Source of the DNA: Candidatus Omnitrophota bacterium
Lineage (GTDB): Bacteria > Omnitrophota > Gorgyraeia > Gygaellales > JAMWDD01
Length of the DNA stretch: 64,000 nt
Direction: 5' to 3'
Assembly: GCA_028717645.1 (NCBI GenBank)
Contig: JAQUNK010000003.1
Span: forward strand, 13,486-77,485
This document shows positions 1 to 64,000 of the stretch, in pieces (positions within the stretch are counted from its first letter, which is position 1; every line of letters begins with the position of its first letter). The translations under genes and the position numbers were made by a program. The notes below the pieces were generated by a model. It was not told the DNA's origin. It saw nothing but the letters and a program-made list of their open reading frames with translations, and searched no databases.

Positions 1-100
1 TTATCACGACAAAAAAATATGTTATTCCTGCCAATGCTTCAGGCGGGACAAACCCCTTTGCTCCTTTTGGAAGAAGAAGATAGCCTAAAGCCTAAGAATA

Positions 101-2071
101 ATGATCACGGTAAAAGAATTATACAAGACCTATAAGATGGGAGAGGTAGAGGTCAGGGCCTTGCAGGGCGTCTCTCTCAAGATCGCGGCAGGAGAATTCG
201 TCGCGATCATGTGCCCTTCGGGATCCGGTAAATCTACGCTGATGCACGTGCTGGGATTACTAGACAGGCCTGATTCTGGGGAATATTATCTGGGCAGCAA
301 GAGGATCGATAAACTTAGTGATGAAGAATTGTCTGCAGTACGTAATCGCCTTGTTGGTTTTGTTTTTCAGCAGTTCCATCTTTTACCGAGGATCACCGCC
401 TTAGAGAACGCGGAACTCCCTTTGATCTATGCCGGGAAACGCCACTTAAAAGAAAAAGCAAAAGAGAGGATCACGGAGGTGGGCCTTGCCGAGAGGATGA
501 ACCACCGGCCGAATGAACTTTCCGGCGGCCAGCAGCAGCGCGTGGCTATCGCCCGTTCCCTGGTCAATGAACCGCTGATCATCTTTGCCGATGAGCCTAC
601 GGGGAACCTCGATTCAAAAAGCAAAGAGGAGATAATCTCGATCCTAAAAGGCTTGAATGAAAAGGGTAAAACCATCGTCATTGTTACTCATGAAAATGAA
701 ATAGCTGCTCATGCTAAACGCGTCATCCGCATGCTCGACGGAAAAATAGTTTCTGACCAGAAATCCGAAGTCCTATCAGCGCCTGCAAAAGAAAACGAGG
801 CGGATAAAGTAATCGATGTTGTCTTATCCAAGCACGAGAGGAAAGCAAGAGAGATCGAATTCCTGGATTATATGCGCCAGGCCTGGGGCGCGATGATCGC
901 GCATAAAATGCGCTCGTTCTTATCTATCCTCGGCATTTTGATCGGTGTTGCTGCGGTAATTGCTATGCTTGCTTTAGGCACCGGTGCCAAAGAGTCCATC
1001 GAGAAACAGTTGTCTTCTCTGGGTTCGAACCTGGTTCTTGTGATGCCTGGCTCCTCGCGGATACACGGTGTATCATCAGGAGCAGGAAGTGTCACGCGTT
1101 TTACCTTTCAGGATGTCGTTGCCATTGAAAAGCTCACCGATCTGGTAAAAATGGTGAATGCCTCAGTGAGCGGAAAGGGCCAATTGGTTTATGCGAGCCA
1201 GAACTGGAGTTCTCAGGTGGAAGGGGATGGTGTGAACTATCCTGCGATGCGCGCCGCTACTCCTATCCTGGGAAGGTTCTTTACCGAGGAAGAAATAAGG
1301 AGAAGAGATAAGGTGGCGGTCTTGGGGATGACCGTGGTAAAAGAGCTCTTCGGCGATATGAACCCTATCGGTGAAACCATAAAAATAAATCTGATCAATT
1401 TTAAAGTTATCGGAATACTGCCGGTAAAAGGAGCGACGGGGTTTCACGACCAGGATGATATAGTGATCATTCCGGTCACTACCGCGATGTTCAGGGTTTT
1501 CGGAAAAGAATATCTTGATTCGATTTCCGTAGAGGCGAATACCCCCGCAGATATCCAGGAAACACAGGATGCCATAACTAAGATCATCATAAAACAACAC
1601 CGCCTGATCACTAAGGATGAGCAGGATTCTTTCCAAACCCGCAATATGGCTGACATCAAAAATACCCTGGAAACTACTACCAAGACGATGTCGTTATTGC
1701 TGGGCGCGATCGCCGCCATATCGCTTTTGGTAGGAGGTATAGGTATTATGAATATCATGCTTGTTTCCGTGACCGAGCGCACCAGAGAGATAGGCCTGCG
1801 TAAAGCAATAGGGGCGACAAATAAAGATATTATGGCGCAGTTTCTGGTTGAGGCCATATTGATGTCTTTTCTCGGAGGGGTCACCGGCATATTGCTGGGC
1901 AGTGGCATATCCGTGTTGATCACACTTATTGCCGGATGGACAGTAAAGATCTCTTCGTCTTCGATAATTCTGGCTACAGGGTTTTCTTTGGTCGTGGGTA
2001 TTATTTTCGGGCTATGGCCCGCGCAAAAAGCATCGCGGCTTGACCCCATTGAGGCATTGCGCTATGAGTGA
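101..2071 (+). CDS. macB: MacB-type ABC transporter, fused ATP-binding domain plus FtsX-like permease
   Basis: N-terminal Walker A GSGKST, ABC signature [10 protein letters not shown] and Walker B IIFADEPT. The C-terminal half has four predicted TM segments and a large periplasmic loop. Length 656 aa matches MacB. Confidence 0.85.
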
Positions 2072-2134
2072 TATCCCATCCCTCGCGGCCAAAATAATCT
2101 TGCCAGAGCGGGGTATTCCGTATATAATTGCCGT

Positions 2135-2776
2135 ATGTATAATTTACATTGCCATTCATTGTTAAGCGACGGGGCATTGCTTCCGTCGGAGATCTGCCGC
2201 AGGTTCGAGGCAAAGGGCTACAAGGTAATTGCCATTACCGACCACGCGGATATTTCGAATATCAAGCGCGTAGTCAGTGAGATCGTGGAATTTTCCAGGG
2301 CTTGGCCGAAGAACCGCATTAAAGTCTTTCCCGGGATCGAATTGACCCATATACCGCCGGAACAATTCAAGCCCTTGGTCAAGTACGCCCGGGCACATGG
2401 CATAAAGATCGTTATCGGCCACGGCGAGACCGTAATTGAACCGGTAGTTAAAGGCACGAACCGTAAGGCCATTGAGGCAGGAGTGGATATCCTGGCGCAT
2501 CCCGGATTGATCCTGGCTGAAGACGTAAAATTGGCCAAGAAAAATGGCGTGTTTCTAGAGCTGACCAGCCGCCGCGGCCATAGCCGGACCAATGAACACG
2601 TAGTGAGGCAGGCATTGAAGTGCGGGGCGGGGCTGATCCTGAATATGGATGCCCATCTACCGGAAGATATTATTACTCCGGCTGAGCTCAGAAGGATCGG
2701 CCTGGATGCCGGTTTGAGCGCTGAGCAGGTAGAAAAGATCTATAAAGAAGAAGCTAAGTTTATCCGCAGCCTCTAA
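2135..2776 (+). CDS. PHP-domain metal-dependent phosphoesterase
   Basis: The N-terminus is NLHCHSLLSDG (the HxH motif typical of PHP/histidinol-phosphatase-like phosphoesterases). A THxxD-like motif follows as ITDHADI. Length 213 aa. Confidence 0.55.
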   Translation: MYNLHCHSLLSDGALLPSEICRRFEAKGYKVIAITDHADISNIKRVVSEIVEFSRAWPKNRIKVFPGIELTHIPPEQFKPLVKYARAHGIKIVIGHGETVIEPVVKGTNRKAIEAGVDILAHPGLILAEDVKLAKKNGVFLELTSRRGHSRTNEHVVRQALKCGAGLILNMDAHLPEDIITPAELRRIGLDAGLSAEQVEKIYKEEAKFIRSL

Positions 2777-2820
2777 ACCTACCGTATCTTGCAATAAACT
2801 CTCTAAACTTTTTTAAGGGA

Positions 2821-4245
2821 TTATTTGTTTTCGATAAAGGTGCGTTTGAGGGAATCCTTGAGCCTGCCTCTTTTTTGTTCCTTGATCAGGACGCGCGCGA
2901 CGAGGCGGGGGGAGGTGAAGATGAGCGCTACCGCTTCTTTAAAGGTAAAGAATTTTACGACAAAAATGTTTTTCCAGAAGATCTTCAGGTACCGGGACGG
3001 GGTGTAAAAAGAGAACTTTATGCGTTTACCGATTTTTTTAAGCGCTGCGTGGCTGAATGTATCGGAGTAAAGTTCTCCGCGCTCGGTGATATGGTAACCC
3101 GGGGTCTTTTCAGCCAGTTCTCTTAAAGGCGAGAATTTTTCTATCCTCAGTTTATTGCAGCTGATCGAATCGACGCCGATCTCTTTGGCGAACTGCCCTA
3201 TATAAAGCATTTCTTTTTCCGTCTCGCCGATATTTCCGTAAATAAAATATCCATTATAGAAAATAGGGTATTTCCTTAAGACCGCGAATGCTTCCCGGAT
3301 CGTTTTTTGGTCAAAACCCTTATTCAATTGCTTGAGTATCCAGTCGTGCGGGGATTCTATCCCGAGTAAAAGCGCTTTGAATCCTGCCTTGACCATTTTT
3401 TCCAGTAATTGAGGGTATTTGGCGATGTCGATCCTGGCCTGCGCGATAAAGCGTTTTTTAATTTTACGCGCAATGATCAGGTCGCAGATCTTTTCCGCCC
3501 GCTTAGGCTCGGTAAAGAGATTGTCGTCGCTGAACATAATTACGCCTGCCTCAAGGCCCTGGATCTCATTGACCACGGATTCGACGTTACGTGCGGCATA
3601 ATCTCTTTTTTGGCCGAGGGGATTAAGGCTGAAGGTGCAGAATTTACAGTTAAAAGGGCAGCCGCGTGCGCTTAATACGGCGTCAAAAGTTATATTCGCC
3701 ATTTGTATGCCGTTTACCGAAAGGGCGTATTTATTGCGCCTGAGCGAGCGGTCAGGCGGGTTTAAAGTGTCTACATTGGGGAATGGCCGGTTCGGATTAT
3801 GGATGATCCGGCCATTTTCCTGATAAGAAATGCCTAAAATGTTCTTAAGGGGGCTACCCTGGAGTATTTCCCTGATCGTTTCTTCGCCTTCGCCTCTTAC
3901 GATAATACTTACGTTGGGGCAGGCCTGGAAAAATTCGTTTACCTTTTCCGTGGCGGTATATCCGCCGAGTATCTGGGGGATATGTGCCGGCATACGGTTG
4001 AGCAGTTGGCAGATCTCTTCGAATTGCCTGTCCCAGCCTATACCTACGCAGACGACATCGACCTCTTTCCTGATAAAATCCAGGAGGTCCTCGATATCAG
4101 CCAGTTCCTTTTCATAGCGTAAGTCAAGCAGGGTGATCTTATCCACCAGGCCTTTGGCGCTTGTGGCCACATATTCCAGGCCGATCGGCGGGAAAAGCAT
4201 CATGGTGTTAGTGGAAGTCTTTTCGATGTAGGGGTTAAGGAACAA
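2821..4245 (-). CDS. B12-binding-domain radical SAM protein (class B)
   Basis: CPFNCKFC matches the CxxxCxxC radical SAM cluster motif. The N-terminal region resembles a cobalamin-binding Rossmann-like domain. The annotated start is TTG at 4245; an alternative ATG lies at 4203. Confidence 0.75.
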   Translation of the reverse strand: MFLNPYIEKTSTNTMMLFPPIGLEYVATSAKGLVDKITLLDLRYEKELADIEDLLDFIRKEVDVVCVGIGWDRQFEEICQLLNRMPAHIPQILGGYTATEKVNEFFQACPNVSIIVRGEGEETIREILQGSPLKNILGISYQENGRIIHNPNRPFPNVDTLNPPDRSLRRNKYALSVNGIQMANITFDAVLSARGCPFNCKFCTFSLNPLGQKRDYAARNVESVVNEIQGLEAGVIMFSDDNLFTEPKRAEKICDLIIARKIKKRFIAQARIDIAKYPQLLEKMVKAGFKALLLGIESPHDWILKQLNKGFDQKTIREAFAVLRKYPIFYNGYFIYGNIGETEKEMLYIGQFAKEIGVDSISCNKLRIEKFSPLRELAEKTPGYHITERGELYSDTFSHAALKKIGKRIKFSFYTPSRYLKIFWKNIFVVKFFTFKEAVALIFTSPRLVARVLIKEQKRGRLKDSLKRTFIENK

Positions 4246-4378
4246 CGCGTGTTTATATTTGATTTTGGCCTCATTTGCGCCTGAGCGCGGTTATTTATAT
4301 TGCATTACTCTACCATAAATAAAGATTTAAGCAAGAGAAAAATCCAAAACTTGGGCTAAAAAACCGCCATTTATTATC

Positions 4379-4407
4379 TTGACTATAAAACTATTCTATG
4401 TTATCAT
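4379..4407 (+). promoter_or_regulatory. candidate sigma70-type promoter for rplU (TTGACT, 17 nt spacer, TATCAT)
   Basis: TTGACT at 4379-4384, a 17-nt spacer, then TATCAT at 4402-4407. A strong SD (GGAAGGAGAG) precedes the ATG at 4445. The site sits in an AT-rich divergent intergenic region. Confidence 0.3.
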
Positions 4408-4444
4408 AATCACCTCAATTTTTATAAAGGAAGGAGAGAAGTAA

Positions 4445-4768
4445 ATGTATGCAATAATTGAAGTTGGAGCAAAACAATACGTAGTAAAAAAGGACGATGT
4501 CCTTACTGTGGAAAGGCTTACCGAGGCAGAGGGCAAAGATGCTACCTTAAGCAAGGTGCTTTTGCTTTCCAAAGACAAAAAAGTAGAGGTCGGCCAGCCC
4601 TATCTTAAGGGTGTCAAGGTAAAGGTCCATGTCTTAAGGCACTTAAGGGGAGAAAAGATAGTTTCCTATAAGTACCGCCGGAGAAAGTCTTCGCATTGGA
4701 CAAAAGGCCATCGCCAGAATCTGAGTGAAATCAAGATCAAGGATTTCGAGGCCCATACGACGGAATGA
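4445..4768 (+). CDS. rplU: 50S ribosomal protein L21
   Basis: MYAIIEVGAKQYVVKKDDVLTVE is the classic L21 N-terminus. The protein is 107 aa and a strong SD lies upstream. Confidence 0.9.
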   Translation: MYAIIEVGAKQYVVKKDDVLTVERLTEAEGKDATLSKVLLLSKDKKVEVGQPYLKGVKVKVHVLRHLRGEKIVSYKYRRRKSSHWTKGHRQNLSEIKIKDFEAHTTE

Positions 4769-4787
4769 CGTCACGGCTTGCCAGCGC

Positions 4788-5741
4788 ATGTTCATCGATC
4801 ATGTAGAAATTCTTTTAAAGGCCGGCGACGGCGGAAAGGGCTGCCGCAGCTTTTACCGCGACAAGTATAAGCGCGATGGTTCTCCCGACGGAGGAGACGG
4901 CGGTAAGGGTGCGGATATCGTCATTTTGGCGGATAAGAGCCTTTACACGCTTTATGACTTTAAGTTCAAGCACGAATTCCGCGCACATCACGGCGGCCAT
5001 GGTTCTTCAAAAGGGAAAAAAGGCGCCGTCGGGCCGGATGTGATCATCCGCGTCCCTGTAGGGACCGTAGTCATTGATAAGGAAACCGGCGCTAAATTAA
5101 GGGATCTGGATACTGAAGGCGCAGCGCTTGTCGCTGCCCGTGGTGGAAAAGGCGGTTTAGGTAATCGGCATAAATCCGAAGCGACTTTAGGTGAACCGGG
5201 CGAAGAAAGAGCGGTTATCCTGGACCTAAGGGTTATTGCCGACGTGGGCATCATTGGTTTCCCTAATTCCGGAAAGTCCACCTTGATCTCAGCGGTTTCC
5301 AATGCGCATCCTAAAATAGCCAGCTATCCTTTTACCACCAAATCTCCGATTTTAGGCGTGGTAAACAGAGATGAGCGGGTTTTTGTCCTCGCGGATATAC
5401 CGGGCCTGATCGAGGGTTCTGCGCAAGGCAAGGGCCTGGGCGATAAATTTCTGCGGCATATAGAAAGGACGCGGCTGCTTTTGCACGTACTTGATATGGC
5501 TGGGGTCGACGGCAGGGATCCACTGCAGGATTATAAAGTGATCAACCAGGAGCTAAAATTTTACAGCCGCGAGGTTGCAGTAAAACATCAGATCATCGTG
5601 GCCAATAAAATGGACCTGGAAGGCGCAAAAGAAAATCTGGAGAGATTTAAAAAAGCGATACGGAAAAAAGTTTATCCTATTTCGGCCTTGAATAAAGAAG
5701 GCCTGGAGGAATTACTTGGAGCAATCGAGAAAAAAATATAA
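4788..5741 (+). CDS. obg: GTPase Obg/CgtA
   Basis: The Obg fold N-terminus MFIDHVEILLKAGDGGKGC is present. The GTPase motifs are GFPNSGKST (G1), DIPGLIEG (G3) and NKMD (G4). The start was chosen at the conserved MFIDxV. The ORF track extends upstream to a GTG at 4725, which would overlap rplU. Confidence 0.88.
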   Translation: MFIDHVEILLKAGDGGKGCRSFYRDKYKRDGSPDGGDGGKGADIVILADKSLYTLYDFKFKHEFRAHHGGHGSSKGKKGAVGPDVIIRVPVGTVVIDKETGAKLRDLDTEGAALVAARGGKGGLGNRHKSEATLGEPGEERAVILDLRVIADVGIIGFPNSGKSTLISAVSNAHPKIASYPFTTKSPILGVVNRDERVFVLADIPGLIEGSAQGKGLGDKFLRHIERTRLLLHVLDMAGVDGRDPLQDYKVINQELKFYSREVAVKHQIIVANKMDLEGAKENLERFKKAIRKKVYPISALNKEGLEELLGAIEKKI

Positions 5742-6798
5742 GCGGGTCGTAATCAAGATAGGCAGCAGCATTCTTTGCGCCGACGGCGTCAATTGGGATA
5801 AAGACGTACTGAATAATATTGCCGAGCAGGTCGCCCAATTGATCAGGGAAAGATGCGAGGTGGTGATCGTTTCTTCTGGAGCGATTGCTTCAGGGATGCA
5901 TGTGCTGGGGTTAAAAACACGTCCAAAAGAATTGCCCCAGCTGCAGGCAGCTGCGAGTCTTGGGCAAAACCTTCTGATGGATGCTTATGGCCAGGCATTC
6001 AGGAAGAACAAGATTCATCCTGCGCAGATCCTCCTGACTTCGGAAGATCTGGATGTCCGTAAACGCTATATAAATGCGAAAAATACCTTATTGGAATTAT
6101 TGAAGATGGGGAATGTTGTGCCTATCATCAACGAAAACGATACTATTTCTACCGAAGAGATAAAATTCGGCGATAATGACCGGCTTTCTGCCCGGGTAGC
6201 CGGATTGATCTCGGCAGATATCCTGATCATCCTTTCGGATGTAGACGGGCTCTGGGATGAAAAGAAAGAAACCATCAGGCTGGTAGCTAAGATCGACGCG
6301 AAGATAAAATCTTTGGCTTGCCCTACGGATAAAAAGGCCTGCGTGGGCGGGATGATCACAAAGTTAGAAGCAGCAGAGATGGCTGTAAATTCAGGCACAC
6401 TCTGTGTAATCACTAACGGAAGAAAGAAAAATATTATTTTATCCGTGTTGGAAAGCCCAGAAACGCAGGGCACTATGTTTTTGTCCAAGCATAGCCTTAG
6501 CGAGAGAGAGCGTTGGATCGCCCATACCAAACCGAAAGGGAAAATATTTATTGATGACGGCGCAAAAGAAGCGATCTTAAAGAATCATCGTAGCCTCTTG
6601 GCGCCCGGCATCGTTAATGTAGAGGGTGATTTTAAGGTTGGAGACCCAATAAAAATTGTTGATAAAGACGGCGTTTTTATCGCGAGCGCGACGGCAAGTG
6701 CGGCGAGCGTGGAGATGCTGCAAGTGATGGGGAGGAAACACCCTAAAGAGATGGCCCATCGCGATAATATGGTTATTGTAATTACAGGAGAAGATTAA
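5716..6798 (+). CDS. proB: glutamate 5-kinase with C-terminal PUA domain
   Basis: KRVVIKIGSS is the amino-acid-kinase N-terminus. The protein is 360 aa with a PUA-like C-terminal region. TTG start is preceded by GGAGGA at 5705-5710. It overlaps the obg 3' end. Confidence 0.88.
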   Translation: MEQSRKKYKRVVIKIGSSILCADGVNWDKDVLNNIAEQVAQLIRERCEVVIVSSGAIASGMHVLGLKTRPKELPQLQAAASLGQNLLMDAYGQAFRKNKIHPAQILLTSEDLDVRKRYINAKNTLLELLKMGNVVPIINENDTISTEEIKFGDNDRLSARVAGLISADILIILSDVDGLWDEKKETIRLVAKIDAKIKSLACPTDKKACVGGMITKLEAAEMAVNSGTLCVITNGRKKNIILSVLESPETQGTMFLSKHSLSERERWIAHTKPKGKIFIDDGAKEAILKNHRSLLAPGIVNVEGDFKVGDPIKIVDKDGVFIASATASAASVEMLQVMGRKHPKEMAHRDNMVIVITGED

Positions 6799-8055
6799 GT
6801 GGCCTTGAATACTGAACTCGTGCATATTGCCCAAAAGGCGCAAAAAGCAGCGCGCAGGATGTCCGAGGTTTCTTCTGACCTGAAGAATCGTGTCCTGGTC
6901 GAGATGGCGCGTTCTCTTTTAAAAGAAAAGAGGCTGATATTGGAAGAGAACGGAAAAGATCTGGCCTCAGTCAAAAAGAAGGGTTTGCCTCAGGCGATGA
7001 TAGAAAGGCTTTGCCTTGACGATAGGCGCATAAAAGGAATGGCTGATTCGCTTTTTGAGATCTCAAAATTAAACGATCCCGTAGGAGAAGAGATCAAGGC
7101 CTGGAAAAGGCCGAACGGCCTGATGATCCATAAAGTAAGGGTGCCCATCGGTGCGATCCTGATCATTTATGAGTCCCGCCCTAATGTTACTTCTGATTGT
7201 ATCGGCTTGTGTTTAAAATCCGGAAATGCGGTGATCTTACGCGGCGGCAGCGAGGCCTTGAGGTCAAACCTGGCCATCTATCGTATTTTGGAAAAAGTAG
7301 CCAGAAAATATAAACTGCCTGAAGGTTTGATCAGCATAGTGGATACTACGGATCGCGCGGCAGTAAATCTACTTTTAAAAATGAACGATCACATTGACCT
7401 GGTCATTCCCCGCGGCGGAGAAGGCTTGATCCGGGAAGTAACAAAGAATTCTTCCATACCGGTGATCAAGCATTATAAAGGTATTTGCCACGTCTATGTG
7501 GATGAAGCGGCGAACTTGAATATGGCCGAAGAGATCTGTTTTAATGCCAAGGTCCAACGGCCCGGCGTATGCAACGCTATGGAAACTTTGCTGGTGCATA
7601 AGGACGTTGCGGTCAGGTTCCTGCCGCATATGGCCAAAAGATTCAAGGAGGCAGGGGTCGAACTCCGCGGTTGTCCCATAACGCGCAGGATCTTGAAGGG
7701 AATTAAGAAAGCGACGGAAAAAGACTGGGTCACGGAATATCTGGGTCTGATACTTTCTATCCGGGTAGTGGAAAGCCTGGGCGAGGCCATAGAGCATATC
7801 AACGATTACGGTTCGCATCACTCCGATACAATAGTTACAGATGATTATAGTAATGCCATGCGATTTTTAAACCTGGTGGATTCTGCCTGCGTCTATGTGA
7901 ACGCCTCTACGCGTTTTACCGACGGCTATCAATTCGGCATGGGCGCTGAAATAGGTATTAGTACCGATAAATTGCATGCCCGCGGCCCGATGGCACTGGA
8001 AGAACTGACCACGTATAAATATATGATATTCGGAGAAGGGCAGATCAGGAAATGA
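6799..8055 (+). CDS. proA: gamma-glutamyl phosphate reductase
   Basis: Aldehyde-dehydrogenase-family protein of 418 aa placed immediately after proB. GTG start with AGGAG 8 nt upstream. Confidence 0.88.
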   Translation: MALNTELVHIAQKAQKAARRMSEVSSDLKNRVLVEMARSLLKEKRLILEENGKDLASVKKKGLPQAMIERLCLDDRRIKGMADSLFEISKLNDPVGEEIKAWKRPNGLMIHKVRVPIGAILIIYESRPNVTSDCIGLCLKSGNAVILRGGSEALRSNLAIYRILEKVARKYKLPEGLISIVDTTDRAAVNLLLKMNDHIDLVIPRGGEGLIREVTKNSSIPVIKHYKGICHVYVDEAANLNMAEEICFNAKVQRPGVCNAMETLLVHKDVAVRFLPHMAKRFKEAGVELRGCPITRRILKGIKKATEKDWVTEYLGLILSIRVVESLGEAIEHINDYGSHHSDTIVTDDYSNAMRFLNLVDSACVYVNASTRFTDGYQFGMGAEIGISTDKLHARGPMALEELTTYKYMIFGEGQIRK

Positions 8056-8618
8056 AAATAGGCATATTAGGCGGAACGTTCAATCCCATACACATCGGGC
8101 ATTTGATCCTGGCTGAACAGGTCCAGGAGAAGTTATCTTTGGATAAAATAATTTTCGTGCCGACGAGCCTGCCTCCGCACAAGGAAAACGGCGATATCGC
8201 CCCTGCACTGGAACGCGTGAAGATGCTTGAGCTGGCTATTCAGGGCAGCAAGAAGTTCGATATTTCCGACATTGAGGTAAAAAGAGGCGGCCGTTCCTAT
8301 ACAGTGGATACTTTAAAACAGATGCGCAAAATTTTTAAAAAGGACGAGCTTTATTTTATTACCGGTTCGGACCTTTTAAGGTATCTCGGAGAATGGAAAG
8401 ATATTTGGGACGTTTTTGCCATTGCCAAATTTGTGGTCGCTACCAGGCCAGGGTATCCCCTGGAAAACCTGCCTAAACAGATCATCATGGTCCCGATCAA
8501 CGCTTTGGATATTTCCGCATTCGCGATCAGAGAAAAGATAAAAGAAGGGAAGTCCATTAAATATATCGTGCCGGAAAAAGTAATTGATTACATCAAGAAG
8601 AAAGGCTTGTATAAATGA
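8052..8618 (+). CDS. nadD: nicotinate-nucleotide adenylyltransferase
   Basis: GILGGTFNPIHIGHL contains the (H/T)xGH nucleotidyltransferase motif. Length 188 aa. ATGA overlap with proA. Confidence 0.85.
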   Translation: MKIGILGGTFNPIHIGHLILAEQVQEKLSLDKIIFVPTSLPPHKENGDIAPALERVKMLELAIQGSKKFDISDIEVKRGGRSYTVDTLKQMRKIFKKDELYFITGSDLLRYLGEWKDIWDVFAIAKFVVATRPGYPLENLPKQIIMVPINALDISAFAIREKIKEGKSIKYIVPEKVIDYIKKKGLYK

Positions 8619-9250
8619 AAACACTAGTTGCCGCTTCTATTTTATCCGCAGACTTTGCCCATCTGGCAGAGGAGATCAAGCGGGTAGAAAGGGCAGGTTG
8701 TGACCTGATCCACGTAGACGTGATGGACGGGCACTTCGTGCCTAATATTACCATCGGCCCTTGCGTGGTCAGGGATATCCGGCAGGTGGCAAGGCTGCCT
8801 TTGGATGTGCATCTGATGATCGAGAATCCGGAAAAATATACTGCATTTTTTGTAAAGGCAGGCAGCGATATGCTTACTTTGCACGCAGAGACAATTTCTC
8901 ACCCTGCTTTTAAAAAACAGAAGAAAATACTAGGCAGGATAAAATTAGGTATTTCTTTAAACCCGGGTACGCCTTTTAAAAAGATCATTCCTTACTTGGA
9001 TACGGCGGATTTCGTCCTGGTAATGAGTGTTAATCCCGGTTTCGGCGGGCAGGAATTCATTCCTTCTGTGCTGCCTAAGATAAAAAAGATAAGAGAAATT
9101 TTTCGCGGGGATATTTCGGTTGACGGCGGGATGAACGAGAAGACCGCGGGCCTGGTAAAAACAGCCGGCGCAAACATCATCGCCGCGGGCAGTTTTATTT
9201 TTAAATCAAAAAATTACAAACAGTCAATAGAAAGGATAAGACATGCATGA
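8615..9250 (+). CDS. rpe: ribulose-phosphate 3-epimerase
   Basis: SILSADFAHLAEEI...DVMDGHFVPNITIGP is the canonical RPE N-terminal motif. Length 211 aa. Confidence 0.9.
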   Translation: MKTLVAASILSADFAHLAEEIKRVERAGCDLIHVDVMDGHFVPNITIGPCVVRDIRQVARLPLDVHLMIENPEKYTAFFVKAGSDMLTLHAETISHPAFKKQKKILGRIKLGISLNPGTPFKKIIPYLDTADFVLVMSVNPGFGGQEFIPSVLPKIKKIREIFRGDISVDGGMNEKTAGLVKTAGANIIAAGSFIFKSKNYKQSIERIRHA

Positions 9251-10646
9251 AATAAGGTTCGGTACGGACGGCTGGAGAGGGATCATCAGCGATGACTTTA
9301 CTTTTGAGAATGTCGCCAGGGTCGCACAGGCCATAGCGGATTATTACAAAAAAACAAAACCCAATGAGCGCCTTAAGTTTGTCGTGGGTTTTGATACGCG
9401 TTTCTTGTCGGACAAATATGCAGAGTTAGTGAGCAAGGTATTATCCGCGAACGGCATCGAGGTCTTACTTTCGGACAGGCCTGTTCCTACGCCAGTAGTG
9501 AGCTTGACGGCTGAAAAAAGAAAATTAAGCGGCGGCGTAATGATCACTGCATCGCATAATCCGGCTGCGTATAACGGAATAAAGATCAAGACCGGCCTGG
9601 GCCAGGCAGCGGGCGTAGAAATCACCAGGAGCGTTGAAGGGTTGATCAAAGTTTATGATCCTGAGGTAATTTCCCGGGCTAACCTGAACCTGATCAAAAA
9701 AGAGGACCTGACGCGTGATTTTGTAAAATTCCTGCGTTCTTACGTGGACCTTAAGAAATTAAAGAATGCCAAGTACAGGGTTCTGGTTGATGCTATGCAT
9801 GGCAGCGGAGATAAATTTTTCGCCGAGGTCCTTAAGGGCACGAAAATAAAATTAGAATTTACCCGTTCCGATATTAATCCTTCATTCGAGGGTTTAAGGC
9901 CGGAACCGATAGTCGAGAACCTCCAGGCCACGATAGCAAAGATGAAAAAAGAAAAATTCGACCTTTGCCTGGTTTTAGACGGTGACGCCGACAGGATCGC
10001 TGCCATCGGCCCGGGTGGGGAATATATCCCGCCGCAAAAAATCCTGGGGTTGTTATACCTGCATTTATTCGAGGACAGGGGTTTTACCGGAGGATTGGTC
10101 AAGACCATTTGCGGTACGACGATGATCGACCATATCGCCAGGAAAAAAGGCATCAAACTTTATGAAACTCCCGTAGGATTCAAATATATCTCGGACCTGA
10201 TGGTGCGTGAAGATGTCTTGGTCGGCGGAGAAGAAGCCGGCGGGATGGGTTTTAAGAATTATGTACCCGAGCGTGACGGCACGCTTGCCGGGTTGCTCTT
10301 ATTGGAAATGATGGTTTATCGCAAAAAAGCCATGCTTTCTATTTTAAAAGAAGTAGAAAAGGCTTACGGCCAGTATTATTATTTGCGCGAAGACTTAAAG
10401 GTAAAAAGCGCGGTCAAATTGGATATGGATGGCTTGAAGTCTTTAAAAGAAATCCTGGGGCGAAAGGTGGTCCAGATAAAGGACTATGACGGGATAAAAT
10501 TCATCCTGGATGATGAATCATGGCTGATGTTGCGTGCTTCAGGGACCGAGCCCCTGGTGCGCATTTACGCGGAAAATAAGGATATTGCTAAAACAAAGAA
10601 ATATCTCGATTTCGGAAAAGAGCTGATCTCCCGTTATGCTTTATAG
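9243..10646 (+). CDS. phosphoglucomutase/phosphomannomutase family protein
   Basis: TASHNPAAYNGIK is the active-site phosphoserine loop. DGDADR is the metal-binding loop. Length 467 aa. A plausible ManB/PMM for the GDP-mannose route. Confidence 0.82.
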   Translation: MHEIRFGTDGWRGIISDDFTFENVARVAQAIADYYKKTKPNERLKFVVGFDTRFLSDKYAELVSKVLSANGIEVLLSDRPVPTPVVSLTAEKRKLSGGVMITASHNPAAYNGIKIKTGLGQAAGVEITRSVEGLIKVYDPEVISRANLNLIKKEDLTRDFVKFLRSYVDLKKLKNAKYRVLVDAMHGSGDKFFAEVLKGTKIKLEFTRSDINPSFEGLRPEPIVENLQATIAKMKKEKFDLCLVLDGDADRIAAIGPGGEYIPPQKILGLLYLHLFEDRGFTGGLVKTICGTTMIDHIARKKGIKLYETPVGFKYISDLMVREDVLVGGEEAGGMGFKNYVPERDGTLAGLLLLEMMVYRKKAMLSILKEVEKAYGQYYYLREDLKVKSAVKLDMDGLKSLKEILGRKVVQIKDYDGIKFILDDESWLMLRASGTEPLVRIYAENKDIAKTKKYLDFGKELISRYAL

Positions 10647-11226
10647 GACGGCAAGGTTCATTTTCTGGGTAATTTTGAAATTATTTTTTCATTTCAAGGT
10701 TGAAGGCAGGGACAATCTGCCCAAGAAAGGCGGTTTTATTTTGGCAAGTAATCATGCAAGTTTTATCGACCCCGTGGCTTTAGGTTGTGGTACCGGGCGC
10801 AGGCTCAACTTTTTTGCGCGCCACGACCTGTTTAAAAATCCTCTTTGGGGCCGTATCCTTCTTAGCGTCGGCGCTTTTCCGGTGGTCAGGGACAAAGCGG
10901 ATAAGGCCGCGCTAAAAGAAGCATTAAAACGCTTAGGTTCAGGCGGGCCTTTGGTAGTATTCCCCGAAGGCACACGCAGTGAGGTTCCCGGAGAATTACT
11001 CCAGCCGCATGCCGGCATAGGATTTCTGGCTTTAAAATCAGGTGTACCGGTTATTCCGGCATTCGTCAGCGGAACGCAGAATGCCTGGCCCAAGGGCTCT
11101 AACCGTATAAAAATCGCGCCGATATCAGTAAGATACGGCCAACCAATTCTTTTAGAAAGGGGGTTGCCATACGCAGAAGCTGCTAATAAGATTATGGCGA
11201 AGATCAGCGAACTCTCATGTTCTTAA
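10636..11226 (+). CDS. plsC: 1-acyl-sn-glycerol-3-phosphate acyltransferase
   Basis: NHASFIDP (HX4D) and FPEGTRS acyltransferase motifs. Length 196 aa. Confidence 0.75.
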   Translation: MLYRTARFIFWVILKLFFHFKVEGRDNLPKKGGFILASNHASFIDPVALGCGTGRRLNFFARHDLFKNPLWGRILLSVGAFPVVRDKADKAALKEALKRLGSGGPLVVFPEGTRSEVPGELLQPHAGIGFLALKSGVPVIPAFVSGTQNAWPKGSNRIKIAPISVRYGQPILLERGLPYAEAANKIMAKISELSCS

Positions 11227-11454
11227 GGATTAAAAATAAAATAAATTTAAAAAGTCTTCATCTCGATTTTCCTACCGGAGTACTTTGTTCTCATCATAAA
11301 ATCACCTACCCGAATAACACCAAAAATCCTGAAACGAACTTTTTTAGGTTCGGTTCGTTAAAGGAGGTGTTTCTTACGTAGTGTAATAATATAGACAGTT
11401 CAATAATCAGTTCAAAAGTTGATTTCTAAAAAAAATTAAAGGAGGAGTAATCAA

Positions 11455-12996
11455 ATGCCAGGTGACAGAGAAGCGTTAGCAAAACTTTACAATGAATCGA
11501 TCAAGATAATCCAGGAAGGAAAGATCATCAAAGGAAAGATCACGGCGTTCAGCCAGAAAGAAGTGACTGTAGATGTCGGGTTCAAGTCCGAAGGTGTCAT
11601 CCCGGCGATGGAATTCAGCCCCGATGAGCTAGAGGTCGGCAAAGAAGTGGAATTGTATGTGGATTCCATTGAAGACGACCACGGCATGATGCAGCTTTCG
11701 CGCCAGAAGGCACTTCGCCTGCAGGGCTGGGATAAGGTACTTCTGCACCACCAGCAGGAAGAGCTGGTCGACGGCCGCGTAAAAAGAAAGATCAAGGGCG
11801 GGTTCCTGGTGGATGTGATGGGCATAGAAGGTTTCTTGCCGTTGTCGTTGTCCGCTTTCAAGGCCCTTGCCGACAAAGATATCTTAAACAACGTGTTTAA
11901 GTTCAAGATCATCAAGATCAATAATCTGAGGCGCAGCCTTATCCTTTCGCGCAGAGAAGCCGTGCAAAAGGACAAAGAGAAGGCCAAGGAGAAGATCTGG
12001 CAGGAACTGAAGATCGGCGAGATCTATACCGGCGCGGTAAAAGGTATTGCTGATTTCGGCGCGTTCATCGACCTAGGCGGCGTGGACGGCCTGCTGCATA
12101 TTACCGATATGTCTTGGTCCAAGATCAGCCATCCGTCGGAAATCGTGGCTATCGGCGATAAGATCGAGGTAATGATCCTGAATATCGATAAAGAGGCATC
12201 CAAAGTTTCACTGGGCCTTAAGCAGAGATTCCCTGATCCTTGGGCGGATATCGAGAATAAGTATCCTATCGGCACAAAGGTAAAAGGCAAGATCGTAAAT
12301 ATTCTTCCCTACGGCGTATTCGTGGAATTAGAGAAGGGTATTGAAGGCCTGGTGCATATTTCCGAAGTTTCATGGGCGAAGAGAGTGAGCAGCCCGCAGG
12401 AAATATTTGCCATTGGTGATATGGTCGAGGTGCAGGTCCTGAACATAGAAAGAGAAGCGCGCAGGATCTCCTTAAGTATCAAGCAACTGGAATCGAATCC
12501 CTGGCTGGAGGTTGAAGGGAAATATCCAGTAGGGACCAAGGTGCAGGGCAAAGTAAGAGGGTTTACCGATTACGGCGCCTTCATTGAGCTGGATTCGAAT
12601 ATCGAAGGCATGGTGCATGTCTCCGACTTTTCATGGACCAAGAGGATAAATCATCCTCAGGATGTGCTCAAGAAAGGGCAAAAGATAGAGGCAATGATCC
12701 TTTCTATCGACGCCCAGAACAGGCGCATCTCTTTGGGCCTGAAACAGCTTACAGCCAATCCCTGGCCGGAGATTGCCCAAAAGTATCCTTTAGAGACCGT
12801 GCTTGATGCAGAAGTGGTGAGCATCACCGACTTCGGGGTATTTGTGAAATTGGAGGAAGAACTCGAGGGCCTGGTTTTTTCCGGAGAGATCGAAAAGGAC
12901 CAGTTGGCGCAATTAAAACCCCAGGATAAACTAAAGGTGAAAGTGATCAAGGTCGATGTAGAACAGGCCAAGATCGGTTTATCGGCAAAGGTCTAA
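11455..12996 (+). CDS. rpsA: 30S ribosomal protein S1
   Basis: Repeated S1 domains with recurring G-x-V and ...HISE... patterns. Length 513 aa. A strong SD (AAAGGAGGAG) lies upstream. Confidence 0.9.
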   Translation: MPGDREALAKLYNESIKIIQEGKIIKGKITAFSQKEVTVDVGFKSEGVIPAMEFSPDELEVGKEVELYVDSIEDDHGMMQLSRQKALRLQGWDKVLLHHQQEELVDGRVKRKIKGGFLVDVMGIEGFLPLSLSAFKALADKDILNNVFKFKIIKINNLRRSLILSRREAVQKDKEKAKEKIWQELKIGEIYTGAVKGIADFGAFIDLGGVDGLLHITDMSWSKISHPSEIVAIGDKIEVMILNIDKEASKVSLGLKQRFPDPWADIENKYPIGTKVKGKIVNILPYGVFVELEKGIEGLVHISEVSWAKRVSSPQEIFAIGDMVEVQVLNIEREARRISLSIKQLESNPWLEVEGKYPVGTKVQGKVRGFTDYGAFIELDSNIEGMVHVSDFSWTKRINHPQDVLKKGQKIEAMILSIDAQNRRISLGLKQLTANPWPEIAQKYPLETVLDAEVVSITDFGVFVKLEEELEGLVFSGEIEKDQLAQLKPQDKLKVKVIKVDVEQAKIGLSAKV

Positions 12997-12997
12997 A

Positions 12998-14167
12998 ATG
13001 AAGAACATAGAAGAACAGTTAAGGTTGATCAAAAGAGGCGTCGTAGAGATAATTTCCGAAGAAGAACTGGTCAGGAAATTAGAACGTAGTGTCAGAGAGA
13101 ATAAGCCGCTGACGATAAAAGCAGGCTTTGACCCTACGGCGCCCGATCTGCACTTAGGGCACACGGTATTACTCGGAAAGCTCAGGCAATTTCAGGAGCT
13201 GGGGCACAAGGTCGTATTTCTGATCGGCGACTTTACCGGCATGATCGGAGATCCCACTGGCAGGTCCGAGGTGAGAAAACAATTGACCAAGCATGAGGTC
13301 GAAAAAAACGCAGAGACGTATAAGCATCAGATATCCAAGGTTTTGGATATGAAGCGCCTGGAGATTGTCTTTAACAGCCGCTGGTTTGACAAGATGACGG
13401 TCACAGAAATACTGAAGCTGACTACGCATGCTACGGTTTCTCAGATGCTGGCGCGCTCGGACTTCAAAAAGCGGCTGGAACAGAATCAGGATATTTCACT
13501 CCTGGAGTTTATGTATCCGATACTACAGGGCTATGATTCTGTCCAGCTTAATGCAGACATCGAATTGGGCGGCACTGACCAGATCTTTAATTTACTGGTT
13601 GGCCGCGACCTGCAAAGGGACTTTCATCAGGAGCCGCAGGTTGTGATGACCATGCCTTTACTGGAAGGGACCGATGGCGTCCAGAAGATGAGTAAATCCT
13701 ACGGAAACTATATCGGCATTAATGAGCCGCCCGATGCCATGTTCGGTAAGGTCATGTCCATATCCGATGTGCTGATGATGAAATACTTTGAGCTGCTGAC
13801 CGAAGAGGATCTATCGCCGATAAAAGCCATGCACCCCAAGGAAGCAAAGATGAAACTGGCGAAGATAATCACCGCGCATTATCACGGCGAAAATCAGGCG
13901 GAAAAAGCAGAGAAAGAGTTTCAGCGCGTCTTTAGCGCCAAAGAGCTGCCTTCGGATATGCCAGTTTTAAAACTTACCGCGGCTAAGCCTGTTTTAGAGA
14001 TCATGCTCGAGGCAGGATTGGTTGCTTCAGGCAATGAGGCCAGAAGAATGATCAAGCAGGGGGCGGTTATGCTCGACAACGGGAAGATAGACAGCGAAAA
14101 GTTCGTGATAGAAAAAAGCGGGATCTTAAAAGTCGGTTCGCGCCGCTTTTTAAAAATAGAATTCTGA
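12998..14167 (+). CDS. tyrS: tyrosine--tRNA ligase
   Basis: Class I HIGH-type motif PDLHLGH and KMSKS motif. The C-terminal S4-like region is present. Confidence 0.9.
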   Translation: MKNIEEQLRLIKRGVVEIISEEELVRKLERSVRENKPLTIKAGFDPTAPDLHLGHTVLLGKLRQFQELGHKVVFLIGDFTGMIGDPTGRSEVRKQLTKHEVEKNAETYKHQISKVLDMKRLEIVFNSRWFDKMTVTEILKLTTHATVSQMLARSDFKKRLEQNQDISLLEFMYPILQGYDSVQLNADIELGGTDQIFNLLVGRDLQRDFHQEPQVVMTMPLLEGTDGVQKMSKSYGNYIGINEPPDAMFGKVMSISDVLMMKYFELLTEEDLSPIKAMHPKEAKMKLAKIITAHYHGENQAEKAEKEFQRVFSAKELPSDMPVLKLTAAKPVLEIMLEAGLVASGNEARRMIKQGAVMLDNGKIDSEKFVIEKSGILKVGSRRFLKIEF

Positions 14168-15420
14168 TGCTCTTGGATAAAATCAGGAATCTGGACAGGC
14201 ACACAAAAGACACGCTTTTTGTTTTCTTAGGCGCGTCAATGGGCAATTTTTTTAACTTGTTGTACCAGCTGTTCATCGTACGTAAATTTTCTCCTGCTGA
14301 TTTCGCAGCATTCAACACGCTGATTGCCATATTGACGCTGCTTTCGACCCCGATTGCGACACTCACGCAGTCTATAACGCGTTATGTTGCCAGATTCAGC
14401 GCCAAAAAAGAAACCGATAAGATCAGCATAACGCTGAATTTATTTTTCAGGCTTACTTTCTTATTGGGCCTGGCCTTGTTCGTTGTGCTTTGCGCCTTGA
14501 ATGCAGCTATGGCTAAAGCCTTCGGGATACCCGATGCCTTATCCATTTTTATCATGTCTTGCCTGATCTTCTTATTATGGATAACGCCGGTTTATTCCGG
14601 GGCGGTACAAGGCCTGGAGCATTTCGGAGTTTTTGTTTCGGCGACGATGATCAGCGGTTTCTTTAAGCTGGCATTGGTCGTAGTATTTGTGCTCATCGGC
14701 TGGGGTGTGGCCGGCGCCCTGGGAGCATTTTTAGTGAGTTCCCTGTTCTCTCTTTTGATCTTTTTCTTTTCTTTAAAGAAGTACATCTTTAAAAAGACAG
14801 AGGGCAGATTAGAGGAATTTGGCGAGATCGTCCGCTTTATTTTACCCCTGGCCGCAACATGGTTCTGTTTTAATAGCCTGGTAAATATGGATATGATCCT
14901 GGTGAAACATTATTTTAGTTCGCTGGATGCGGGATATTATTCCGTGGCCCAAATGGTGGGTAAGATCTTTCTGTTCCTGCCGGGCCCGGTAAGTATCGTG
15001 ATGTTCCCCAAGACGGCGGGATTGAGCGCTTTAGAGAAAGATACCGTCACTATTTTAAAAAAGCTTGTCCTGTTTGGATCGCTTCTGTGTGTTAGCGCAG
15101 CAGCGTTCTATAATTTATTCCCTGTTTTTGTCTTAAAGGTTTTGACTAACAAGACCATTCCTACCAGTATTGCCCTCGGCAGGTTATTTAGCGTGTCTAT
15201 GAGTTTTTATGCATTGATTTTTATCCTGCTTTCTTACCATCTTTCTATAGGAGATTGCCGTTTTTTAAAATTCCTGGTTATTTCTGCCATAGCACAGCTG
15301 GTTGCCATCAATTTGTTCCACGGGAGTTTATTCACGGTCCAGGTGATCATGTGTTTAAATGCTATTCTTTTGTTCCTGGTGAATTTCAGGCTCGGGCTTA
15401 AAGAGAGCCCGGCGGCTTAA
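14167..15420 (+). CDS. polysaccharide biosynthesis protein, Wzx-like MOP-family flippase
   Basis: 417 aa with about 12 predicted TM helices. The N-terminus resembles the PST/Wzx family. It sits at the 5' edge of the glycan locus. Confidence 0.55.
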   Translation: MLLDKIRNLDRHTKDTLFVFLGASMGNFFNLLYQLFIVRKFSPADFAAFNTLIAILTLLSTPIATLTQSITRYVARFSAKKETDKISITLNLFFRLTFLLGLALFVVLCALNAAMAKAFGIPDALSIFIMSCLIFLLWITPVYSGAVQGLEHFGVFVSATMISGFFKLALVVVFVLIGWGVAGALGAFLVSSLFSLLIFFFSLKKYIFKKTEGRLEEFGEIVRFILPLAATWFCFNSLVNMDMILVKHYFSSLDAGYYSVAQMVGKIFLFLPGPVSIVMFPKTAGLSALEKDTVTILKKLVLFGSLLCVSAAAFYNLFPVFVLKVLTNKTIPTSIALGRLFSVSMSFYALIFILLSYHLSIGDCRFLKFLVISAIAQLVAINLFHGSLFTVQVIMCLNAILLFLVNFRLGLKESPAA

Positions 15421-15425
15421 TCAAG

Positions 15426-16178
15426 ATGAATAAAAATATCAGTGTTTCGGTGATTATCCCTGCGTATAACGAGGCGGGGCACATCCGTTACGGGATCGAG
15501 GAAACGGTCCGCACCTTTAAAGAGCTGAGCTGTGCTTTCGAGATCATCGTGGTCGATGACGGATCGACGGATGATACCCTGGAGCTGGCGAAGGAAACTG
15601 CGCAGAAATATGATAACATCATTGTAAAACAAAACAGGGCTAATCATGGTAAGGGTAGGGCGCTTAAATTCGGCTTTCGCTTTGCCAAGGGCGATTATGT
15701 TGTGTTCCTGGATGCGGACATGGACCTGCATCCGGCCCAGATCTCTACCTTCTTTGATATCCTTGAACTGGACAAGGCCGATATAGTAATCGGTTCGAAA
15801 AGGCACCCTAATTCCGTGATCGATTATCCCCTGCAAAGGAAGATCATCAGTAGTTTTTATTTTTTTCTGGTGAAGTTATTGTTTGGTTTGCCCATCAGGG
15901 ATACACAGACCGGCCTGAAACTTTTTAAGCATGAAGTGCTGGCTAAGGTGCTTCCTAAAATACTGGTGAGAAAGTTCGCCTATGACCTGGAGATCCTGGC
16001 CAATGCCCATCGCCTGGGCTATAAGATAAAAGAGGCGCCCGTGGTCCTTGAATCGCAAAGGCCGCTGGGCAGGATCGGCATCAGCGCCATATATGTTACC
16101 TGGATAGATACGCTGGCGATCTGGTACAGAATGTATATTTTGAAATATTATGACCGTATCGATAATCATAACTTGTAA
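15426..16178 (+). CDS. GT2 glycosyltransferase, polyprenyl-phosphate sugar synthase-like (Dpm1/ArnC-like)
   Basis: VSVIIPAYNE...VVDDGSTDDT...FLDADMD are GT-A DxD-type motifs. Confidence 0.78.
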   Translation: MNKNISVSVIIPAYNEAGHIRYGIEETVRTFKELSCAFEIIVVDDGSTDDTLELAKETAQKYDNIIVKQNRANHGKGRALKFGFRFAKGDYVVFLDADMDLHPAQISTFFDILELDKADIVIGSKRHPNSVIDYPLQRKIISSFYFFLVKLLFGLPIRDTQTGLKLFKHEVLAKVLPKILVRKFAYDLEILANAHRLGYKIKEAPVVLESQRPLGRIGISAIYVTWIDTLAIWYRMYILKYYDRIDNHNL

Positions 16179-17112
16179 AAAATTTAGCGCAAACCTAAAA
16201 GAGAGTATCCGTAAGTGCCGGGAACTGGATCCTTCTGGCCCTGATTATGAAATACTGGTTTTTCCGGACGAGGGTTTTGATATTGAAGGGCCGAAGACAA
16301 GGGTTATCCCGACTGGCAGCGTCCTGCCGGCAGAAAAACGGGACCTGGCTCTAAAAGAAGCAAAGGGTGAGATACTGGCATTTTTAGACGATGACGCCTA
16401 TCCGGCTAAAGACTGGCTGGTCAATGCCACGAGGCATTTTAAGAATGAAGATATTGCCGCGGTCTGCGGCCCGGCGGTTACCCCTGAGAGCGACGGCGTA
16501 ATGGAGCGGGCCAGTGGCTTAGTATACGCATCGCTGTTGGTGAGCGCAAGATATGCCAGTCGCTACAGGCAAGGTAAGGCGGTATTTTTTGTGGATGACT
16601 ATCCTTCCTGTAATTTTTTAGTACGCAGGGATGTCTTCGAAAAAGTAGGAGGTTTTAATACGGCTTTTTGGCCGGGTGAAGATACCATACTTTGCCTGAA
16701 GATCACCAAAGAGATACATAAGAAAATTTTATATGATCCCGGGGTTTTGGTTTATCATCATCGTAGGGAGCTTTTTAGGCCACATTTGAAACAGGTCGCT
16801 AGTTATGCTTTACACCGGGGTTATTTTGCCAAGCGCTTTCCGTGGAATTCTTTAAAGTTCACTTATTTTGTACCCAGCATCTTTGTCTTAGCGCTGGCGT
16901 TTGGCGTTGTGCTTAGTTTGATCCTGCCGGGATTAAAAAGCCTTTATTCCATTGCCTTGGCAGCATATCTGGTCTGCGTATTTATAGCCAGTTTAAATAA
17001 GGATATCAGGTTAATACCTTTAGTTTTTATAGGCATAATCTTAACGCATATTGCTTACGGGATAAATTTTTTAAAAGGCCTGCTGGCTGATAAACTGAAA
17101 GAAGAAGTATGA
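16150..17112 (+). CDS. GT2 glycosyltransferase with C-terminal TM segments
   Basis: N-terminal GT-A fold signatures (IIITCK, FLDDDAYP). Two to four hydrophobic helices at the C-terminus. Confidence 0.6.
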   Translation: MTVSIIITCKKFSANLKESIRKCRELDPSGPDYEILVFPDEGFDIEGPKTRVIPTGSVLPAEKRDLALKEAKGEILAFLDDDAYPAKDWLVNATRHFKNEDIAAVCGPAVTPESDGVMERASGLVYASLLVSARYASRYRQGKAVFFVDDYPSCNFLVRRDVFEKVGGFNTAFWPGEDTILCLKITKEIHKKILYDPGVLVYHHRRELFRPHLKQVASYALHRGYFAKRFPWNSLKFTYFVPSIFVLALAFGVVLSLILPGLKSLYSIALAAYLVCVFIASLNKDIRLIPLVFIGIILTHIAYGINFLKGLLADKLKEEV

Positions 17113-18563
17113 AAATTATAATTGGTTACCCACCATTGGCAAGCGATAATAAAGGGACACCGCTTTTATCCCAGAACCGGCAGTTCCAGTATTTCAAGGC
17201 CCCGACGTATATTTATCCGGTTGTCCCGGCAACTGCCGCGACATTATTAAAAAAAGCAGGCCATGAGGTTATCTGGAAAGACGCCATTGCCGAAGGCCTT
17301 ACTTATCAGCAATTCCTGGATTTTATCAAGAAAGAAAGGCCGGAGCTGATCGCTTTTGAAACTAAGACCCCGGTAGTACAGCAGCACTGGAAAATAATCA
17401 ATGATCTAAGATCCTTAGTAACTGGTTACCGGCCATTGACCGTATTATTCGGCGACCACGTTACCGCCCTCCCTGAAGAGTCTTTCCAAAATAGCCAGGT
17501 TGATTTTGTGCTTACCGGAGGAGACTACGATTTCCTGCTCTCAAATCTGGTCAGTGCCTTAAGCAATAAAACGGCTTTAGAAAAAGGCATTTATTATCGC
17601 GAGAATGGGCAACTCAAAAATACAGGCAGGTTCCATCTGCAGCATGATCTGAATTCTTTGCCTTTCATTGACCGTGAACTTACCCGCTGGGACCTTTACG
17701 CTTATAAGAACGGTAATTATAAAACTACGCCCGGCGCCTATATTATGAGCGGAAGGGACTGCTGGTATCATGAATGTACTTTTTGCTCTTGGCCTACGCT
17801 TTATCCGGAATTCAGGGTAAGAAAGGTGGATAATGTCCTGGAAGAAATAGGGATTTTGATCGATAAATATGGCGTCAAGGAGATCATGGACGATACCGGT
17901 ACTTTTCCTAAGGGCGATTGGTTGAAAAACTTTTGCCTGGGCATCATCGAGCGCGGTTGGAACAATAAAGTTTATCTGGACTGCAATATGCGTTTTGGGG
18001 TACTGAATGAGGATGAGTACAGGCTGATGAAAAAAGCGAATTTCAGGCTTATCCTTTTTGGCTTGGAGTCGGCAAACCAAAGGACCCTGGACAGGATCCA
18101 TAAAGGCCTTAAGGTCGAAGATATCGTTGAGTCCTGCAGATCTTGCAGAAAGGCAGGCCTTTTCCCGCATATTACCATTATGTTCGGCTATCCCTGGGAA
18201 ACTTATGAAGAGGCATTGAATACCTGGAAATTAGGGGAATGGCTGCTTAAAAAAGGATACGCTTATACTATGCAGGCGACCGTAGTTATCCCGTATCCGG
18301 GAAGCCCGCTTTTTGAAGAATGTAAAACCGCCGGGCTCTTAAAGACGCTGGATTGGCAGGATTACGATATGAAGCAGCTGGTCATGAAGACGGATGTAGC
18401 GGAAGAGAAGATCATGGATCTGGTACAAAGGATGTACCGGATCTCTTTTAATCCGGAGTTCGTCATGCGTAAATTGTTTTCCTTGCGCGATGCCGAAGAC
18501 CTGAAGTATTCTTTACGCGCAGCAAAAAAGGTCATGGGCCATATTTTTGATTTTAGCAAATGA
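17109..18563 (+). CDS. B12-binding-domain radical SAM protein (class B)
   Basis: N-terminal cobalamin-binding-like domain. A cysteine triad CWYHECTFC lies in the core. The enzyme is embedded in the glycan locus. Confidence 0.7.
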   Translation: MKIIIGYPPLASDNKGTPLLSQNRQFQYFKAPTYIYPVVPATAATLLKKAGHEVIWKDAIAEGLTYQQFLDFIKKERPELIAFETKTPVVQQHWKIINDLRSLVTGYRPLTVLFGDHVTALPEESFQNSQVDFVLTGGDYDFLLSNLVSALSNKTALEKGIYYRENGQLKNTGRFHLQHDLNSLPFIDRELTRWDLYAYKNGNYKTTPGAYIMSGRDCWYHECTFCSWPTLYPEFRVRKVDNVLEEIGILIDKYGVKEIMDDTGTFPKGDWLKNFCLGIIERGWNNKVYLDCNMRFGVLNEDEYRLMKKANFRLILFGLESANQRTLDRIHKGLKVEDIVESCRSCRKAGLFPHITIMFGYPWETYEEALNTWKLGEWLLKKGYAYTMQATVVIPYPGSPLFEECKTAGLLKTLDWQDYDMKQLVMKTDVAEEKIMDLVQRMYRISFNPEFVMRKLFSLRDAEDLKYSLRAAKKVMGHIFDFSK

Positions 18564-18910
18564 AAGAAAAAATAACTTATACCACGGACAAAGCGAACCG
18601 TTTGATCATCCGGCGTAAGGGTAAGACGCTTACTCCAGATGGGCGGTTTAAGATAGACGAAAGCAACCGGCTTTATTTTTGGCTTAATGAGCCGCTTTCT
18701 TATACCAGAAAATACCGCCTGCCGCAAAAAATAAGCCTGGATGGCAAATGGCGGCTGAATGACGAGCACAACCTGGAGATCGTATCGGATAAGTATGCCG
18801 GCGGCAACCTCTTGCTTAAAATAAACATCATTGCTGCGGCACCCGAGGGTTTTATTTTCGGCGTTAGCCAAATAGATAAACAGGGCCAGGCGCATTTTAC
18901 GCATCCTTAA
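18560..18910 (+). CDS. hypothetical repeat protein, N-terminal fragment (G-x-W-x-x-N repeat family)
   Basis: Contains the LDGKWRLNDEHNLEIV repeat unit. The frame changes around 18905-18912 and the same repeat family continues in the next ORF. Confidence 0.4.
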   Translation: MKEKITYTTDKANRLIIRRKGKTLTPDGRFKIDESNRLYFWLNEPLSYTRKYRLPQKISLDGKWRLNDEHNLEIVSDKYAGGNLLLKINIIAAAPEGFIFGVSQIDKQGQAHFTHP

Positions 18911-18974
18911 ATTCTCCGGCTCTTGGAAGGCAGACGCGTATAACCGCGTTAATTTTGTCATTGAGAAAAAATAT

Positions 18975-19553
18975 TTGTCTGACACCTTGGTTTTTAAAGG
19001 CGCTTGGCAGATAAATAAAGAACAGCAGATCACTTATACCTATGGAAGAACAGTGCTTAAAACCAAGATACGCGAAAAGAGCCTGCTTGTTTTTAAGGGT
19101 ACCTGGCAGGTTAATTCTTCCCACAAGCTTGTTTATCTGTTCGAACATAGCAGAGAGTCGCGTTTTGCTTTCCGCGTACAACTGGAAAGCCCGAATGTCC
19201 GACCCCAGGACGCAAGTATAAAATATCGCCTGGGTATCGGAGTAAGGAAAGACAGGCTGAAAAAAGTCATTTTACTTCACGGAGAATGGAAATTCAACCG
19301 TCATCTCGGCCTGGTTTTTCAGATGTCTGGCAATAGAACTGGCATAAGCGAACTGAATTTCGGCGCCGTGCTTCGCTTATCCAGGGAAAATGAAATTATT
19401 TTTAAATTAACAAATGAAGCTGGCGAGCCCGTAGGCATAAACGTTATTTTTACGCATCGCTTCCTGAAAAAAATGGATGCCGAGGCTTTTTTGAAGATCG
19501 AAAAGTTGAAGAAAGGATCCGGTATTTTAGCCGGCGCACGCATACCTTTTTAA
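18975..19553 (+). CDS. hypothetical repeat protein, C-terminal fragment (G-x-W-x-x-N repeats)
   Basis: Repeats FKGAWQINKEQQITYTY, FKGTWQVNSSHKLVYLF and HGEWKFNRHLGLVFQM. The open frame extends upstream to 18876 and encodes another unit, FSGSWKADAYNRVNFVI. Confidence 0.4.
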   Translation: MSDTLVFKGAWQINKEQQITYTYGRTVLKTKIREKSLLVFKGTWQVNSSHKLVYLFEHSRESRFAFRVQLESPNVRPQDASIKYRLGIGVRKDRLKKVILLHGEWKFNRHLGLVFQMSGNRTGISELNFGAVLRLSRENEIIFKLTNEAGEPVGINVIFTHRFLKKMDAEAFLKIEKLKKGSGILAGARIPF

Positions 19554-19569
19554 ATAAAAGGAGCAAAAA

Positions 19570-20433
19570 ATGAAGGGCATAATATTGGCAGGCGGTAAAG
19601 CGACAAGATTGTATCCGATCACCAAGGGGGTCTGTAAGCAGTTGCTTCCTGTTTATGACAAGCCGATGATCTATTATCCGCTTTCCGTGTTGATGCTGGC
19701 GGGGATAAAGGATATACTGATAATTTCAACTCCGCACGATACGCCTCGTTTTAAAGAATTACTGGGCAGCGGAAAGAACCTGGGGCTCAATCTTTCTTAT
19801 ACTGTGCAGGATGAGCCAAAAGGCATTGCCGAGGCGCTGATCATCGGAGAGGATTTTATCAACGGGGACAGCGTTGCGCTTATTCTGGGCGACAATATAT
19901 TTTACGGGCATAATCTGACGGAGATTTTAAAAGAGGCGATGCACCTGAAGAAGGGTGCGTTCGTTTTCGGCTGTTATGTTAAAGACCCTGCCAGGTACGG
20001 CGTGATCGAATTTAACCGTAACTGCCGGGTAACCTCGATAAAAGAAAAACCCAGAAAGCCGAAGAGTAATTGGGCGGTCTGCGGGCTCTATTTCTATGAT
20101 AAGAATGCCGCTAGGTTTGCCCGGGCCCTGAAGCCGTCGGCTCGGGGAGAAATAGAGATCACCGATCTGAATAACGTGTATCTAAAAAGAAAACAACTGA
20201 AAGTAAAATTACTCGGCCGTGGCTATGCCTGGCTGGACACGGGCACCTATGATTCTTTGATCGATGCGTCGCTTTTCATCAAGACCATAGAAGAGCGCCA
20301 GGGCCTGAAGATCGGCTGCGTAGAAGAGGTGGCTTATCGTATGGGTTACATCAATGCCAAACAGCTGGAAGAGCTTTCAAAAGGGATAAATACCAGTTAC
20401 GGGCAATATTTAAAAAGGATACTGGAAGAATGA
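19570..20433 (+). CDS. rfbA: glucose-1-phosphate thymidylyltransferase
   Basis: [39 protein letters not shown] is near-canonical RmlA. Length 287 aa. Confidence 0.9.
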
Positions 20434-21251
20434 GAAACGACATTTTAGTTTTAGGCAAAGGTTTTATCGGTTCGCGGATCCAGAAAGAATTCGATTGCGC
20501 GGCAACGGACAAGATGATCACTTCTTTTAATGACGCTGAGAGTGAAATTAAAAAATTCAACCCGAAGATGATCATCAATTGTATCGGCTATATCGGAAAG
20601 AACGTGGATGAATGCGAACTGAATAAAGATACGACCCTCACGGCCAATACTTTTATCCCGATTATCCTGGCTGAGGTAGCGTTGCGTAATAATATCCGGC
20701 TGGTGCATATTTCCAGCGGCTGTATTTACCATTACGATTATGACAAAGATCCGCCGCTTGCAGAAGACCGTGAACCCGATTTCTTCGAACTTTTTTACAG
20801 CCGTACCAAGATCTATTCCGAAAAAGCGCTGGAAATACTGGCTAAAAAATACCCCATACTCATTGCCCGGATCAGGGTTCCCCTGGATGATGTGCCCGGC
20901 CCGAGAAATATCCTGAACAAGCTGATCAGCTATCGCAATAACATCATTGATATCCCCAATTCGATTACTTATATACCCGATTTTGTCCGGGCGCTAAAGC
21001 ACCTGGTCGATATAAAGGCCACGGGCATTTATAATTTAGCGAATAAAGGGGGTTTACGCTATCCGGAACTGCTCGATGTTTATAAGAAGTATGTGCCAGA
21101 TTTTCAGTACAAGGTAATAGATTATAAAAAACTGAACATAGTCAGGACCAACCTGATCTTGTCCGTGAAAAAGCTCCAGGACAGCGGTTTTAAGGTCAGG
21201 GATATACACGAGGTGCTCGAAGAATGCGTAAAAAATTACCTAAAATATTAG
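20430..21251 (+). CDS. NAD(P)-dependent sugar-nucleotide reductase/epimerase, RmlD-like
   Basis: Rossmann motif GKGFIG. SDR-type protein of 273 aa placed between rfbA and rfbB. Confidence 0.5.
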
Positions 21252-22213
21252 TCACCGGAGCTGCAGGGTTCATTGGCAGTGCCTTTGCCAGGCTGGCGGT
21301 AAAAAAGGGATATAAAATTACCGTGGTGGATAAACTTACCTATGCCGGTGATCTGGCGCGCCTGGCCCAAATAAAGGGTAAATATAAATTTTACAAGGCG
21401 GATATCTCTGTGCCTAGGGAGATGGAAAGCGTATTCAGAAAGGAAAGGCCTGAGGTCGTGGTTAATTTTGCCGCTGAATCGCATGTGGACAGGAGCATAA
21501 AGGATCCATCCGCGTTTATCAAAACGAACATTGCCGGTACGCAGATCCTCTTGGACGCTGCAAAGAAATACGGTGTGGCAAAATTTATCCATATTTCAAC
21601 TGACGAAGTGTATGGCGACATTAAGAAGGGCAAGTTCCATGAAGATTCGCCTTTAAAACCGAGCAGCCCATATGCGGCTTCCAAGGCAGCAGCGGACCTC
21701 TTGATCAAAGCATACGTGCGGACCTTTGATTTTCCTGCAGTGATCATCCGGCCGTCCAATAATTACGGCCCCTGGCAATACCCGGAAAAACTCATTCCTT
21801 TAAGTATCTTAAAGATATTACGGGGAGAAAAGATCCCGGTTTATGCCCGTGGTAAAAATATCCGTGAATGGCTTTATGTGGAAGACTGCGCAAAAGGTAT
21901 TCTGAAAATTATGCAAAAAGGCAGGAAAGGCGAGGCCTATAACTTAGGTAGCGGCGCAGAAAAACAGAATATCCAGGTGGTCAGGGCCCTGCTTAAGGAA
22001 TTAAACACTCCTTCAGACAGGATTTGTTTTGTCAAGGATAGGCCCGGACACGATATAAGATACAGCCTGGATCGGCGCAAACTTATTAGAGAGATAGGCT
22101 GGAGCCCGGAAACAGAATTCAGCCAGGGCATCAAACAAACCGTAGGCTGGAGCCTTGGACAAAAGAAATGGCTCTTGAGCAAATGGGCGGGTGTTACCCG
22201 TTTATATAAATGA
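21224..22213 (+). CDS. rfbB: dTDP-glucose 4,6-dehydratase
   Basis: [14 protein letters not shown], the YAASKAAAD catalytic YxxxK and STDEVYG. Length 329 aa. Confidence 0.9.
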   Translation: MRKKLPKILVTGAAGFIGSAFARLAVKKGYKITVVDKLTYAGDLARLAQIKGKYKFYKADISVPREMESVFRKERPEVVVNFAAESHVDRSIKDPSAFIKTNIAGTQILLDAAKKYGVAKFIHISTDEVYGDIKKGKFHEDSPLKPSSPYAASKAAADLLIKAYVRTFDFPAVIIRPSNNYGPWQYPEKLIPLSILKILRGEKIPVYARGKNIREWLYVEDCAKGILKIMQKGRKGEAYNLGSGAEKQNIQVVRALLKELNTPSDRICFVKDRPGHDIRYSLDRRKLIREIGWSPETEFSQGIKQTVGWSLGQKKWLLSKWAGVTRLYK

Positions 22214-22473
22214 TCTGGACATTTATCGGGATTGGCGCTGCAGCTTTGACCACGTTCGCTTTTGTGCCTCAGATCATCAAGGCTACGAAGACCAAATGCG
22301 TGGAAGATTTTAGTTTGGTTACCCTGTTACAGCTTAGCTTGGGCGTTTCGCTATGGGTTGTCTATGGGGTATATTTAAAAAACGTGGTGATTATTGTTGC
22401 CAATTCCGTAACCCTGGTGAGTTTGATCGCATTGTTATTTTTTTATTTTTCTTTTAAAAAGGAGAACAAATGA
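22210..22473 (+). CDS. SemiSWEET / PQ-loop family small membrane transporter (3 TM)
   Basis: 87 aa with three hydrophobic helices. A PQ motif (FVPQIIKATK) follows TM1. Confidence 0.6.
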   Translation: MIWTFIGIGAAALTTFAFVPQIIKATKTKCVEDFSLVTLLQLSLGVSLWVVYGVYLKNVVIIVANSVTLVSLIALLFFYFSFKKENK

Positions 22474-23462
22474 AAAAGGCTCTGATTACGGGTATCACCG
22501 GGCAGGATGGTTCATATTTGGCAGAGCTGCTTTTGGAAAAAGGATATGAGGTACACGGGATCACCAGGCGCGTGGCACTGGAAGACCCGGAACACCGTCT
22601 TTGGCGGATCAGGCGTATCCTGAAGGATGTAAAATTGCATTCTGCTTCTTTAGAAAGCTATGCCAGCATATTCAACGTCGTTCAGAATGTAAGGCCTGAT
22701 GAATGCTATCACCTGGCTGCGCAGAGTTACGTGAGTTATTCCTTTGAGGATGAATTCTCTACCATCAATACGAATATCGACGGCACGCATTATATGCTCT
22801 CGGCCATAAAACACAACGTACCTAAATGTAAATTCTATTTTGCCGGTTCCAGCGAAATGTTCGGCATGGTAAAAGAAACACCCCAAAGCGAAACTACGCC
22901 TTTTCATCCCCGTTCACCTTACGGCCTGTCCAAAGTAGCGGGTTTTTACCTGGCCCAGAATTACCGCGAGGCCTATGGGATGTTCGCTTGTAATGGCATC
23001 CTTTTTAACCACGAGAGCCCGCGCCGGGGCCTGGAATTCGTCACCCGTAAAATTACCAATGCCGTAGCAAAAATAAAATTAGGCCTGAGCCAGGAACTGA
23101 AACTCGGCAACCTGGAGGCAAAAAGGGACTGGGGCTTTGCTGCGGATTACGTCAAGGCTATGTGGCTGATGCTGCAGCAGGATAAACCCGAGGATTTTGT
23201 GATCGCCACGGGAGAGGCACATACGGTGAAAGAATTCGTAGATGCGGCATTCGGCTATGCCGGGCTTAAGCCCGATAAATATGTAGTATTGGATAAAGAG
23301 CTGTACCGTCCGGCAGAAGTGAACATATTGATGGGCGATTACAGCAAGGCAAAGAAGAAACTGGGCTGGGAACCATCGATCAGGTTTAAAGAGCTGGTCA
23401 AGATGATGGTTGATGCGGACCTGGAAATACTCAAAGAAAACAAAGACAAGAGCAGGATATAA
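22470..23462 (+). CDS. gmd: GDP-mannose 4,6-dehydratase
   Basis: MKKALITGITGQDGSYLAELLLEKGYEVHGI is the canonical Gmd N-terminus. Also SPYGLSK and NHESPRRG. Confidence 0.9.
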   Translation: MKKALITGITGQDGSYLAELLLEKGYEVHGITRRVALEDPEHRLWRIRRILKDVKLHSASLESYASIFNVVQNVRPDECYHLAAQSYVSYSFEDEFSTINTNIDGTHYMLSAIKHNVPKCKFYFAGSSEMFGMVKETPQSETTPFHPRSPYGLSKVAGFYLAQNYREAYGMFACNGILFNHESPRRGLEFVTRKITNAVAKIKLGLSQELKLGNLEAKRDWGFAADYVKAMWLMLQQDKPEDFVIATGEAHTVKEFVDAAFGYAGLKPDKYVVLDKELYRPAEVNILMGDYSKAKKKLGWEPSIRFKELVKMMVDADLEILKENKDKSRI

Positions 23463-23468
23463 ATTATT

Positions 23469-25595
23469 ATGACTTTGCCGTCAGTAAGCATTATCATACC
23501 GACATTAAATGCGGGGCGCACTATTTCCGAGTGTTTGTCAAGCATTAGCTCGCAGGATTATCCCAAAGATAAGATAGAGATAATTATCATAGACGGCGGT
23601 TCAACCGATCCTACGTTAGAGCTCGCCAGGGGCTTTGGCTGTATTATTATTAAAGATGAATCTTTGCGCAATAATCCCGAGGCCAGGAAGGCGATGGGCC
23701 TGGAACGTGCCGGCAATGATCTAGCAGCTTTTATCGATTCGGATAATATCCTTCCGCATCAGGGTTGGCTTAAGTCTATGGTTACGCCCCTCTTAGAGGA
23801 TAGCGAGATAATCGCCGTTTCACCGTTACGCTATCATTATGATAAAAATTATTCTCTTCTGAACAGGTACTTTGCCTTATTTGGTGTCAATGACCCGATC
23901 GCTTACTATTTTAATAAGCGTGACCGGCTTTCCTGGGCTGAAGATAAATGGAACATGCTGGGAGAGGCTATAGATAAAGGCGGTTATTTTTCCGTCAGGT
24001 TCCGGAAAGACAAACTGCCGACGCTCGGCGCAAACGGGTTTATCATCAGAAAAGATATTTTGAAGAAGGCCAGGGTGAGCCCGCAGGAGTTCTTCCATAT
24101 AGATGTCAACTACGACTTGGTCAGTTTAGGGTTTGATAAGTATGCCGCGATAAAAGGCGACATCATACACCTTAGCGCGGATAATTTCTTTTCGTTCCTG
24201 AAGAAGCGCCTGCGTTTTATGGAGCTTTACCACCAGAAAGATTATAGTTTGCGTAGATACCGGCTCTATGAGCCGAGGGATAAATTAAAATTATGCCTGT
24301 TTGTAATATTCAGTATTACTTTTATTAAACCTTTATATGATAGCATAAGAGGATTTAGCAGGGTGCGCGACTCAGCCTGGTTCTTGCATCCACTGATGTG
24401 TTTTGCCATTCTGGTTACCTATGGTGTTGCTACGGTTGAAAATACCATCTTGCCTTCGAACAGGCCGAAACAGGCAAAGGATCCGCAAGTGCGCAAGGCA
24501 ACTATGGTCGCTTTTATGAATTCATTTTCTCAAGGGTTAAGCGGCGGCGACCTCGTCTTCATAGAAACATTTTTAAGGGTGGCTGATTGCGATAAAGTGG
24601 TGGTAACTTCGCTTTTAGGCAAGGAATTGTGCGAGTCGAAGGGTTTGAGCGCGCGCTACCTGGTGACTTCGAAAGAAAAAGCATTCAGGAATGTGATCTT
24701 TACCTATATCTTACGTACGCTTAAGGCACTTTTTTTAAAGCTTGATTCCGGCAACAGCAAGATCTTGTATGCAAGTTCTGATTTTCTTCCGGATGTGCTT
24801 CCTTCTTTCTGGCAAAAGATTAAGGACCGGGATGCTTGCTGGGTGCAGAAGATATACCATTTGATACCGGCTAAAAGGCTTGTTCCGAATTTTGCGCAGA
24901 GATTGAGTTTTGCTTTGATCAGGCGCTGGGCTGACCTGGTCATCGTAGATAATTATTTACTGAAAAATGCGCTTATCCAGCGGGGTTTTAAAGAAGGATC
25001 AGTAAAGGTCAACTACCCGGGAATAGATACTACTTATTTTAAGACCATAGGTCCTTTAGCCAAACATTATGATGCGGTTTTTTTAGGCAGGTTGCACCCT
25101 TCAAAAGGTATTTTTGACCTGATAGAGATATGGGGCAGGGTCTGCCAACAAAGGCCGGATTCCCGGTTGGTGATCGTCGGCACCGGCGACCCGAGGATAA
25201 AACAGGAATTAATGGTTAAAATAAACGGCCTGGACCTGACAAAGAAGGTAGAGCTGGCCGGATTTCTCCAGAATAAAGATGCCTTTCAAACAATGAAGGC
25301 AAGCCGGATATTCGTTTTTCCCAGCCACGAAGAAGGCTTTGGCATAGCCGTATTAGAAGCAATGGCCTGTGGCCTGCCGGTGGTGGCCTGGGACCTGCCG
25401 GTTTTCCGCGAGGTATTTCCCGAAGGCATGGTCAGGGTGGGTATGGGCGATACTGATAAGTTCGCAGAAGAAGTTCTCAGGCTTTTAAAAGATGAAGGTG
25501 CTTACGCAGAGTTGGCGTCTCAGGCCAAAGAGGTATCATCAAGATACGAATGGGATAAAGTTGCGCGCAAAGAACTGGATATGATCTATGCCTAA
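23469..25595 (+). CDS. bifunctional glycosyltransferase, N-terminal GT2 fused to C-terminal GT4 (GT-B)
   Basis: The N-terminus has VSIIIPTLNAG...IDGGSTD. The C-terminus has the retaining GT4 motif EEGFGIAVLEAMACGLPVVA. Length 708 aa. Confidence 0.75.
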   Translation: MTLPSVSIIIPTLNAGRTISECLSSISSQDYPKDKIEIIIIDGGSTDPTLELARGFGCIIIKDESLRNNPEARKAMGLERAGNDLAAFIDSDNILPHQGWLKSMVTPLLEDSEIIAVSPLRYHYDKNYSLLNRYFALFGVNDPIAYYFNKRDRLSWAEDKWNMLGEAIDKGGYFSVRFRKDKLPTLGANGFIIRKDILKKARVSPQEFFHIDVNYDLVSLGFDKYAAIKGDIIHLSADNFFSFLKKRLRFMELYHQKDYSLRRYRLYEPRDKLKLCLFVIFSITFIKPLYDSIRGFSRVRDSAWFLHPLMCFAILVTYGVATVENTILPSNRPKQAKDPQVRKATMVAFMNSFSQGLSGGDLVFIETFLRVADCDKVVVTSLLGKELCESKGLSARYLVTSKEKAFRNVIFTYILRTLKALFLKLDSGNSKILYASSDFLPDVLPSFWQKIKDRDACWVQKIYHLIPAKRLVPNFAQRLSFALIRRWADLVIVDNYLLKNALIQRGFKEGSVKVNYPGIDTTYFKTIGPLAKHYDAVFLGRLHPSKGIFDLIEIWGRVCQQRPDSRLVIVGTGDPRIKQELMVKINGLDLTKKVELAGFLQNKDAFQTMKASRIFVFPSHEEGFGIAVLEAMACGLPVVAWDLPVFREVFPEGMVRVGMGDTDKFAEEVLRLLKDEGAYAELASQAKEVSSRYEWDKVARKELDMIYA

Positions 25596-26583
25596 AACAA
25601 TAGATATCTGTATGCCGACATACAACGGCTCGAAATGGATCAAAGAGACTTTTTCCAGTATTTTTAACCAGAGTTTCCAGGATTACCGGATCATAATTTC
25701 CGACGATAATTCTACGGATGATACGCTGGAGGTTATTTCCAGCATCAAGGATAAACGGATCAAAGTTTACCGCAATCTCCAGAACTTAGGATACGGCAGG
25801 AATCTGCAGCAGTTAAGGAAACTCTCCAGTGCGGATATTATTTTTTTAATGGGCCAGGATGATATCCTTTTAAAGGATGCGTTGCTCAAGACATATAATG
25901 CGTTTTCTTTAAGCGAAGAAATAGGCGCGGTGACCCGGCCGTATTACTGGTTTGACGAAGACCTGCGCAGGCCGGTAAGGGCAGTGCTGCCGTACAGCGA
26001 AGAAAAAGACGCGGCCATTTCCGTGCTTGACGGCAAAAAGGAAACCCTGAAGATCTTTGAGTCGGTCGGACAGCTCTCGGGCCTGGCTTACCGCAGGCAA
26101 TATATGGATACGGATTTTCACAGCGATGTTTTTCCGGCGCATATTTATCCGTTTGCCGCGATCGCCAAAAAATATAAAATAGTCTTTCTTAAGGATTTTA
26201 CCATTGCCGTCAGGATCGCCTCGAGCCAGACGAGGTTAGAGCCCCGGATATACAGCATTTCTCCGGTGCTTAGCTGGGTGGAGATGTTTAACGATGTTTA
26301 TAAGGAGCCTGAATACGCCCAGGTCCGCAGGGACGGCATCGAGCAAATATGCACCCATTTTATGGGCCTGGTGCAATTAAAGAATTACAGTACTTATAAG
26401 AACCTGCTTAGGGAGATCCTGATCATGGCCAAATTATGGCCCAAGAATTTGTTAAATATACAATTCTGGTTTTTTTCTTTGGGTGCGCTGGTCGTTCCCC
26501 GCCGGATATTAAGATGGATGGCGGATAATTATAAAAGGCGTATCCTTTCCAGGAAACTGGAGAGACTTCCGATACAATTATAG
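25588..26583 (+). CDS. GT2 glycosyltransferase
   Basis: DICMPTYNGSKWI...ISDDNSTDDT are GT-A motifs. Confidence 0.7.
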   Translation: MPKTIDICMPTYNGSKWIKETFSSIFNQSFQDYRIIISDDNSTDDTLEVISSIKDKRIKVYRNLQNLGYGRNLQQLRKLSSADIIFLMGQDDILLKDALLKTYNAFSLSEEIGAVTRPYYWFDEDLRRPVRAVLPYSEEKDAAISVLDGKKETLKIFESVGQLSGLAYRRQYMDTDFHSDVFPAHIYPFAAIAKKYKIVFLKDFTIAVRIASSQTRLEPRIYSISPVLSWVEMFNDVYKEPEYAQVRRDGIEQICTHFMGLVQLKNYSTYKNLLREILIMAKLWPKNLLNIQFWFFSLGALVVPRRILRWMADNYKRRILSRKLERLPIQL

Positions 26584-26590
26584 GATACTT

Positions 26591-27262
26591 ATGGGGATGA
26601 TCACAAAGATATACCATAATAAACTCGTAGGGAAGGTGTTCCACACCTTAAATTATTGCCTGCAAAATGAGCTGAAAGACTGCCATAGCGTCTTAGACTT
26701 GGGTTGCGGGCCGTATTCGCCTTTACAGCATTGTAAGAACGTCGAATACAGCGTGGGCGTAGAAGCCTTCGGCCCGTATTTTGAAGAATCGAAAAAAAAT
26801 AAGATCCACAGCGAATATATTTTCGCAGACCTGCAGAAGCTTGATTTCGAAGAAAAACGTTTTGATGCCGTGATCATGATCGAAGTCTTGGAACATTTGT
26901 CCGAAAAAGAGGGATTGGCTATGCTGGAGAAAGCGCAAAGGTGGGCAAAGAAAAAGATTGTTGTAACTTCGCCCAATGGCTTTATTGCGCAGAAAGAAGT
27001 AGATAATAACCCTTTGCAAAAACATCTTTCCGGATGGGACTACCAGAAAATGAGGAAGTTGGGATTTAATATACACGGGCTGGCCGGCTTAAGGTGTTTA
27101 AGGCGGGAAGTCCAGAACGATACAATGGACGATGATCTAATGACCTCAATACGCTTTCAGCCTCGGCCGCTGTGGTTCTTACTGGCAGCGTTAAGCCAGA
27201 CAGTTACCTATTTTATGCCGCAGGCAGCTTTTGAGCTCTTTAGCGTAAAACGGATGGGATGA
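26591..27262 (+). CDS. class I SAM-dependent methyltransferase
   Basis: VLDLGCGPY motif I and a downstream acidic-loop motif. Confidence 0.65.
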   Translation: MGMITKIYHNKLVGKVFHTLNYCLQNELKDCHSVLDLGCGPYSPLQHCKNVEYSVGVEAFGPYFEESKKNKIHSEYIFADLQKLDFEEKRFDAVIMIEVLEHLSEKEGLAMLEKAQRWAKKKIVVTSPNGFIAQKEVDNNPLQKHLSGWDYQKMRKLGFNIHGLAGLRCLRREVQNDTMDDDLMTSIRFQPRPLWFLLAALSQTVTYFMPQAAFELFSVKRMG

Positions 27263-27265
27263 AAA

Positions 27266-27826
27266 ATGGTTGACCAATTGATAAAGTTTTGTTTATTTTT
27301 ACTTTCTTTGCCTTTTCGTTTTAGGTGTAAGCATGTGGCTCGTTCGGCAATGATCGGGCCGGGGTATTCCTTTTTCGGCTGCAATCTGGAGAATGTCACG
27401 ATCTTAGATAACGTAAAGATCGGTTCGGGTGCCTGGATCCAGACGGTAGTTAGGGAAAAATCACCGAAACCTGCGGTAATCATAGCCGAAAATACCAATA
27501 TCGGCAGGAATGTGGTTATTTCTGCGGCAAAGAATATCACTATCGGGAAAAATACCCTTTTTTCTTATGCAGTATCCCTGATCGACCACAATCATGCTTT
27601 TGAAGACACGAATATTTCTCCTTTATACCAGGGTATCGACGATCCTGAAGATATCGTTATCGGGGAAGATTGTTTCATCGGCGCCCATAGCTTTATCCTA
27701 AAAGGGGTGGTACTGGGAAAGCATTGCGTTGTCGGCGCGAATAGCGTGGTAGATACGTCTTTCCCCGCATATTCAGTGATCGCCGGTTCTCCGGCAAAAT
27801 TGATCCGCAGCCTTAAACATGGGTAA
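27266..27826 (+). CDS. hexapeptide-repeat (LbH) acetyltransferase, sugar N/O-acetyltransferase-like
   Basis: Imperfect hexapeptide repeats (IGxN.., IGKNTLFSYAVSL, IGAHSFILKGVVLG). Confidence 0.7.
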   Translation: MVDQLIKFCLFLLSLPFRFRCKHVARSAMIGPGYSFFGCNLENVTILDNVKIGSGAWIQTVVREKSPKPAVIIAENTNIGRNVVISAAKNITIGKNTLFSYAVSLIDHNHAFEDTNISPLYQGIDDPEDIVIGEDCFIGAHSFILKGVVLGKHCVVGANSVVDTSFPAYSVIAGSPAKLIRSLKHG

Positions 27827-28475
27827 AATGACGGCCAGAGAAAAATCAATTTACGATACTTTTAACCCTTATATTTTTGCGCATATTCCCAAAAGAACCA
27901 AAGTTTTGGATGTCGGCTGTGGTGTTGGCATCCTGGGAAAAATGCTGCGCAGAGATAAAGACCCCGTTTTTATTGCTGCTGTCGAAAAAGAAACGCAAGC
28001 AGGTGAATTCGCTAAGGATAGTTATGATAAAATCGCTATCTTAGACCTGGAAGAAGATAAGGTAAAGCTACCTTTTGAAGAGGCGTTTTTTGATGTAATA
28101 GTATGCGGAGATGTTTTAGAACACTTAAAGGATCCTCTGGTGGCATTAGTAAAACTTTCGCGCTATCTTTCGAAAGACGGTTTCTTTTTGATCTCTGTAC
28201 CTAATTTCGCTTTTTTATCGGTAAGGCTTGCTTTACTTTTCGGAAATTTAAATTATGCAGAAGCAGGTATACTCGATAGGAACCATTTACATTTTTTTAC
28301 CAAAAAAAGCATTATCGGGCTCTTAAGGGAAGCTAAACTTGAACCGTACTGGGTACGCGGATACAATTTGGTTAAACCCAGGTTTTATTTTCTGAAGGCG
28401 TTGGGATTCTTATCCCCTGGCCTTTTTTCGATCCAGTTTTTAATAAAAGCGAGAAAAGAAAACAACGATGGATAA
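27819..28475 (+). CDS. class I SAM-dependent methyltransferase
   Basis: VLDVGCGVGILG motif I. Length 218 aa. Confidence 0.65.
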   Translation: MGKMTAREKSIYDTFNPYIFAHIPKRTKVLDVGCGVGILGKMLRRDKDPVFIAAVEKETQAGEFAKDSYDKIAILDLEEDKVKLPFEEAFFDVIVCGDVLEHLKDPLVALVKLSRYLSKDGFFLISVPNFAFLSVRLALLFGNLNYAEAGILDRNHLHFFTKKSIIGLLREAKLEPYWVRGYNLVKPRFYFLKALGFLSPGLFSIQFLIKARKENNDG

Positions 28476-29553
28476 GCGTAGATCCGCCGCCATATTGGTC
28501 TTGAACTATAACTGCAGGCAATTCTTGAAGGATTGCCTGGATTCTGTTGCTGCTCAAACCTATAAGGATTTTTCGCTCTTTCTGATTGATAACGATTCTA
28601 GCGACGAAAGCCTCGCCTTCGTAAAAGAGAACTTTCCTTCGGTAACCATTATCCAGAATCCTGCGAATTTCGGCTTTGGTAAAGGGTTTAACAGCGGGAT
28701 CAGGCGCGTGCTCGATGGCTTTACTTACATTGCATTATTGAATGCTGACCTTAAACTGGAAAAAGAGTGGCTCGGCGAATCTATTAAGACGCTGGAGTCC
28801 GATTCCCGGGCGCAGGTCTGTTCCAGCCTTGTCCTGGATTGGGAAGGAAAGAACGTGGAAAGCGCAGGAGGCACGATCGTTAATTTATTGACCGGTATTT
28901 TTGGCGGGTTCCTTGCAGGCTTGCCGTTCAAAAGTTTACCCGCTGAATATAAAAACAAGGAATTCCCTGTTTTTTACGGGATCGCCAATGCTATTTTGGT
29001 CAGGTCCGGGGCCTTCAGAGAATTCGGCCTGTTTGATGAAGAATATTTTATGTATTTTGAAGATGTAGATTTTTCCTGGCGGGTCCTGATCTCCGGAGGA
29101 AAGGTTTTGTGTAACCCCAGGGCAATAGTTTATCATTTTGGCCACGGAGCGAGTACTTCGAAAAAACTCTCTTTAAAACTTCTCCAGCAGACCGAGACCA
29201 ATCTATTGGCAACTTATTTTAAGAATTTATCGACCCCGGATTTTTTATTACTTTTTCTGCCTTTAGCTGTTTCTAGGGCAATTTTTTCGCTATTTTATAT
29301 TTTTATTTCACCCAGGATCACCCTGACCAAAATAAAGGGGATACTTGTATTCGCATTGAGCCTTCTAAAAGGAAAATACAAAAAAGACCGGGCTTTTGTT
29401 TCCAGGATAAGAAAACTGAATGACCGCCGCATCCTGGCGATTAATCCGACTGGAATATTCTCCTTTTTATTTTTTACCTCTACGGCGCAAAATTGGTTCA
29501 GGACCATAAGGGCAGTATATAATAGAAAAGAAGGAGCAGCGGTTCTTCAGTAA
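28468..29553 (+). CDS. GT2 glycosyltransferase
   Basis: ILVLNYNCRQFL...LIDNDSSDES...DVDFSW. Confidence 0.75.
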   Translation: MDKRRSAAILVLNYNCRQFLKDCLDSVAAQTYKDFSLFLIDNDSSDESLAFVKENFPSVTIIQNPANFGFGKGFNSGIRRVLDGFTYIALLNADLKLEKEWLGESIKTLESDSRAQVCSSLVLDWEGKNVESAGGTIVNLLTGIFGGFLAGLPFKSLPAEYKNKEFPVFYGIANAILVRSGAFREFGLFDEEYFMYFEDVDFSWRVLISGGKVLCNPRAIVYHFGHGASTSKKLSLKLLQQTETNLLATYFKNLSTPDFLLLFLPLAVSRAIFSLFYIFISPRITLTKIKGILVFALSLLKGKYKKDRAFVSRIRKLNDRRILAINPTGIFSFLFFTSTAQNWFRTIRAVYNRKEGAAVLQ

Positions 29554-29558
29554 TTAAT

Positions 29559-31355
29559 ATGGCTAAATCAAATTTCTTTATAATCATCATATTTGTGCTT
29601 ATCCTCATCGTATTCACTTTCCCGCTGTTTCTTCATTTAACCTGTTATATCCCGGGTTTTTCTTCTACTGATGAGCCGTTGGCCACGCTCTGGAATAGCT
29701 GGCTGGCCAAGTATTCTTTTACGCACCACCTGCCTACGACGTTTACTTTTCTCTTCGCTTATCCTTTCGGAATAGCCTCGGACACTTCTGGATTCGTTTC
29801 CTACCTGTGGAAGGCGGTAAATTATTTCCTAAGCATAACGACAAGCCCGGTATTGAATTATAATATCCAGGTGTTGTTTAATTCTCTTTTATCAGCCGTA
29901 TGCGTATATTTCCTGGTGCTTTATTTGGCCAAAAGCAGGCTAGGTGCGGTATTTAGCGCTATTGCCTTTACGTTCTGCCCTTATCAGTTCGCCAGGGCCT
30001 GGCAGCATCTGGGCCTTACCTATAATCAATGGATACCGCTTATTTTGTTCTCTGCGATCTTGCTTAAAGATGACCTTTCGCGCAAAAGATCATTTTTCTT
30101 CTTATTAAGCCTTTTATTGGTCTTTTCATTCGATTTTTCCATTATGTATCTGGCAGCTATTTCCCTGGCGGCATTTTTTATCTATGTTTTATTGCATAAC
30201 TGGAGAATAAAGATAAGAGAGCGGGGCATAGGGAAATCAGAGATAAGATTTTTTAAGAATGCATTCTTAATCGGAATATTTGCTTTCATTGTTCTATTGC
30301 CGCAATTTGCGCCTATTATAACGAACAGGTTAAAATTATCTTCAACCACCGCGGCATCGGTTTTTAATCCTTACCATCGGCCGTTCGAAGACCTGTTCGA
30401 GCAATCGGCAAGGCCGTTAAGCTATTTATTACCGGCGACCACGCACCCTGTTTTCGGGAAATTTACCGAGCAGTTTATCGGCTCAAAGCTTTACGGTACG
30501 AGCCTTACTGAGCACACACTTTATCTGGGCTGGATCCCGCTGATCCTGGCATTTATTGCATTTCTACGTTGGAAAAAAGACCGCAAGAAACCGAGGGCCG
30601 GAGAAGACCATTACTTTGGTTTCTTTTTATTTTTGGCGCTTTTTGCCTGGTTATTTTCCCAGCCGCCCTGGTGGAAGATCGGGCCGTTAAAGATCTGGAT
30701 GCCGTCGTTTCTTATGTATAAGATACTTCCGATGTACCGGGCTTATTGCAGGTTCGGCATCGTGTTGATGTTAGCAGTGGCAGTAACAGCAGGTTTTGGG
30801 CTTAAGTTTATTTTAGAAAGATTTAAGACCAAGAAGGCCAGGCTGGCCGTATCTATGCTATTTTGCGGTTTGCTTTTATTTGAATTCTGGAATTACCCGC
30901 CTTTTAAGGTAATCGATGTTTCCCGCGCCCCGCAGGCTTACTCCTGGCTTAAGGCTCAAGCGCAGGACTTTGCTATTGCCGAATATCCCCTGGATTGCCA
31001 GGGTGCGAACGTAATGTATATGTTTTATCAGACCAAGCATGAGAAAAAAATGATCAATGGCACGATCCCCGGGACAAAAGCCAATGATCTGGCCAGGACT
31101 ATTACCAGGTTATCCAGCCCTGAAACTGCCAGGATGTTGGCATGGATGGGGGTAAAATACGTCCTGGTGCATTATGATGGGTATCTTCAGACCGAATTGA
31201 TCAAGGACAAAGATGAATTAGAAACGATCCCCAAAAATAAAGGCCTTAAGCTTGTGAGGAGTTTTCCGGAACAGGAATGCCTGGAAGAAAATATTTTTTG
31301 TACCAAAAAAACAGGTAAAATAGATGTTTATGAAGTGGTTGCGCGGATAAAATAA
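29559..31355 (+). CDS. polytopic integral membrane protein, possible GT-C-type glycosyltransferase or YfhO-like
   Basis: 598 aa with more than 10 predicted TM helices and a large C-terminal soluble domain. No diagnostic motif was recognised. Confidence 0.35.
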   Translation: MAKSNFFIIIIFVLILIVFTFPLFLHLTCYIPGFSSTDEPLATLWNSWLAKYSFTHHLPTTFTFLFAYPFGIASDTSGFVSYLWKAVNYFLSITTSPVLNYNIQVLFNSLLSAVCVYFLVLYLAKSRLGAVFSAIAFTFCPYQFARAWQHLGLTYNQWIPLILFSAILLKDDLSRKRSFFFLLSLLLVFSFDFSIMYLAAISLAAFFIYVLLHNWRIKIRERGIGKSEIRFFKNAFLIGIFAFIVLLPQFAPIITNRLKLSSTTAASVFNPYHRPFEDLFEQSARPLSYLLPATTHPVFGKFTEQFIGSKLYGTSLTEHTLYLGWIPLILAFIAFLRWKKDRKKPRAGEDHYFGFFLFLALFAWLFSQPPWWKIGPLKIWMPSFLMYKILPMYRAYCRFGIVLMLAVAVTAGFGLKFILERFKTKKARLAVSMLFCGLLLFEFWNYPPFKVIDVSRAPQAYSWLKAQAQDFAIAEYPLDCQGANVMYMFYQTKHEKKMINGTIPGTKANDLARTITRLSSPETARMLAWMGVKYVLVHYDGYLQTELIKDKDELETIPKNKGLKLVRSFPEQECLEENIFCTKKTGKIDVYEVVARIK

Positions 31356-31370
31356 CTAAAAAGCGAGGAC

Positions 31371-32132
31371 GTGATCAAAATGAAGAGCGATATCCCGGTG
31401 GTAATTCTGTGCGGCGGAAAAGGTACACGCATGGGTAATGATGAATTGCCCAAACCGATGTTCCGTATCGGCGATAAACCCATGCTCTCACACATTATGA
31501 GCATTTATTCGCATTACGGCTTCAATAATTTTATCCTGGCCCTGGGCTACAAGAAGGAAAAGTTCAGGGAATATTTTAAAGGAATGCATAAATGGAAGAT
31601 CAAGTTCGTAGATACGGGCCTGGAAACTAATACTGGAGGAAGGATAAAAAAGCTGGAAAGCCTGATCAAAAGTGAAATATTCCTGGCGACCTATGGAGAC
31701 GGGCTTTCGGACGTGGATATAAATAAAGTTTTGGATTACCATCTTTGCCGCGGTAAAATTGCCACACTTGTTTCCGTGCGGCCGCATTCGCCGTTCGGTA
31801 TCATCGGTATCGATACGCATACCGACCGCGTGACGCATTTTGAAGAAAAGCCGATGCTCGACCACTGGATAAACGGCGGATTCTTCGTTTTTAACCGCAG
31901 CGTCTTTAAATATATGGGAAAAAATGATATCCTGGAAAGAGATGTCTTGCCGAGCCTAGCCAAAGATAAGAATTTATTGGCCTACAAGCACGACGGGTTC
32001 TGGAAATGCATGGATACTTATAAAGATAACCTTAATTTGAATGAGTTGTGGAAAAAGGGGAATGCACCCTGGGCCGCTTGGTTGTGCAACGCAGGCATTA
32101 AGAAGGAGTGCTGTGGAAGAACTAAAGAATAA
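31371..32132 (+). CDS. rfbF: glucose-1-phosphate cytidylyltransferase
   Basis: VVILCGGKGTRMG...PKPMFRIGDKPMLSHIMSIYSHYGFNNFILALGYK closely parallels RfbF (VILAGGLGTRL...KPKPMVEIGGKPILWHIM). Confidence 0.85.
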   Translation: MIKMKSDIPVVILCGGKGTRMGNDELPKPMFRIGDKPMLSHIMSIYSHYGFNNFILALGYKKEKFREYFKGMHKWKIKFVDTGLETNTGGRIKKLESLIKSEIFLATYGDGLSDVDINKVLDYHLCRGKIATLVSVRPHSPFGIIGIDTHTDRVTHFEEKPMLDHWINGGFFVFNRSVFKYMGKNDILERDVLPSLAKDKNLLAYKHDGFWKCMDTYKDNLNLNELWKKGNAPWAAWLCNAGIKKECCGRTKE

Positions 32133-33231
32133 AGTTTTTATTTTAGGGTTGGATGGAGGGACCTGGAAAATATTAGATCCCTTATTGCAAAAAGGATTGA
32201 TGCCCAACCTTAAAAAAATGGTTGAAGAAGGGACGAAGGGGACATTGAGATCGACTGTGCCTCCGCTTACTCCTCCTGCGTGGACTTCATTTCAAACTGG
32301 AGTAAACCCGGGAAAGCATGGGATTTTTGATTTTTTGGGCTTCGACCCGACAAAGAAAAAGACATACGTGGTAAATTCCAACTCCATACCATTAAAAACA
32401 ATATGGGATATCGCTAGCAATAGTGGTAAGAAGGTTATAACTGTTAATGTTCCGCTTACATATCCGCCCAAAAGAGAACCTAACAGAATTACAATCGGAT
32501 GCATGCTGTCTCCGAAAGAAAATGTCGATATCGTTTGGCCTAAAGAAATATTTGAAAAGTATATAAAAAGATCGGGCTATAAAATTTTAGGGGCATACTC
32601 CACGGGGAGTCTTAAGGATTCAGCCATAGAAGCGATTATTAATGAAGCGACGGAAGTGGAAAGAGCAAGAATAGAAGTCAGTCGCCGTTTAATGGCTGAT
32701 TATCCATGGGACCTTTTTATGCTGCAAATACAGTCGACAGATCATGTGCAGCACTTTTTTTCCCATTACCTTGACCCGGATTCCCCAGACTTTGGATCCC
32801 ATAAATACGCTTTAGTATCCAAATTTTATCAAGAACTTGATGAGGAAGTAGGCAAACTTGTTCAATCTTTGGATGAAAATGTAACTGTAATTATTGCCTC
32901 AGATCACGGATTCCATTACTTTAAGAAGTATGTTAATATAAATCCATTATTAAGGACGCAAGGATTCTTGGAAGAATCAGAATCCTTAGAGGTTAATGTC
33001 ATCGAGAAGTGTATAAAATTCTTAAGAAGAAATAAAATATTAATGTGGTCGGCAAAGATATTTTTAAGTACTAGCATTCAGTTAAAAATTCTGGCTGCAG
33101 TAAATAATGTGAATGCTAAAGACTGGTTCCGCGCAAAAGTATTTATGCCCCGGGGAGGTATATTTGCCTCAATCTTCATTAATGATAAGGTATGTTTACA
33201 GTCAATTCAAAAAAAATTATTGAATTATTAA
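32113..33231 (+). CDS. alkaline-phosphatase-superfamily protein (type I phosphodiesterase/NPP-like), N-terminal segment, frame-disrupted
   Basis: GLDGGTW...MPNLKK...TVPPLTPPAWTSFQTGVNPGKHGIFDF (metal-site/nucleophile region) and ASDHGF. GTG start at 32113 with AAGGAG at 32103-32108. The frame ends after the A8 run and the protein continues in 33192..33713. Confidence 0.6.
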   Translation: MEELKNKVFILGLDGGTWKILDPLLQKGLMPNLKKMVEEGTKGTLRSTVPPLTPPAWTSFQTGVNPGKHGIFDFLGFDPTKKKTYVVNSNSIPLKTIWDIASNSGKKVITVNVPLTYPPKREPNRITIGCMLSPKENVDIVWPKEIFEKYIKRSGYKILGAYSTGSLKDSAIEAIINEATEVERARIEVSRRLMADYPWDLFMLQIQSTDHVQHFFSHYLDPDSPDFGSHKYALVSKFYQELDEEVGKLVQSLDENVTVIIASDHGFHYFKKYVNINPLLRTQGFLEESESLEVNVIEKCIKFLRRNKILMWSAKIFLSTSIQLKILAAVNNVNAKDWFRAKVFMPRGGIFASIFINDKVCLQSIQKKLLNY

Positions 33232-33713
33232 GGGAATTTAAAGACCCTGAATCAGGAGAAAAGATAGTAAAACAAATTTATTTGAAAGAAAAAGTTTTCT
33301 TTGGCCCTTACTTAGATCGCTTACCGGATCTAATGATTGAATTCAAAGATAAATATACCGCAAGACTCTCGCTTTCTACAGACAAAGAAATATTTAAAAA
33401 AGTAATTTATCCGCATGATTTGACTGGATCACATGATTTGAAGGGAATTGTTGTGTTTTATGGAAGGAATATAAAGTCAGGAATAAACTTCAATGCTGAT
33501 ATTATTGATATCGCTCCTACAATCTTGAGCGTTCTGGGGATAGAAATTCCCTCTTACATGGATGGGCGAGCAATACAAGAGGTATTTATTGAGAATTTGA
33601 ATATAAAAATTAAAGAAACAGAACAAAAAGAAATAAAAAACAGTGATAAAAACAGTACTTATAAGGACCAAAGAGAAGTAGAAAAAAGATTGAAAAATCT
33701 GGGGTATCTATAA
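33192..33713 (+). CDS. alkaline-phosphatase-superfamily protein, C-terminal segment continuing 32113..33231
   Basis: Aligns with the C-terminal region of the paralog at 34967..36238 (GPYLD/GPYLE, PDLMI/PDLIL, IAPTIL). It is separated from the upstream segment by a -1 frame change at the A8 run (33209-33216). Confidence 0.5.
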   Translation: MFTVNSKKIIELLREFKDPESGEKIVKQIYLKEKVFFGPYLDRLPDLMIEFKDKYTARLSLSTDKEIFKKVIYPHDLTGSHDLKGIVVFYGRNIKSGINFNADIIDIAPTILSVLGIEIPSYMDGRAIQEVFIENLNIKIKETEQKEIKNSDKNSTYKDQREVEKRLKNLGYL

Positions 33714-33728
33714 CTATTATAAGAAAAA

Positions 33729-34970
33729 ATGAATTCTCAACTTAAATTTATAATCGTCGGCAGCGTTGATCACGGGAAGTCTACTCTTATTGGACGCCTA
33801 CTTTTTGATACACATTCCATCTCTGCCGATAAGGTAGATGAGATGCTAAAGACTGCAAAGAAACTAGGCAGGTCTACAGCCTTCGCATACTTATTAGACC
33901 ATTTGGAAGAAGAGCGCCGGCAGGAAGTCACCATTGATACGACTCAAGTATTCTTCAAAACCGACAAGAGGGAATATATGATTATAGATGCCCCTGGCCA
34001 TGTTGAATTCGTAAAAAATATGGTTACCGGCGCGACCCAAGCGGAGGTAGCTATATTGATCATTGATGCCGAAGAAGGGATAAAAGAACAAACAAGGCGC
34101 CACGCATATTTATTATCTTTGCTGGGTTTTAACCAGATAATTGTAGTGATAAACAAGATGGATTTGGTCGGTTTTAAACAGGATAGGTTCTTAGAGGTTC
34201 AAAAAGAAGCCGACGCCTTCCTGGGGTTTTTAAACATAAAACCTCTTTTCTATATTCCGATTTCTGCGGCAGAAGGAGATAACGTCGTTGAGAAATCCAA
34301 GAAGATGAGCTGGTATAAAGGCAAAATTTTCTTAGAGAGTCTGGAAGTTTTAAAAGAAAGAAAATCCCTGGAGGATAAGCCATTGATTTTTCCCGTCCAG
34401 GATGTCTATAGAATTGACGATAAAAGGATTGTGGTGGGAAGGATTGCCGCTGGCAGTATAAATCGGGACGAAGAAATAAAAATATTGCCCAGTGGGCAGC
34501 TTACAAAATTAAAATCCATTGAGAAGTTCGGTCAGGATAACGTGAAAAGTTCTTCTGTCGGGGAAAGTGTCGGTATTACTACTTGTGACCCCGTATTCTT
34601 GGATCGAGGGGACGTAATTTCAAGCTCCAAATATCCACCGCATATCACCGATACTTTTACGGCGGATATTTTTTGGCTCGTCAAAGAGGACTTTAATAAG
34701 ACTGAGCGTTTGACTTTAAGATGCGCGACTCAGGAGATTGCCTGCGAGATACAAAGTATCAGGGAAAGAATAGATTCTTCCACTCTTAGGGTGATCGAAG
34801 AAAATGCCGATGTGCTTAAATACATAGAAGTCGGCAGAGTACAAATAAAAACTAAGAAGCCGATTATAGTAGAATGTTTTAATGATATCGAGGAATTGGG
34901 TAGGTTCGTTCTTGTGCGTAAAGAAAATACCTGCGCAGGCGGGATCATAAGCGGATTAGCCATATCATGA
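33729..34970 (+). CDS. cysN: sulfate adenylyltransferase subunit 1 (GTPase), no APS-kinase fusion
   Basis: GSVDHGKSTLIGRLL (G1), DAPGH (G3), NKMD (G4). Length 413 aa, close alignment to CysN/NodQ. The APS-kinase C-terminal domain is absent. Confidence 0.88.
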   Translation: MNSQLKFIIVGSVDHGKSTLIGRLLFDTHSISADKVDEMLKTAKKLGRSTAFAYLLDHLEEERRQEVTIDTTQVFFKTDKREYMIIDAPGHVEFVKNMVTGATQAEVAILIIDAEEGIKEQTRRHAYLLSLLGFNQIIVVINKMDLVGFKQDRFLEVQKEADAFLGFLNIKPLFYIPISAAEGDNVVEKSKKMSWYKGKIFLESLEVLKERKSLEDKPLIFPVQDVYRIDDKRIVVGRIAAGSINRDEEIKILPSGQLTKLKSIEKFGQDNVKSSSVGESVGITTCDPVFLDRGDVISSSKYPPHITDTFTADIFWLVKEDFNKTERLTLRCATQEIACEIQSIRERIDSSTLRVIEENADVLKYIEVGRVQIKTKKPIIVECFNDIEELGRFVLVRKENTCAGGIISGLAIS

Positions 34971-36238
34971 AAAAACGCGTTATAATTATCGGCTTAGACG
35001 GTGTTCCTTATGAATTGATTAGAGACCTATCAGAAAAAGGGATTATGCCTAATGTGACAAAATTGCTTAGCCGGAGCAGCTTCAGGAAAATGCGCTCTTC
35101 TATCCCGGAAGTTTCCTGCGTTGCCTGGTCGTCTATTATTACGGGAAAGAATCCTGCCGAACACGGAATTTTCGGTTTTACTGACTTATGCGCAAATTCT
35201 TACAAGTTAAGGTTTCCTGATTTTAATGACTTAAAATCGAGGCCTTTTTGGGAAAACTCGCTAGTCAAATCTGTAGTCATAAATGTTCCATCCACTTATC
35301 CTGCTAGACCAATGAATGGTATACATATTTCCGGGTTTGTTTCTATTGAAATAAAAAAAAGTGTTTATCCAAGTACGCTGGTTCCGGTCTTAGAGTCTAT
35401 CGATTATCGTCTGGATGTAGATTCAGACAAGGCGCACAAGTCCATGGATTTATTCTTGGAGGACCTGGAAAAAGCCCTTGGAGCAAGGATTAAGACTTAC
35501 GAATATCTCTGGGATAAAATTGACTGGGAAATATTTATGTTAGTTTTTACCGAAACTGACCGGTTGATGCATTTTCTTTGGAATGCCTATCTCGATACGG
35601 AGCATAAATACCACCAAGATTTTTTAAAATGTTTTAAAAAGATAGATAACGTAATCGGAGATATCTTAAGTAAAATAAAGGAAAGCGATTCTTTGATTAT
35701 GCTTTCTGACCATGGCTTTGAAAAACTTGAATGCGACGTTTATATAAATTGGCTTTTGAAAGAAAATACTTTTCTGGATTGGACGGTTGGTGAAGAAGCG
35801 GGATTAGAAAATATTAATTCGTCTACGAAAGCATTTGCTTTAGACCCCGCAAGGATTTATGTAAACACAAACGTAAGATTTCCCCGTGGTTCCATAAAAG
35901 ATTGGGATAAAGATAAGGTATTAAGAGACTTAGAGTCTTTATTTACTGGTCTTACAATAAATGGTAGAAAAGTAATAAAGAGTATTTGCAGGAAAGAGCA
36001 GATTTATTCAGGGCCATATTTGGAGGTTGGGCCAGATTTGATTTTACTGGGGAATACAGGGTTTAATCTTAGGGCAAGCTTGCAGTCTCAGGGCATTACT
36101 GGCAAAGGGATCTTCACAGGAAAGCATACCCAGGATAATGGTTTTTTAATTCTTGCTGATGCTGGAGGCGAAATTAATATACCCGAATATCCCTCGGTAT
36201 GCGATTTTACAAGTATAATCAACGGATTAAACAACTAA
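34967..36238 (+). CDS. alkaline-phosphatase-superfamily protein (type I phosphodiesterase/NPP-like), soluble paralog
   Basis: IIIGLDGVPYELI...MPNVTKL...PEVSCVAWSSIITGKNPAEHGIFGF and MLSDHGFE. It is paralogous to 32113..33713 but has Ser-Cys where the paralog has Thr-Pro at the putative nucleophile position. Confidence 0.7.
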   Translation: MKKRVIIIGLDGVPYELIRDLSEKGIMPNVTKLLSRSSFRKMRSSIPEVSCVAWSSIITGKNPAEHGIFGFTDLCANSYKLRFPDFNDLKSRPFWENSLVKSVVINVPSTYPARPMNGIHISGFVSIEIKKSVYPSTLVPVLESIDYRLDVDSDKAHKSMDLFLEDLEKALGARIKTYEYLWDKIDWEIFMLVFTETDRLMHFLWNAYLDTEHKYHQDFLKCFKKIDNVIGDILSKIKESDSLIMLSDHGFEKLECDVYINWLLKENTFLDWTVGEEAGLENINSSTKAFALDPARIYVNTNVRFPRGSIKDWDKDKVLRDLESLFTGLTINGRKVIKSICRKEQIYSGPYLEVGPDLILLGNTGFNLRASLQSQGITGKGIFTGKHTQDNGFLILADAGGEINIPEYPSVCDFTSIINGLNN

Positions 36239-36296
36239 TATTTTTTAAGAGCCTATTAAAATTTAGTAGGCTATATTAGTAATTATGAGGCTATAA

Positions 36297-37097
36297 ATGG
36301 AACAACTTGAGAAACTGGAAAATCAAAGTATATTTATAATCAGAGAGGCCTATAGGCAATTTCGGTCCGTAGCAATGCTTTGGTCGATAGGCAAGGATTC
36401 CACCGCGCTTCTCTGGCTCATCAGAAAGGCCTTCTACGGTAGGATCCCTTTTCCGATTATGCATCTAGATACCACCTATAAGTTTAAAGAGATTTACGAG
36501 TTCAGGGATAAGTACGCAAAGGAATGGGGGCTTGACCTGCTAGTATATAAGAATGAAAAGGCGATAGAAGATGAGGTCGGGCCTTCCAAGAGAAAATTTG
36601 AATGCTGCACAGAATTAAAAACCAACGCTTTAAAAGAAGCCATTCTAAAGAATAAATTCAAGGCAATATACTTAGGGATAAGAAGAGATGAACATGGTAT
36701 TCGTGCAAAGGAGCGTTTTTTTTCACCCAGGGATGAAGATTTTGAGTGGAATTATAAAGAACAGCCGCCGGAACTATGGGATCAGTTCAAATCAAAGGCA
36801 AAAAACGAAGAGCACATCCGCGTGCATCCTCTCTTAGGGTGGCGGGAACTGGATATCTGGGAATACATAAAAAAAGAAAATATCCCTATTGCGGGGCTTT
36901 ATTTCGCCAAGGATGGCAAACGCTATAGAAGCATCGGCTGCCAGACTTGCTGCGAGCCAGTAGATTCAAGCGCGGACACGATAGACAAGATAATAGAAGA
37001 GCTGAAAACCACGACCGTTTCCGAAAGAAGCGGCAGGGCGCAGGATAAGGAATCTGCTTATACCATGCAGAAGCTTAGGTCTTTGGGTTATATGTAG
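36297..37097 (+). CDS. cysD: sulfate adenylyltransferase subunit 2
   Basis: SIGKDS PP-loop, FYG.IPFP..H.DT.YKF.E.YEFRD, GIRRDEHGIRAKER and HPLLGWRELDIWEYI all align with E. coli CysD. Confidence 0.88.
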   Translation: MEQLEKLENQSIFIIREAYRQFRSVAMLWSIGKDSTALLWLIRKAFYGRIPFPIMHLDTTYKFKEIYEFRDKYAKEWGLDLLVYKNEKAIEDEVGPSKRKFECCTELKTNALKEAILKNKFKAIYLGIRRDEHGIRAKERFFSPRDEDFEWNYKEQPPELWDQFKSKAKNEEHIRVHPLLGWRELDIWEYIKKENIPIAGLYFAKDGKRYRSIGCQTCCEPVDSSADTIDKIIEELKTTTVSERSGRAQDKESAYTMQKLRSLGYM

Positions 37098-37109
37098 GAG
37101 GTGATTTTT

Positions 37110-38129
37110 ATGAAAATAGTGGAGAAATTCTGGAAAGGCAAGAAAGTCCTGGTTACCGGAGCGAACGGCTTTTTGGCTTCGCATATCAGCGTAAAATTAC
37201 TGAAGAGCGGAGCCAGCGTAATAGGGATCATTAAGGAAAATATCCCGGCTTCTTTTTTGGACCTTGAGCGGAAAAAGAACCAATTCAAAAAGCTTAAAAT
37301 ACTCAAAGGCGATATTGCCGATTATGCCTTCATCAAGAGGTTGTTCAAGAATTATAAGCCGGACATCTGTTTTCATGTGGCAGCGCAGGCTATTGTGGGA
37401 AAGGCGAACAAATCGCCCATACCCACTCTAAAGACCAATATCGAAGGGACATGGAACATTTTAGACGTGGCCAGGGAATTTTCACCCCAGACAAAGATCG
37501 TGGTTGCTTCCAGCGACAAAGCTTACGGCGAACACAAGAAGCTGCCTTATACAGAAAGTGCGGCTTTGCAGGCGCTGCATCCTTATGATGCTTCTAAGGC
37601 ATGCACGGATATCCTGAGCCGCACTTATGCGCATACCTATGGTTTAGGCGTTGCCGTGACCCGCTGCGCGAATATTTACGGGCCAGGAGACCTGAATTTC
37701 TCCAGGATCGTTCCGGACACCCTTAGGTCGGCGATCTCAGGCAAAGACCCGGTGATCCGTAGCGACGGGACACCCTTAAGGGACTATGTATTCGTTTGCG
37801 ACATAGTGAATGCCTACTTGTTATTGGCAAAAGCGCTTTTCCAGGGAAAGCCCGGAGTGCGCGGCGAAGCGTTCAATTTCGGAAGCGGTAAGCCGATAAG
37901 TGTTTTAAAATTGGTAAATGTGATCATCAATGCCTCCGGAAAAAGGAATTTAAAACCGCAGATCTTAAGCCGGACAAAAATAAAAGGGGAGATAGGCAAA
38001 CAGTATCTTTCCAGCCGCAAGGCGGGGAATATCTTGCACTGGGCTCCGAAATACAAACTGAATGAGGGGATAAAAATTACCCTGGGTTGGTATAAGGAAT
38101 TCTTAAAGAAAGGAAAAAAAGATGATTAA
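37110..38129 (+). CDS. rfbG: CDP-glucose 4,6-dehydratase
   Basis: FWKGKKVLVTGANGF matches the RfbG FWQGKRVFVTGHTGF. YDASKA is the catalytic YxxxK. AGGAGG lies 8 nt upstream of the ATG at 37110. Confidence 0.8.
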   Translation: MKIVEKFWKGKKVLVTGANGFLASHISVKLLKSGASVIGIIKENIPASFLDLERKKNQFKKLKILKGDIADYAFIKRLFKNYKPDICFHVAAQAIVGKANKSPIPTLKTNIEGTWNILDVAREFSPQTKIVVASSDKAYGEHKKLPYTESAALQALHPYDASKACTDILSRTYAHTYGLGVAVTRCANIYGPGDLNFSRIVPDTLRSAISGKDPVIRSDGTPLRDYVFVCDIVNAYLLLAKALFQGKPGVRGEAFNFGSGKPISVLKLVNVIINASGKRNLKPQILSRTKIKGEIGKQYLSSRKAGNILHWAPKYKLNEGIKITLGWYKEFLKKGKKDD

Positions 38130-38904
38130 AAAAGTAGCCAAGGCCATACTTTTATTAGTCATTGTTTCGATGATCGGACTAGTTGTTTTTCAGGTTCCCC
38201 GTAATGGCCCGAAAGCGATAATCAGTTCTTTGTACAAAGCGGGGTTTTCCGGAGAAAATAAAAAATTCGTTTTTCAGGTCAAGCTCTTCGGGTTGATCCC
38301 GGCCGGAGAAGCTGTTTTAAGCGAAGCCTCGGATAAAAACCTGAACGGCAGGGATGTCCTCTGCATAACTGCCCAGGCTTATCCTTCGGCCTTTATCTCT
38401 AGAATATATAAGGTAAGAGTCCAGGTGAAGAGCCTTATCGACAAACAAAACCAGTTACCGGTCTTATTTACCCAGCAATTGGAAATGCAAAACAAACCCA
38501 GCGATAACAAAGAAGTATATTACGACCAGAAAAAAAATATTATGACACTGCGGGGGGAAGAAAGGGCGATATTGGCCGATACTTATGACCCGCTTTCCGC
38601 AGTGCGTTTTTTAAGGAACCAGGACTTCAATAAATTCAAAGAGTTCGATATAAATATAAACACTAACCAGAAGAATTACGGCATGAAGGGAAAAGTGCTG
38701 CGCAGGGAAAAGATTGTCGTTGGTGGCAAGGAATACTTTGTTTGGGTGCTCCAGGCAAAAATCGCCAGGCGAGACAAAAATAATCCTTATCACCGCTCGC
38801 AGGTGACGCTTTATTTACTGGATAATGCCGAGAAGACGCCGCTAATGATCAAGGTTTTTGCCAGCGGCGGCCTGATCGTGGCAGTTCTTGAAAAGGCGGA
38901 ATAA
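38122..38904 (+). CDS. hypothetical exported/membrane-anchored protein (possibly DUF3108-like)
   Basis: N-terminal signal-anchor helix (ILLLVIVSMIGLVVF) and a soluble beta-rich body. No catalytic motif was recognised. Confidence 0.35.
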   Translation: MIKKVAKAILLLVIVSMIGLVVFQVPRNGPKAIISSLYKAGFSGENKKFVFQVKLFGLIPAGEAVLSEASDKNLNGRDVLCITAQAYPSAFISRIYKVRVQVKSLIDKQNQLPVLFTQQLEMQNKPSDNKEVYYDQKKNIMTLRGEERAILADTYDPLSAVRFLRNQDFNKFKEFDININTNQKNYGMKGKVLRREKIVVGGKEYFVWVLQAKIARRDKNNPYHRSQVTLYLLDNAEKTPLMIKVFASGGLIVAVLEKAE

Positions 38905-40983
38905 ATGACGGATCTATTGGTCCCATATTTGGATATTATTAAATTCATCATTTTAAACCTTTTTGTCTGGTTTAGTGCATCGCGCTTGGCAAAAAAGTTC
39001 TCCCGTAGCTTTACCTTGGATTATGTCATTACCTTCATTTTATTTTTCGCCAGCCAGGTCATTATCACGGAATTGGCATTAGGGATCCTGGGAAAGCTGT
39101 TTTTCCCGAACCTCTTTGTCTTGAACGCTTTGATCTGCGCGCTTATTTATTTTTGGGATAGGCGTAATATCCGAACAAAAAGCCAGATGGGGCATACTGA
39201 AACAGAGCTATTCGAAAACAAGACCGTTTTGTTCTGCCTTGCTTTTATTTTGGGCTTCGGACTGGTAAAATTATACATTAATCTGATCAATCCGCCTTTT
39301 GGCTGGGATTCTTTGAATTATCATTTCACCTTTGCCGTAGAATGGCTGAAGCACGGTAATCTCAATGTACCGATCACCATAAATGACGACCCGTCGCCTA
39401 CGTATTATCCTATTAACGGCAGCCTACTCTATTTATGGCTGATCTTACCTTTCAAGAACGTTATGCTGGCGGACCTGGGCCAGCTGCCGTTCTTCATTCT
39501 GGCATTCCTGGCTACATTTTCTATTGCTAAGAAGCTAGAGCTTACAGATGAATACGCATTTTTTGCTTCAGCCTTATTTTTATTAGTGCCGAATTATTTT
39601 AAACAATTAAGCATTGCTTATGTTGACGTAATGGTCGCTGCATGGTTTTTGACAGCCCTGTATTATCTTTTTCTCTTAAGAGAACAACTTTCTCTGAAGA
39701 ATGCGCTGCTTTTCGGCATAGCCATAGGCTTACTGATAGGTACAAAAACCTTGGCCATAACTTATGCGGCGTTGCTCGTATTACCATTTTTATTCCTTAT
39801 CCTAAAGAGATCCGCACTCAAAAAATCCTTTTCGCTGCTTGCATGTTTTATTGCCGGCATTATTTTATGCGGGGGTTTTGCTTATATCAGGAACTTCATA
39901 CAGACAGGCAATCCGCTTTATCCGTTAGACGTTAAAATGTTTGGTGTAAATATTTTTAGAGGGGTCGAGCCTAAGGCAGCGCTTTTAATCCACTTTAAGC
40001 CCGGTGATTATGCAATAAGCAAGATACTGTTTCATGAAGGCGCGGGTGGAGGGGTTTTGTTGTTTTTGCTTCCGGCACTCTTTCTGGCCTTACCACTGGT
40101 GTGGTTGAAGAAAAGAAAGGATACGGGGTTATTTTTAGGTTATTTCCTGGTCTTACCTTTATTGATGTTTTTTGCCTGGCGCTATGCGGTCGGCTTGCCG
40201 AATACGCGTTATCTTTATCCTTTGTTGGGTATAGGTTTTCTGGCGGCGTTTTATACGCTGAAAACTATGGGTATCCCGCGAATTATTGTCAGGATATTCG
40301 TTATCCTCTGCGTAATTTCTTCGTTATTTGAACTAGCTAGGCATGCGGAACTGGGGATCTCCATGGGTTTGTCGTTCCTCCTATTATTCGTAATAATATT
40401 AATGCGGAAATTCTGGAAAGGAAAATTATCGTCAGGCTCAGGATATATATTTTTAGCGTGCATTATATTTGTTTTTGCCTTTGCCGCGGTCCAGGATAAC
40501 TATAAGCAGAATGAATATAGCCGCTACGTAAAAAATTCTCCTTTCTGGGAAGATGCAACACTCGCCTGGGAATGGCTGAATGATCATACTGGGTCGGATA
40601 ATATCGCTTACGTCGGCAGGCCTGTTCCGTTCCCGCTTTACGGCGGAAATTTTAAGAATAATGTTTATTACGTTTCCGTAAATAAGACAGAGCCGGTGAA
40701 AATCCACTATTTCGCTAATTCGCGCTATGAATGGGGCTTTGATTTTGAAAGCCTGCAAAAGACCCTGGAGGAACCAAATAATTACCGGGGTAATGCTGAC
40801 TACCGCGTCTGGCTGAACAATCTGATGAAGAAAAATACGGATCACCTTTTTATTTATTCGCTGCATCAGACAAAAGATATTATATTCCCCATGGAAGATA
40901 AATGGGCTAATCAGCATGCGGACAGGTTTAATCTCGTATTTGCTAATGAAAACGTGCATATTTATAAAATTATTAAGGAGTAG
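38905..40983 (+). CDS. polytopic membrane protein, putative GT-C-fold (ArnT/PMT-like) glycosyltransferase
   Basis: 692 aa with about 13 or more TM helices. An acidic motif (INDD) lies in an early extracytoplasmic loop. It is immediately followed by an ArnC/Dpm1-like GT2. Confidence 0.4.
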   Translation: MTDLLVPYLDIIKFIILNLFVWFSASRLAKKFSRSFTLDYVITFILFFASQVIITELALGILGKLFFPNLFVLNALICALIYFWDRRNIRTKSQMGHTETELFENKTVLFCLAFILGFGLVKLYINLINPPFGWDSLNYHFTFAVEWLKHGNLNVPITINDDPSPTYYPINGSLLYLWLILPFKNVMLADLGQLPFFILAFLATFSIAKKLELTDEYAFFASALFLLVPNYFKQLSIAYVDVMVAAWFLTALYYLFLLREQLSLKNALLFGIAIGLLIGTKTLAITYAALLVLPFLFLILKRSALKKSFSLLACFIAGIILCGGFAYIRNFIQTGNPLYPLDVKMFGVNIFRGVEPKAALLIHFKPGDYAISKILFHEGAGGGVLLFLLPALFLALPLVWLKKRKDTGLFLGYFLVLPLLMFFAWRYAVGLPNTRYLYPLLGIGFLAAFYTLKTMGIPRIIVRIFVILCVISSLFELARHAELGISMGLSFLLLFVIILMRKFWKGKLSSGSGYIFLACIIFVFAFAAVQDNYKQNEYSRYVKNSPFWEDATLAWEWLNDHTGSDNIAYVGRPVPFPLYGGNFKNNVYYVSVNKTEPVKIHYFANSRYEWGFDFESLQKTLEEPNNYRGNADYRVWLNNLMKKNTDHLFIYSLHQTKDIIFPMEDKWANQHADRFNLVFANENVHIYKIIKE

Positions 40984-40986
40984 GAC

Positions 40987-41715
40987 GTGAAACTTTCCGT
41001 AGTCGTACCCGCGCATAACGAAGAAGAATGCGTTGGCCGCGTTTTGGAAGAGATCATAACCGGCCTGGATAAAGCGCGCATTGAACACGAGATAATCGCT
41101 GTCAATGATAGCAGCACCGATTCAACGCCCAAGATACTTTCTTCTTTAGCTGCAAAATATCCTCAGGTAAAAGTGGTTAACCGCCAGCTGCCTAATGGAT
41201 TCGGTAGGGCGATAAAAAGCGGCCTGGAGCGGGTAACCGGCGAGGCGGTAGCTATCGTTATGGCCGATGCATCCGATGACCCCGAAGATATCGTGCGTTA
41301 TTTCCGTAAAATAGAAGAGGGCTACGACTGTGTATTCGGCTCACGTTTCATAAAGGGCGCGCATATTTACGATTATCCTAAATTTAAATTATTTTTGAAC
41401 CGTCTTGCCAATACTTTCATTAAATTACTTTTTTTAAGGAAAGAGAACGATATTACCAATGCCTTTAAGATGTATAAGACAGGCGTGATCAAGGCCTGTT
41501 CGCCGCTTTTGGCAAGCCACTTCAACATTACGGTTGAGATCCCTTTAAAGGCGATCACCCGCGGTTTTAAAGTGACCCAGGTACCGATAAGCTGGTACGG
41601 TAGAAAAAGCGGTGTTTCCAAACTTAAAATAAAAGAGATCACGCGTAAATACCTATTTACCGTATTCTATGTATGGTTAGAGAAAATACTCTTAAGCGAT
41701 GAATTGAAGAACTAG
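40987..41715 (+). CDS. GT2 polyprenyl-phosphate sugar transferase (ArnC/Dpm1-like)
   Basis: LSVVVPAHNEEE...AVNDSSTDST...VMADASDDPEDI parallels ArnC. GTG start. Confidence 0.78.
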   Translation: MKLSVVVPAHNEEECVGRVLEEIITGLDKARIEHEIIAVNDSSTDSTPKILSSLAAKYPQVKVVNRQLPNGFGRAIKSGLERVTGEAVAIVMADASDDPEDIVRYFRKIEEGYDCVFGSRFIKGAHIYDYPKFKLFLNRLANTFIKLLFLRKENDITNAFKMYKTGVIKACSPLLASHFNITVEIPLKAITRGFKVTQVPISWYGRKSGVSKLKIKEITRKYLFTVFYVWLEKILLSDELKN

Positions 41716-41722
41716 GGCTACG

Positions 41723-42445
41723 ATGAGCGGACAGATCAAGGATAAAGAAAAAAAGTTTTTTGATGGGCTAAGTACGGGCGATTACGAGGTGTTTACCGAG
41801 GCAAGCTACAATAAATATCTCCTCATCTTTAAGGAAAGTATACTGCCCAAGAAAAATGAGCTACTGCTTGACCTGGGTTGCGGCAGCGGCGCCTTTTCCG
41901 GCCGTCTCTCTGCATTGGGGGTCAAGGTCTTCGGGGTGGATATTTCTTTTAACCTTTTAAATAATTCCCGGCATAAGGATAAGGTATCTTTTATTTCAGC
42001 GGATATCGAACGGCTGCCTTTTGCCGACAAGACCTTTGATATCGTCGTCTTCGCTGCGGTCCTGCACCATTTTCCGCATCTTGACCAGGCGATAAAAGAG
42101 GCAAGAAGGGTCTTGAAAGACAATGGCAGGTGTTTTGCCTTTGACCCGAATAACCGGCATCCGGTGATGTGGCTTTACCGGAACAAGAAGTCGCCCCTTT
42201 ATTCATCGTGCGGCGTCACGGACAACGAAAGGCTGCTTACGGAAGAAGAGCTGAATAAGTTATTTAAGGATAATTATTTCGCGGTAAAGACATTTGCTAT
42301 TTCCGGGTTAAGTTATAAATATGTAAAGAGCAGGCTGATGAGGCTGTTTTTACCGCTATATAATTTTATCGACCGCGTATTCGCCAGGACAGCGCTGGCA
42401 AAAAGACACGGTTCTTTTATTATCACTATCGCATACAAATTATGA
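41723..42445 (+). CDS. class I SAM-dependent methyltransferase
   Basis: LLDLGCGSGAFSGRL motif I and the downstream motifs DIVVFAAVLHH. Confidence 0.65.
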   Translation: MSGQIKDKEKKFFDGLSTGDYEVFTEASYNKYLLIFKESILPKKNELLLDLGCGSGAFSGRLSALGVKVFGVDISFNLLNNSRHKDKVSFISADIERLPFADKTFDIVVFAAVLHHFPHLDQAIKEARRVLKDNGRCFAFDPNNRHPVMWLYRNKKSPLYSSCGVTDNERLLTEEELNKLFKDNYFAVKTFAISGLSYKYVKSRLMRLFLPLYNFIDRVFARTALAKRHGSFIITIAYKL

Positions 42446-43119
42446 AAATGCTTTCAGTGGTCATTCCGGTTTATAATGAGGCGAAAACTATCTTAAAGAT
42501 CCTGGCTAAGATCGACGCGGTCGGCCTGGATAAAGAGATAGTCATCGTGGATAATTCATCAAGCGATGGTACCGTAGAAGTCTTGAAAGGCCTGGGCAGG
42601 CAGGATATTAAATGCATATTCCATGACTGCAATAAAGGCAAGGGCACTTCGGTAAGGGAAGGGATTGAAGCGGCAACGAGTGAATTTGTGGTCATCCAGG
42701 ACGCAGATTTAGAATATGATCCTGCGGATTTCTTGAAATTGCTGGAGCCATTAAAGAAAAATGAAGCGGATATTGTTTTAGGCGCGCGTTTTACTTCTGG
42801 CCACAGCGGCCTGCTTGCGCACCGGTTAGGCAACCGTTTTCTGACCTGGCTGCTTAACCTTTTATTCGGTTCACGGCTTAATGATTACGCTACCTGCTAT
42901 AAGATGGCGCGTAAGTCTGTTTTTGACGGGCTAAAACTTAGAGCCGGCGGTTTTGACATAGAAGTAGAGATCGTCTGTAAAGCACTGAAAAAAAAGTTAC
43001 GCATAATAGAAGTACCTATTTCTTATTATCCGCGTAGTTACCGGGAGGGGAAAAAGATACGGTGGTTTGACGGCTTGGATGCGATCAAAAGCATCCTCAA
43101 ATACCGTTTTTCCGATTAA
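42442..43119 (+). CDS. GT2 polyprenyl-phosphate sugar transferase (Dpm1/ArnC-like)
   Basis: LSVVIPVYNEAKTI...IVDNSSSDGT...VIQDADLEYDP. Confidence 0.78.
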   Translation: MKMLSVVIPVYNEAKTILKILAKIDAVGLDKEIVIVDNSSSDGTVEVLKGLGRQDIKCIFHDCNKGKGTSVREGIEAATSEFVVIQDADLEYDPADFLKLLEPLKKNEADIVLGARFTSGHSGLLAHRLGNRFLTWLLNLLFGSRLNDYATCYKMARKSVFDGLKLRAGGFDIEVEIVCKALKKKLRIIEVPISYYPRSYREGKKIRWFDGLDAIKSILKYRFSD

Positions 43120-43121
43120 AG

Positions 43122-44354
43122 ATGAGAGATAAATTTATCAAGTTTTTTGCTTTTGTGCAGTATTGGATGATCATTCTGCTTCCGTTTTCCGTGGCTGTTG
43201 CCCCGGCTCCAATGAACGTGTTTATGGGATGGCTCTTGTTCAGTTTTCTGATGAAAAAGATCCTGAAGAGAGAAAATCCGGTCGTTCCGTCGCGGATAAA
43301 CTTAGCATTCGTATTGCTTATGGCGATATCCGTTATTTCCATAATAAATTCCGTTTCCCTGAAGGATAGCCTAAAAGGTGGTATCTTAAGGTTGCTTCAA
43401 TATGGCTTTATTTACCTGGCAGTAATAGACGGCATAAAAGATGCCCGGCACATCCGGCGCATTTTTATCAGCTTGGTTTTAGGCGTTTGCTTTATTTCTT
43501 TTGATGGTATCTGGCAGGTGGTTACGGGAAAGGATTTTGTGCGGGGATACTTACCTATAATTAATCTTAACCTGGTGCGCGCCACGGCCAGCTTTAAAGA
43601 TGCCAACGTCATGGGAATATACCTAAGCGCTTTCATACCTTTAATGCTATGCCTGGCATTCTACTTCTTTAAAGATAAAAAGAAGATTCTTATGTTTTTT
43701 ATAAGTTTGCTCGCTTTGGCCGGTTTGGTCCTGACTTATTCCCGGCCGAGCCTCTTGGCGGTTTACTTAAGCGTATTATTCTTAGGCTTGGTAAAAAAAG
43801 ACAAGATAGTTATTGCTGCGCTGCTTGGTTTAGTGGTTCTTGCTCCTTTTATAGCGCCAAGATCCGTGAAGGACTGGGCAAAAGAGGTAAATTATAACCC
43901 TATAAGATTTATGTGCAACGATGACCGCATAGCAATTTACCGCAATGACTTGCAGATGGTTAAAGCTCATCCGGCGATCGGGGTAGGCACGAATAATTTC
44001 ATGAAGAATTACAAAAAGTATAAAGAATCACCCGAATATATGAATATCGTTACTGCCGACTATATGTATGCGCATAATAATTTTCTGCATATGGCCGGTG
44101 AGACCGGGCTGATCGGTTTAGGCATATTTCTTTGGTTGCTTTACCGGCTTTTTGCGGAAGCGTCAGGCATATACAAAAGGCTGGAAGATAATTTCTTTAA
44201 ATTTGTTTCTTTGGGCCTGATCGCTTCGCTCATTGCCTTTTTGCTCAACGGCCTTACCGAGAGCAGCCTTTATTATTCACGAGTAGCCGTACTTTTCTGG
44301 TATTTAACCGGTTTTTCCTTAGGGCTTAAAAAATTTATCAATGCAGATAGGTAA
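43122..44354 (+). CDS. O-antigen ligase/polymerase family membrane protein (Wzy_C domain)
   Basis: About 10 TM helices. YAHNNFLHMAGETGLIGL matches the Wzy_C/WaaL periplasmic-loop signature. Confidence 0.65.
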   Translation: MRDKFIKFFAFVQYWMIILLPFSVAVAPAPMNVFMGWLLFSFLMKKILKRENPVVPSRINLAFVLLMAISVISIINSVSLKDSLKGGILRLLQYGFIYLAVIDGIKDARHIRRIFISLVLGVCFISFDGIWQVVTGKDFVRGYLPIINLNLVRATASFKDANVMGIYLSAFIPLMLCLAFYFFKDKKKILMFFISLLALAGLVLTYSRPSLLAVYLSVLFLGLVKKDKIVIAALLGLVVLAPFIAPRSVKDWAKEVNYNPIRFMCNDDRIAIYRNDLQMVKAHPAIGVGTNNFMKNYKKYKESPEYMNIVTADYMYAHNNFLHMAGETGLIGLGIFLWLLYRLFAEASGIYKRLEDNFFKFVSLGLIASLIAFLLNGLTESSLYYSRVAVLFWYLTGFSLGLKKFINADR

Positions 44355-45330
44355 ACAGAAGGTAAAGAATATTTTGGCGGTACGTAACGATCGTTTCGGC
44401 GAGTTTCTTTTAAATATCCCCGCCTTGCGTGCCTTAAAAGAGACTTTTCCGGCCGCTAAAATAACCCTGGTTGTGGGAGAAGGGGTCAAAGATCTGGCAG
44501 AAGGCTTATCTATCGCGGATAAGGTACTGGAGTGGGATGCTAAAAAACGCCATGGTTTGCTGGAAAGGATCAATTTTATCCGGTTGCTCAGGAAGCAGAG
44601 GTTTGACCTGGCGGTCATACTTAATCCTTCAAAGGTTTTCCATGTTTTTAGCTATCTGGCGGGAATCCCATTGAGGCTAGGTTATGGCCGTAAGTGCGGC
44701 TGCTGTCTTACGCATAAGATCAAGGACTTAAAACACCTGGGCCAGAAACATGAAGTCGATTATAATTTAGAATTGGTGAGTTTAGCCGACGCCCAAACCC
44801 GAAATAAGGCCCTCTCCATTGTCTTGCGCGAAAAAGACAAGATATTTATTGATAATTTGCTAAAAAAACATAATATAACAGAAACGAGCAAACTCGTTGC
44901 GCTGCATCCTTTTACCAGTGATCCGCTTAAACAATGGCCGATAGAGAAATTCAAGGCATTGACGCGCAGGCTGATATCCGAGTTGCTTGTTAAAGTAATA
45001 ATTATTGGCGGCAAAGAAGAGGAAGCGGCAAACGCAAGCTTCGCTTTACTTTCCCCGGAAGTGATAGATCTGACGGGTAAGACCACGCTGTTGGAATCGG
45101 CGGCGCTGTTGAAGAAAATGCGGCTGCTGATCTCAAACGACAGCGGCCCGGTGCATCTGGCAAGGGCAGTGAGTATTCCGGTGTTAGCTATTTTTAGGAA
45201 TGACCTTCCCGGAAAAAACGCTCGGCGCTGGGGGCCGTGGGGCGAAGGCAATATTGTCATAGAAAAAAGCGATCTTGAACAAATAAGCGTAGATGAAGTT
45301 TTTACTGCAGCAAGGAGTTTATTAAAATGA
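44341..45330 (+). CDS. GT9 ADP-heptose:LPS heptosyltransferase family
   Basis: ILAVRNDRFGEFLLNIPALRAL is the N-terminus. C-terminal GT-B motifs are LISNDSGPVHLA. Confidence 0.75.
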   Translation: MQIGKQKVKNILAVRNDRFGEFLLNIPALRALKETFPAAKITLVVGEGVKDLAEGLSIADKVLEWDAKKRHGLLERINFIRLLRKQRFDLAVILNPSKVFHVFSYLAGIPLRLGYGRKCGCCLTHKIKDLKHLGQKHEVDYNLELVSLADAQTRNKALSIVLREKDKIFIDNLLKKHNITETSKLVALHPFTSDPLKQWPIEKFKALTRRLISELLVKVIIIGGKEEEAANASFALLSPEVIDLTGKTTLLESAALLKKMRLLISNDSGPVHLARAVSIPVLAIFRNDLPGKNARRWGPWGEGNIVIEKSDLEQISVDEVFTAARSLLK

Positions 45331-46373
45331 TCTATGCGGTTATTCTGGCCGGTGGCAAGGGGGAGCGCTTCTGGCCTTTAAGCGATGAAAATACGCCCAA
45401 GCAGTTCCATTGTCTCTATTCCAATCTTTCCATGTTACAGGAAACTATTGCCAGGGTTTTACCGCTTGTAGCGCCTAGAAATATTTATGTATCTACGAAT
45501 AGGCAGCACCGCGCAATACTGGAAAAACAACTAAAGAAATTTTCCGTTCCGGCAAAGAATATTTTTTTTGAGGCAAGCCCTAAAAGTACCTTAGCGCCGG
45601 TAAGTTTCTTAAGCAGGGCGATCTTATCCAGGGATAAGGGTGCGGTAATCGCGGTTTTTCCTTCGGACCACTTTATCGATGACCGAAAGAAACTCGCAAG
45701 CACACTTAGGCGCGCGGCGGGCTTGGCCCAAAAAGGCTATATTGTTTGTTTAGGCAAACAGCCTGATTATCCGCAAACCGGATATGGATACATCAAATTA
45801 GGTAGAGAGATTTCTTCACGGGCCTATAGAGTGAAGAAGTTCATTGAAAAACCGGCAAAAGACAGGGCAAGGCGCTTCGTCAGAAGCAAGCAGTACCTCT
45901 GGAATTGTGGCATATTTATCTTTAAGGCAGAAACCCTGATGGAAGAATTAAGGCGCTATGCCCCAGGGCTTTACCGGAATTTAAAATGTGCGGATATCCA
46001 CGCGGGAACCAAGAGGATCTGGGATAAGCTGCCGTCAATATCCATAGATTACGGGATCATGGAAAGAACCAAAAAGGCTGCTGTCGTGCGCATTGATCAT
46101 CTTTGGTCTGATGTGGGAGATTGGAAAGGTTTCAGCGAAATGTTTAAGAAAGACAAATTCAATATTTCTTTTAAAGGCAGGGTAATTGATTTAGATTGTA
46201 AAAATACAACTATATTGTCTTCTACTAATTTAAGTACTAATCCGGTAGCAGCGATAGGCTTAAATAATATTATCATTGTAAACACAGAAGATGGGCTTTT
46301 GGTCTGTGCCAAGGATCATGCACAGGATGTGAAAAAGATCGTTCCTCATCTTAAAACAGAAAGGCCAAAATGA
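45327..46373 (+). CDS. manC: mannose-1-phosphate guanylyltransferase
   Basis: MIYAVILAGGKGERFWPLS nucleotidyltransferase N-terminus. Length 348 aa. No cupin/PMI domain. Confidence 0.82.
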   Translation: MIYAVILAGGKGERFWPLSDENTPKQFHCLYSNLSMLQETIARVLPLVAPRNIYVSTNRQHRAILEKQLKKFSVPAKNIFFEASPKSTLAPVSFLSRAILSRDKGAVIAVFPSDHFIDDRKKLASTLRRAAGLAQKGYIVCLGKQPDYPQTGYGYIKLGREISSRAYRVKKFIEKPAKDRARRFVRSKQYLWNCGIFIFKAETLMEELRRYAPGLYRNLKCADIHAGTKRIWDKLPSISIDYGIMERTKKAAVVRIDHLWSDVGDWKGFSEMFKKDKFNISFKGRVIDLDCKNTTILSSTNLSTNPVAAIGLNNIIIVNTEDGLLVCAKDHAQDVKKIVPHLKTERPK

Positions 46374-47467
46374 AGGTTAATTTTATAGATATCAAGGCGC
46401 AAGAGAAGGAAATAGGCAGGGATTCAGAGCGTTTAATCAAGAATGTCCTGGGCCGCGCAGATTTTGTCTTAGGCCAGGATGTAAAATTATTTGAAAAAGA
46501 ATTTTCCGATTATTGCGGAACGCGTTTTGCACTGGGCGTCAATTCAGGCACAGATGCCCTTTTCTTAAGCCTCCTGGCCTCGGGTATCGGCCGGGGAGAT
46601 GAAGTGATCACTCCGGTATTTACCTTTATTGCCACTGCCTTTGCCGTTTCCTATACCGGTGCTAAGCCCGTATTCGTAGATATAGATGAATGTACTTATA
46701 ATATCGATCCGGAGAGGATCGAAAAGGCAATTACCAAGAGAACGAAGGCGATCATGCCAGTGCATCTTTACGGCGGGCCGGCGGACTTAGGCCCGATATT
46801 AAAGATCGCTAACCGCTATGGCCTGAAGGTCATTGAGGACGCAGCCCAGGCGCATGGAGCATTATATAAAGGTAAGAAGGTCGGCTCTTTTGGCGCGACC
46901 GGATGCTTCAGCTTCTATCCTACGAAAAATCTGGGCGGCTTAGGTGATGGCGGGATAGTCACTACGAGCAATAAGAAAATATACGATAAGTTATTTTTAT
47001 TAAGGGACTGCGGCCGTAAAAAGCGCTATGAGCACCTGATCAAAGGCTATAATTCTCGCCTGGATACCCTGCAGGCTGCAGTATTAAGGGTCAAACTGAA
47101 AAAACTGGATAAATGGAACGCTGCCCGGCGTAAGAATGCCCGGCTTTATGACAGTTTGCTTAAAGATACAGGTATAAACACGCCTTTCGAAAGTAAAGAC
47201 TGCCGTCATGTTTATCACCAGTATGTCATCAGGTCGAAGAACAGGGACCGGTTGCTTGACGAATGCAGGAAAAAAGGGATCGCTGCGGCAATTTACTATC
47301 CGCTGCCTTTACACCTGCAGCCGGCATATAAAGAATTAGGCTATAAAAAAGGGAGTTTCCGTTGTGCAGAAAAGATAGCAAAAGAAGTCTTGTCTTTACC
47401 AATGCATCCCTATCTAACCAGGCAGCAGATCGAATGCGTCGCGGATACTTTAAAGAAAGCAGTATAA
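46370..47467 (+). CDS. DegT/DnrJ/EryC1/StrS-family PLP-dependent sugar aminotransferase (perosamine-synthase-like)
   Basis: Aminotransferase of 365 aa with a characteristic N-terminal region and a PLP-lysine region (FSFYPTKNLG). It is adjacent to manC. Confidence 0.82.
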   Translation: MKVNFIDIKAQEKEIGRDSERLIKNVLGRADFVLGQDVKLFEKEFSDYCGTRFALGVNSGTDALFLSLLASGIGRGDEVITPVFTFIATAFAVSYTGAKPVFVDIDECTYNIDPERIEKAITKRTKAIMPVHLYGGPADLGPILKIANRYGLKVIEDAAQAHGALYKGKKVGSFGATGCFSFYPTKNLGGLGDGGIVTTSNKKIYDKLFLLRDCGRKKRYEHLIKGYNSRLDTLQAAVLRVKLKKLDKWNAARRKNARLYDSLLKDTGINTPFESKDCRHVYHQYVIRSKNRDRLLDECRKKGIAAAIYYPLPLHLQPAYKELGYKKGSFRCAEKIAKEVLSLPMHPYLTRQQIECVADTLKKAV

Positions 47468-47468
47468 A

Positions 47469-48239
47469 ATGAATAATAAAATTCCTCTTTCAGTGGTAGT
47501 TTTGGCCAAAAACGAAGAAAACAGGATCAGCGAGTGCCTGGAGTCGGTAAGGCTCGCGGATGAAATAATCGTCGTTGATGACTATAGCACTGATAAAACT
47601 GCGGAAATAGCCAAGAAATTCACGAATAAAGTTTTATTGAAGAAGATGGATGTGGAAGGCAGGCACAGGAATTGGGCCTATGCCCAGGCGGGTAATCAGT
47701 GGGTCTTAAGCCTTGATGCTGATGAACGCGCCACACCTGAATTGATGGCTGAGATCGCTGAGGCAATAAAAACAAAGCCGGAATTTAACGGCTTTACCGT
47801 CCCCCGCAGGAATTATATAGGTAAGTATTGGGTCAGGCACGGCGGATGGTATCCCAGCCCGCAGCTTAAACTTTTTAAAAAAGATAAATTCCGTTATGAA
47901 GAAGTCCAGGTCCATCCGCGCGCATTTATGGATGATCCCTGCGGCCATTTAAAAAGCGATATCATACATTATTCTTACCGCGACCTGGAAGATTTTTTAG
48001 CCAAGTTGAACCGTCAGACCACCTGGGAAGCGCAAAAGTGGTTTGATGCGGCAAAGCCGATGACGCTGGCCAGGTTTACCTGGCGCACGATAGACAGGTT
48101 CACGCGTTCTTATGTAGGAAGAGGCGGTTTTAAAGATGGTTTTATCGGTTTTGCGCTTGCTTATTATGCCGGCTTGTATCAATGGGTAAGTTATTTAAAA
48201 TATAAAGAACTGGTTATGCGAAAGGAAGGGAAGATATGA
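47469..48239 (+). CDS. GT2 glycosyltransferase (LPS core-type)
   Basis: LSVVVLAKNEENRI...VVDDYSTDKT...LDADE. Confidence 0.75.
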   Translation: MNNKIPLSVVVLAKNEENRISECLESVRLADEIIVVDDYSTDKTAEIAKKFTNKVLLKKMDVEGRHRNWAYAQAGNQWVLSLDADERATPELMAEIAEAIKTKPEFNGFTVPRRNYIGKYWVRHGGWYPSPQLKLFKKDKFRYEEVQVHPRAFMDDPCGHLKSDIIHYSYRDLEDFLAKLNRQTTWEAQKWFDAAKPMTLARFTWRTIDRFTRSYVGRGGFKDGFIGFALAYYAGLYQWVSYLKYKELVMRKEGKI

Positions 48240-49276
48240 GGATCCTGATTACCGGCGGTGCCGGCATGGTGGGTTCACATTGTGCAGAACATTTTGCGCA
48301 AAAGAAAGACGATGTTGTCGTGCTCGATAACCTGATGCGCTCGCAGTTATTCGGTTATGACAAAGATTCGGTGGAATTCAACTGGAATTATCTGACCAAA
48401 TATAAGAATATTACCCGCGTAAAAGGTGATGTGCGTAATATCGAAGACGTAGAAAAAGCGATCAAGGATGGAGTCGACGCGGTGATCCATACTGCGGGAC
48501 AACCCGGAGTGCCTTCTTCAGTGAGGATGCCCAGGGAAGATTTCAGCATCAATGCCTACGGCACGCTCAACGTCCTGGAATGCGTCCGGCAGAAAAATAA
48601 GAACGCAGTAATTGTTTATTGCTCGACGAATAAGGTCTACGGCGAAAACGTGGATAAGATACCCTTAAAAGAAAAAGAAAAAAGATATGTCTTTGACGGT
48701 GTCAAGGGCGTTTCCGAATCCATGCTTACTGACCTGACCGGGCACACTCCTTATGGAGTGTCGAAGCTCACTGGGGACCTGTATACCCAGGAATACGGCC
48801 ATATCTATGGTATGCGCACGGGGATATTCCGCATGTCTTGCATTTACGGTACGCGCCAATTCGGTTTCGAAGACCAGGGTTGGGTGGCTTGGTTCATTAT
48901 CGCCACATTGCACAATAAGCCCATTACTATTTACGGAAACGGCAAACAGGTAAGGGACCTTTTGTATGTCGAGGACCTGGCAAAGGCTTTTGATAAATTC
49001 ATCCAGAGCGATCTAAGGGGCGAAGTAATGAATATCGGCGGAGGAGGAGAAAACACCATTTCTCTGCTGGAATTTGTCGATGAATTGGAGAAATTGACCA
49101 AAAAAAGGCCGAAGATCACTTTTAGCGATTGGCGTCCGTCGGACCAGAAAGTTTATGTTTCCGACATTACAAAGGTAAAAAATAAGCTTAACTGGAGCCC
49201 GACAGTGAGCCCTCAAGAAGGCATTGAAAAACTATGGAAGTGGGTCAAGGACAATGAAAGCTGTTTTTCTCGATAG
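48236..49276 (+). CDS. NAD-dependent nucleotide-sugar epimerase, CDP-paratose/tyvelose 2-epimerase-like
   Basis: Extended similarity to Salmonella RfbE/Tyv. STNKVYGE, RQFGFEDQGWVAWF (versus RQFATYDQGWVGWF), YGNGKQVRDLLYVED, PSDQKVYVSDITK and WSPTVSPQEGIEKLWKW. Confidence 0.72.
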   Translation: MRILITGGAGMVGSHCAEHFAQKKDDVVVLDNLMRSQLFGYDKDSVEFNWNYLTKYKNITRVKGDVRNIEDVEKAIKDGVDAVIHTAGQPGVPSSVRMPREDFSINAYGTLNVLECVRQKNKNAVIVYCSTNKVYGENVDKIPLKEKEKRYVFDGVKGVSESMLTDLTGHTPYGVSKLTGDLYTQEYGHIYGMRTGIFRMSCIYGTRQFGFEDQGWVAWFIIATLHNKPITIYGNGKQVRDLLYVEDLAKAFDKFIQSDLRGEVMNIGGGGENTISLLEFVDELEKLTKKRPKITFSDWRPSDQKVYVSDITKVKNKLNWSPTVSPQEGIEKLWKWVKDNESCFSR

Positions 49277-49811
49277 GGATGGAGTGATCAACAAGTACCC
49301 CGGGGATTTCCAGTACGTGACCAGCTGGAAGCAGTTCCAGTTTTTACCGGGGGTAAAAGAAGCAATAAAAAAGCTCACGCAGGCCGGTTTTAAGATATTC
49401 GTTATTTCAAACCAGGCCGGAGTTTCCAAAGGGCTCTATTCCGAAGAGGGACTAAATACTATTACCCGCAATATGTTGGCGGAAATAAAAAAAGAGGGTG
49501 GCAGTATAAATGAAGTGTTTTACTGCACGCATCTAGAAGAAAATAATTGTGCCTGCCGCAAACCAAAGACCGGCCTGATCGACCTGGCGATAAAAAAGTT
49601 AAATAAAGAGAATTTAAGCATGGACTTTTCTCACAGCTTTTTTGTAGGTGATACCATCAGGGACATCCGGACCGGCAAGTCTGCGGGATTAAAAACCATA
49701 CTTGTATTTTCGGGTAAAGAAAAGGCAGAGAATAAAGAAAACTGGCAAATCTCACCTGATTTTGTTGCTTCCGATCTAAAAAGCGCAACCGAGATAATCC
49801 TTGGTGAATAA
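49254..49811 (+). CDS. gmhB: D-glycero-D-manno-heptose 1,7-bisphosphate phosphatase
   Basis: HAD motif I FLDRDGVIN. The GmhB zinc-loop is CTHLEENNCACRKPK. The start was chosen at MKAVFLDRDG (49254). Confidence 0.8.
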   Translation: MKAVFLDRDGVINKYPGDFQYVTSWKQFQFLPGVKEAIKKLTQAGFKIFVISNQAGVSKGLYSEEGLNTITRNMLAEIKKEGGSINEVFYCTHLEENNCACRKPKTGLIDLAIKKLNKENLSMDFSHSFFVGDTIRDIRTGKSAGLKTILVFSGKEKAENKENWQISPDFVASDLKSATEIILGE

Positions 49812-50910
49812 TCCTGGAAAGAAAGCACTTATTGTTTATGCCTCTGCAGGCGCCGGACACTTTAAGGCCGCAGAAGCGCTTTACTATTACCTAAAAGAAG
49901 GTAATAAAGGCATAGCGTTAACTTTGGTCGATGTCCTGGAAAAGACCAATTGGTTTTTCAGCACTTTTTATGTTTGGGGGTATTCCTTCCTGGTCAACCG
50001 CGCCGTATTTTTATGGCGGTTCTCATTCTGGTTCACTTCTTGGCCGGCCATACGTAAAATTACCCAGCCTATCGCACGTTTCTTGAATAGGGTAAATTCC
50101 CCAGGATTTAGTGACTATCTTATCAAGGAAAATCCGGATCTGATCATTTCTACGCATTTCCTGCCTTCCGAGGTCGCCTGTGGCCTGAAAAATGAAGGCA
50201 AAATAACCTCAAAAGTAATTACGGTAATCACGGATTTCGGAGTACATCCGTTTTGGCTGGCTTCCGGAACTGATGAATATATCGTGGCCTCCGGATCTAC
50301 CAGGGATAAACTTATCCGCGAAGGCGTGCCTCAAGAAAAAATAAAGGTATTGGGGATCCCGGTGCATCCAAAATTCTTTGCAGCCAAAGATAGAAATACT
50401 TTGTGCGCCAGATTCGGTCTAAATAAGGCTAAATTTACTGTTTTACTTGTCACGGGTTCTTTTGGTATCGGCCCGTTAGAAGAAATCGTGCGTTTATTGC
50501 ACGATGACCTGCAGGTTCTGGTAGTTTGCGCCAGGAATAAAAGGCTGTATGAGCGGCTGAAGAAGAAAAATTATCCGGGCGTTCATGTTTACGCATTCGT
50601 AGATAACATAGAAGAATTGATGGTGGTTTCCGACCTGATCATTACAAAGCCTGGCGGCTTAAGCTCGGCAGAGATCATTGTTTCTGAATTAGTCCCGGTA
50701 TTTATCCATCCTATCCCGGGGCAGGAAACGGAAAACATGCGGGTATTGGCGGATTACGGAATAGGCGTTTACGCCAAGAACGCGCAAGAGGTAAAAGAAA
50801 TAGTTTTGGATTACCGGCAAGATCCTTTAAAAATAGAGCGTATAAAAAATAATATCAGGGAACTGAAAAAATCTTTCCGGCCCAAGGAGTTCTGCGATGG
50901 CATTTGCTAA
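49801..50910 (+). CDS. GT28-type glycosyltransferase (MGDG synthase / UgtP-like diacylglycerol glycosyltransferase)
   Basis: The N-terminus KKALIVYASAGAGHFKAAEALYYYL resembles the UgtP/MGD N-terminal domain. A GT-B C-terminal domain is present. Confidence 0.6.
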   Translation: MVNNPGKKALIVYASAGAGHFKAAEALYYYLKEGNKGIALTLVDVLEKTNWFFSTFYVWGYSFLVNRAVFLWRFSFWFTSWPAIRKITQPIARFLNRVNSPGFSDYLIKENPDLIISTHFLPSEVACGLKNEGKITSKVITVITDFGVHPFWLASGTDEYIVASGSTRDKLIREGVPQEKIKVLGIPVHPKFFAAKDRNTLCARFGLNKAKFTVLLVTGSFGIGPLEEIVRLLHDDLQVLVVCARNKRLYERLKKKNYPGVHVYAFVDNIEELMVVSDLIITKPGGLSSAEIIVSELVPVFIHPIPGQETENMRVLADYGIGVYAKNAQEVKEIVLDYRQDPLKIERIKNNIRELKKSFRPKEFCDGIC

Positions 50911-52744
50911 TGTCATTTTTGGCCTGCCCATAGAAGGGGAGTTTGATTATTCCATACCCGCGTACCTTGCGCCAAAAGCGAAAAAAGGTATGCGCACCTG
51001 GGCCAATTTCAATAATAAAAAAATGCTGGGTTATATCGTGGGCCTGTCCAAGACAAGCAAAATAACCCCGGTAAAACCTTTATTGGATATACCCGACGAA
51101 CAACCTGTTTTATCTGGCAGGTTGCTGAAATTGGCGAAAGAAGTCTCGGAATATTACGGTTGTTCCTGGGGTGAAGCTATCGAATCCAGCGTACCTGAGG
51201 CTGTCAGGCAATCGCGGGGAAAACTAGAAATAGAAAACGCCCGTTCAAATGAACCGGGTATCCGATCGGACATTACCCTTATTCATGATGCAGATAAAAC
51301 CGGGCGCTGGGATATTTATTTAAAAGAGATCCAAAAGGCCCTGGACAAAAAACAATCGGTGTTATTCTTGAATACTGACCTTAACCGCGCGCGTAAAGCA
51401 GAAGAGGCAGTGCTTAAGAAATTCGATTGTTCCATTGTCTTTATGCATCGGGGAGTGGGAGTAAAGAAAAGCATTGAGGATTGGCTCAGGATCAAGAACC
51501 AAAAAGCGGATATCGTTTTGGGGGTGATGTCCGCTGTATTCGCGCCGCTAGAAAATCTTGGCTTGATCATCATTGATGAAGAGGAATCACAGAATTATAA
51601 GAACGACCAAGTTCCGCATTATCATTCTCGTGATGTCGCCATAGCCCGGGCCAAAATAGAAAATGCCAGGATTATCCTGGCCAGCGCTTCCCCGTCCTTA
51701 GAAATGCTGCATTTAGTAAGGCAGGGTAAGGCCGGTTATCTCTTTTTGGAAAAGAAGCATTATCCCCAGGTGCAGGTCATGGATATGCGCCGCGAAAGAA
51801 GTAATTTTAAGAAGAAAGATGTTTTACTGTCGGGCTCTCTCGGCGTGGCCCTGAACCAGGCGTTAGAGAATAAAGGCAAGGCACTGATATTCGTAAATAA
51901 AAAAGGGTTCGCCTCTTCGGCGTATTGCAAGAACTGTAATTTTATTATGCGCTGCCCCAGGTGCGGCATTATCCTTACTTACCACTTTAAAGAAAATTCG
52001 CTTATCTGCCACTATTGTAATTATAAGATCGATGCGCCGATGATCTGCCCGCAGTGTAATTCTAGTTATATCCGTTATTCCGGAGCAGGCGCAGAAAAGA
52101 TAGAAAGTGAGTTGCATCGTCTTTATCCTAATGCTAAAATAGCAAAGATAGACGATCCCAGGGATTTTAAGCCGGATGAAGCCGACATATTTATTTCTAC
52201 ACAGATAATCCTAAAGGCTGAGGCAGCGCATTTTGGCCTGGTGGGCATCGTTTCGGTGGATAATATCCTTAACCGCGTGGACTTTCGTTCTGCCGAAAAA
52301 GCCTTTTCTCTTCTGGTAGGATTATTAAACCTGGCAGAAAAATCGCTTTTTATCCAGACCAATATACCAAAGCACTATTGTTTCGAGGCATTAATAAAAC
52401 AGGATTTCAAATTATTTTACGATGAAGAACTCCGCTTAAGGAAACAACTTGATTTTCCGCCGTTCAAACATTTTATCCTGATAAAGGTGCGCGGCCGGGA
52501 GGCCCTGAAAGTAGAGTCGAAGGCAAAAGATATTTTTGCGCTTTTAAGCCGCGAAAGTAAAGAAAAATCCAGTGCTGTGCTGAACGTAAATCCGGCTGAG
52601 CACCCGAAATTACGGGATAATTTTTACTGGCAGATATTGGTAAGTTCGACTAACCCTAAATCGTCGATAAGATTTATCCGGAAAAGTTTAAAAAAAGTTT
52701 CACATTCAGGTTTGATCATAACCATAGATACCGACCCCTTATAA
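50897..52744 (+). CDS. priA: primosomal protein N' (PriA) homolog with degenerate helicase ATPase motifs
   Basis: The N-terminal 3'-DNA-binding domain is ANVIFGLPIEGEFDYSIP...GMRTWANF...GYIVGL. The Cys-rich zinc region is CPRCGIILTYH...CHYCNYKID...CPQCN. Walker A is replaced by DADKTGRW and Walker B reads DEEE. Confidence 0.78.
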   Translation: MAFANVIFGLPIEGEFDYSIPAYLAPKAKKGMRTWANFNNKKMLGYIVGLSKTSKITPVKPLLDIPDEQPVLSGRLLKLAKEVSEYYGCSWGEAIESSVPEAVRQSRGKLEIENARSNEPGIRSDITLIHDADKTGRWDIYLKEIQKALDKKQSVLFLNTDLNRARKAEEAVLKKFDCSIVFMHRGVGVKKSIEDWLRIKNQKADIVLGVMSAVFAPLENLGLIIIDEEESQNYKNDQVPHYHSRDVAIARAKIENARIILASASPSLEMLHLVRQGKAGYLFLEKKHYPQVQVMDMRRERSNFKKKDVLLSGSLGVALNQALENKGKALIFVNKKGFASSAYCKNCNFIMRCPRCGIILTYHFKENSLICHYCNYKIDAPMICPQCNSSYIRYSGAGAEKIESELHRLYPNAKIAKIDDPRDFKPDEADIFISTQIILKAEAAHFGLVGIVSVDNILNRVDFRSAEKAFSLLVGLLNLAEKSLFIQTNIPKHYCFEALIKQDFKLFYDEELRLRKQLDFPPFKHFILIKVRGREALKVESKAKDIFALLSRESKEKSSAVLNVNPAEHPKLRDNFYWQILVSSTNPKSSIRFIRKSLKKVSHSGLIITIDTDPL

Positions 52745-52747
52745 AAG

Positions 52748-53683
52748 ATGAATATCGTATTTTTTGGCAGTTCAGAATTCGCAGTAGAATCCTTAAGCAG
52801 GCTCGTCAGCACTAAGGCTCATCGGCTGATCTTTGTGGTTACGCAGCCGGATAAAAAGCAGGGGCGGGGGATGAAGTTATCTTCTACGGCAATAAAAAAT
52901 TACGCTTTAGAACATAGTATCCCTGTTTATCAGCCCCGGTATCTGCGCTCTAAAGAGACGCTGGAATATTTACGCAACCTTAAGCCCGAAATTTTTGTCG
53001 TTATCGCCTACGGAAAAATATTGCCGCAGGAGCTCTTGGATATCCCCAAACTCTTTGCCATAAACCTGCACGCATCGCTTTTACCTAAATACCGGGGGGC
53101 TGCTCCGATCAATTGGGCGATCATTAACGGCGAAAAAGAAACCGGGGTAACCATAATAAAAATGAGCGTAGCCTTGGATGCCGGTGAGATCATCGCGCAG
53201 AAAAAAGTAAATATCGGCGATGATGATACTGCGCCTTCCTTAGAAAAAAAACTTGCATTCTTAGGCAGCGACCTGCTCCTGGAGACCTTAGAAAAAATCG
53301 TAAATAATCAATATACATTGGCCCGGCAAGATGAGGAAAAAGTGACTTTGGCGCCTCTGCTTAACAAAAACGACGGCCTGATCAATTGGAAATTGGCGGC
53401 ACAAAAATTGCATGACCTTATCCGAGGGACACAAGCCTGGCCGGGCGCCTTTACGCATTATCAGGCTAAAGTAATTAAGCTTTGGGAATCAGCTTTGGAC
53501 CTTGAAGTAGCTCCTGGTAAAGAACCGGGTGAAATTATCGCTTTATCTAAAGAAGGTATCCTGGTAAAAACCGGCAAGGATAATCTTCTAATAAAGCAGC
53601 TGCAGCCTGAGTCAGGCAAAAGAATGTCGGCTTATGATTTTTTGCAGGGGCACAAACTAAGAACAGGGGATAAATTCTTATAA
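52748..53683 (+). CDS. fmt: methionyl-tRNA formyltransferase
   Basis: MNIVFFGSSEFAVESL N-terminus. The formyltransferase core is NLHASLLPKYRGAAPINWAII. A C-terminal domain is present. Confidence 0.9.
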   Translation: MNIVFFGSSEFAVESLSRLVSTKAHRLIFVVTQPDKKQGRGMKLSSTAIKNYALEHSIPVYQPRYLRSKETLEYLRNLKPEIFVVIAYGKILPQELLDIPKLFAINLHASLLPKYRGAAPINWAIINGEKETGVTIIKMSVALDAGEIIAQKKVNIGDDDTAPSLEKKLAFLGSDLLLETLEKIVNNQYTLARQDEEKVTLAPLLNKNDGLINWKLAAQKLHDLIRGTQAWPGAFTHYQAKVIKLWESALDLEVAPGKEPGEIIALSKEGILVKTGKDNLLIKQLQPESGKRMSAYDFLQGHKLRTGDKFL

Positions 53684-54762
53684 TGCCAAAAAAAGAAGTC
53701 TTATTATTAAGCGACGCCAAAGCGGGCCACCAGAACCAGTCCCGCGCACTTACGCAGGAACTGGAATCATTAGAAAATAACGGTTCGCTTTCCGTCAAAA
53801 GGATCCGGATAACCTTCAAGACAAAAGGCAGGGAAAAGTTTTTTTCGCTTTTTGTTTTTCTGGCCTATCCGTTTATTCAAAAAAGTATACCTTTCTTAAA
53901 TTTCTTTTTAGGCCAAGATACTATCGCCCAAATAGAAAAATTAAAACCGGATATAATAATCTCTGCGGGTTCAAGCCTCGTACCCTTTACACTACTGCTT
54001 TCTAAAATACATAAAGCAAGGAAGGTCATTCTGATGCGCCCGGCATTTCCTTTCAGCCTTTTTGCTTATGATCTGGCGATCGTACCCAGGCATGATGCCG
54101 GGCCCAGAGTAAAGGGGAGCCTCGAGCGGATCCTGGCGCTTTCGCCTTTTGACAAAAATCTTATTCAGGCCGAATCGGAAAGCCTGAAAAAAAGATTACC
54201 CCGCCCAGAAAAGGCACAAATAGGTATTTTGATCGGCGGGGATTCCAAGAATTATAGGTTCAATAGGCAAAAAATGAATGCGGCAATAGACCAAATTATC
54301 CTGGCCTGTAAAAAAATGGACTTGGATTTTATTGCCACTACCTGCCGGCGTACACCGAAAGATTACGAAGAAGAACTGGGAGAAAAACTTAAAAATAACC
54401 GTTCCTGTGCCTTGCTGATCTTATCCAATAAAGAAACGGCGACAAACGTAGTTTCTGCGATGATCGGATTATGCAAGGTAATCATTGCCACGGAAGAAAG
54501 TATTTCCATGATTTCAGAACCGATCAACGCCGGCAGAAAAACGGTCATCCTTAAGCTCAATAACGGGATTTATCATAAATATGCGCGTTTTCATCGCTTG
54601 TTGAGCGGTAACAACCTGGCCCATATTTCCGGTGTAGATAATTTAGCGGATAAGATTATCGAGGTCTATAAGCATGGCCTTTATGACCTGGACGAAAAAG
54701 GAAAGAAAATACTTCAAGGAGAGGCTCAGGCCTTGAGGCAGCGCCTGGGACAGCTCTTATGA
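53683..54762 (+). CDS. hypothetical protein, ELM1/DUF1022-like (predicted GT-B-like fold)
   Basis: The N-terminus LLLSDAKAGHQNQSRAL resembles bacterial ELM1-family proteins (SDG.AG.ENQ). Length 359 aa. Weak call. Confidence 0.4.
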   Translation: MPKKEVLLLSDAKAGHQNQSRALTQELESLENNGSLSVKRIRITFKTKGREKFFSLFVFLAYPFIQKSIPFLNFFLGQDTIAQIEKLKPDIIISAGSSLVPFTLLLSKIHKARKVILMRPAFPFSLFAYDLAIVPRHDAGPRVKGSLERILALSPFDKNLIQAESESLKKRLPRPEKAQIGILIGGDSKNYRFNRQKMNAAIDQIILACKKMDLDFIATTCRRTPKDYEEELGEKLKNNRSCALLILSNKETATNVVSAMIGLCKVIIATEESISMISEPINAGRKTVILKLNNGIYHKYARFHRLLSGNNLAHISGVDNLADKIIEVYKHGLYDLDEKGKKILQGEAQALRQRLGQLL

Positions 54763-55847
54763 AAATCCTGCTTATTCATCCCTACGGGATCGGCGATGTC
54801 CTGTTTATGACGCCTCTGATCAGGGCGATAAAACAACAGCTGAACGTAGAATATATCGATGCGATCATTGGTTCGCGCACCAAGCAGATCCTGGAAAATA
54901 ACCCGCATATCCACGAATTATTTATTATCGATAAAGATAAATGGAAGAAACTCGGCTGGTTAAGGACGTGTTTGGAAAAAAGAAGGCTTTATCAAAAGCT
55001 GGAGGCGCGGCATTACGACGTATTAATCGATTTTTCTTTAAGAAAAGAGTATGCCCGGTGGCTGCGCGGTTTAAGGATCCCTAAGCGCATTGGTTTTAAC
55101 CATGAAGGCCGTGGAAAATACCTTAATTTCCGCCTGGATATCCCCCAGGGAGGCTTCCAGGCAAAACACGCCATAGAATTTTATGCAGAATTAGGAAAAT
55201 TTTTAGGGGTTACCGTAGCAGATAAACGTTTAGAATTTAAATTATCTACCGCTACTTTGGAAAAGGCCGGACAACTGCTTGAAGACTACGCAATAGCCCC
55301 GGAAGAAAAAATATTGGCAGTAGTCCCCGGTTCAGGTTCATCCTGGGGAAAAGATGCATATCTAAAACAATGGCCGGTGCAGCATTTTTCCGGGCTGATC
55401 ACCAAAATAGCGCAGGATATTGATTTTAGCGCTGTGGTTATTCTGGGTTCGGACCAAGAAAACAGTATCGCTGAAAAATTAAAACAAGGGATCGCTAAAA
55501 AAGCGATAAATCTCTGCGGAAAAACGGATTTAGCCACGAGCGCGGCGATCGTAAAGAAGGCAGTGCTCCTTTTGGCCAATGACGGAGGCATGGTGCATAT
55601 TGCTTCCAGCCTTGACACACCTTTGATCGCTATTTATGGCCCGGTTGACCCAATAGTCTACGGACCATATCCTAAGAGTGAAAAGGCCATAGCCATTTTT
55701 AAGGAAGGGCCTGCCTGCCGGCCCTGTTATTTTAATTTTAGCTATGAAAGCGACTGCCCACAACACGCCTGCCTCCAGGATTTTACGCCCCTAGAAGCCT
55801 ATCAGCAGATCCAAGAGAAACATTTTTTAAAAAATCTTGTAAAGTAA
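54759..55847 (+). CDS. GT9 ADP-heptose:LPS heptosyltransferase family
   Basis: MKILLIHPYGIGDVLFMTPLIRAIK N-terminus. LLLANDGGMVHIAS and the GPVDP motifs. Confidence 0.75.
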   Translation: MKILLIHPYGIGDVLFMTPLIRAIKQQLNVEYIDAIIGSRTKQILENNPHIHELFIIDKDKWKKLGWLRTCLEKRRLYQKLEARHYDVLIDFSLRKEYARWLRGLRIPKRIGFNHEGRGKYLNFRLDIPQGGFQAKHAIEFYAELGKFLGVTVADKRLEFKLSTATLEKAGQLLEDYAIAPEEKILAVVPGSGSSWGKDAYLKQWPVQHFSGLITKIAQDIDFSAVVILGSDQENSIAEKLKQGIAKKAINLCGKTDLATSAAIVKKAVLLLANDGGMVHIASSLDTPLIAIYGPVDPIVYGPYPKSEKAIAIFKEGPACRPCYFNFSYESDCPQHACLQDFTPLEAYQQIQEKHFLKNLVK

Positions 55848-55864
55848 GATTTTTGTGCTATAAT
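55837..55864 (+). promoter_or_regulatory. candidate promoter TTGTAA, 16-nt spacer, TG-n-TATAAT, only 7 nt upstream of the galT-like ATG
   Basis: TTGTAA at 55837-55842, a 16-nt spacer, then an extended -10 TGCTATAAT (TATAAT at 55859-55864). The ATG is at 55872 with no SD in between. Confidence 0.3.
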
Positions 55865-55871
55865 CACGCGT

Positions 55872-56897
55872 ATGCCAGAGTTAAGAAAAGACCCAATTAT
55901 CGGACGGTGGGTGATTATTTCTACGGAACGTTCTAAACGTCCCGACCAGTTTGCGAACAGCGGTGAGGGACCCACAGAACAAGAATGTCCTTTCTGCGAA
56001 GGCTCCGAATCAAAGACCCCTGCGGAAATATACGCCATCAGGCCGCACCATTCAGAGCCGAATACGCCCGGATGGAAACTGCGGGTGGTATCCAGTATCG
56101 CGCCATTTTTAAGGATCGAAGGTGAACTTGAACGCCAGGGCAAGGGCCTTTACGATATGATGAACGGCGTAGGCGCACACGAGATTATCGTCGAAACAAA
56201 CCAGCATATCAATAATATCTGCGACCTTAACGAAGAGGATATTGCCAAGGTTTTTACCTCTTATATTGACAGGATCACCGACCTGGAAAAGGACCAGCGT
56301 TTTAAATATGTCCTGGTTTTTAAAAACTATGGTTGGTCTGCCGGCGGCGGGCGGATCAGGCATTCGCGTTCGCAGCTGATCGCGACTCCCGTCAACCCGA
56401 AAAGGGTCAAAGAAGAGCTAGCAGGTTCGCACGCCTATTATAATTATCACGAAAGATGCATTTTCTGCGATCTTATAAAGCAGGAAATGGATACTAAAGA
56501 AAGAATTATACTGGAAGCAGACGGATTTATTGCCGTTTGTCCATTTGCGGCAAGATTTCCTTTTGAGGTATGGATCCTGCCAAAAAAACACTCTTGCGAT
56601 TTTACTTCTCTGGATATGCCCATGAGGTTGAATTTAGCCTATATCATGAAACAGGTACTTTCGAAATTAAAGAAAGGCCTGAATGACCCGCCTTACAACT
56701 ATATCTTGCATACTGCTCCGTTCAGGCGTCCGTCCAAGGCAGGATACTGGAAAACCATAGACCGCGATTACCATTGGCATATCGAAATTATGCCGCGCAT
56801 AACCCGCGTAGCCGGTTTTGAATGGGGCACAGGATTTTATATCTGTCCCTTGCCGCCGGAAGATGCGGCGAAATTCTTAAGGGAGATAAAGGTATAA
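55872..56897 (+). CDS. GalT-like HIT-family hexose-1-phosphate nucleotidyltransferase paralog with non-canonical H-S-R active-site motif
   Basis: Zn-site CPFCEG. The fold aligns over its whole length with the downstream canonical copy. The motif at residues 164-168 is HSRSQ instead of HPHxQ. Confidence 0.75.
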   Translation: MPELRKDPIIGRWVIISTERSKRPDQFANSGEGPTEQECPFCEGSESKTPAEIYAIRPHHSEPNTPGWKLRVVSSIAPFLRIEGELERQGKGLYDMMNGVGAHEIIVETNQHINNICDLNEEDIAKVFTSYIDRITDLEKDQRFKYVLVFKNYGWSAGGGRIRHSRSQLIATPVNPKRVKEELAGSHAYYNYHERCIFCDLIKQEMDTKERIILEADGFIAVCPFAARFPFEVWILPKKHSCDFTSLDMPMRLNLAYIMKQVLSKLKKGLNDPPYNYILHTAPFRRPSKAGYWKTIDRDYHWHIEIMPRITRVAGFEWGTGFYICPLPPEDAAKFLREIKV

Positions 56898-56898
56898 A

Positions 56899-58931
<2,033 letters not shown>

Positions 58932-58960
58932 TATTAGTTCTATGAATCTGAATTAACGAT

Positions 58961-58996
58961 AAGGGCAGCTCTTAAAGGGTTGCCCTTATTTTTTTT
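58961..58996 (+). terminator. Rho-independent terminator after gap
   Basis: Inverted repeat AAGGGCAG...TTGCCCTT forms an 8-bp stem including one G-U pair. It is followed by an 8-T run at 58989-58996. Confidence 0.55.
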
Positions 58997-59002
58997 AAAA
59001 AT

Positions 59003-61705
59003 ATGGAAAAAAATAAGTTTTATCATTTAACAGCTGAAAAAACTGCCGCGCTTCTAAAATCCGACCTTAATCTTGGACTTAATGCTGAGGAAGCAAAGAA
59101 ACGATTCCTTGAATTCGGCCCAAATCAGCTCAAAGAAAAGAAAGCTATTAGCCCTTTTAGGATATTTTTTGAACAATTCCAGGATTTCATCATCTGGGTG
59201 CTGATCGGCGCAGCTTTAGTTTCGGGCTTCCTGAAAGAGTGGGTAGATGCCTTGGCGATAATCGCCATCGTCATCTTGAATGCGATATTGGGTTTTATCC
59301 AGGAATACCGCGCTGAAAAGTCACTTGCCGCTTTAAAGAAGCTGTCTTCTCCGATATCGAAAGTTATCCGTGCTGGCCAACATGATATTATTGCCTCAGG
59401 CGAGCTCGTGCCCGGCGATCTAATTGAACTGGAAGCGGGTGATAATATTCCCGCTGACAGCCGCATTGTTTGGCTCACTTCTAATTTTAACGCCCAGGAA
59501 GCCAGCCTTACCGGAGAATCTACTCCGGTCCCCAAAACAGCGCTTGCCCTTGAAGAAAAAGATATTCCCTTGGCTGACCGGGCAAACATGGTTTATCTGG
59601 GTACTTCGGTAGCCTCGGGCAAGGCAAGAGCGCTCATCGCCTATACGGGCATGCAGACAGAGCTAGGCAAAATCGCCGGTATGATCCAGGAAGTGCAAGA
59701 AGAGACCACTCCGTTACAAAAAAAGTTAGAGCAGTTCGGTAAATGGATAGTCTACCTGTGTTTTGTGCTGGTTGCGCTCGTCTTCGGTTTAGAAATACTG
59801 CGCGGCGGTAAAATGCTGGATGTATTCTTGACCGCGGTAAGTTTGGCCGTGGCGGCAATTCCTGAAGGGCTTCCGGCAGTAGTGACCATTGCCCTGGCTT
59901 TGGGCGTACAAAAGATGGTCCGGCGCCATGCGCTGATCAGAAAACTTCCTTCTGTAGAAACCCTGGGCTGCGCTACAGTGATCTGTTCCGATAAGACCGG
60001 AACGCTCACCAAGAACGAAATGACAGTACAGGCGGTATTTGCGGATAATGCTATCTTTAAGGTAACCGGCATTGGGTATGAGCCAAAAGGAGAATTTTTG
60101 CTGGAGGATAAAACGATAAATCCTGCGGATTTCTCAGGGTTAAATAAAAGCCTGCTTTGCGCCAGCCTCTGCAATGCAGCACAATTGACCCGTAACGGCG
60201 CTTATAAAATAATCGGAGATCCCACAGAAGGCGCGCTGCTTACTGCCGCGGCCAAGGCTGGAATATGGAAAGAGGCATTAGAGAAAGAATTTTCTTTTGT
60301 CGAAGAGATCCCCTTTGATTCGGAACGTAAAAAAATGACCATCGTACGCCGGGATGGTAGCAGAGTTGTTGCCTATGTAAAAGGGGCTCCGGACATCCTT
60401 TTAATTGATTGTGCGCAGATCGAAGAAAAGGGAGTAGTAAGAAAAATCACTGAGCTGGATAAAAAAAGGATCCTGGAGGTAAATGCAGAATTATCCAATC
60501 AGGCGCTCAGGGTCCTGGCGGTCGCTTATCGGCCGTTGGAGAATGAACCGGATGTTTACCAGGCAAAATCCGTAGAAAAGGAACTTATTTTCGTAGGGCT
60601 CCTGGCGATGATCGACCCTCCGCGCGAAGAAGTGAAGCAGGCGATCATCGAATGTAAGGAGGCCGGCATAAAAAGCATTATGATCACCGGCGACCATAAA
60701 AATACGGCTGTGGCTATTGCCCGAGAGCTAGGATTCTTCCAGGAAGATTCCCTTGCCCTTACCGGCGAAGAGCTGGACCGGCTAAGCGATGATGAATTTT
60801 TCGCTAAAATTGAAAGAATCCCGGTATATGCCCGGGTTTCACCTGAGCATAAATTAAGGATCGTACGCGCCTGGCGTAAACACGGCGCAATAGTGGCCAT
60901 GACCGGCGACGGGGTCAACGATGCACCCGCTGTAAAAGAAGCGGATATTGGTGTAGCCATGGGGATCACCGGCACAGACGTGACCAAAGAGGTCTCGGAT
61001 ATGGTGGTCACCGACGACAACTTTGCTTCTATCGTGGCGGCAGTAGAAGAAGGACGAGGTATTTATGATAATATAAAAAAGTTCGTGCATTACCTCTTGT
61101 CCTGTAATGCCGGGGAAATACTGGTAATGTTCATTTCTTCGCTGGTCGGTTTGCCTGTACCGCTATTACCTATACAGATACTCTGGGTAAACCTGGTAAC
61201 CGACGGCCTGCCTGCCCTTGCCTTGGGGGTTGATCCGACAGACCCGAATATCATGCACCGGCCGCCGCGTAAACCTGATGAAAAAGTAGTCCCCAAATCA
61301 CAGGCATTTATCATGCTGGCCCAGGGCAGCTTTATTGCCTTTTGCAGCTTGCTGGCTTTTACCTTTGTCCTATTTTTTGAAAAAGAGGGGGTCCTGCGCG
61401 CCAGGACCGCAGCTTTCGTTGTACTTTCCTGCAGCCAGCTATTCCATTCATTTAATTGCAGGAGCACGACTGAATCATTGTTCAAGATAGGTGTTTTTTC
61501 CAATAAAAAACTTATCCTTGCCAATCTAGTATCTTTTCTTCTGCAGATGGTTGCTGTTTATCTTCCGTTCCTACAAAGAATATTCAAGACAGAGCCACTG
61601 GGATTATTTGACTGGGTTTTAGTGATCGGTATTTCTTCGTTTCCGCTTTGGGCGATGGAAGCAGTAAAGGCAATAAACAAAAAAATTAAACTGAGGACCG
61701 GATAA
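59003..61705 (+). CDS. cation-transporting P-type ATPase, type IIA (Ca2+/SERCA-PMCA-like)
   Basis: CSDKTGTLT phosphorylation motif, TGDHKNTA, GDGVNDAPA, a PEGLP TM4 motif and 10 TM helices. Length 900 aa. Confidence 0.85.
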   Translation: MEKNKFYHLTAEKTAALLKSDLNLGLNAEEAKKRFLEFGPNQLKEKKAISPFRIFFEQFQDFIIWVLIGAALVSGFLKEWVDALAIIAIVILNAILGFIQEYRAEKSLAALKKLSSPISKVIRAGQHDIIASGELVPGDLIELEAGDNIPADSRIVWLTSNFNAQEASLTGESTPVPKTALALEEKDIPLADRANMVYLGTSVASGKARALIAYTGMQTELGKIAGMIQEVQEETTPLQKKLEQFGKWIVYLCFVLVALVFGLEILRGGKMLDVFLTAVSLAVAAIPEGLPAVVTIALALGVQKMVRRHALIRKLPSVETLGCATVICSDKTGTLTKNEMTVQAVFADNAIFKVTGIGYEPKGEFLLEDKTINPADFSGLNKSLLCASLCNAAQLTRNGAYKIIGDPTEGALLTAAAKAGIWKEALEKEFSFVEEIPFDSERKKMTIVRRDGSRVVAYVKGAPDILLIDCAQIEEKGVVRKITELDKKRILEVNAELSNQALRVLAVAYRPLENEPDVYQAKSVEKELIFVGLLAMIDPPREEVKQAIIECKEAGIKSIMITGDHKNTAVAIARELGFFQEDSLALTGEELDRLSDDEFFAKIERIPVYARVSPEHKLRIVRAWRKHGAIVAMTGDGVNDAPAVKEADIGVAMGITGTDVTKEVSDMVVTDDNFASIVAAVEEGRGIYDNIKKFVHYLLSCNAGEILVMFISSLVGLPVPLLPIQILWVNLVTDGLPALALGVDPTDPNIMHRPPRKPDEKVVPKSQAFIMLAQGSFIAFCSLLAFTFVLFFEKEGVLRARTAAFVVLSCSQLFHSFNCRSTTESLFKIGVFSNKKLILANLVSFLLQMVAVYLPFLQRIFKTEPLGLFDWVLVIGISSFPLWAMEAVKAINKKIKLRTG

Positions 61706-63811
61706 ATGGCTAAAGACCCGATTTGCGGTATGCAAGTTAATGAAAAGAACGCCATAAGATTAGAAAAAGACGGCCAAGTTTATTTCTTCTGTAGTATAAA
61801 TTGTAAGAATAAATTTCTTGGGCATGTTCCCGCCAGCTGCGGACACGACCATGCAGGCCACCACAGCCATATGGTTGCCGACTTCAAGAGGAGATTTTGG
61901 ATTTCATTAATATTTACCCTGCCCGTCCTGCTGCTTTCGCCGATGATCCAGGAATTTATTGGCCTAAAAGAAACCATTAGATTTAGCGGCGACTCGTATG
62001 TCCTTTTTCTATTTTCTTCCATAGTCTTCTTTTACGGCGGATGGCCTTTTCTTAAAGGGCTCTTTGACGAATTAAAAGACAGACAACCGGGCATGATGAC
62101 CTTAATTGCCGTGGCTATTATTACTGCATACATATATAGCGCTGCGGTTGTCTTTGGCTTAGCAGGAAAGGTCTTTTTCTGGGAACTTGTAACTTTAATC
62201 GATATCATGCTTCTCGGGCACTGGATAGAAATGAAATCTGTCATGGGTGCCTCGCGGGCACTGGAAGAATTAGCTCGGCTTATGCCTTCCTATGCACATA
62301 AGGTAATGCCGGATGGAAGTATCAAAGACATCCCTTTGGGCGAGCTGAATATCGGTGACAAAGTTATCATAAAGCCCGGAGAAAAAGTCCCGGCAGACGC
62401 AGATATAGTTGAAGGAGAGAGCTCGGTCAATGAAGCAATGCTTACAGGTGAATCAAATCCGGTATCCAAAAAAGTAGGGGCCAAAGTTATAGGCGGTTCC
62501 ATCAATGTTGAAGGCTCATTAACCGTATTGATTAAAAAAACCGGTAAAGACTCTTTTCTTTCCCAGGTAATCGAATTGGTCAGGCAGGCCCAGGCCAGTA
62601 AGTCAAAAACACAGGATCTGGCTAATCGCGCTGCTTTATGGCTGACGGTGATAGCTATTACCTGCGGGGCGATAACGCTTTTTGTATGGCTGGCTATAAT
62701 GAATAAAGATTTTGCTTTTGCCCTTGAGCGGACCGTGACGGTCATGGTAATAACCTGTCCTCACGCATTAGGGCTTGCCGTTCCCCTGGTAATCGCAGTT
62801 TCAACTGCGCTTGCTGCCAGAGACGGCCTGCTTATCCGAAACAGGGCTGCTTTCGAGCAGGCACGTAATATCCAGGCGATCATATTTGATAAAACTGGCA
62901 CACTTACAAAAGGAAACTTCGGAGTAACCGATACGATCTCTTTTTCGCAAGACGTTTCGGAAAATGAGCTCCTCAAATATGCCGCTTCGGTAGAATCCCG
63001 CTCTGAACATCCTATTGCAAAAGGAATTGTTTCATCCTCCAAAGATATCCTACCCATCGAGGGATTCAAGGCTATCCCCGGAAAAGGCGCACAGGCAAAA
63101 GTTAACGGACGACAAGTCTTGGTAGTGAGCCCCGGTTACCTAAGAGAAAATAATATCGTGCTTGACGACGAAAGAGTAAATAAACTTTCCTCCCAAGGCA
63201 AGACTATTGTTTTCGTTATGTTGGACGGTCAGCCTAAAGGTATTATTGCCCTGGCTGATATTATTAGGCCCGAGTCCAAAAAAACGATTTCTATCCTGAG
63301 AAAAATGGGAGTAAAATGTATAATGCTGACAGGTGACAATAAACAGGTTAGCCAATGGGTGGCAGAGCAAACCGGTTTAGATGAATATTTTGCAGAAGTC
63401 TTACCTCAAGAAAAGGCCTTGAAGGTAAAAGAGGTCCAGCAAAGAGGGCTCACGGTTGCCATGGTAGGAGATGGTGTAAATGATGCGCCTGCCTTGGCCC
63501 AGGCTGATGTTGGAATTGCCATTGGCGCAGGAACAGATGTTGCCATCGAGACAGCGGACATCATTCTTGTCAGGAGTGATCCGCTTGACGTCGTGGCGAT
63601 AATCGGATTAGCGCGCCTGACCTACCGGAAAATGGTGCAGAATCTTGCCTGGGCAACTGGATACAATGCCTTTGCTATTCCTCTTGCAGCAGGTATATTA
63701 TATACTTCAGGGATAATACTTAGCCCGGCCATGGGGGCCATACTCATGTCTTTAAGCACAGTAATCGTTGCAATTAACGCAAAGCTGATTTATTATAAAA
63801 AGGCGGCTTAA
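61706..63811 (+). CDS. copA: copper-translocating P1B-type ATPase with N-terminal TRASH/YHS metal-binding domain
   Basis: N-terminal DPICGMQV...FFCSINC (TRASH/YHS) and a His-rich CGHDHAGHHSHM. CPH transmembrane metal site (ITCPHALGLA). DKTGTLT and GDGVNDAPAL. Confidence 0.82.
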   Translation: MAKDPICGMQVNEKNAIRLEKDGQVYFFCSINCKNKFLGHVPASCGHDHAGHHSHMVADFKRRFWISLIFTLPVLLLSPMIQEFIGLKETIRFSGDSYVLFLFSSIVFFYGGWPFLKGLFDELKDRQPGMMTLIAVAIITAYIYSAAVVFGLAGKVFFWELVTLIDIMLLGHWIEMKSVMGASRALEELARLMPSYAHKVMPDGSIKDIPLGELNIGDKVIIKPGEKVPADADIVEGESSVNEAMLTGESNPVSKKVGAKVIGGSINVEGSLTVLIKKTGKDSFLSQVIELVRQAQASKSKTQDLANRAALWLTVIAITCGAITLFVWLAIMNKDFAFALERTVTVMVITCPHALGLAVPLVIAVSTALAARDGLLIRNRAAFEQARNIQAIIFDKTGTLTKGNFGVTDTISFSQDVSENELLKYAASVESRSEHPIAKGIVSSSKDILPIEGFKAIPGKGAQAKVNGRQVLVVSPGYLRENNIVLDDERVNKLSSQGKTIVFVMLDGQPKGIIALADIIRPESKKTISILRKMGVKCIMLTGDNKQVSQWVAEQTGLDEYFAEVLPQEKALKVKEVQQRGLTVAMVGDGVNDAPALAQADVGIAIGAGTDVAIETADIILVRSDPLDVVAIIGLARLTYRKMVQNLAWATGYNAFAIPLAAGILYTSGIILSPAMGAILMSLSTVIVAINAKLIYYKKAA

Positions 63812-63840
63812 GCCAAAAGGCGGTGATTATTGTGGCAAAA

Positions 63841-64000
63841 AATAATTTAAATTTTAAAATTGCCGGGCAAAAGATATTAGCAGCAAAAAGCATAGTTATT
63901 GCCGGCCATATCAATCCCGACGGAGATTCTATAGGCTCGCTTTTATCTCTGGGATTGGCTTTGAAGAAACTCAATAAGCGTGTTTATCTGCTCAGCCCTG
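63841..64000 (+). CDS. DHH-family phosphoesterase (NrnA-like), 5' partial
   Basis: IAGHINPDGDSIGS is the DHH motif I/II region. The gene continues beyond the window end. GTG start. Confidence 0.5.

Follow-up and report, generated by a model that had tools for sequence, protein, structure and literature searches.

What are the two subunits of an ATP sulfurylase, interleaved with two genes of the alkaline phosphatase (AP) superfamily, doing in the surface-sugar cluster of an uncultivated Omnitrophica bacterium? The block in question (positions 32113-37097, + strand, about 5 kb) lies within the 64,000-nucleotide stretch of DNA analyzed here (hereafter, the window) and consists of AP1, cysN, AP2, and cysD, located between rfbF-like and rfbG-like genes. 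Gene calls and profile matches placed all four genes at the positions and on the strand first given by an earlier, sequence-only reading. Gaps or overlaps between genes are 58 nt or less all through the operon, and co-transcription of the cassette with the O-antigen-like glycan operon is the best explanation of this arrangement.

The left synteny anchor of this conserved Omnitrophota glycan locus is a gene encoding a 598-aa multi-pass membrane, GT-C-like protein (29559..31355, +), which gave zero Pfam matches and whose C-terminal 260 aa show 65% identity to a partial gene 5′ of rfbF in the related locus L093. It is followed by a gene of an rfbF-like sugar-1-phosphate nucleotidylyltransferase (31371..32132, +; PF00483, 78 bits). 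On the right side, the cassette is flanked by an rfbG-like NDP-hexose 4,6-dehydratase (SDR) gene (37110..38129, +), the ATG start of which matches the gene call in L089, and then by the right anchor, a gene of a DUF3108 protein (38122..38904, +; PF11306, 63 bits; 67% identity to its L093 ortholog). The flanking pair had been named after CDP-glucose enzymes, and the corresponding models indeed score best, but both proteins remain under the equivalog cutoffs (TIGR02623, 231 vs. 300 bits; TIGR02622, 210.6 vs. 278 bits).

The proposal that the block splits an otherwise adjacent rfbF-rfbG pair is supported by comparison of the junctions with L093, a syntenic relative without the cassette. In L093, where rfbF and rfbG overlap each other, the order is GT-C, rfbF, rfbG, DUF3108, 695-aa protein, GT2, GT2, and Wzy_C; of the eight flanking proteins that were aligned, seven share 58-76% amino-acid identity with those of the window, while one GT2 reaches just 36%. 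The DUF3108 gene directly follows rfbG also in L094, and it is found nearby in L095. Homology between the rfbF-like protein and its L093 counterpart stops at residue 237, and its homologs (233-245 aa) give a coverage of about 91-93% of the window protein; the last 16 codons (32082-32132), which overlap the AP1 start, are a lineage-specific C-terminal extension made at the left insertion junction. The rfbG-like protein has 76% identity to the SDR overlapping rfbF in L093 and, because the same sequence type is present in this cassette-free relative, it is probably an ordinary dehydratase.

Lateral acquisition is the best explanation of the cassette. Its GC content (38.5% vs. 44.6% for the window) is the global minimum among all 4985-nt sliding windows, and its GC3 is 0.38 vs. 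0.51 (Mann-Whitney p about 1e-4). The AT-rich dip claimed before is thus real, but smaller than that obtained by hand counting, and cysD itself has a composition near background.

The cysN gene (33729..34970, +) encodes the GTPase subunit of sulfate adenylyltransferase (413 aa; TIGR02034, 358.6 at a cutoff of 336.1; 268 bits vs. 1ZUN_B), in which the motifs G1 (GSVDHGKST), G3 (DAPGH), and G4 (NKMD) can be read from the sequence. Its match to the bifunctional model spans positions 23-431 of 632, the APS-kinase domain being absent, as had been suggested. The cysD gene (36297..37097, +) encodes the catalytic, ATP pyrophosphatase-type subunit (266 aa, with the C-terminal tail ...MQKLRSLGYM), scoring 350 with NF003587 (cutoff 195) and 267 with TIGR02039, under the cutoff of 396.6; compared with 1ZUN_A (216 bits), it is a short form with about 31 residues (233-263) missing. 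Given this strong family membership, CysD and CysN would use ATP and GTP to convert sulfate into APS.

Neither APS kinase, CysH, nor sulfotransferase was found in the window when about 50 of its proteins were searched against Pfam and all six frames were scanned for motifs, in agreement with the absences remarked upon earlier. Motif scans also detected no APS-kinase or CysH motif in 84 related loci, and cysH, cysI, cysJ, and cysK are present in none of them.

The gene that directly follows cysN is AP2 (34967..36238, +), encoding a 423-aa PF01663 enzyme (113 bits). Its start overlaps the cysN end by ATGA, which indicates probable translational coupling. The AF2 model (pLDDT 85.5) predicts an NPP/PhnA-like fold, with PhnA and NPP as the nearest structures (12-16% identity, TM about 0.55-0.63). 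Residues D11, S50, D198, H202, D248, H249, and H387 are invariant in an alignment of 26 sequences, in which no invariant Cys was found; the bimetal site appears complete, with Ser50, aligned with the catalytic Thr of PhnA, as the predicted nucleophile. As the catalytic Asp11 is so near the N-terminus that there is no space for a signal peptide, AP2 is predicted to be cytoplasmic. The formylglycine motif C/S-x-P-x-R is absent from both AP proteins, and a nucleophile of this kind, named in the sequence-only reading, is not supported. The difference between TPPAW and SCVAW pointed out there holds as putative Thr (AP1) vs. Ser50 (AP2), but the Cys of SCVAW is not conserved and is mostly replaced by Ser in relatives.

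Comparison with related metagenomic loci shows that cysN-AP2 is a widespread conserved module of many uncultivated phyla. Among the 52 loci having enough upstream sequence, 43 have cysN directly 5′ of AP2 and in the same orientation, cysD occurs within 3.5 kb upstream in 32/36 loci, and the conserved order is cysD-(DUF2061/TauE)-cysN-AP2. Orthologs in most related loci share 73-79% (cysD), 52-63% (cysN), and 53-62% (AP2) identity, and the named AP2 relatives come from bacterial phyla (Omnitrophica, Planctomycetota, Sumerlaeota, and Aureabacteria) as well as from Bathyarchaeota. What had been regarded as an unusual gene order is therefore such only with respect to cysD, which in the window sits 3′ of AP2 rather than 5′ of cysN, and the cysN-AP2 pair is not a local peculiarity. 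In addition, the P0313 protein is an AP2-CysD-like fusion.

Cysteine biosynthesis had been named as the alternative setting for cysDN; the relatives of the cassette sit in polysaccharide loci instead, which, together with the APS-kinase and CysH motifs missing from all 84 loci scanned, supports a likely role in glycan biosynthesis rather than in cysteine assimilation. It is very improbable that the module has nothing to do with sulfate groups on the glycan, with CysDN serving ordinary cysteine assimilation beside unrelated phosphatases, or with AP1 and AP2 transferring phospho-substituents (phosphoglycerol, phosphoethanolamine, or a nucleotide-linked group). Such transfers are known in the AP superfamily, since EptA, LtaS, and the GPI-EtNP transferases (PF01663) move phospho-groups onto glycans, and AP1 relatives in Wzx/Wzy loci without cysDN nearby would fit them. 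The fact that cysN and AP2 are so extremely conserved as neighbors, the CysD fusion, and the polysaccharide genes around a module without cysH, cysI, cysJ, or cysK speak against this possibility, as does the presence of a TauE permease or a CysA-type sulfate ABC ATPase inside or beside the module, which points to sulfate specificity. The same is true of L095, another version of this conserved Omnitrophota locus, where a Sat-type ATP sulfurylase gene adjoins that of a cytoplasmic sulfatase-family protein, a pairing that we count as support from independent convergence (L094 holds PF01663 and sulfatase-like genes).

The interpretation that we prefer, tentatively and with slightly less than even confidence, is that the module is dedicated to PAPS-independent sulfate activation, with AP2 as the consumer of APS and AP1 as a glycan-specific, switchable member. 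AP2 holds the place of the APS kinase in cysDNC-type operons; nucleophilic attack by its Ser50 on the APS sulfur would release AMP and form a sulfo-enzyme in a reversal of sulfatase chemistry, and the sulfuryl group would then be handed to an acceptor, no PAPS being involved. In the window, this step would most likely leave the glycan repeat unit O-sulfated. The cysN-AP2 coupling, the AP2-CysD fusion, and the independent Sat/sulfatase-like pair argue for APS-fed sulfo-transfer, although all chemistry downstream of APS (O-sulfation, sulfite generation, or PAPS formation) is what we infer. It counts against the preferred interpretation that the usual target of NPP-type enzymes is phosphorus rather than sulfur; attack on the APS phosphorus would merely hydrolyse the compound. 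Moreover, as AP2 is far more conserved than would be expected for recognition of variable glycans, it may make a common intermediate and not sulfate the glycan itself.

The position of AP2, translationally coupled to cysN, is exactly that of cysC in cysD-cysN-cysC operons (compare the E. coli cysDNC order, nodPQ, and cysNC fusions), and AP2 could thus be a non-orthologous replacement of APS kinase. Its phospho-Ser50, charged from PPi or a nucleotide, would phosphorylate the 3′-OH of APS to give PAPS, and canonical PAPS-dependent enzymes encoded elsewhere would perform the transfer; as PPi is the CysD by-product, the unfavourable sulfurylase reaction would be pulled at both ends. The lack of APS kinase in every locus, the AP2-CysD fusion, and the Ser nucleophile, typical of the phosphomonoester-transferring AP and iPGM, are in line with this, and the sulfotransferase encoded next to AP2 in L061 keeps the R-x7-S spacing, read from the sequence as a 3′-phosphate-binding motif, which implies PAPS use. 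We nevertheless consider it improbable, as this is the only canonical sulfotransferase in 78 loci, PAPS reductase occurs in 0/78, no PAP phosphatase was seen, the fold is nearest to diester-type NPP/PhnA and not to monoesterases, and, to our knowledge, no AP-superfamily enzyme is kinase-like.

A different fate of APS is suggested by the AP2 loci without an upstream cysN. In every one of them with downstream sequence present, AP2 is directly followed by a gene of a 509-aa UDP-sulfoquinovose-synthase-like (SQD1-like) protein (NF041015, 418 bits, under the equivalog cutoff of 575), and then usually by a thioredoxin gene (WCPPC or a near dithiol variant in 11/14). The SQD1-like protein has an 80-aa Cys-rich N-terminal extension with the conserved motif TCWNCPA..FRACGQ..AEC..EC. 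The complete series cysD-cysN-AP2-SQD1-like-Trx is present in five loci (L018, L035, L037, L053, and L083), where the same CysDN-AP2 core may feed the SQD1-like enzyme with thioredoxin. Altogether, AP2 is near an SQD1-like gene in 16/78 and near a thioredoxin gene in 12/78 loci, which fits sulfite formation better than O-sulfation and counts against the preferred interpretation. AP2 might thus transfer the APS sulfuryl group to a thiol (of thioredoxin or of the Cys-rich extension), reduction of which would free sulfite; AP2 and thioredoxin would take the place of an APS reductase of the CysH type, supplying the synthesis of a sulfonated sugar, for example NDP-sulfoquinovose.

The reaction missing from these loci is that of the sulfonucleotide reductases (CysH; the plant “APS sulfotransferase” is an APS reductase), which pass the APS sulfuryl group to an enzyme nucleophile and then, via thioredoxin, release sulfite (PMC1175818). 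With the CysH motif found in none of the loci scanned, AP2 is the sole unassigned enzyme between APS and sulfite, and some modules contain a gene of TauE, a member of the sulfite exporter family. AP2, however, has an unrelated fold, neither the ECG[LI]H motif nor a conserved Cys, and the SQD1-like gene is within reach in only the minority of loci given above. No SQD1-like or thioredoxin gene was found in the window, so that the sulfite user would have to be the adjacent 4,6-dehydratase-like SDR, probably an ordinary enzyme, or one encoded elsewhere. We also know of no AP-superfamily enzyme acting as a reductase partner, and overall regard sulfite formation by AP2 as rather unlikely. The SQD1-like protein itself, a full-length homolog of UDP-sulfoquinovose synthases (SQD1/SqdB/Agl3), differs from them in its extension, its thioredoxin partner, and its score. 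The earlier idea of APS-fed sulfo-transfer stands as the best available reading, but the related loci point at least equally to sulfite/sulfoquinovose-type chemistry with thioredoxin.

The same neighborhoods bear on whether AP2 is only a helper hydrolase, i.e., a dedicated pyrophosphatase or nucleotide pyrophosphatase drawing APS synthesis forward or removing AMP/PAP, with sulfuryl transfer left to other proteins. ATP sulfurylase-pyrophosphatase fusions exist in eukaryotes, PF01663 is named for pyrophosphatase/phosphodiesterase activity, and tight coupling with CysN/CysD is equally expected of a pull enzyme. The module would then have no APS-consuming enzyme, the location of AP2 beside SQD1-like and Trx genes in loci without cysDN would be left unexplained, and an ATP-cleaving NPP beside an ATP-dependent enzyme would presumably be wasteful, which leaves this explanation with little probability.

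AP1 (32113..33713, +), a predicted cytoplasmic PF01663 protein of 533 aa, starts with GTG at 32113, with AAGGAG just 5′. It had been taken for an intact paralog of AP2; in fact, an A8 run (33209..33216, +) shifts the frame and breaks it into two ORFs (32113-33231 and 33192-33713). The N-terminal part matches PF01663 (149 bits) and contains the putative nucleophile Thr (LTPPAW), while the C-terminal part, ending in ...EKRLKNLGYL, matches the C-termini of the AP family and aligns with AP2 residues 332-387. Once the frame is repaired, the protein aligns over its full length with homologs of 524-560 aa (30-50% identity). Apart from the window, the A8 allele is found in L089 (GCA_028710905.1) and L091 (Logan SRR22315509), whereas L090 (GCA_028713695.1), a MAG 99.8% identical, has A9, which restores the frame, and an intact AP1. 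Because of this near-identity, the A8/A9 difference appears to be a natural on/off polymorphism. Read in the zero frame, the A8 tract forms an A_AAA_AAA slippery heptamer; no stimulatory RNA structure was found 3′ of it. The window contains 10 homopolymer runs of at least 8 nt, none of which reaches 9.

In the preferred interpretation, the glycan-specific role would fall to AP1, which has the Thr nucleophile and would be switched on (A9) or off (A8) by the poly-A tract length. In favor of this, the AP1 relatives lie in Wzx/Wzy loci, with the flippase gene on one side and the polymerase gene on the other; no cysDN was found within 10 kb of those in L085-L087, which, with AP1 out of frame here, counts against this assignment. 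Similar one-base changes of intragenic homopolymers switch the frame of phase-variable glycan genes of Campylobacter, Haemophilus, and Neisseria, although the AP1 tract is short, is known from alleles between near-identical genomes, and belongs to an uncultivated Omnitrophica host.

The cassette resembles E. coli cysDNC and rhizobial NodPQ, the accessory ATP sulfurylase copy for Nod-factor sulfation, in its heterodimeric CysD/CysN sulfurylase and a third gene directly after cysN, and, as with NodPQ, it can be read as an accessory copy devoted to glycoconjugate modification and not to cysteine synthesis. Unlike these systems, it has neither an APS-kinase domain or gene nor a NodH-type sulfotransferase, its CysD is shortened, and the third gene encodes an AP-superfamily enzyme. 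AP2 shares with NPP/PhnA (PF01663; Xac NPP, 2GSN; PhnA, 1EI6/3SZY) the predicted fold, six metal ligands, and the nucleophile position, but differs in low identity, predicted cytoplasmic location, Ser in place of Thr, Phe71 where the Asn of HGIxGN aligns, and genomic coupling to ATP sulfurylase. Covalent sulfo-enzyme chemistry without PAPS, as proposed here, is also that of formylglycine sulfatases, which belong to the same superfamily but carry the motif missing from AP1 and AP2, and of arylsulfate sulfotransferases, which have another fold and donor.

No description of a cysDN-AP2 module was found in the available literature and, if the preferred interpretation is true, it would represent an undescribed route for placing sulfur groups on cell-surface sugars.

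The housekeeping genes of the window (including Obg, ProB/ProA, NadD, Rpe, PGM, S1, TyrRS, PriA, Fmt, and P-type ATPases) occupy its 0-14 kb and 51-64 kb parts, and a plus-strand glycan locus, starting at a Wzx-type flippase, extends from 14.2 kb to approximately 50.9 kb. This locus contains rmlA-like and gmd-like genes, many GT2/GT4/GT9 transferases, methyltransferases, Wzy_C, ManC, and DegT. Two genes encoding B12-binding radical-SAM proteins were also found, at 2821-4245 (minus strand) and at 17109-18563 (plus strand), the latter flanked by GT2 genes and rmlA within the glycan locus. The region analyzed here comprises a GT-C-like membrane protein gene (29559-31355), an rfbF-like gene (31371-32132), AP1 (32113-33713), cysN (33729-34970), AP2 (34967-36238), cysD (36297-37097), an rfbG-like gene (37110-38129), DUF3108 (38122-38904), and a gene for a 692-aa membrane protein. 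The layout and family assignments proposed in the sequence-only reading for the AP1-cysN-AP2-cysD block (hereafter the cassette) thus hold, with the corrections described below. As adjoining genes overlap or are at most 58 nt apart, the cassette appears to be read as part of an operon. The best match of the rfbF-like protein is TIGR02623 (glucose-1-phosphate cytidylyltransferase RfbF; 231 bits vs. the equivalog cutoff of 300), and several of its homologs at 60-70% identity are named glucose-1-phosphate cytidylyltransferase by JGI. The rfbG-like protein best matches TIGR02622 (CDP-glucose 4,6-dehydratase RfbG; 210.6 bits vs. the equivalog cutoff of 278.45), and its translation contains YDASK and SSDKAY, which would correspond to the catalytic YxxxK and the Asp-Lys pair of the family, respectively.

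Comparison with a syntenic relative (L093) confirmed that the rfbF-rfbG pair was split by an insertion. In L093 the flanks are collinear (GT-C, rfbF, rfbG, DUF3108, a 695-aa protein, GT2, GT2, and Wzy_C), seven of the eight aligned proteins being 58-76% identical to those of the window and one GT2 only 36%, and the rfbF and rfbG genes overlap, with nothing between them. Homology ends at about position 32081 and restarts at about 37128 of the window, which gives the bounds of the insert. The suggestion that this block is AT-richer was also borne out, since the cassette (38.5% GC vs. 44.6% for the window; GC3 0.38 vs. 0.51) has the lowest GC of all 4985-nt sliding windows, although cysD, unlike the cassette as a whole, is close to background. 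In the flanks we found neither mobile-element genes nor repeats beyond chance-level short ones; the insertion is supported by synteny, not by repeats. The closest homologs of the rfbF-like protein (62-73% identical, 233-245 aa) are mostly of Omnitrophota, and none of them has its Cys-containing C-terminal extension of 16 residues (32082-32132; LCNAGIKKECCGRTKE), which overlaps the start of AP1 and apparently arose at the left insertion junction. Outside the cassette, a similar composition was seen in one gene only, that for a methyltransferase of the glycan locus (27819-28475; GC 38.2%, GC3 0.36), which may be another acquired gene.

The CysN protein exceeds the TIGR02034 cutoff (358.6 vs. 336.1 bits), carries the GTPase motifs GSVDHGKST, DAPGH, and NKMD, and matches 1ZUN_B with 268 bits. 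CysD was assigned on the PAPS_reduct/PP-loop fold with SxGKDS (PF01507, 147 bits; SIGKDST), on a curated model above its cutoff (NF003587, 350 vs. 195), and on the C-terminal ...GY[FM] (here ...LRSLGYM); it matches 1ZUN_A with 216 bits, with about 31 residues missing, and lies below the stricter TIGR02039 cutoff (267 vs. 396.6).

The enzymes that usually follow are missing, as had been proposed. CysN matches only positions 23-431 of the 632-position bifunctional model NF004035, leaving the APS-kinase half unmatched, so it has no APS-kinase domain; no kinase P-loop or LDGD motif was found in the window, and no APS kinase motif in any locus scanned. The CysH motif EC[GT][LIVM]H occurs neither in the window nor in any of the 84 loci, where the PAPS_reduct-domain proteins present end in a CysD-type tail. 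Neither PF00685 nor PF13469 matched any of the approximately 50 window proteins, and a six-frame scan revealed no 5'-PSB motif. Canonical sulfotransferases were rejected as general partners, being found near the module in one of 78 loci. It is less likely that AP2 replaces CysC as a PPi- or NTP-driven APS 3'-phosphotransferase; the missing APS kinase would leave room for such an analogue, and the same loci are nearly devoid of canonical sulfotransferases.

Both AP proteins belong to PF01663 (AP1 149 bits, AP2 113 bits; cutoff 23), as the Pfam search confirmed, and share 28% identity. In AP2, residues D11, S50, D198, H202, D248, H249, and H387, which include the two-metal ligand set, are invariant in 26 sequences, and the nucleophile Ser50 is aligned with the catalytic Thr of Sinorhizobium meliloti PhnA, the position at which entries 3SZY and 3T02 differ. 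AP1 has the same ligand motifs and a Thr at the nucleophile position (LTPPAWTS). The contrast between TPPAW and SCVAW pointed out in the sequence-only reading is thus real as far as Thr and Ser are concerned, but the Cys of SCVAW is not conserved. A formylglycine or Cys nucleophile in AP2 was rejected, as the residue next to Ser50 is usually Ser and no Cys is invariant; the formylglycine motif C/S-x-P-x-R is absent from both proteins (AP1 LTPPAWTS, AP2 VSCVAWSS, neither with P-x-R), and their PF00884 matches are only marginal. No signal peptide was found in AP2, where the catalytic Asp11 in the first strand leaves no room for one, or in AP1 (Asp at about residue 15). The secreted or extracytoplasmic location looked for as a trait of NPPs and type I phosphodiesterases is not indicated for either protein, and in AP2 the position of the phosphoryl-binding Asn of the PhnA motif HGIxGN is occupied by Phe71. 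The structures most similar to the AlphaFold model of AP2 (pLDDT 85.5) are PhnA and NPPs, with 12-16% identity, and sequence and fold searches of PDB yielded nothing nearer than these remote matches. Most likely, AP2 would consume APS by covalent sulfuryl transfer through Ser50. That it is a mere pyrophosphatase helper is less likely, as this would leave the module without an enzyme that consumes APS.

AP2 is identical to an NCBI protein entry assigned to Candidatus Omnitrophica. Relatives of AP2 with 53-62% identity were found across metagenomic loci, the named ones in Planctomycetota, Phycisphaerae, Sumerlaeota, Aureabacteria, and Bathyarchaeota. A profile search retrieved 3538 of 1.84 billion cluster representatives at E <= 1e-30, a number that includes paralogous AP1-like clades, and a genome-contig search with the single AP2 sequence gave one distant match among the matches listed. 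For synteny, 80 metagenome loci fetched with the AP2 alignment and three others were compared. Among the 52 loci with enough sequence, cysN is located directly upstream of AP2 on the same strand in 43, and cysD lies within 3.5 kb upstream in 32 of 36, often with a DUF2061 membrane protein and/or a TauE-family permease between cysD and cysN. Most of the orthologs are 73-79% (cysD) or 52-63% (cysN) identical to those of the window. The usual order is cysD-cysN-AP2, and the window differs only by having cysD after AP2; of the unusual order noticed earlier, the position of cysD is indeed peculiar, but the cysN-AP2 pairing is conserved, not local. Neighbors of the module (Wzz, BY-kinase, flippases, SDRs, and aminotransferases) are polysaccharide rather than cysteine genes. 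In L063 (987-7227), L066 (8755-11788), and L079 (3324-7578), two to three tandem AP-superfamily paralogs of 680-730 aa, without the LGY tail described below, are encoded immediately upstream of cysD but on the other strand.

A divergent CysD-like protein of L076/L077 (8659-9465), 33% identical to the window CysD and retaining the ...LRALGYM tail, is encoded directly before AP2, with no CysN, and the same type forms the C-terminus of the 707-aa protein P0313, in which AP2 is fused to a CysD-like domain; together these suggest, from gene arrangement and domain content, that a CysN-independent version of the module may exist. Two relatives of the rfbF-rfbG-DUF3108 locus carry different sulfur-related inserts and provide independent support from this locus itself. 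In L094 (Omnitrophota-type) a PF01663 gene occurs with a gene for a 723-aa sulfatase-family protein, and in L095 (Omnitrophota GCA_043823435.1; 484-4220) a cytoplasmic sulfatase-family gene adjoins a Sat-type ATP sulfurylase, which shares no homology with CysDN. This pair, besides the cassette, indicates that pairing of ATP sulfurylase with the AP superfamily, without APS kinase, arose at least two times in this locus type. The same L095 segment also encodes a 486-aa protein in which a pyruvate-kinase-like barrel is fused to an NTP_transf_3 domain. It is well supported that the cassette is a dedicated, laterally acquired sulfate-activation module for glycan modification, and that AP2 is the functional partner of ATP sulfurylase in place of APS kinase.

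AP2 loci without cysN have the order Wzz-AP2-X-Trx, where X (509 aa) is homologous to UDP-sulfoquinovose synthase (SQD1-like; 418 bits with NF041015 vs. the cutoff of 575) and Trx is a thioredoxin. The SQD1-like protein has a conserved, Cys-rich N-terminal extension of 80 aa (TCWNCPA..FRACGQ..AEC..EC). Its gene was identified downstream of AP2 in L002, L005, L018, L035, L037, L050, L053, L058, L060, L061, L069, L076, and L083, and is usually followed by Trx. Since several loci contain the complete series cysD-cysN-AP2-SQD1-like-Trx, AP2 consistently stands between APS synthesis and a sulfite-using enzyme. These loci favor the main rival explanation, in which AP2 makes sulfite in a thiol-dependent manner for a sulfonated sugar; in the window, neither the SQD1-like gene nor Trx was found. 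A monothiol Trx as a general sulfite carrier was rejected, as 11 of 14 Trx have WCPPC or a close dithiol variant; the monothiol motif WC[LI]PS was observed in three. If, as we prefer, AP2 transfers the sulfuryl group, the outcome at the window locus would be a sulfate ester, put on with the help of a switchable AP1.

Several proteins of these loci share a C-terminal tail in which an acidic stretch precedes the motif [KR]L-x-x-LGY[ILMV], placed 0-4 residues before the C-terminus. It was found in all 42 CysD proteins, in 22 of 23 DUF2061 proteins, in all AP1-like proteins examined, and in many sulfatase-family neighbors, as well as in a CysA-type sulfate ABC ATPase (L046_2557_3681) and in the single canonical sulfotransferase (PF00685; L061_638_1327). 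Within the window only AP1 (33672-33713) and CysD (37053-37097) have it, and CysN and AP2 are without it. As canonical CysD also ends with ...GYF, the tail may dock on CysN. Against such docking, a CysD-like protein without a neighboring CysN keeps the tail, and some tail-bearing sulfatase-like proteins have Tat or lipoprotein signals.

The sequence-only reading overlooked that the frame of AP1 is broken at an A8 run (33209-33216), where two ORFs overlap; one added A gives a 533-aa protein, which has full-length relatives of 524-560 aa. An identical AP2 is present in four other assemblies. The window, L089 (GCA_028710905.1), and L091 (Logan assembly of SRR22315509) have A8, whereas L090 (GCA_028713695.1; 99.8% identity, nine substitutions in 4.9 kb) has A9 and hence an intact AP1. 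An intragenic simple repeat thus differs in length between near-identical genomes and toggles the frame, which points to natural length variation of a homopolymer within a glycan gene and, judged from these assemblies, would be the hallmark of a contingency switch. Assembly error is a less likely source of the difference. Read in the zero frame, the run forms a slippery A_AAA_AAA site, and no stimulatory RNA structure was detected downstream of it (z = 0.83); programmed frameshifting is only a possibility. Three of the ten homopolymer runs of eight or more nucleotides in the window lie within the 5-kb cassette, including A8 in AP2 (35353-35360) and T8 in cysD (36716-36723), for which no length variants were seen in four related assemblies. 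Elsewhere, window positions 58462-64000 match L088 (GCA_028710905.1) at 99.98% (5.5 kb, one gap of 1 nt); their counterpart in that assembly is divided among shorter contigs. In Wzx/Wzy loci, relatives of AP1 are located between the genes for flippase and polymerase, which suggests that AP1 is a repeat-unit-modifying enzyme.

The earlier interpretation is supported in part: the dedicated module for glycan modification and its acquisition by insertion stand, and the frameshift of AP1 and the wide conservation of the cysN-AP2 pair are to be added. We tentatively suggest, as a possibility that we consider rather doubtful in its entirety, that AP2 represents a new enzyme class, an APS-dependent sulfuryl transferase on the alkaline-phosphatase/sulfatase scaffold and the hub of PAPS-independent sulfation/sulfonation, with the tail on CysD, the sulfate ABC ATPase, DUF2061, and variable clients (AP1-like, sulfatase-like, and one canonical sulfotransferase) recruiting them to a CysN/AP2 core and channeling sulfate from import to the final acceptor, and with AP1 as the phase-variable output.

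Sulfate activation for glycoconjugate modification is known, and what is unprecedented is the second enzyme. In Haloferax, sulfation of DolP-hexose requires Agl7 (HVO_2046; PMC3892788). We found no account of the module in the searchable literature on APS-dependent or AP-superfamily sulfotransferases, COG3379, or DUF2061. To our knowledge, well-characterized glycan sulfation always proceeds via PAPS and P-loop sulfotransferases, and the sulfite for sulfosugars comes from CysH-type reductases. The module couples ATP sulfurylase to an uncharacterized alkaline-phosphatase-superfamily enzyme without APS kinase and CysH, and its relatives number in the thousands in Omnitrophota, Planctomycetota, Sumerlaeota, Bathyarchaeota, and other uncultivated lineages. 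Direct use of APS by AP2, if true, would constitute a new route of sulfur-group transfer, would offer a PAPS-free biocatalyst for sulfation, and would account for the sulfated/sulfonated envelopes and exopolymers of many anaerobes without a PAPS pathway, of the kind reported for sludge and sediment communities. Moreover, the A8/A9 switch suggests surface variation of the contingency type, of which no report is known to us for this candidate phylum.
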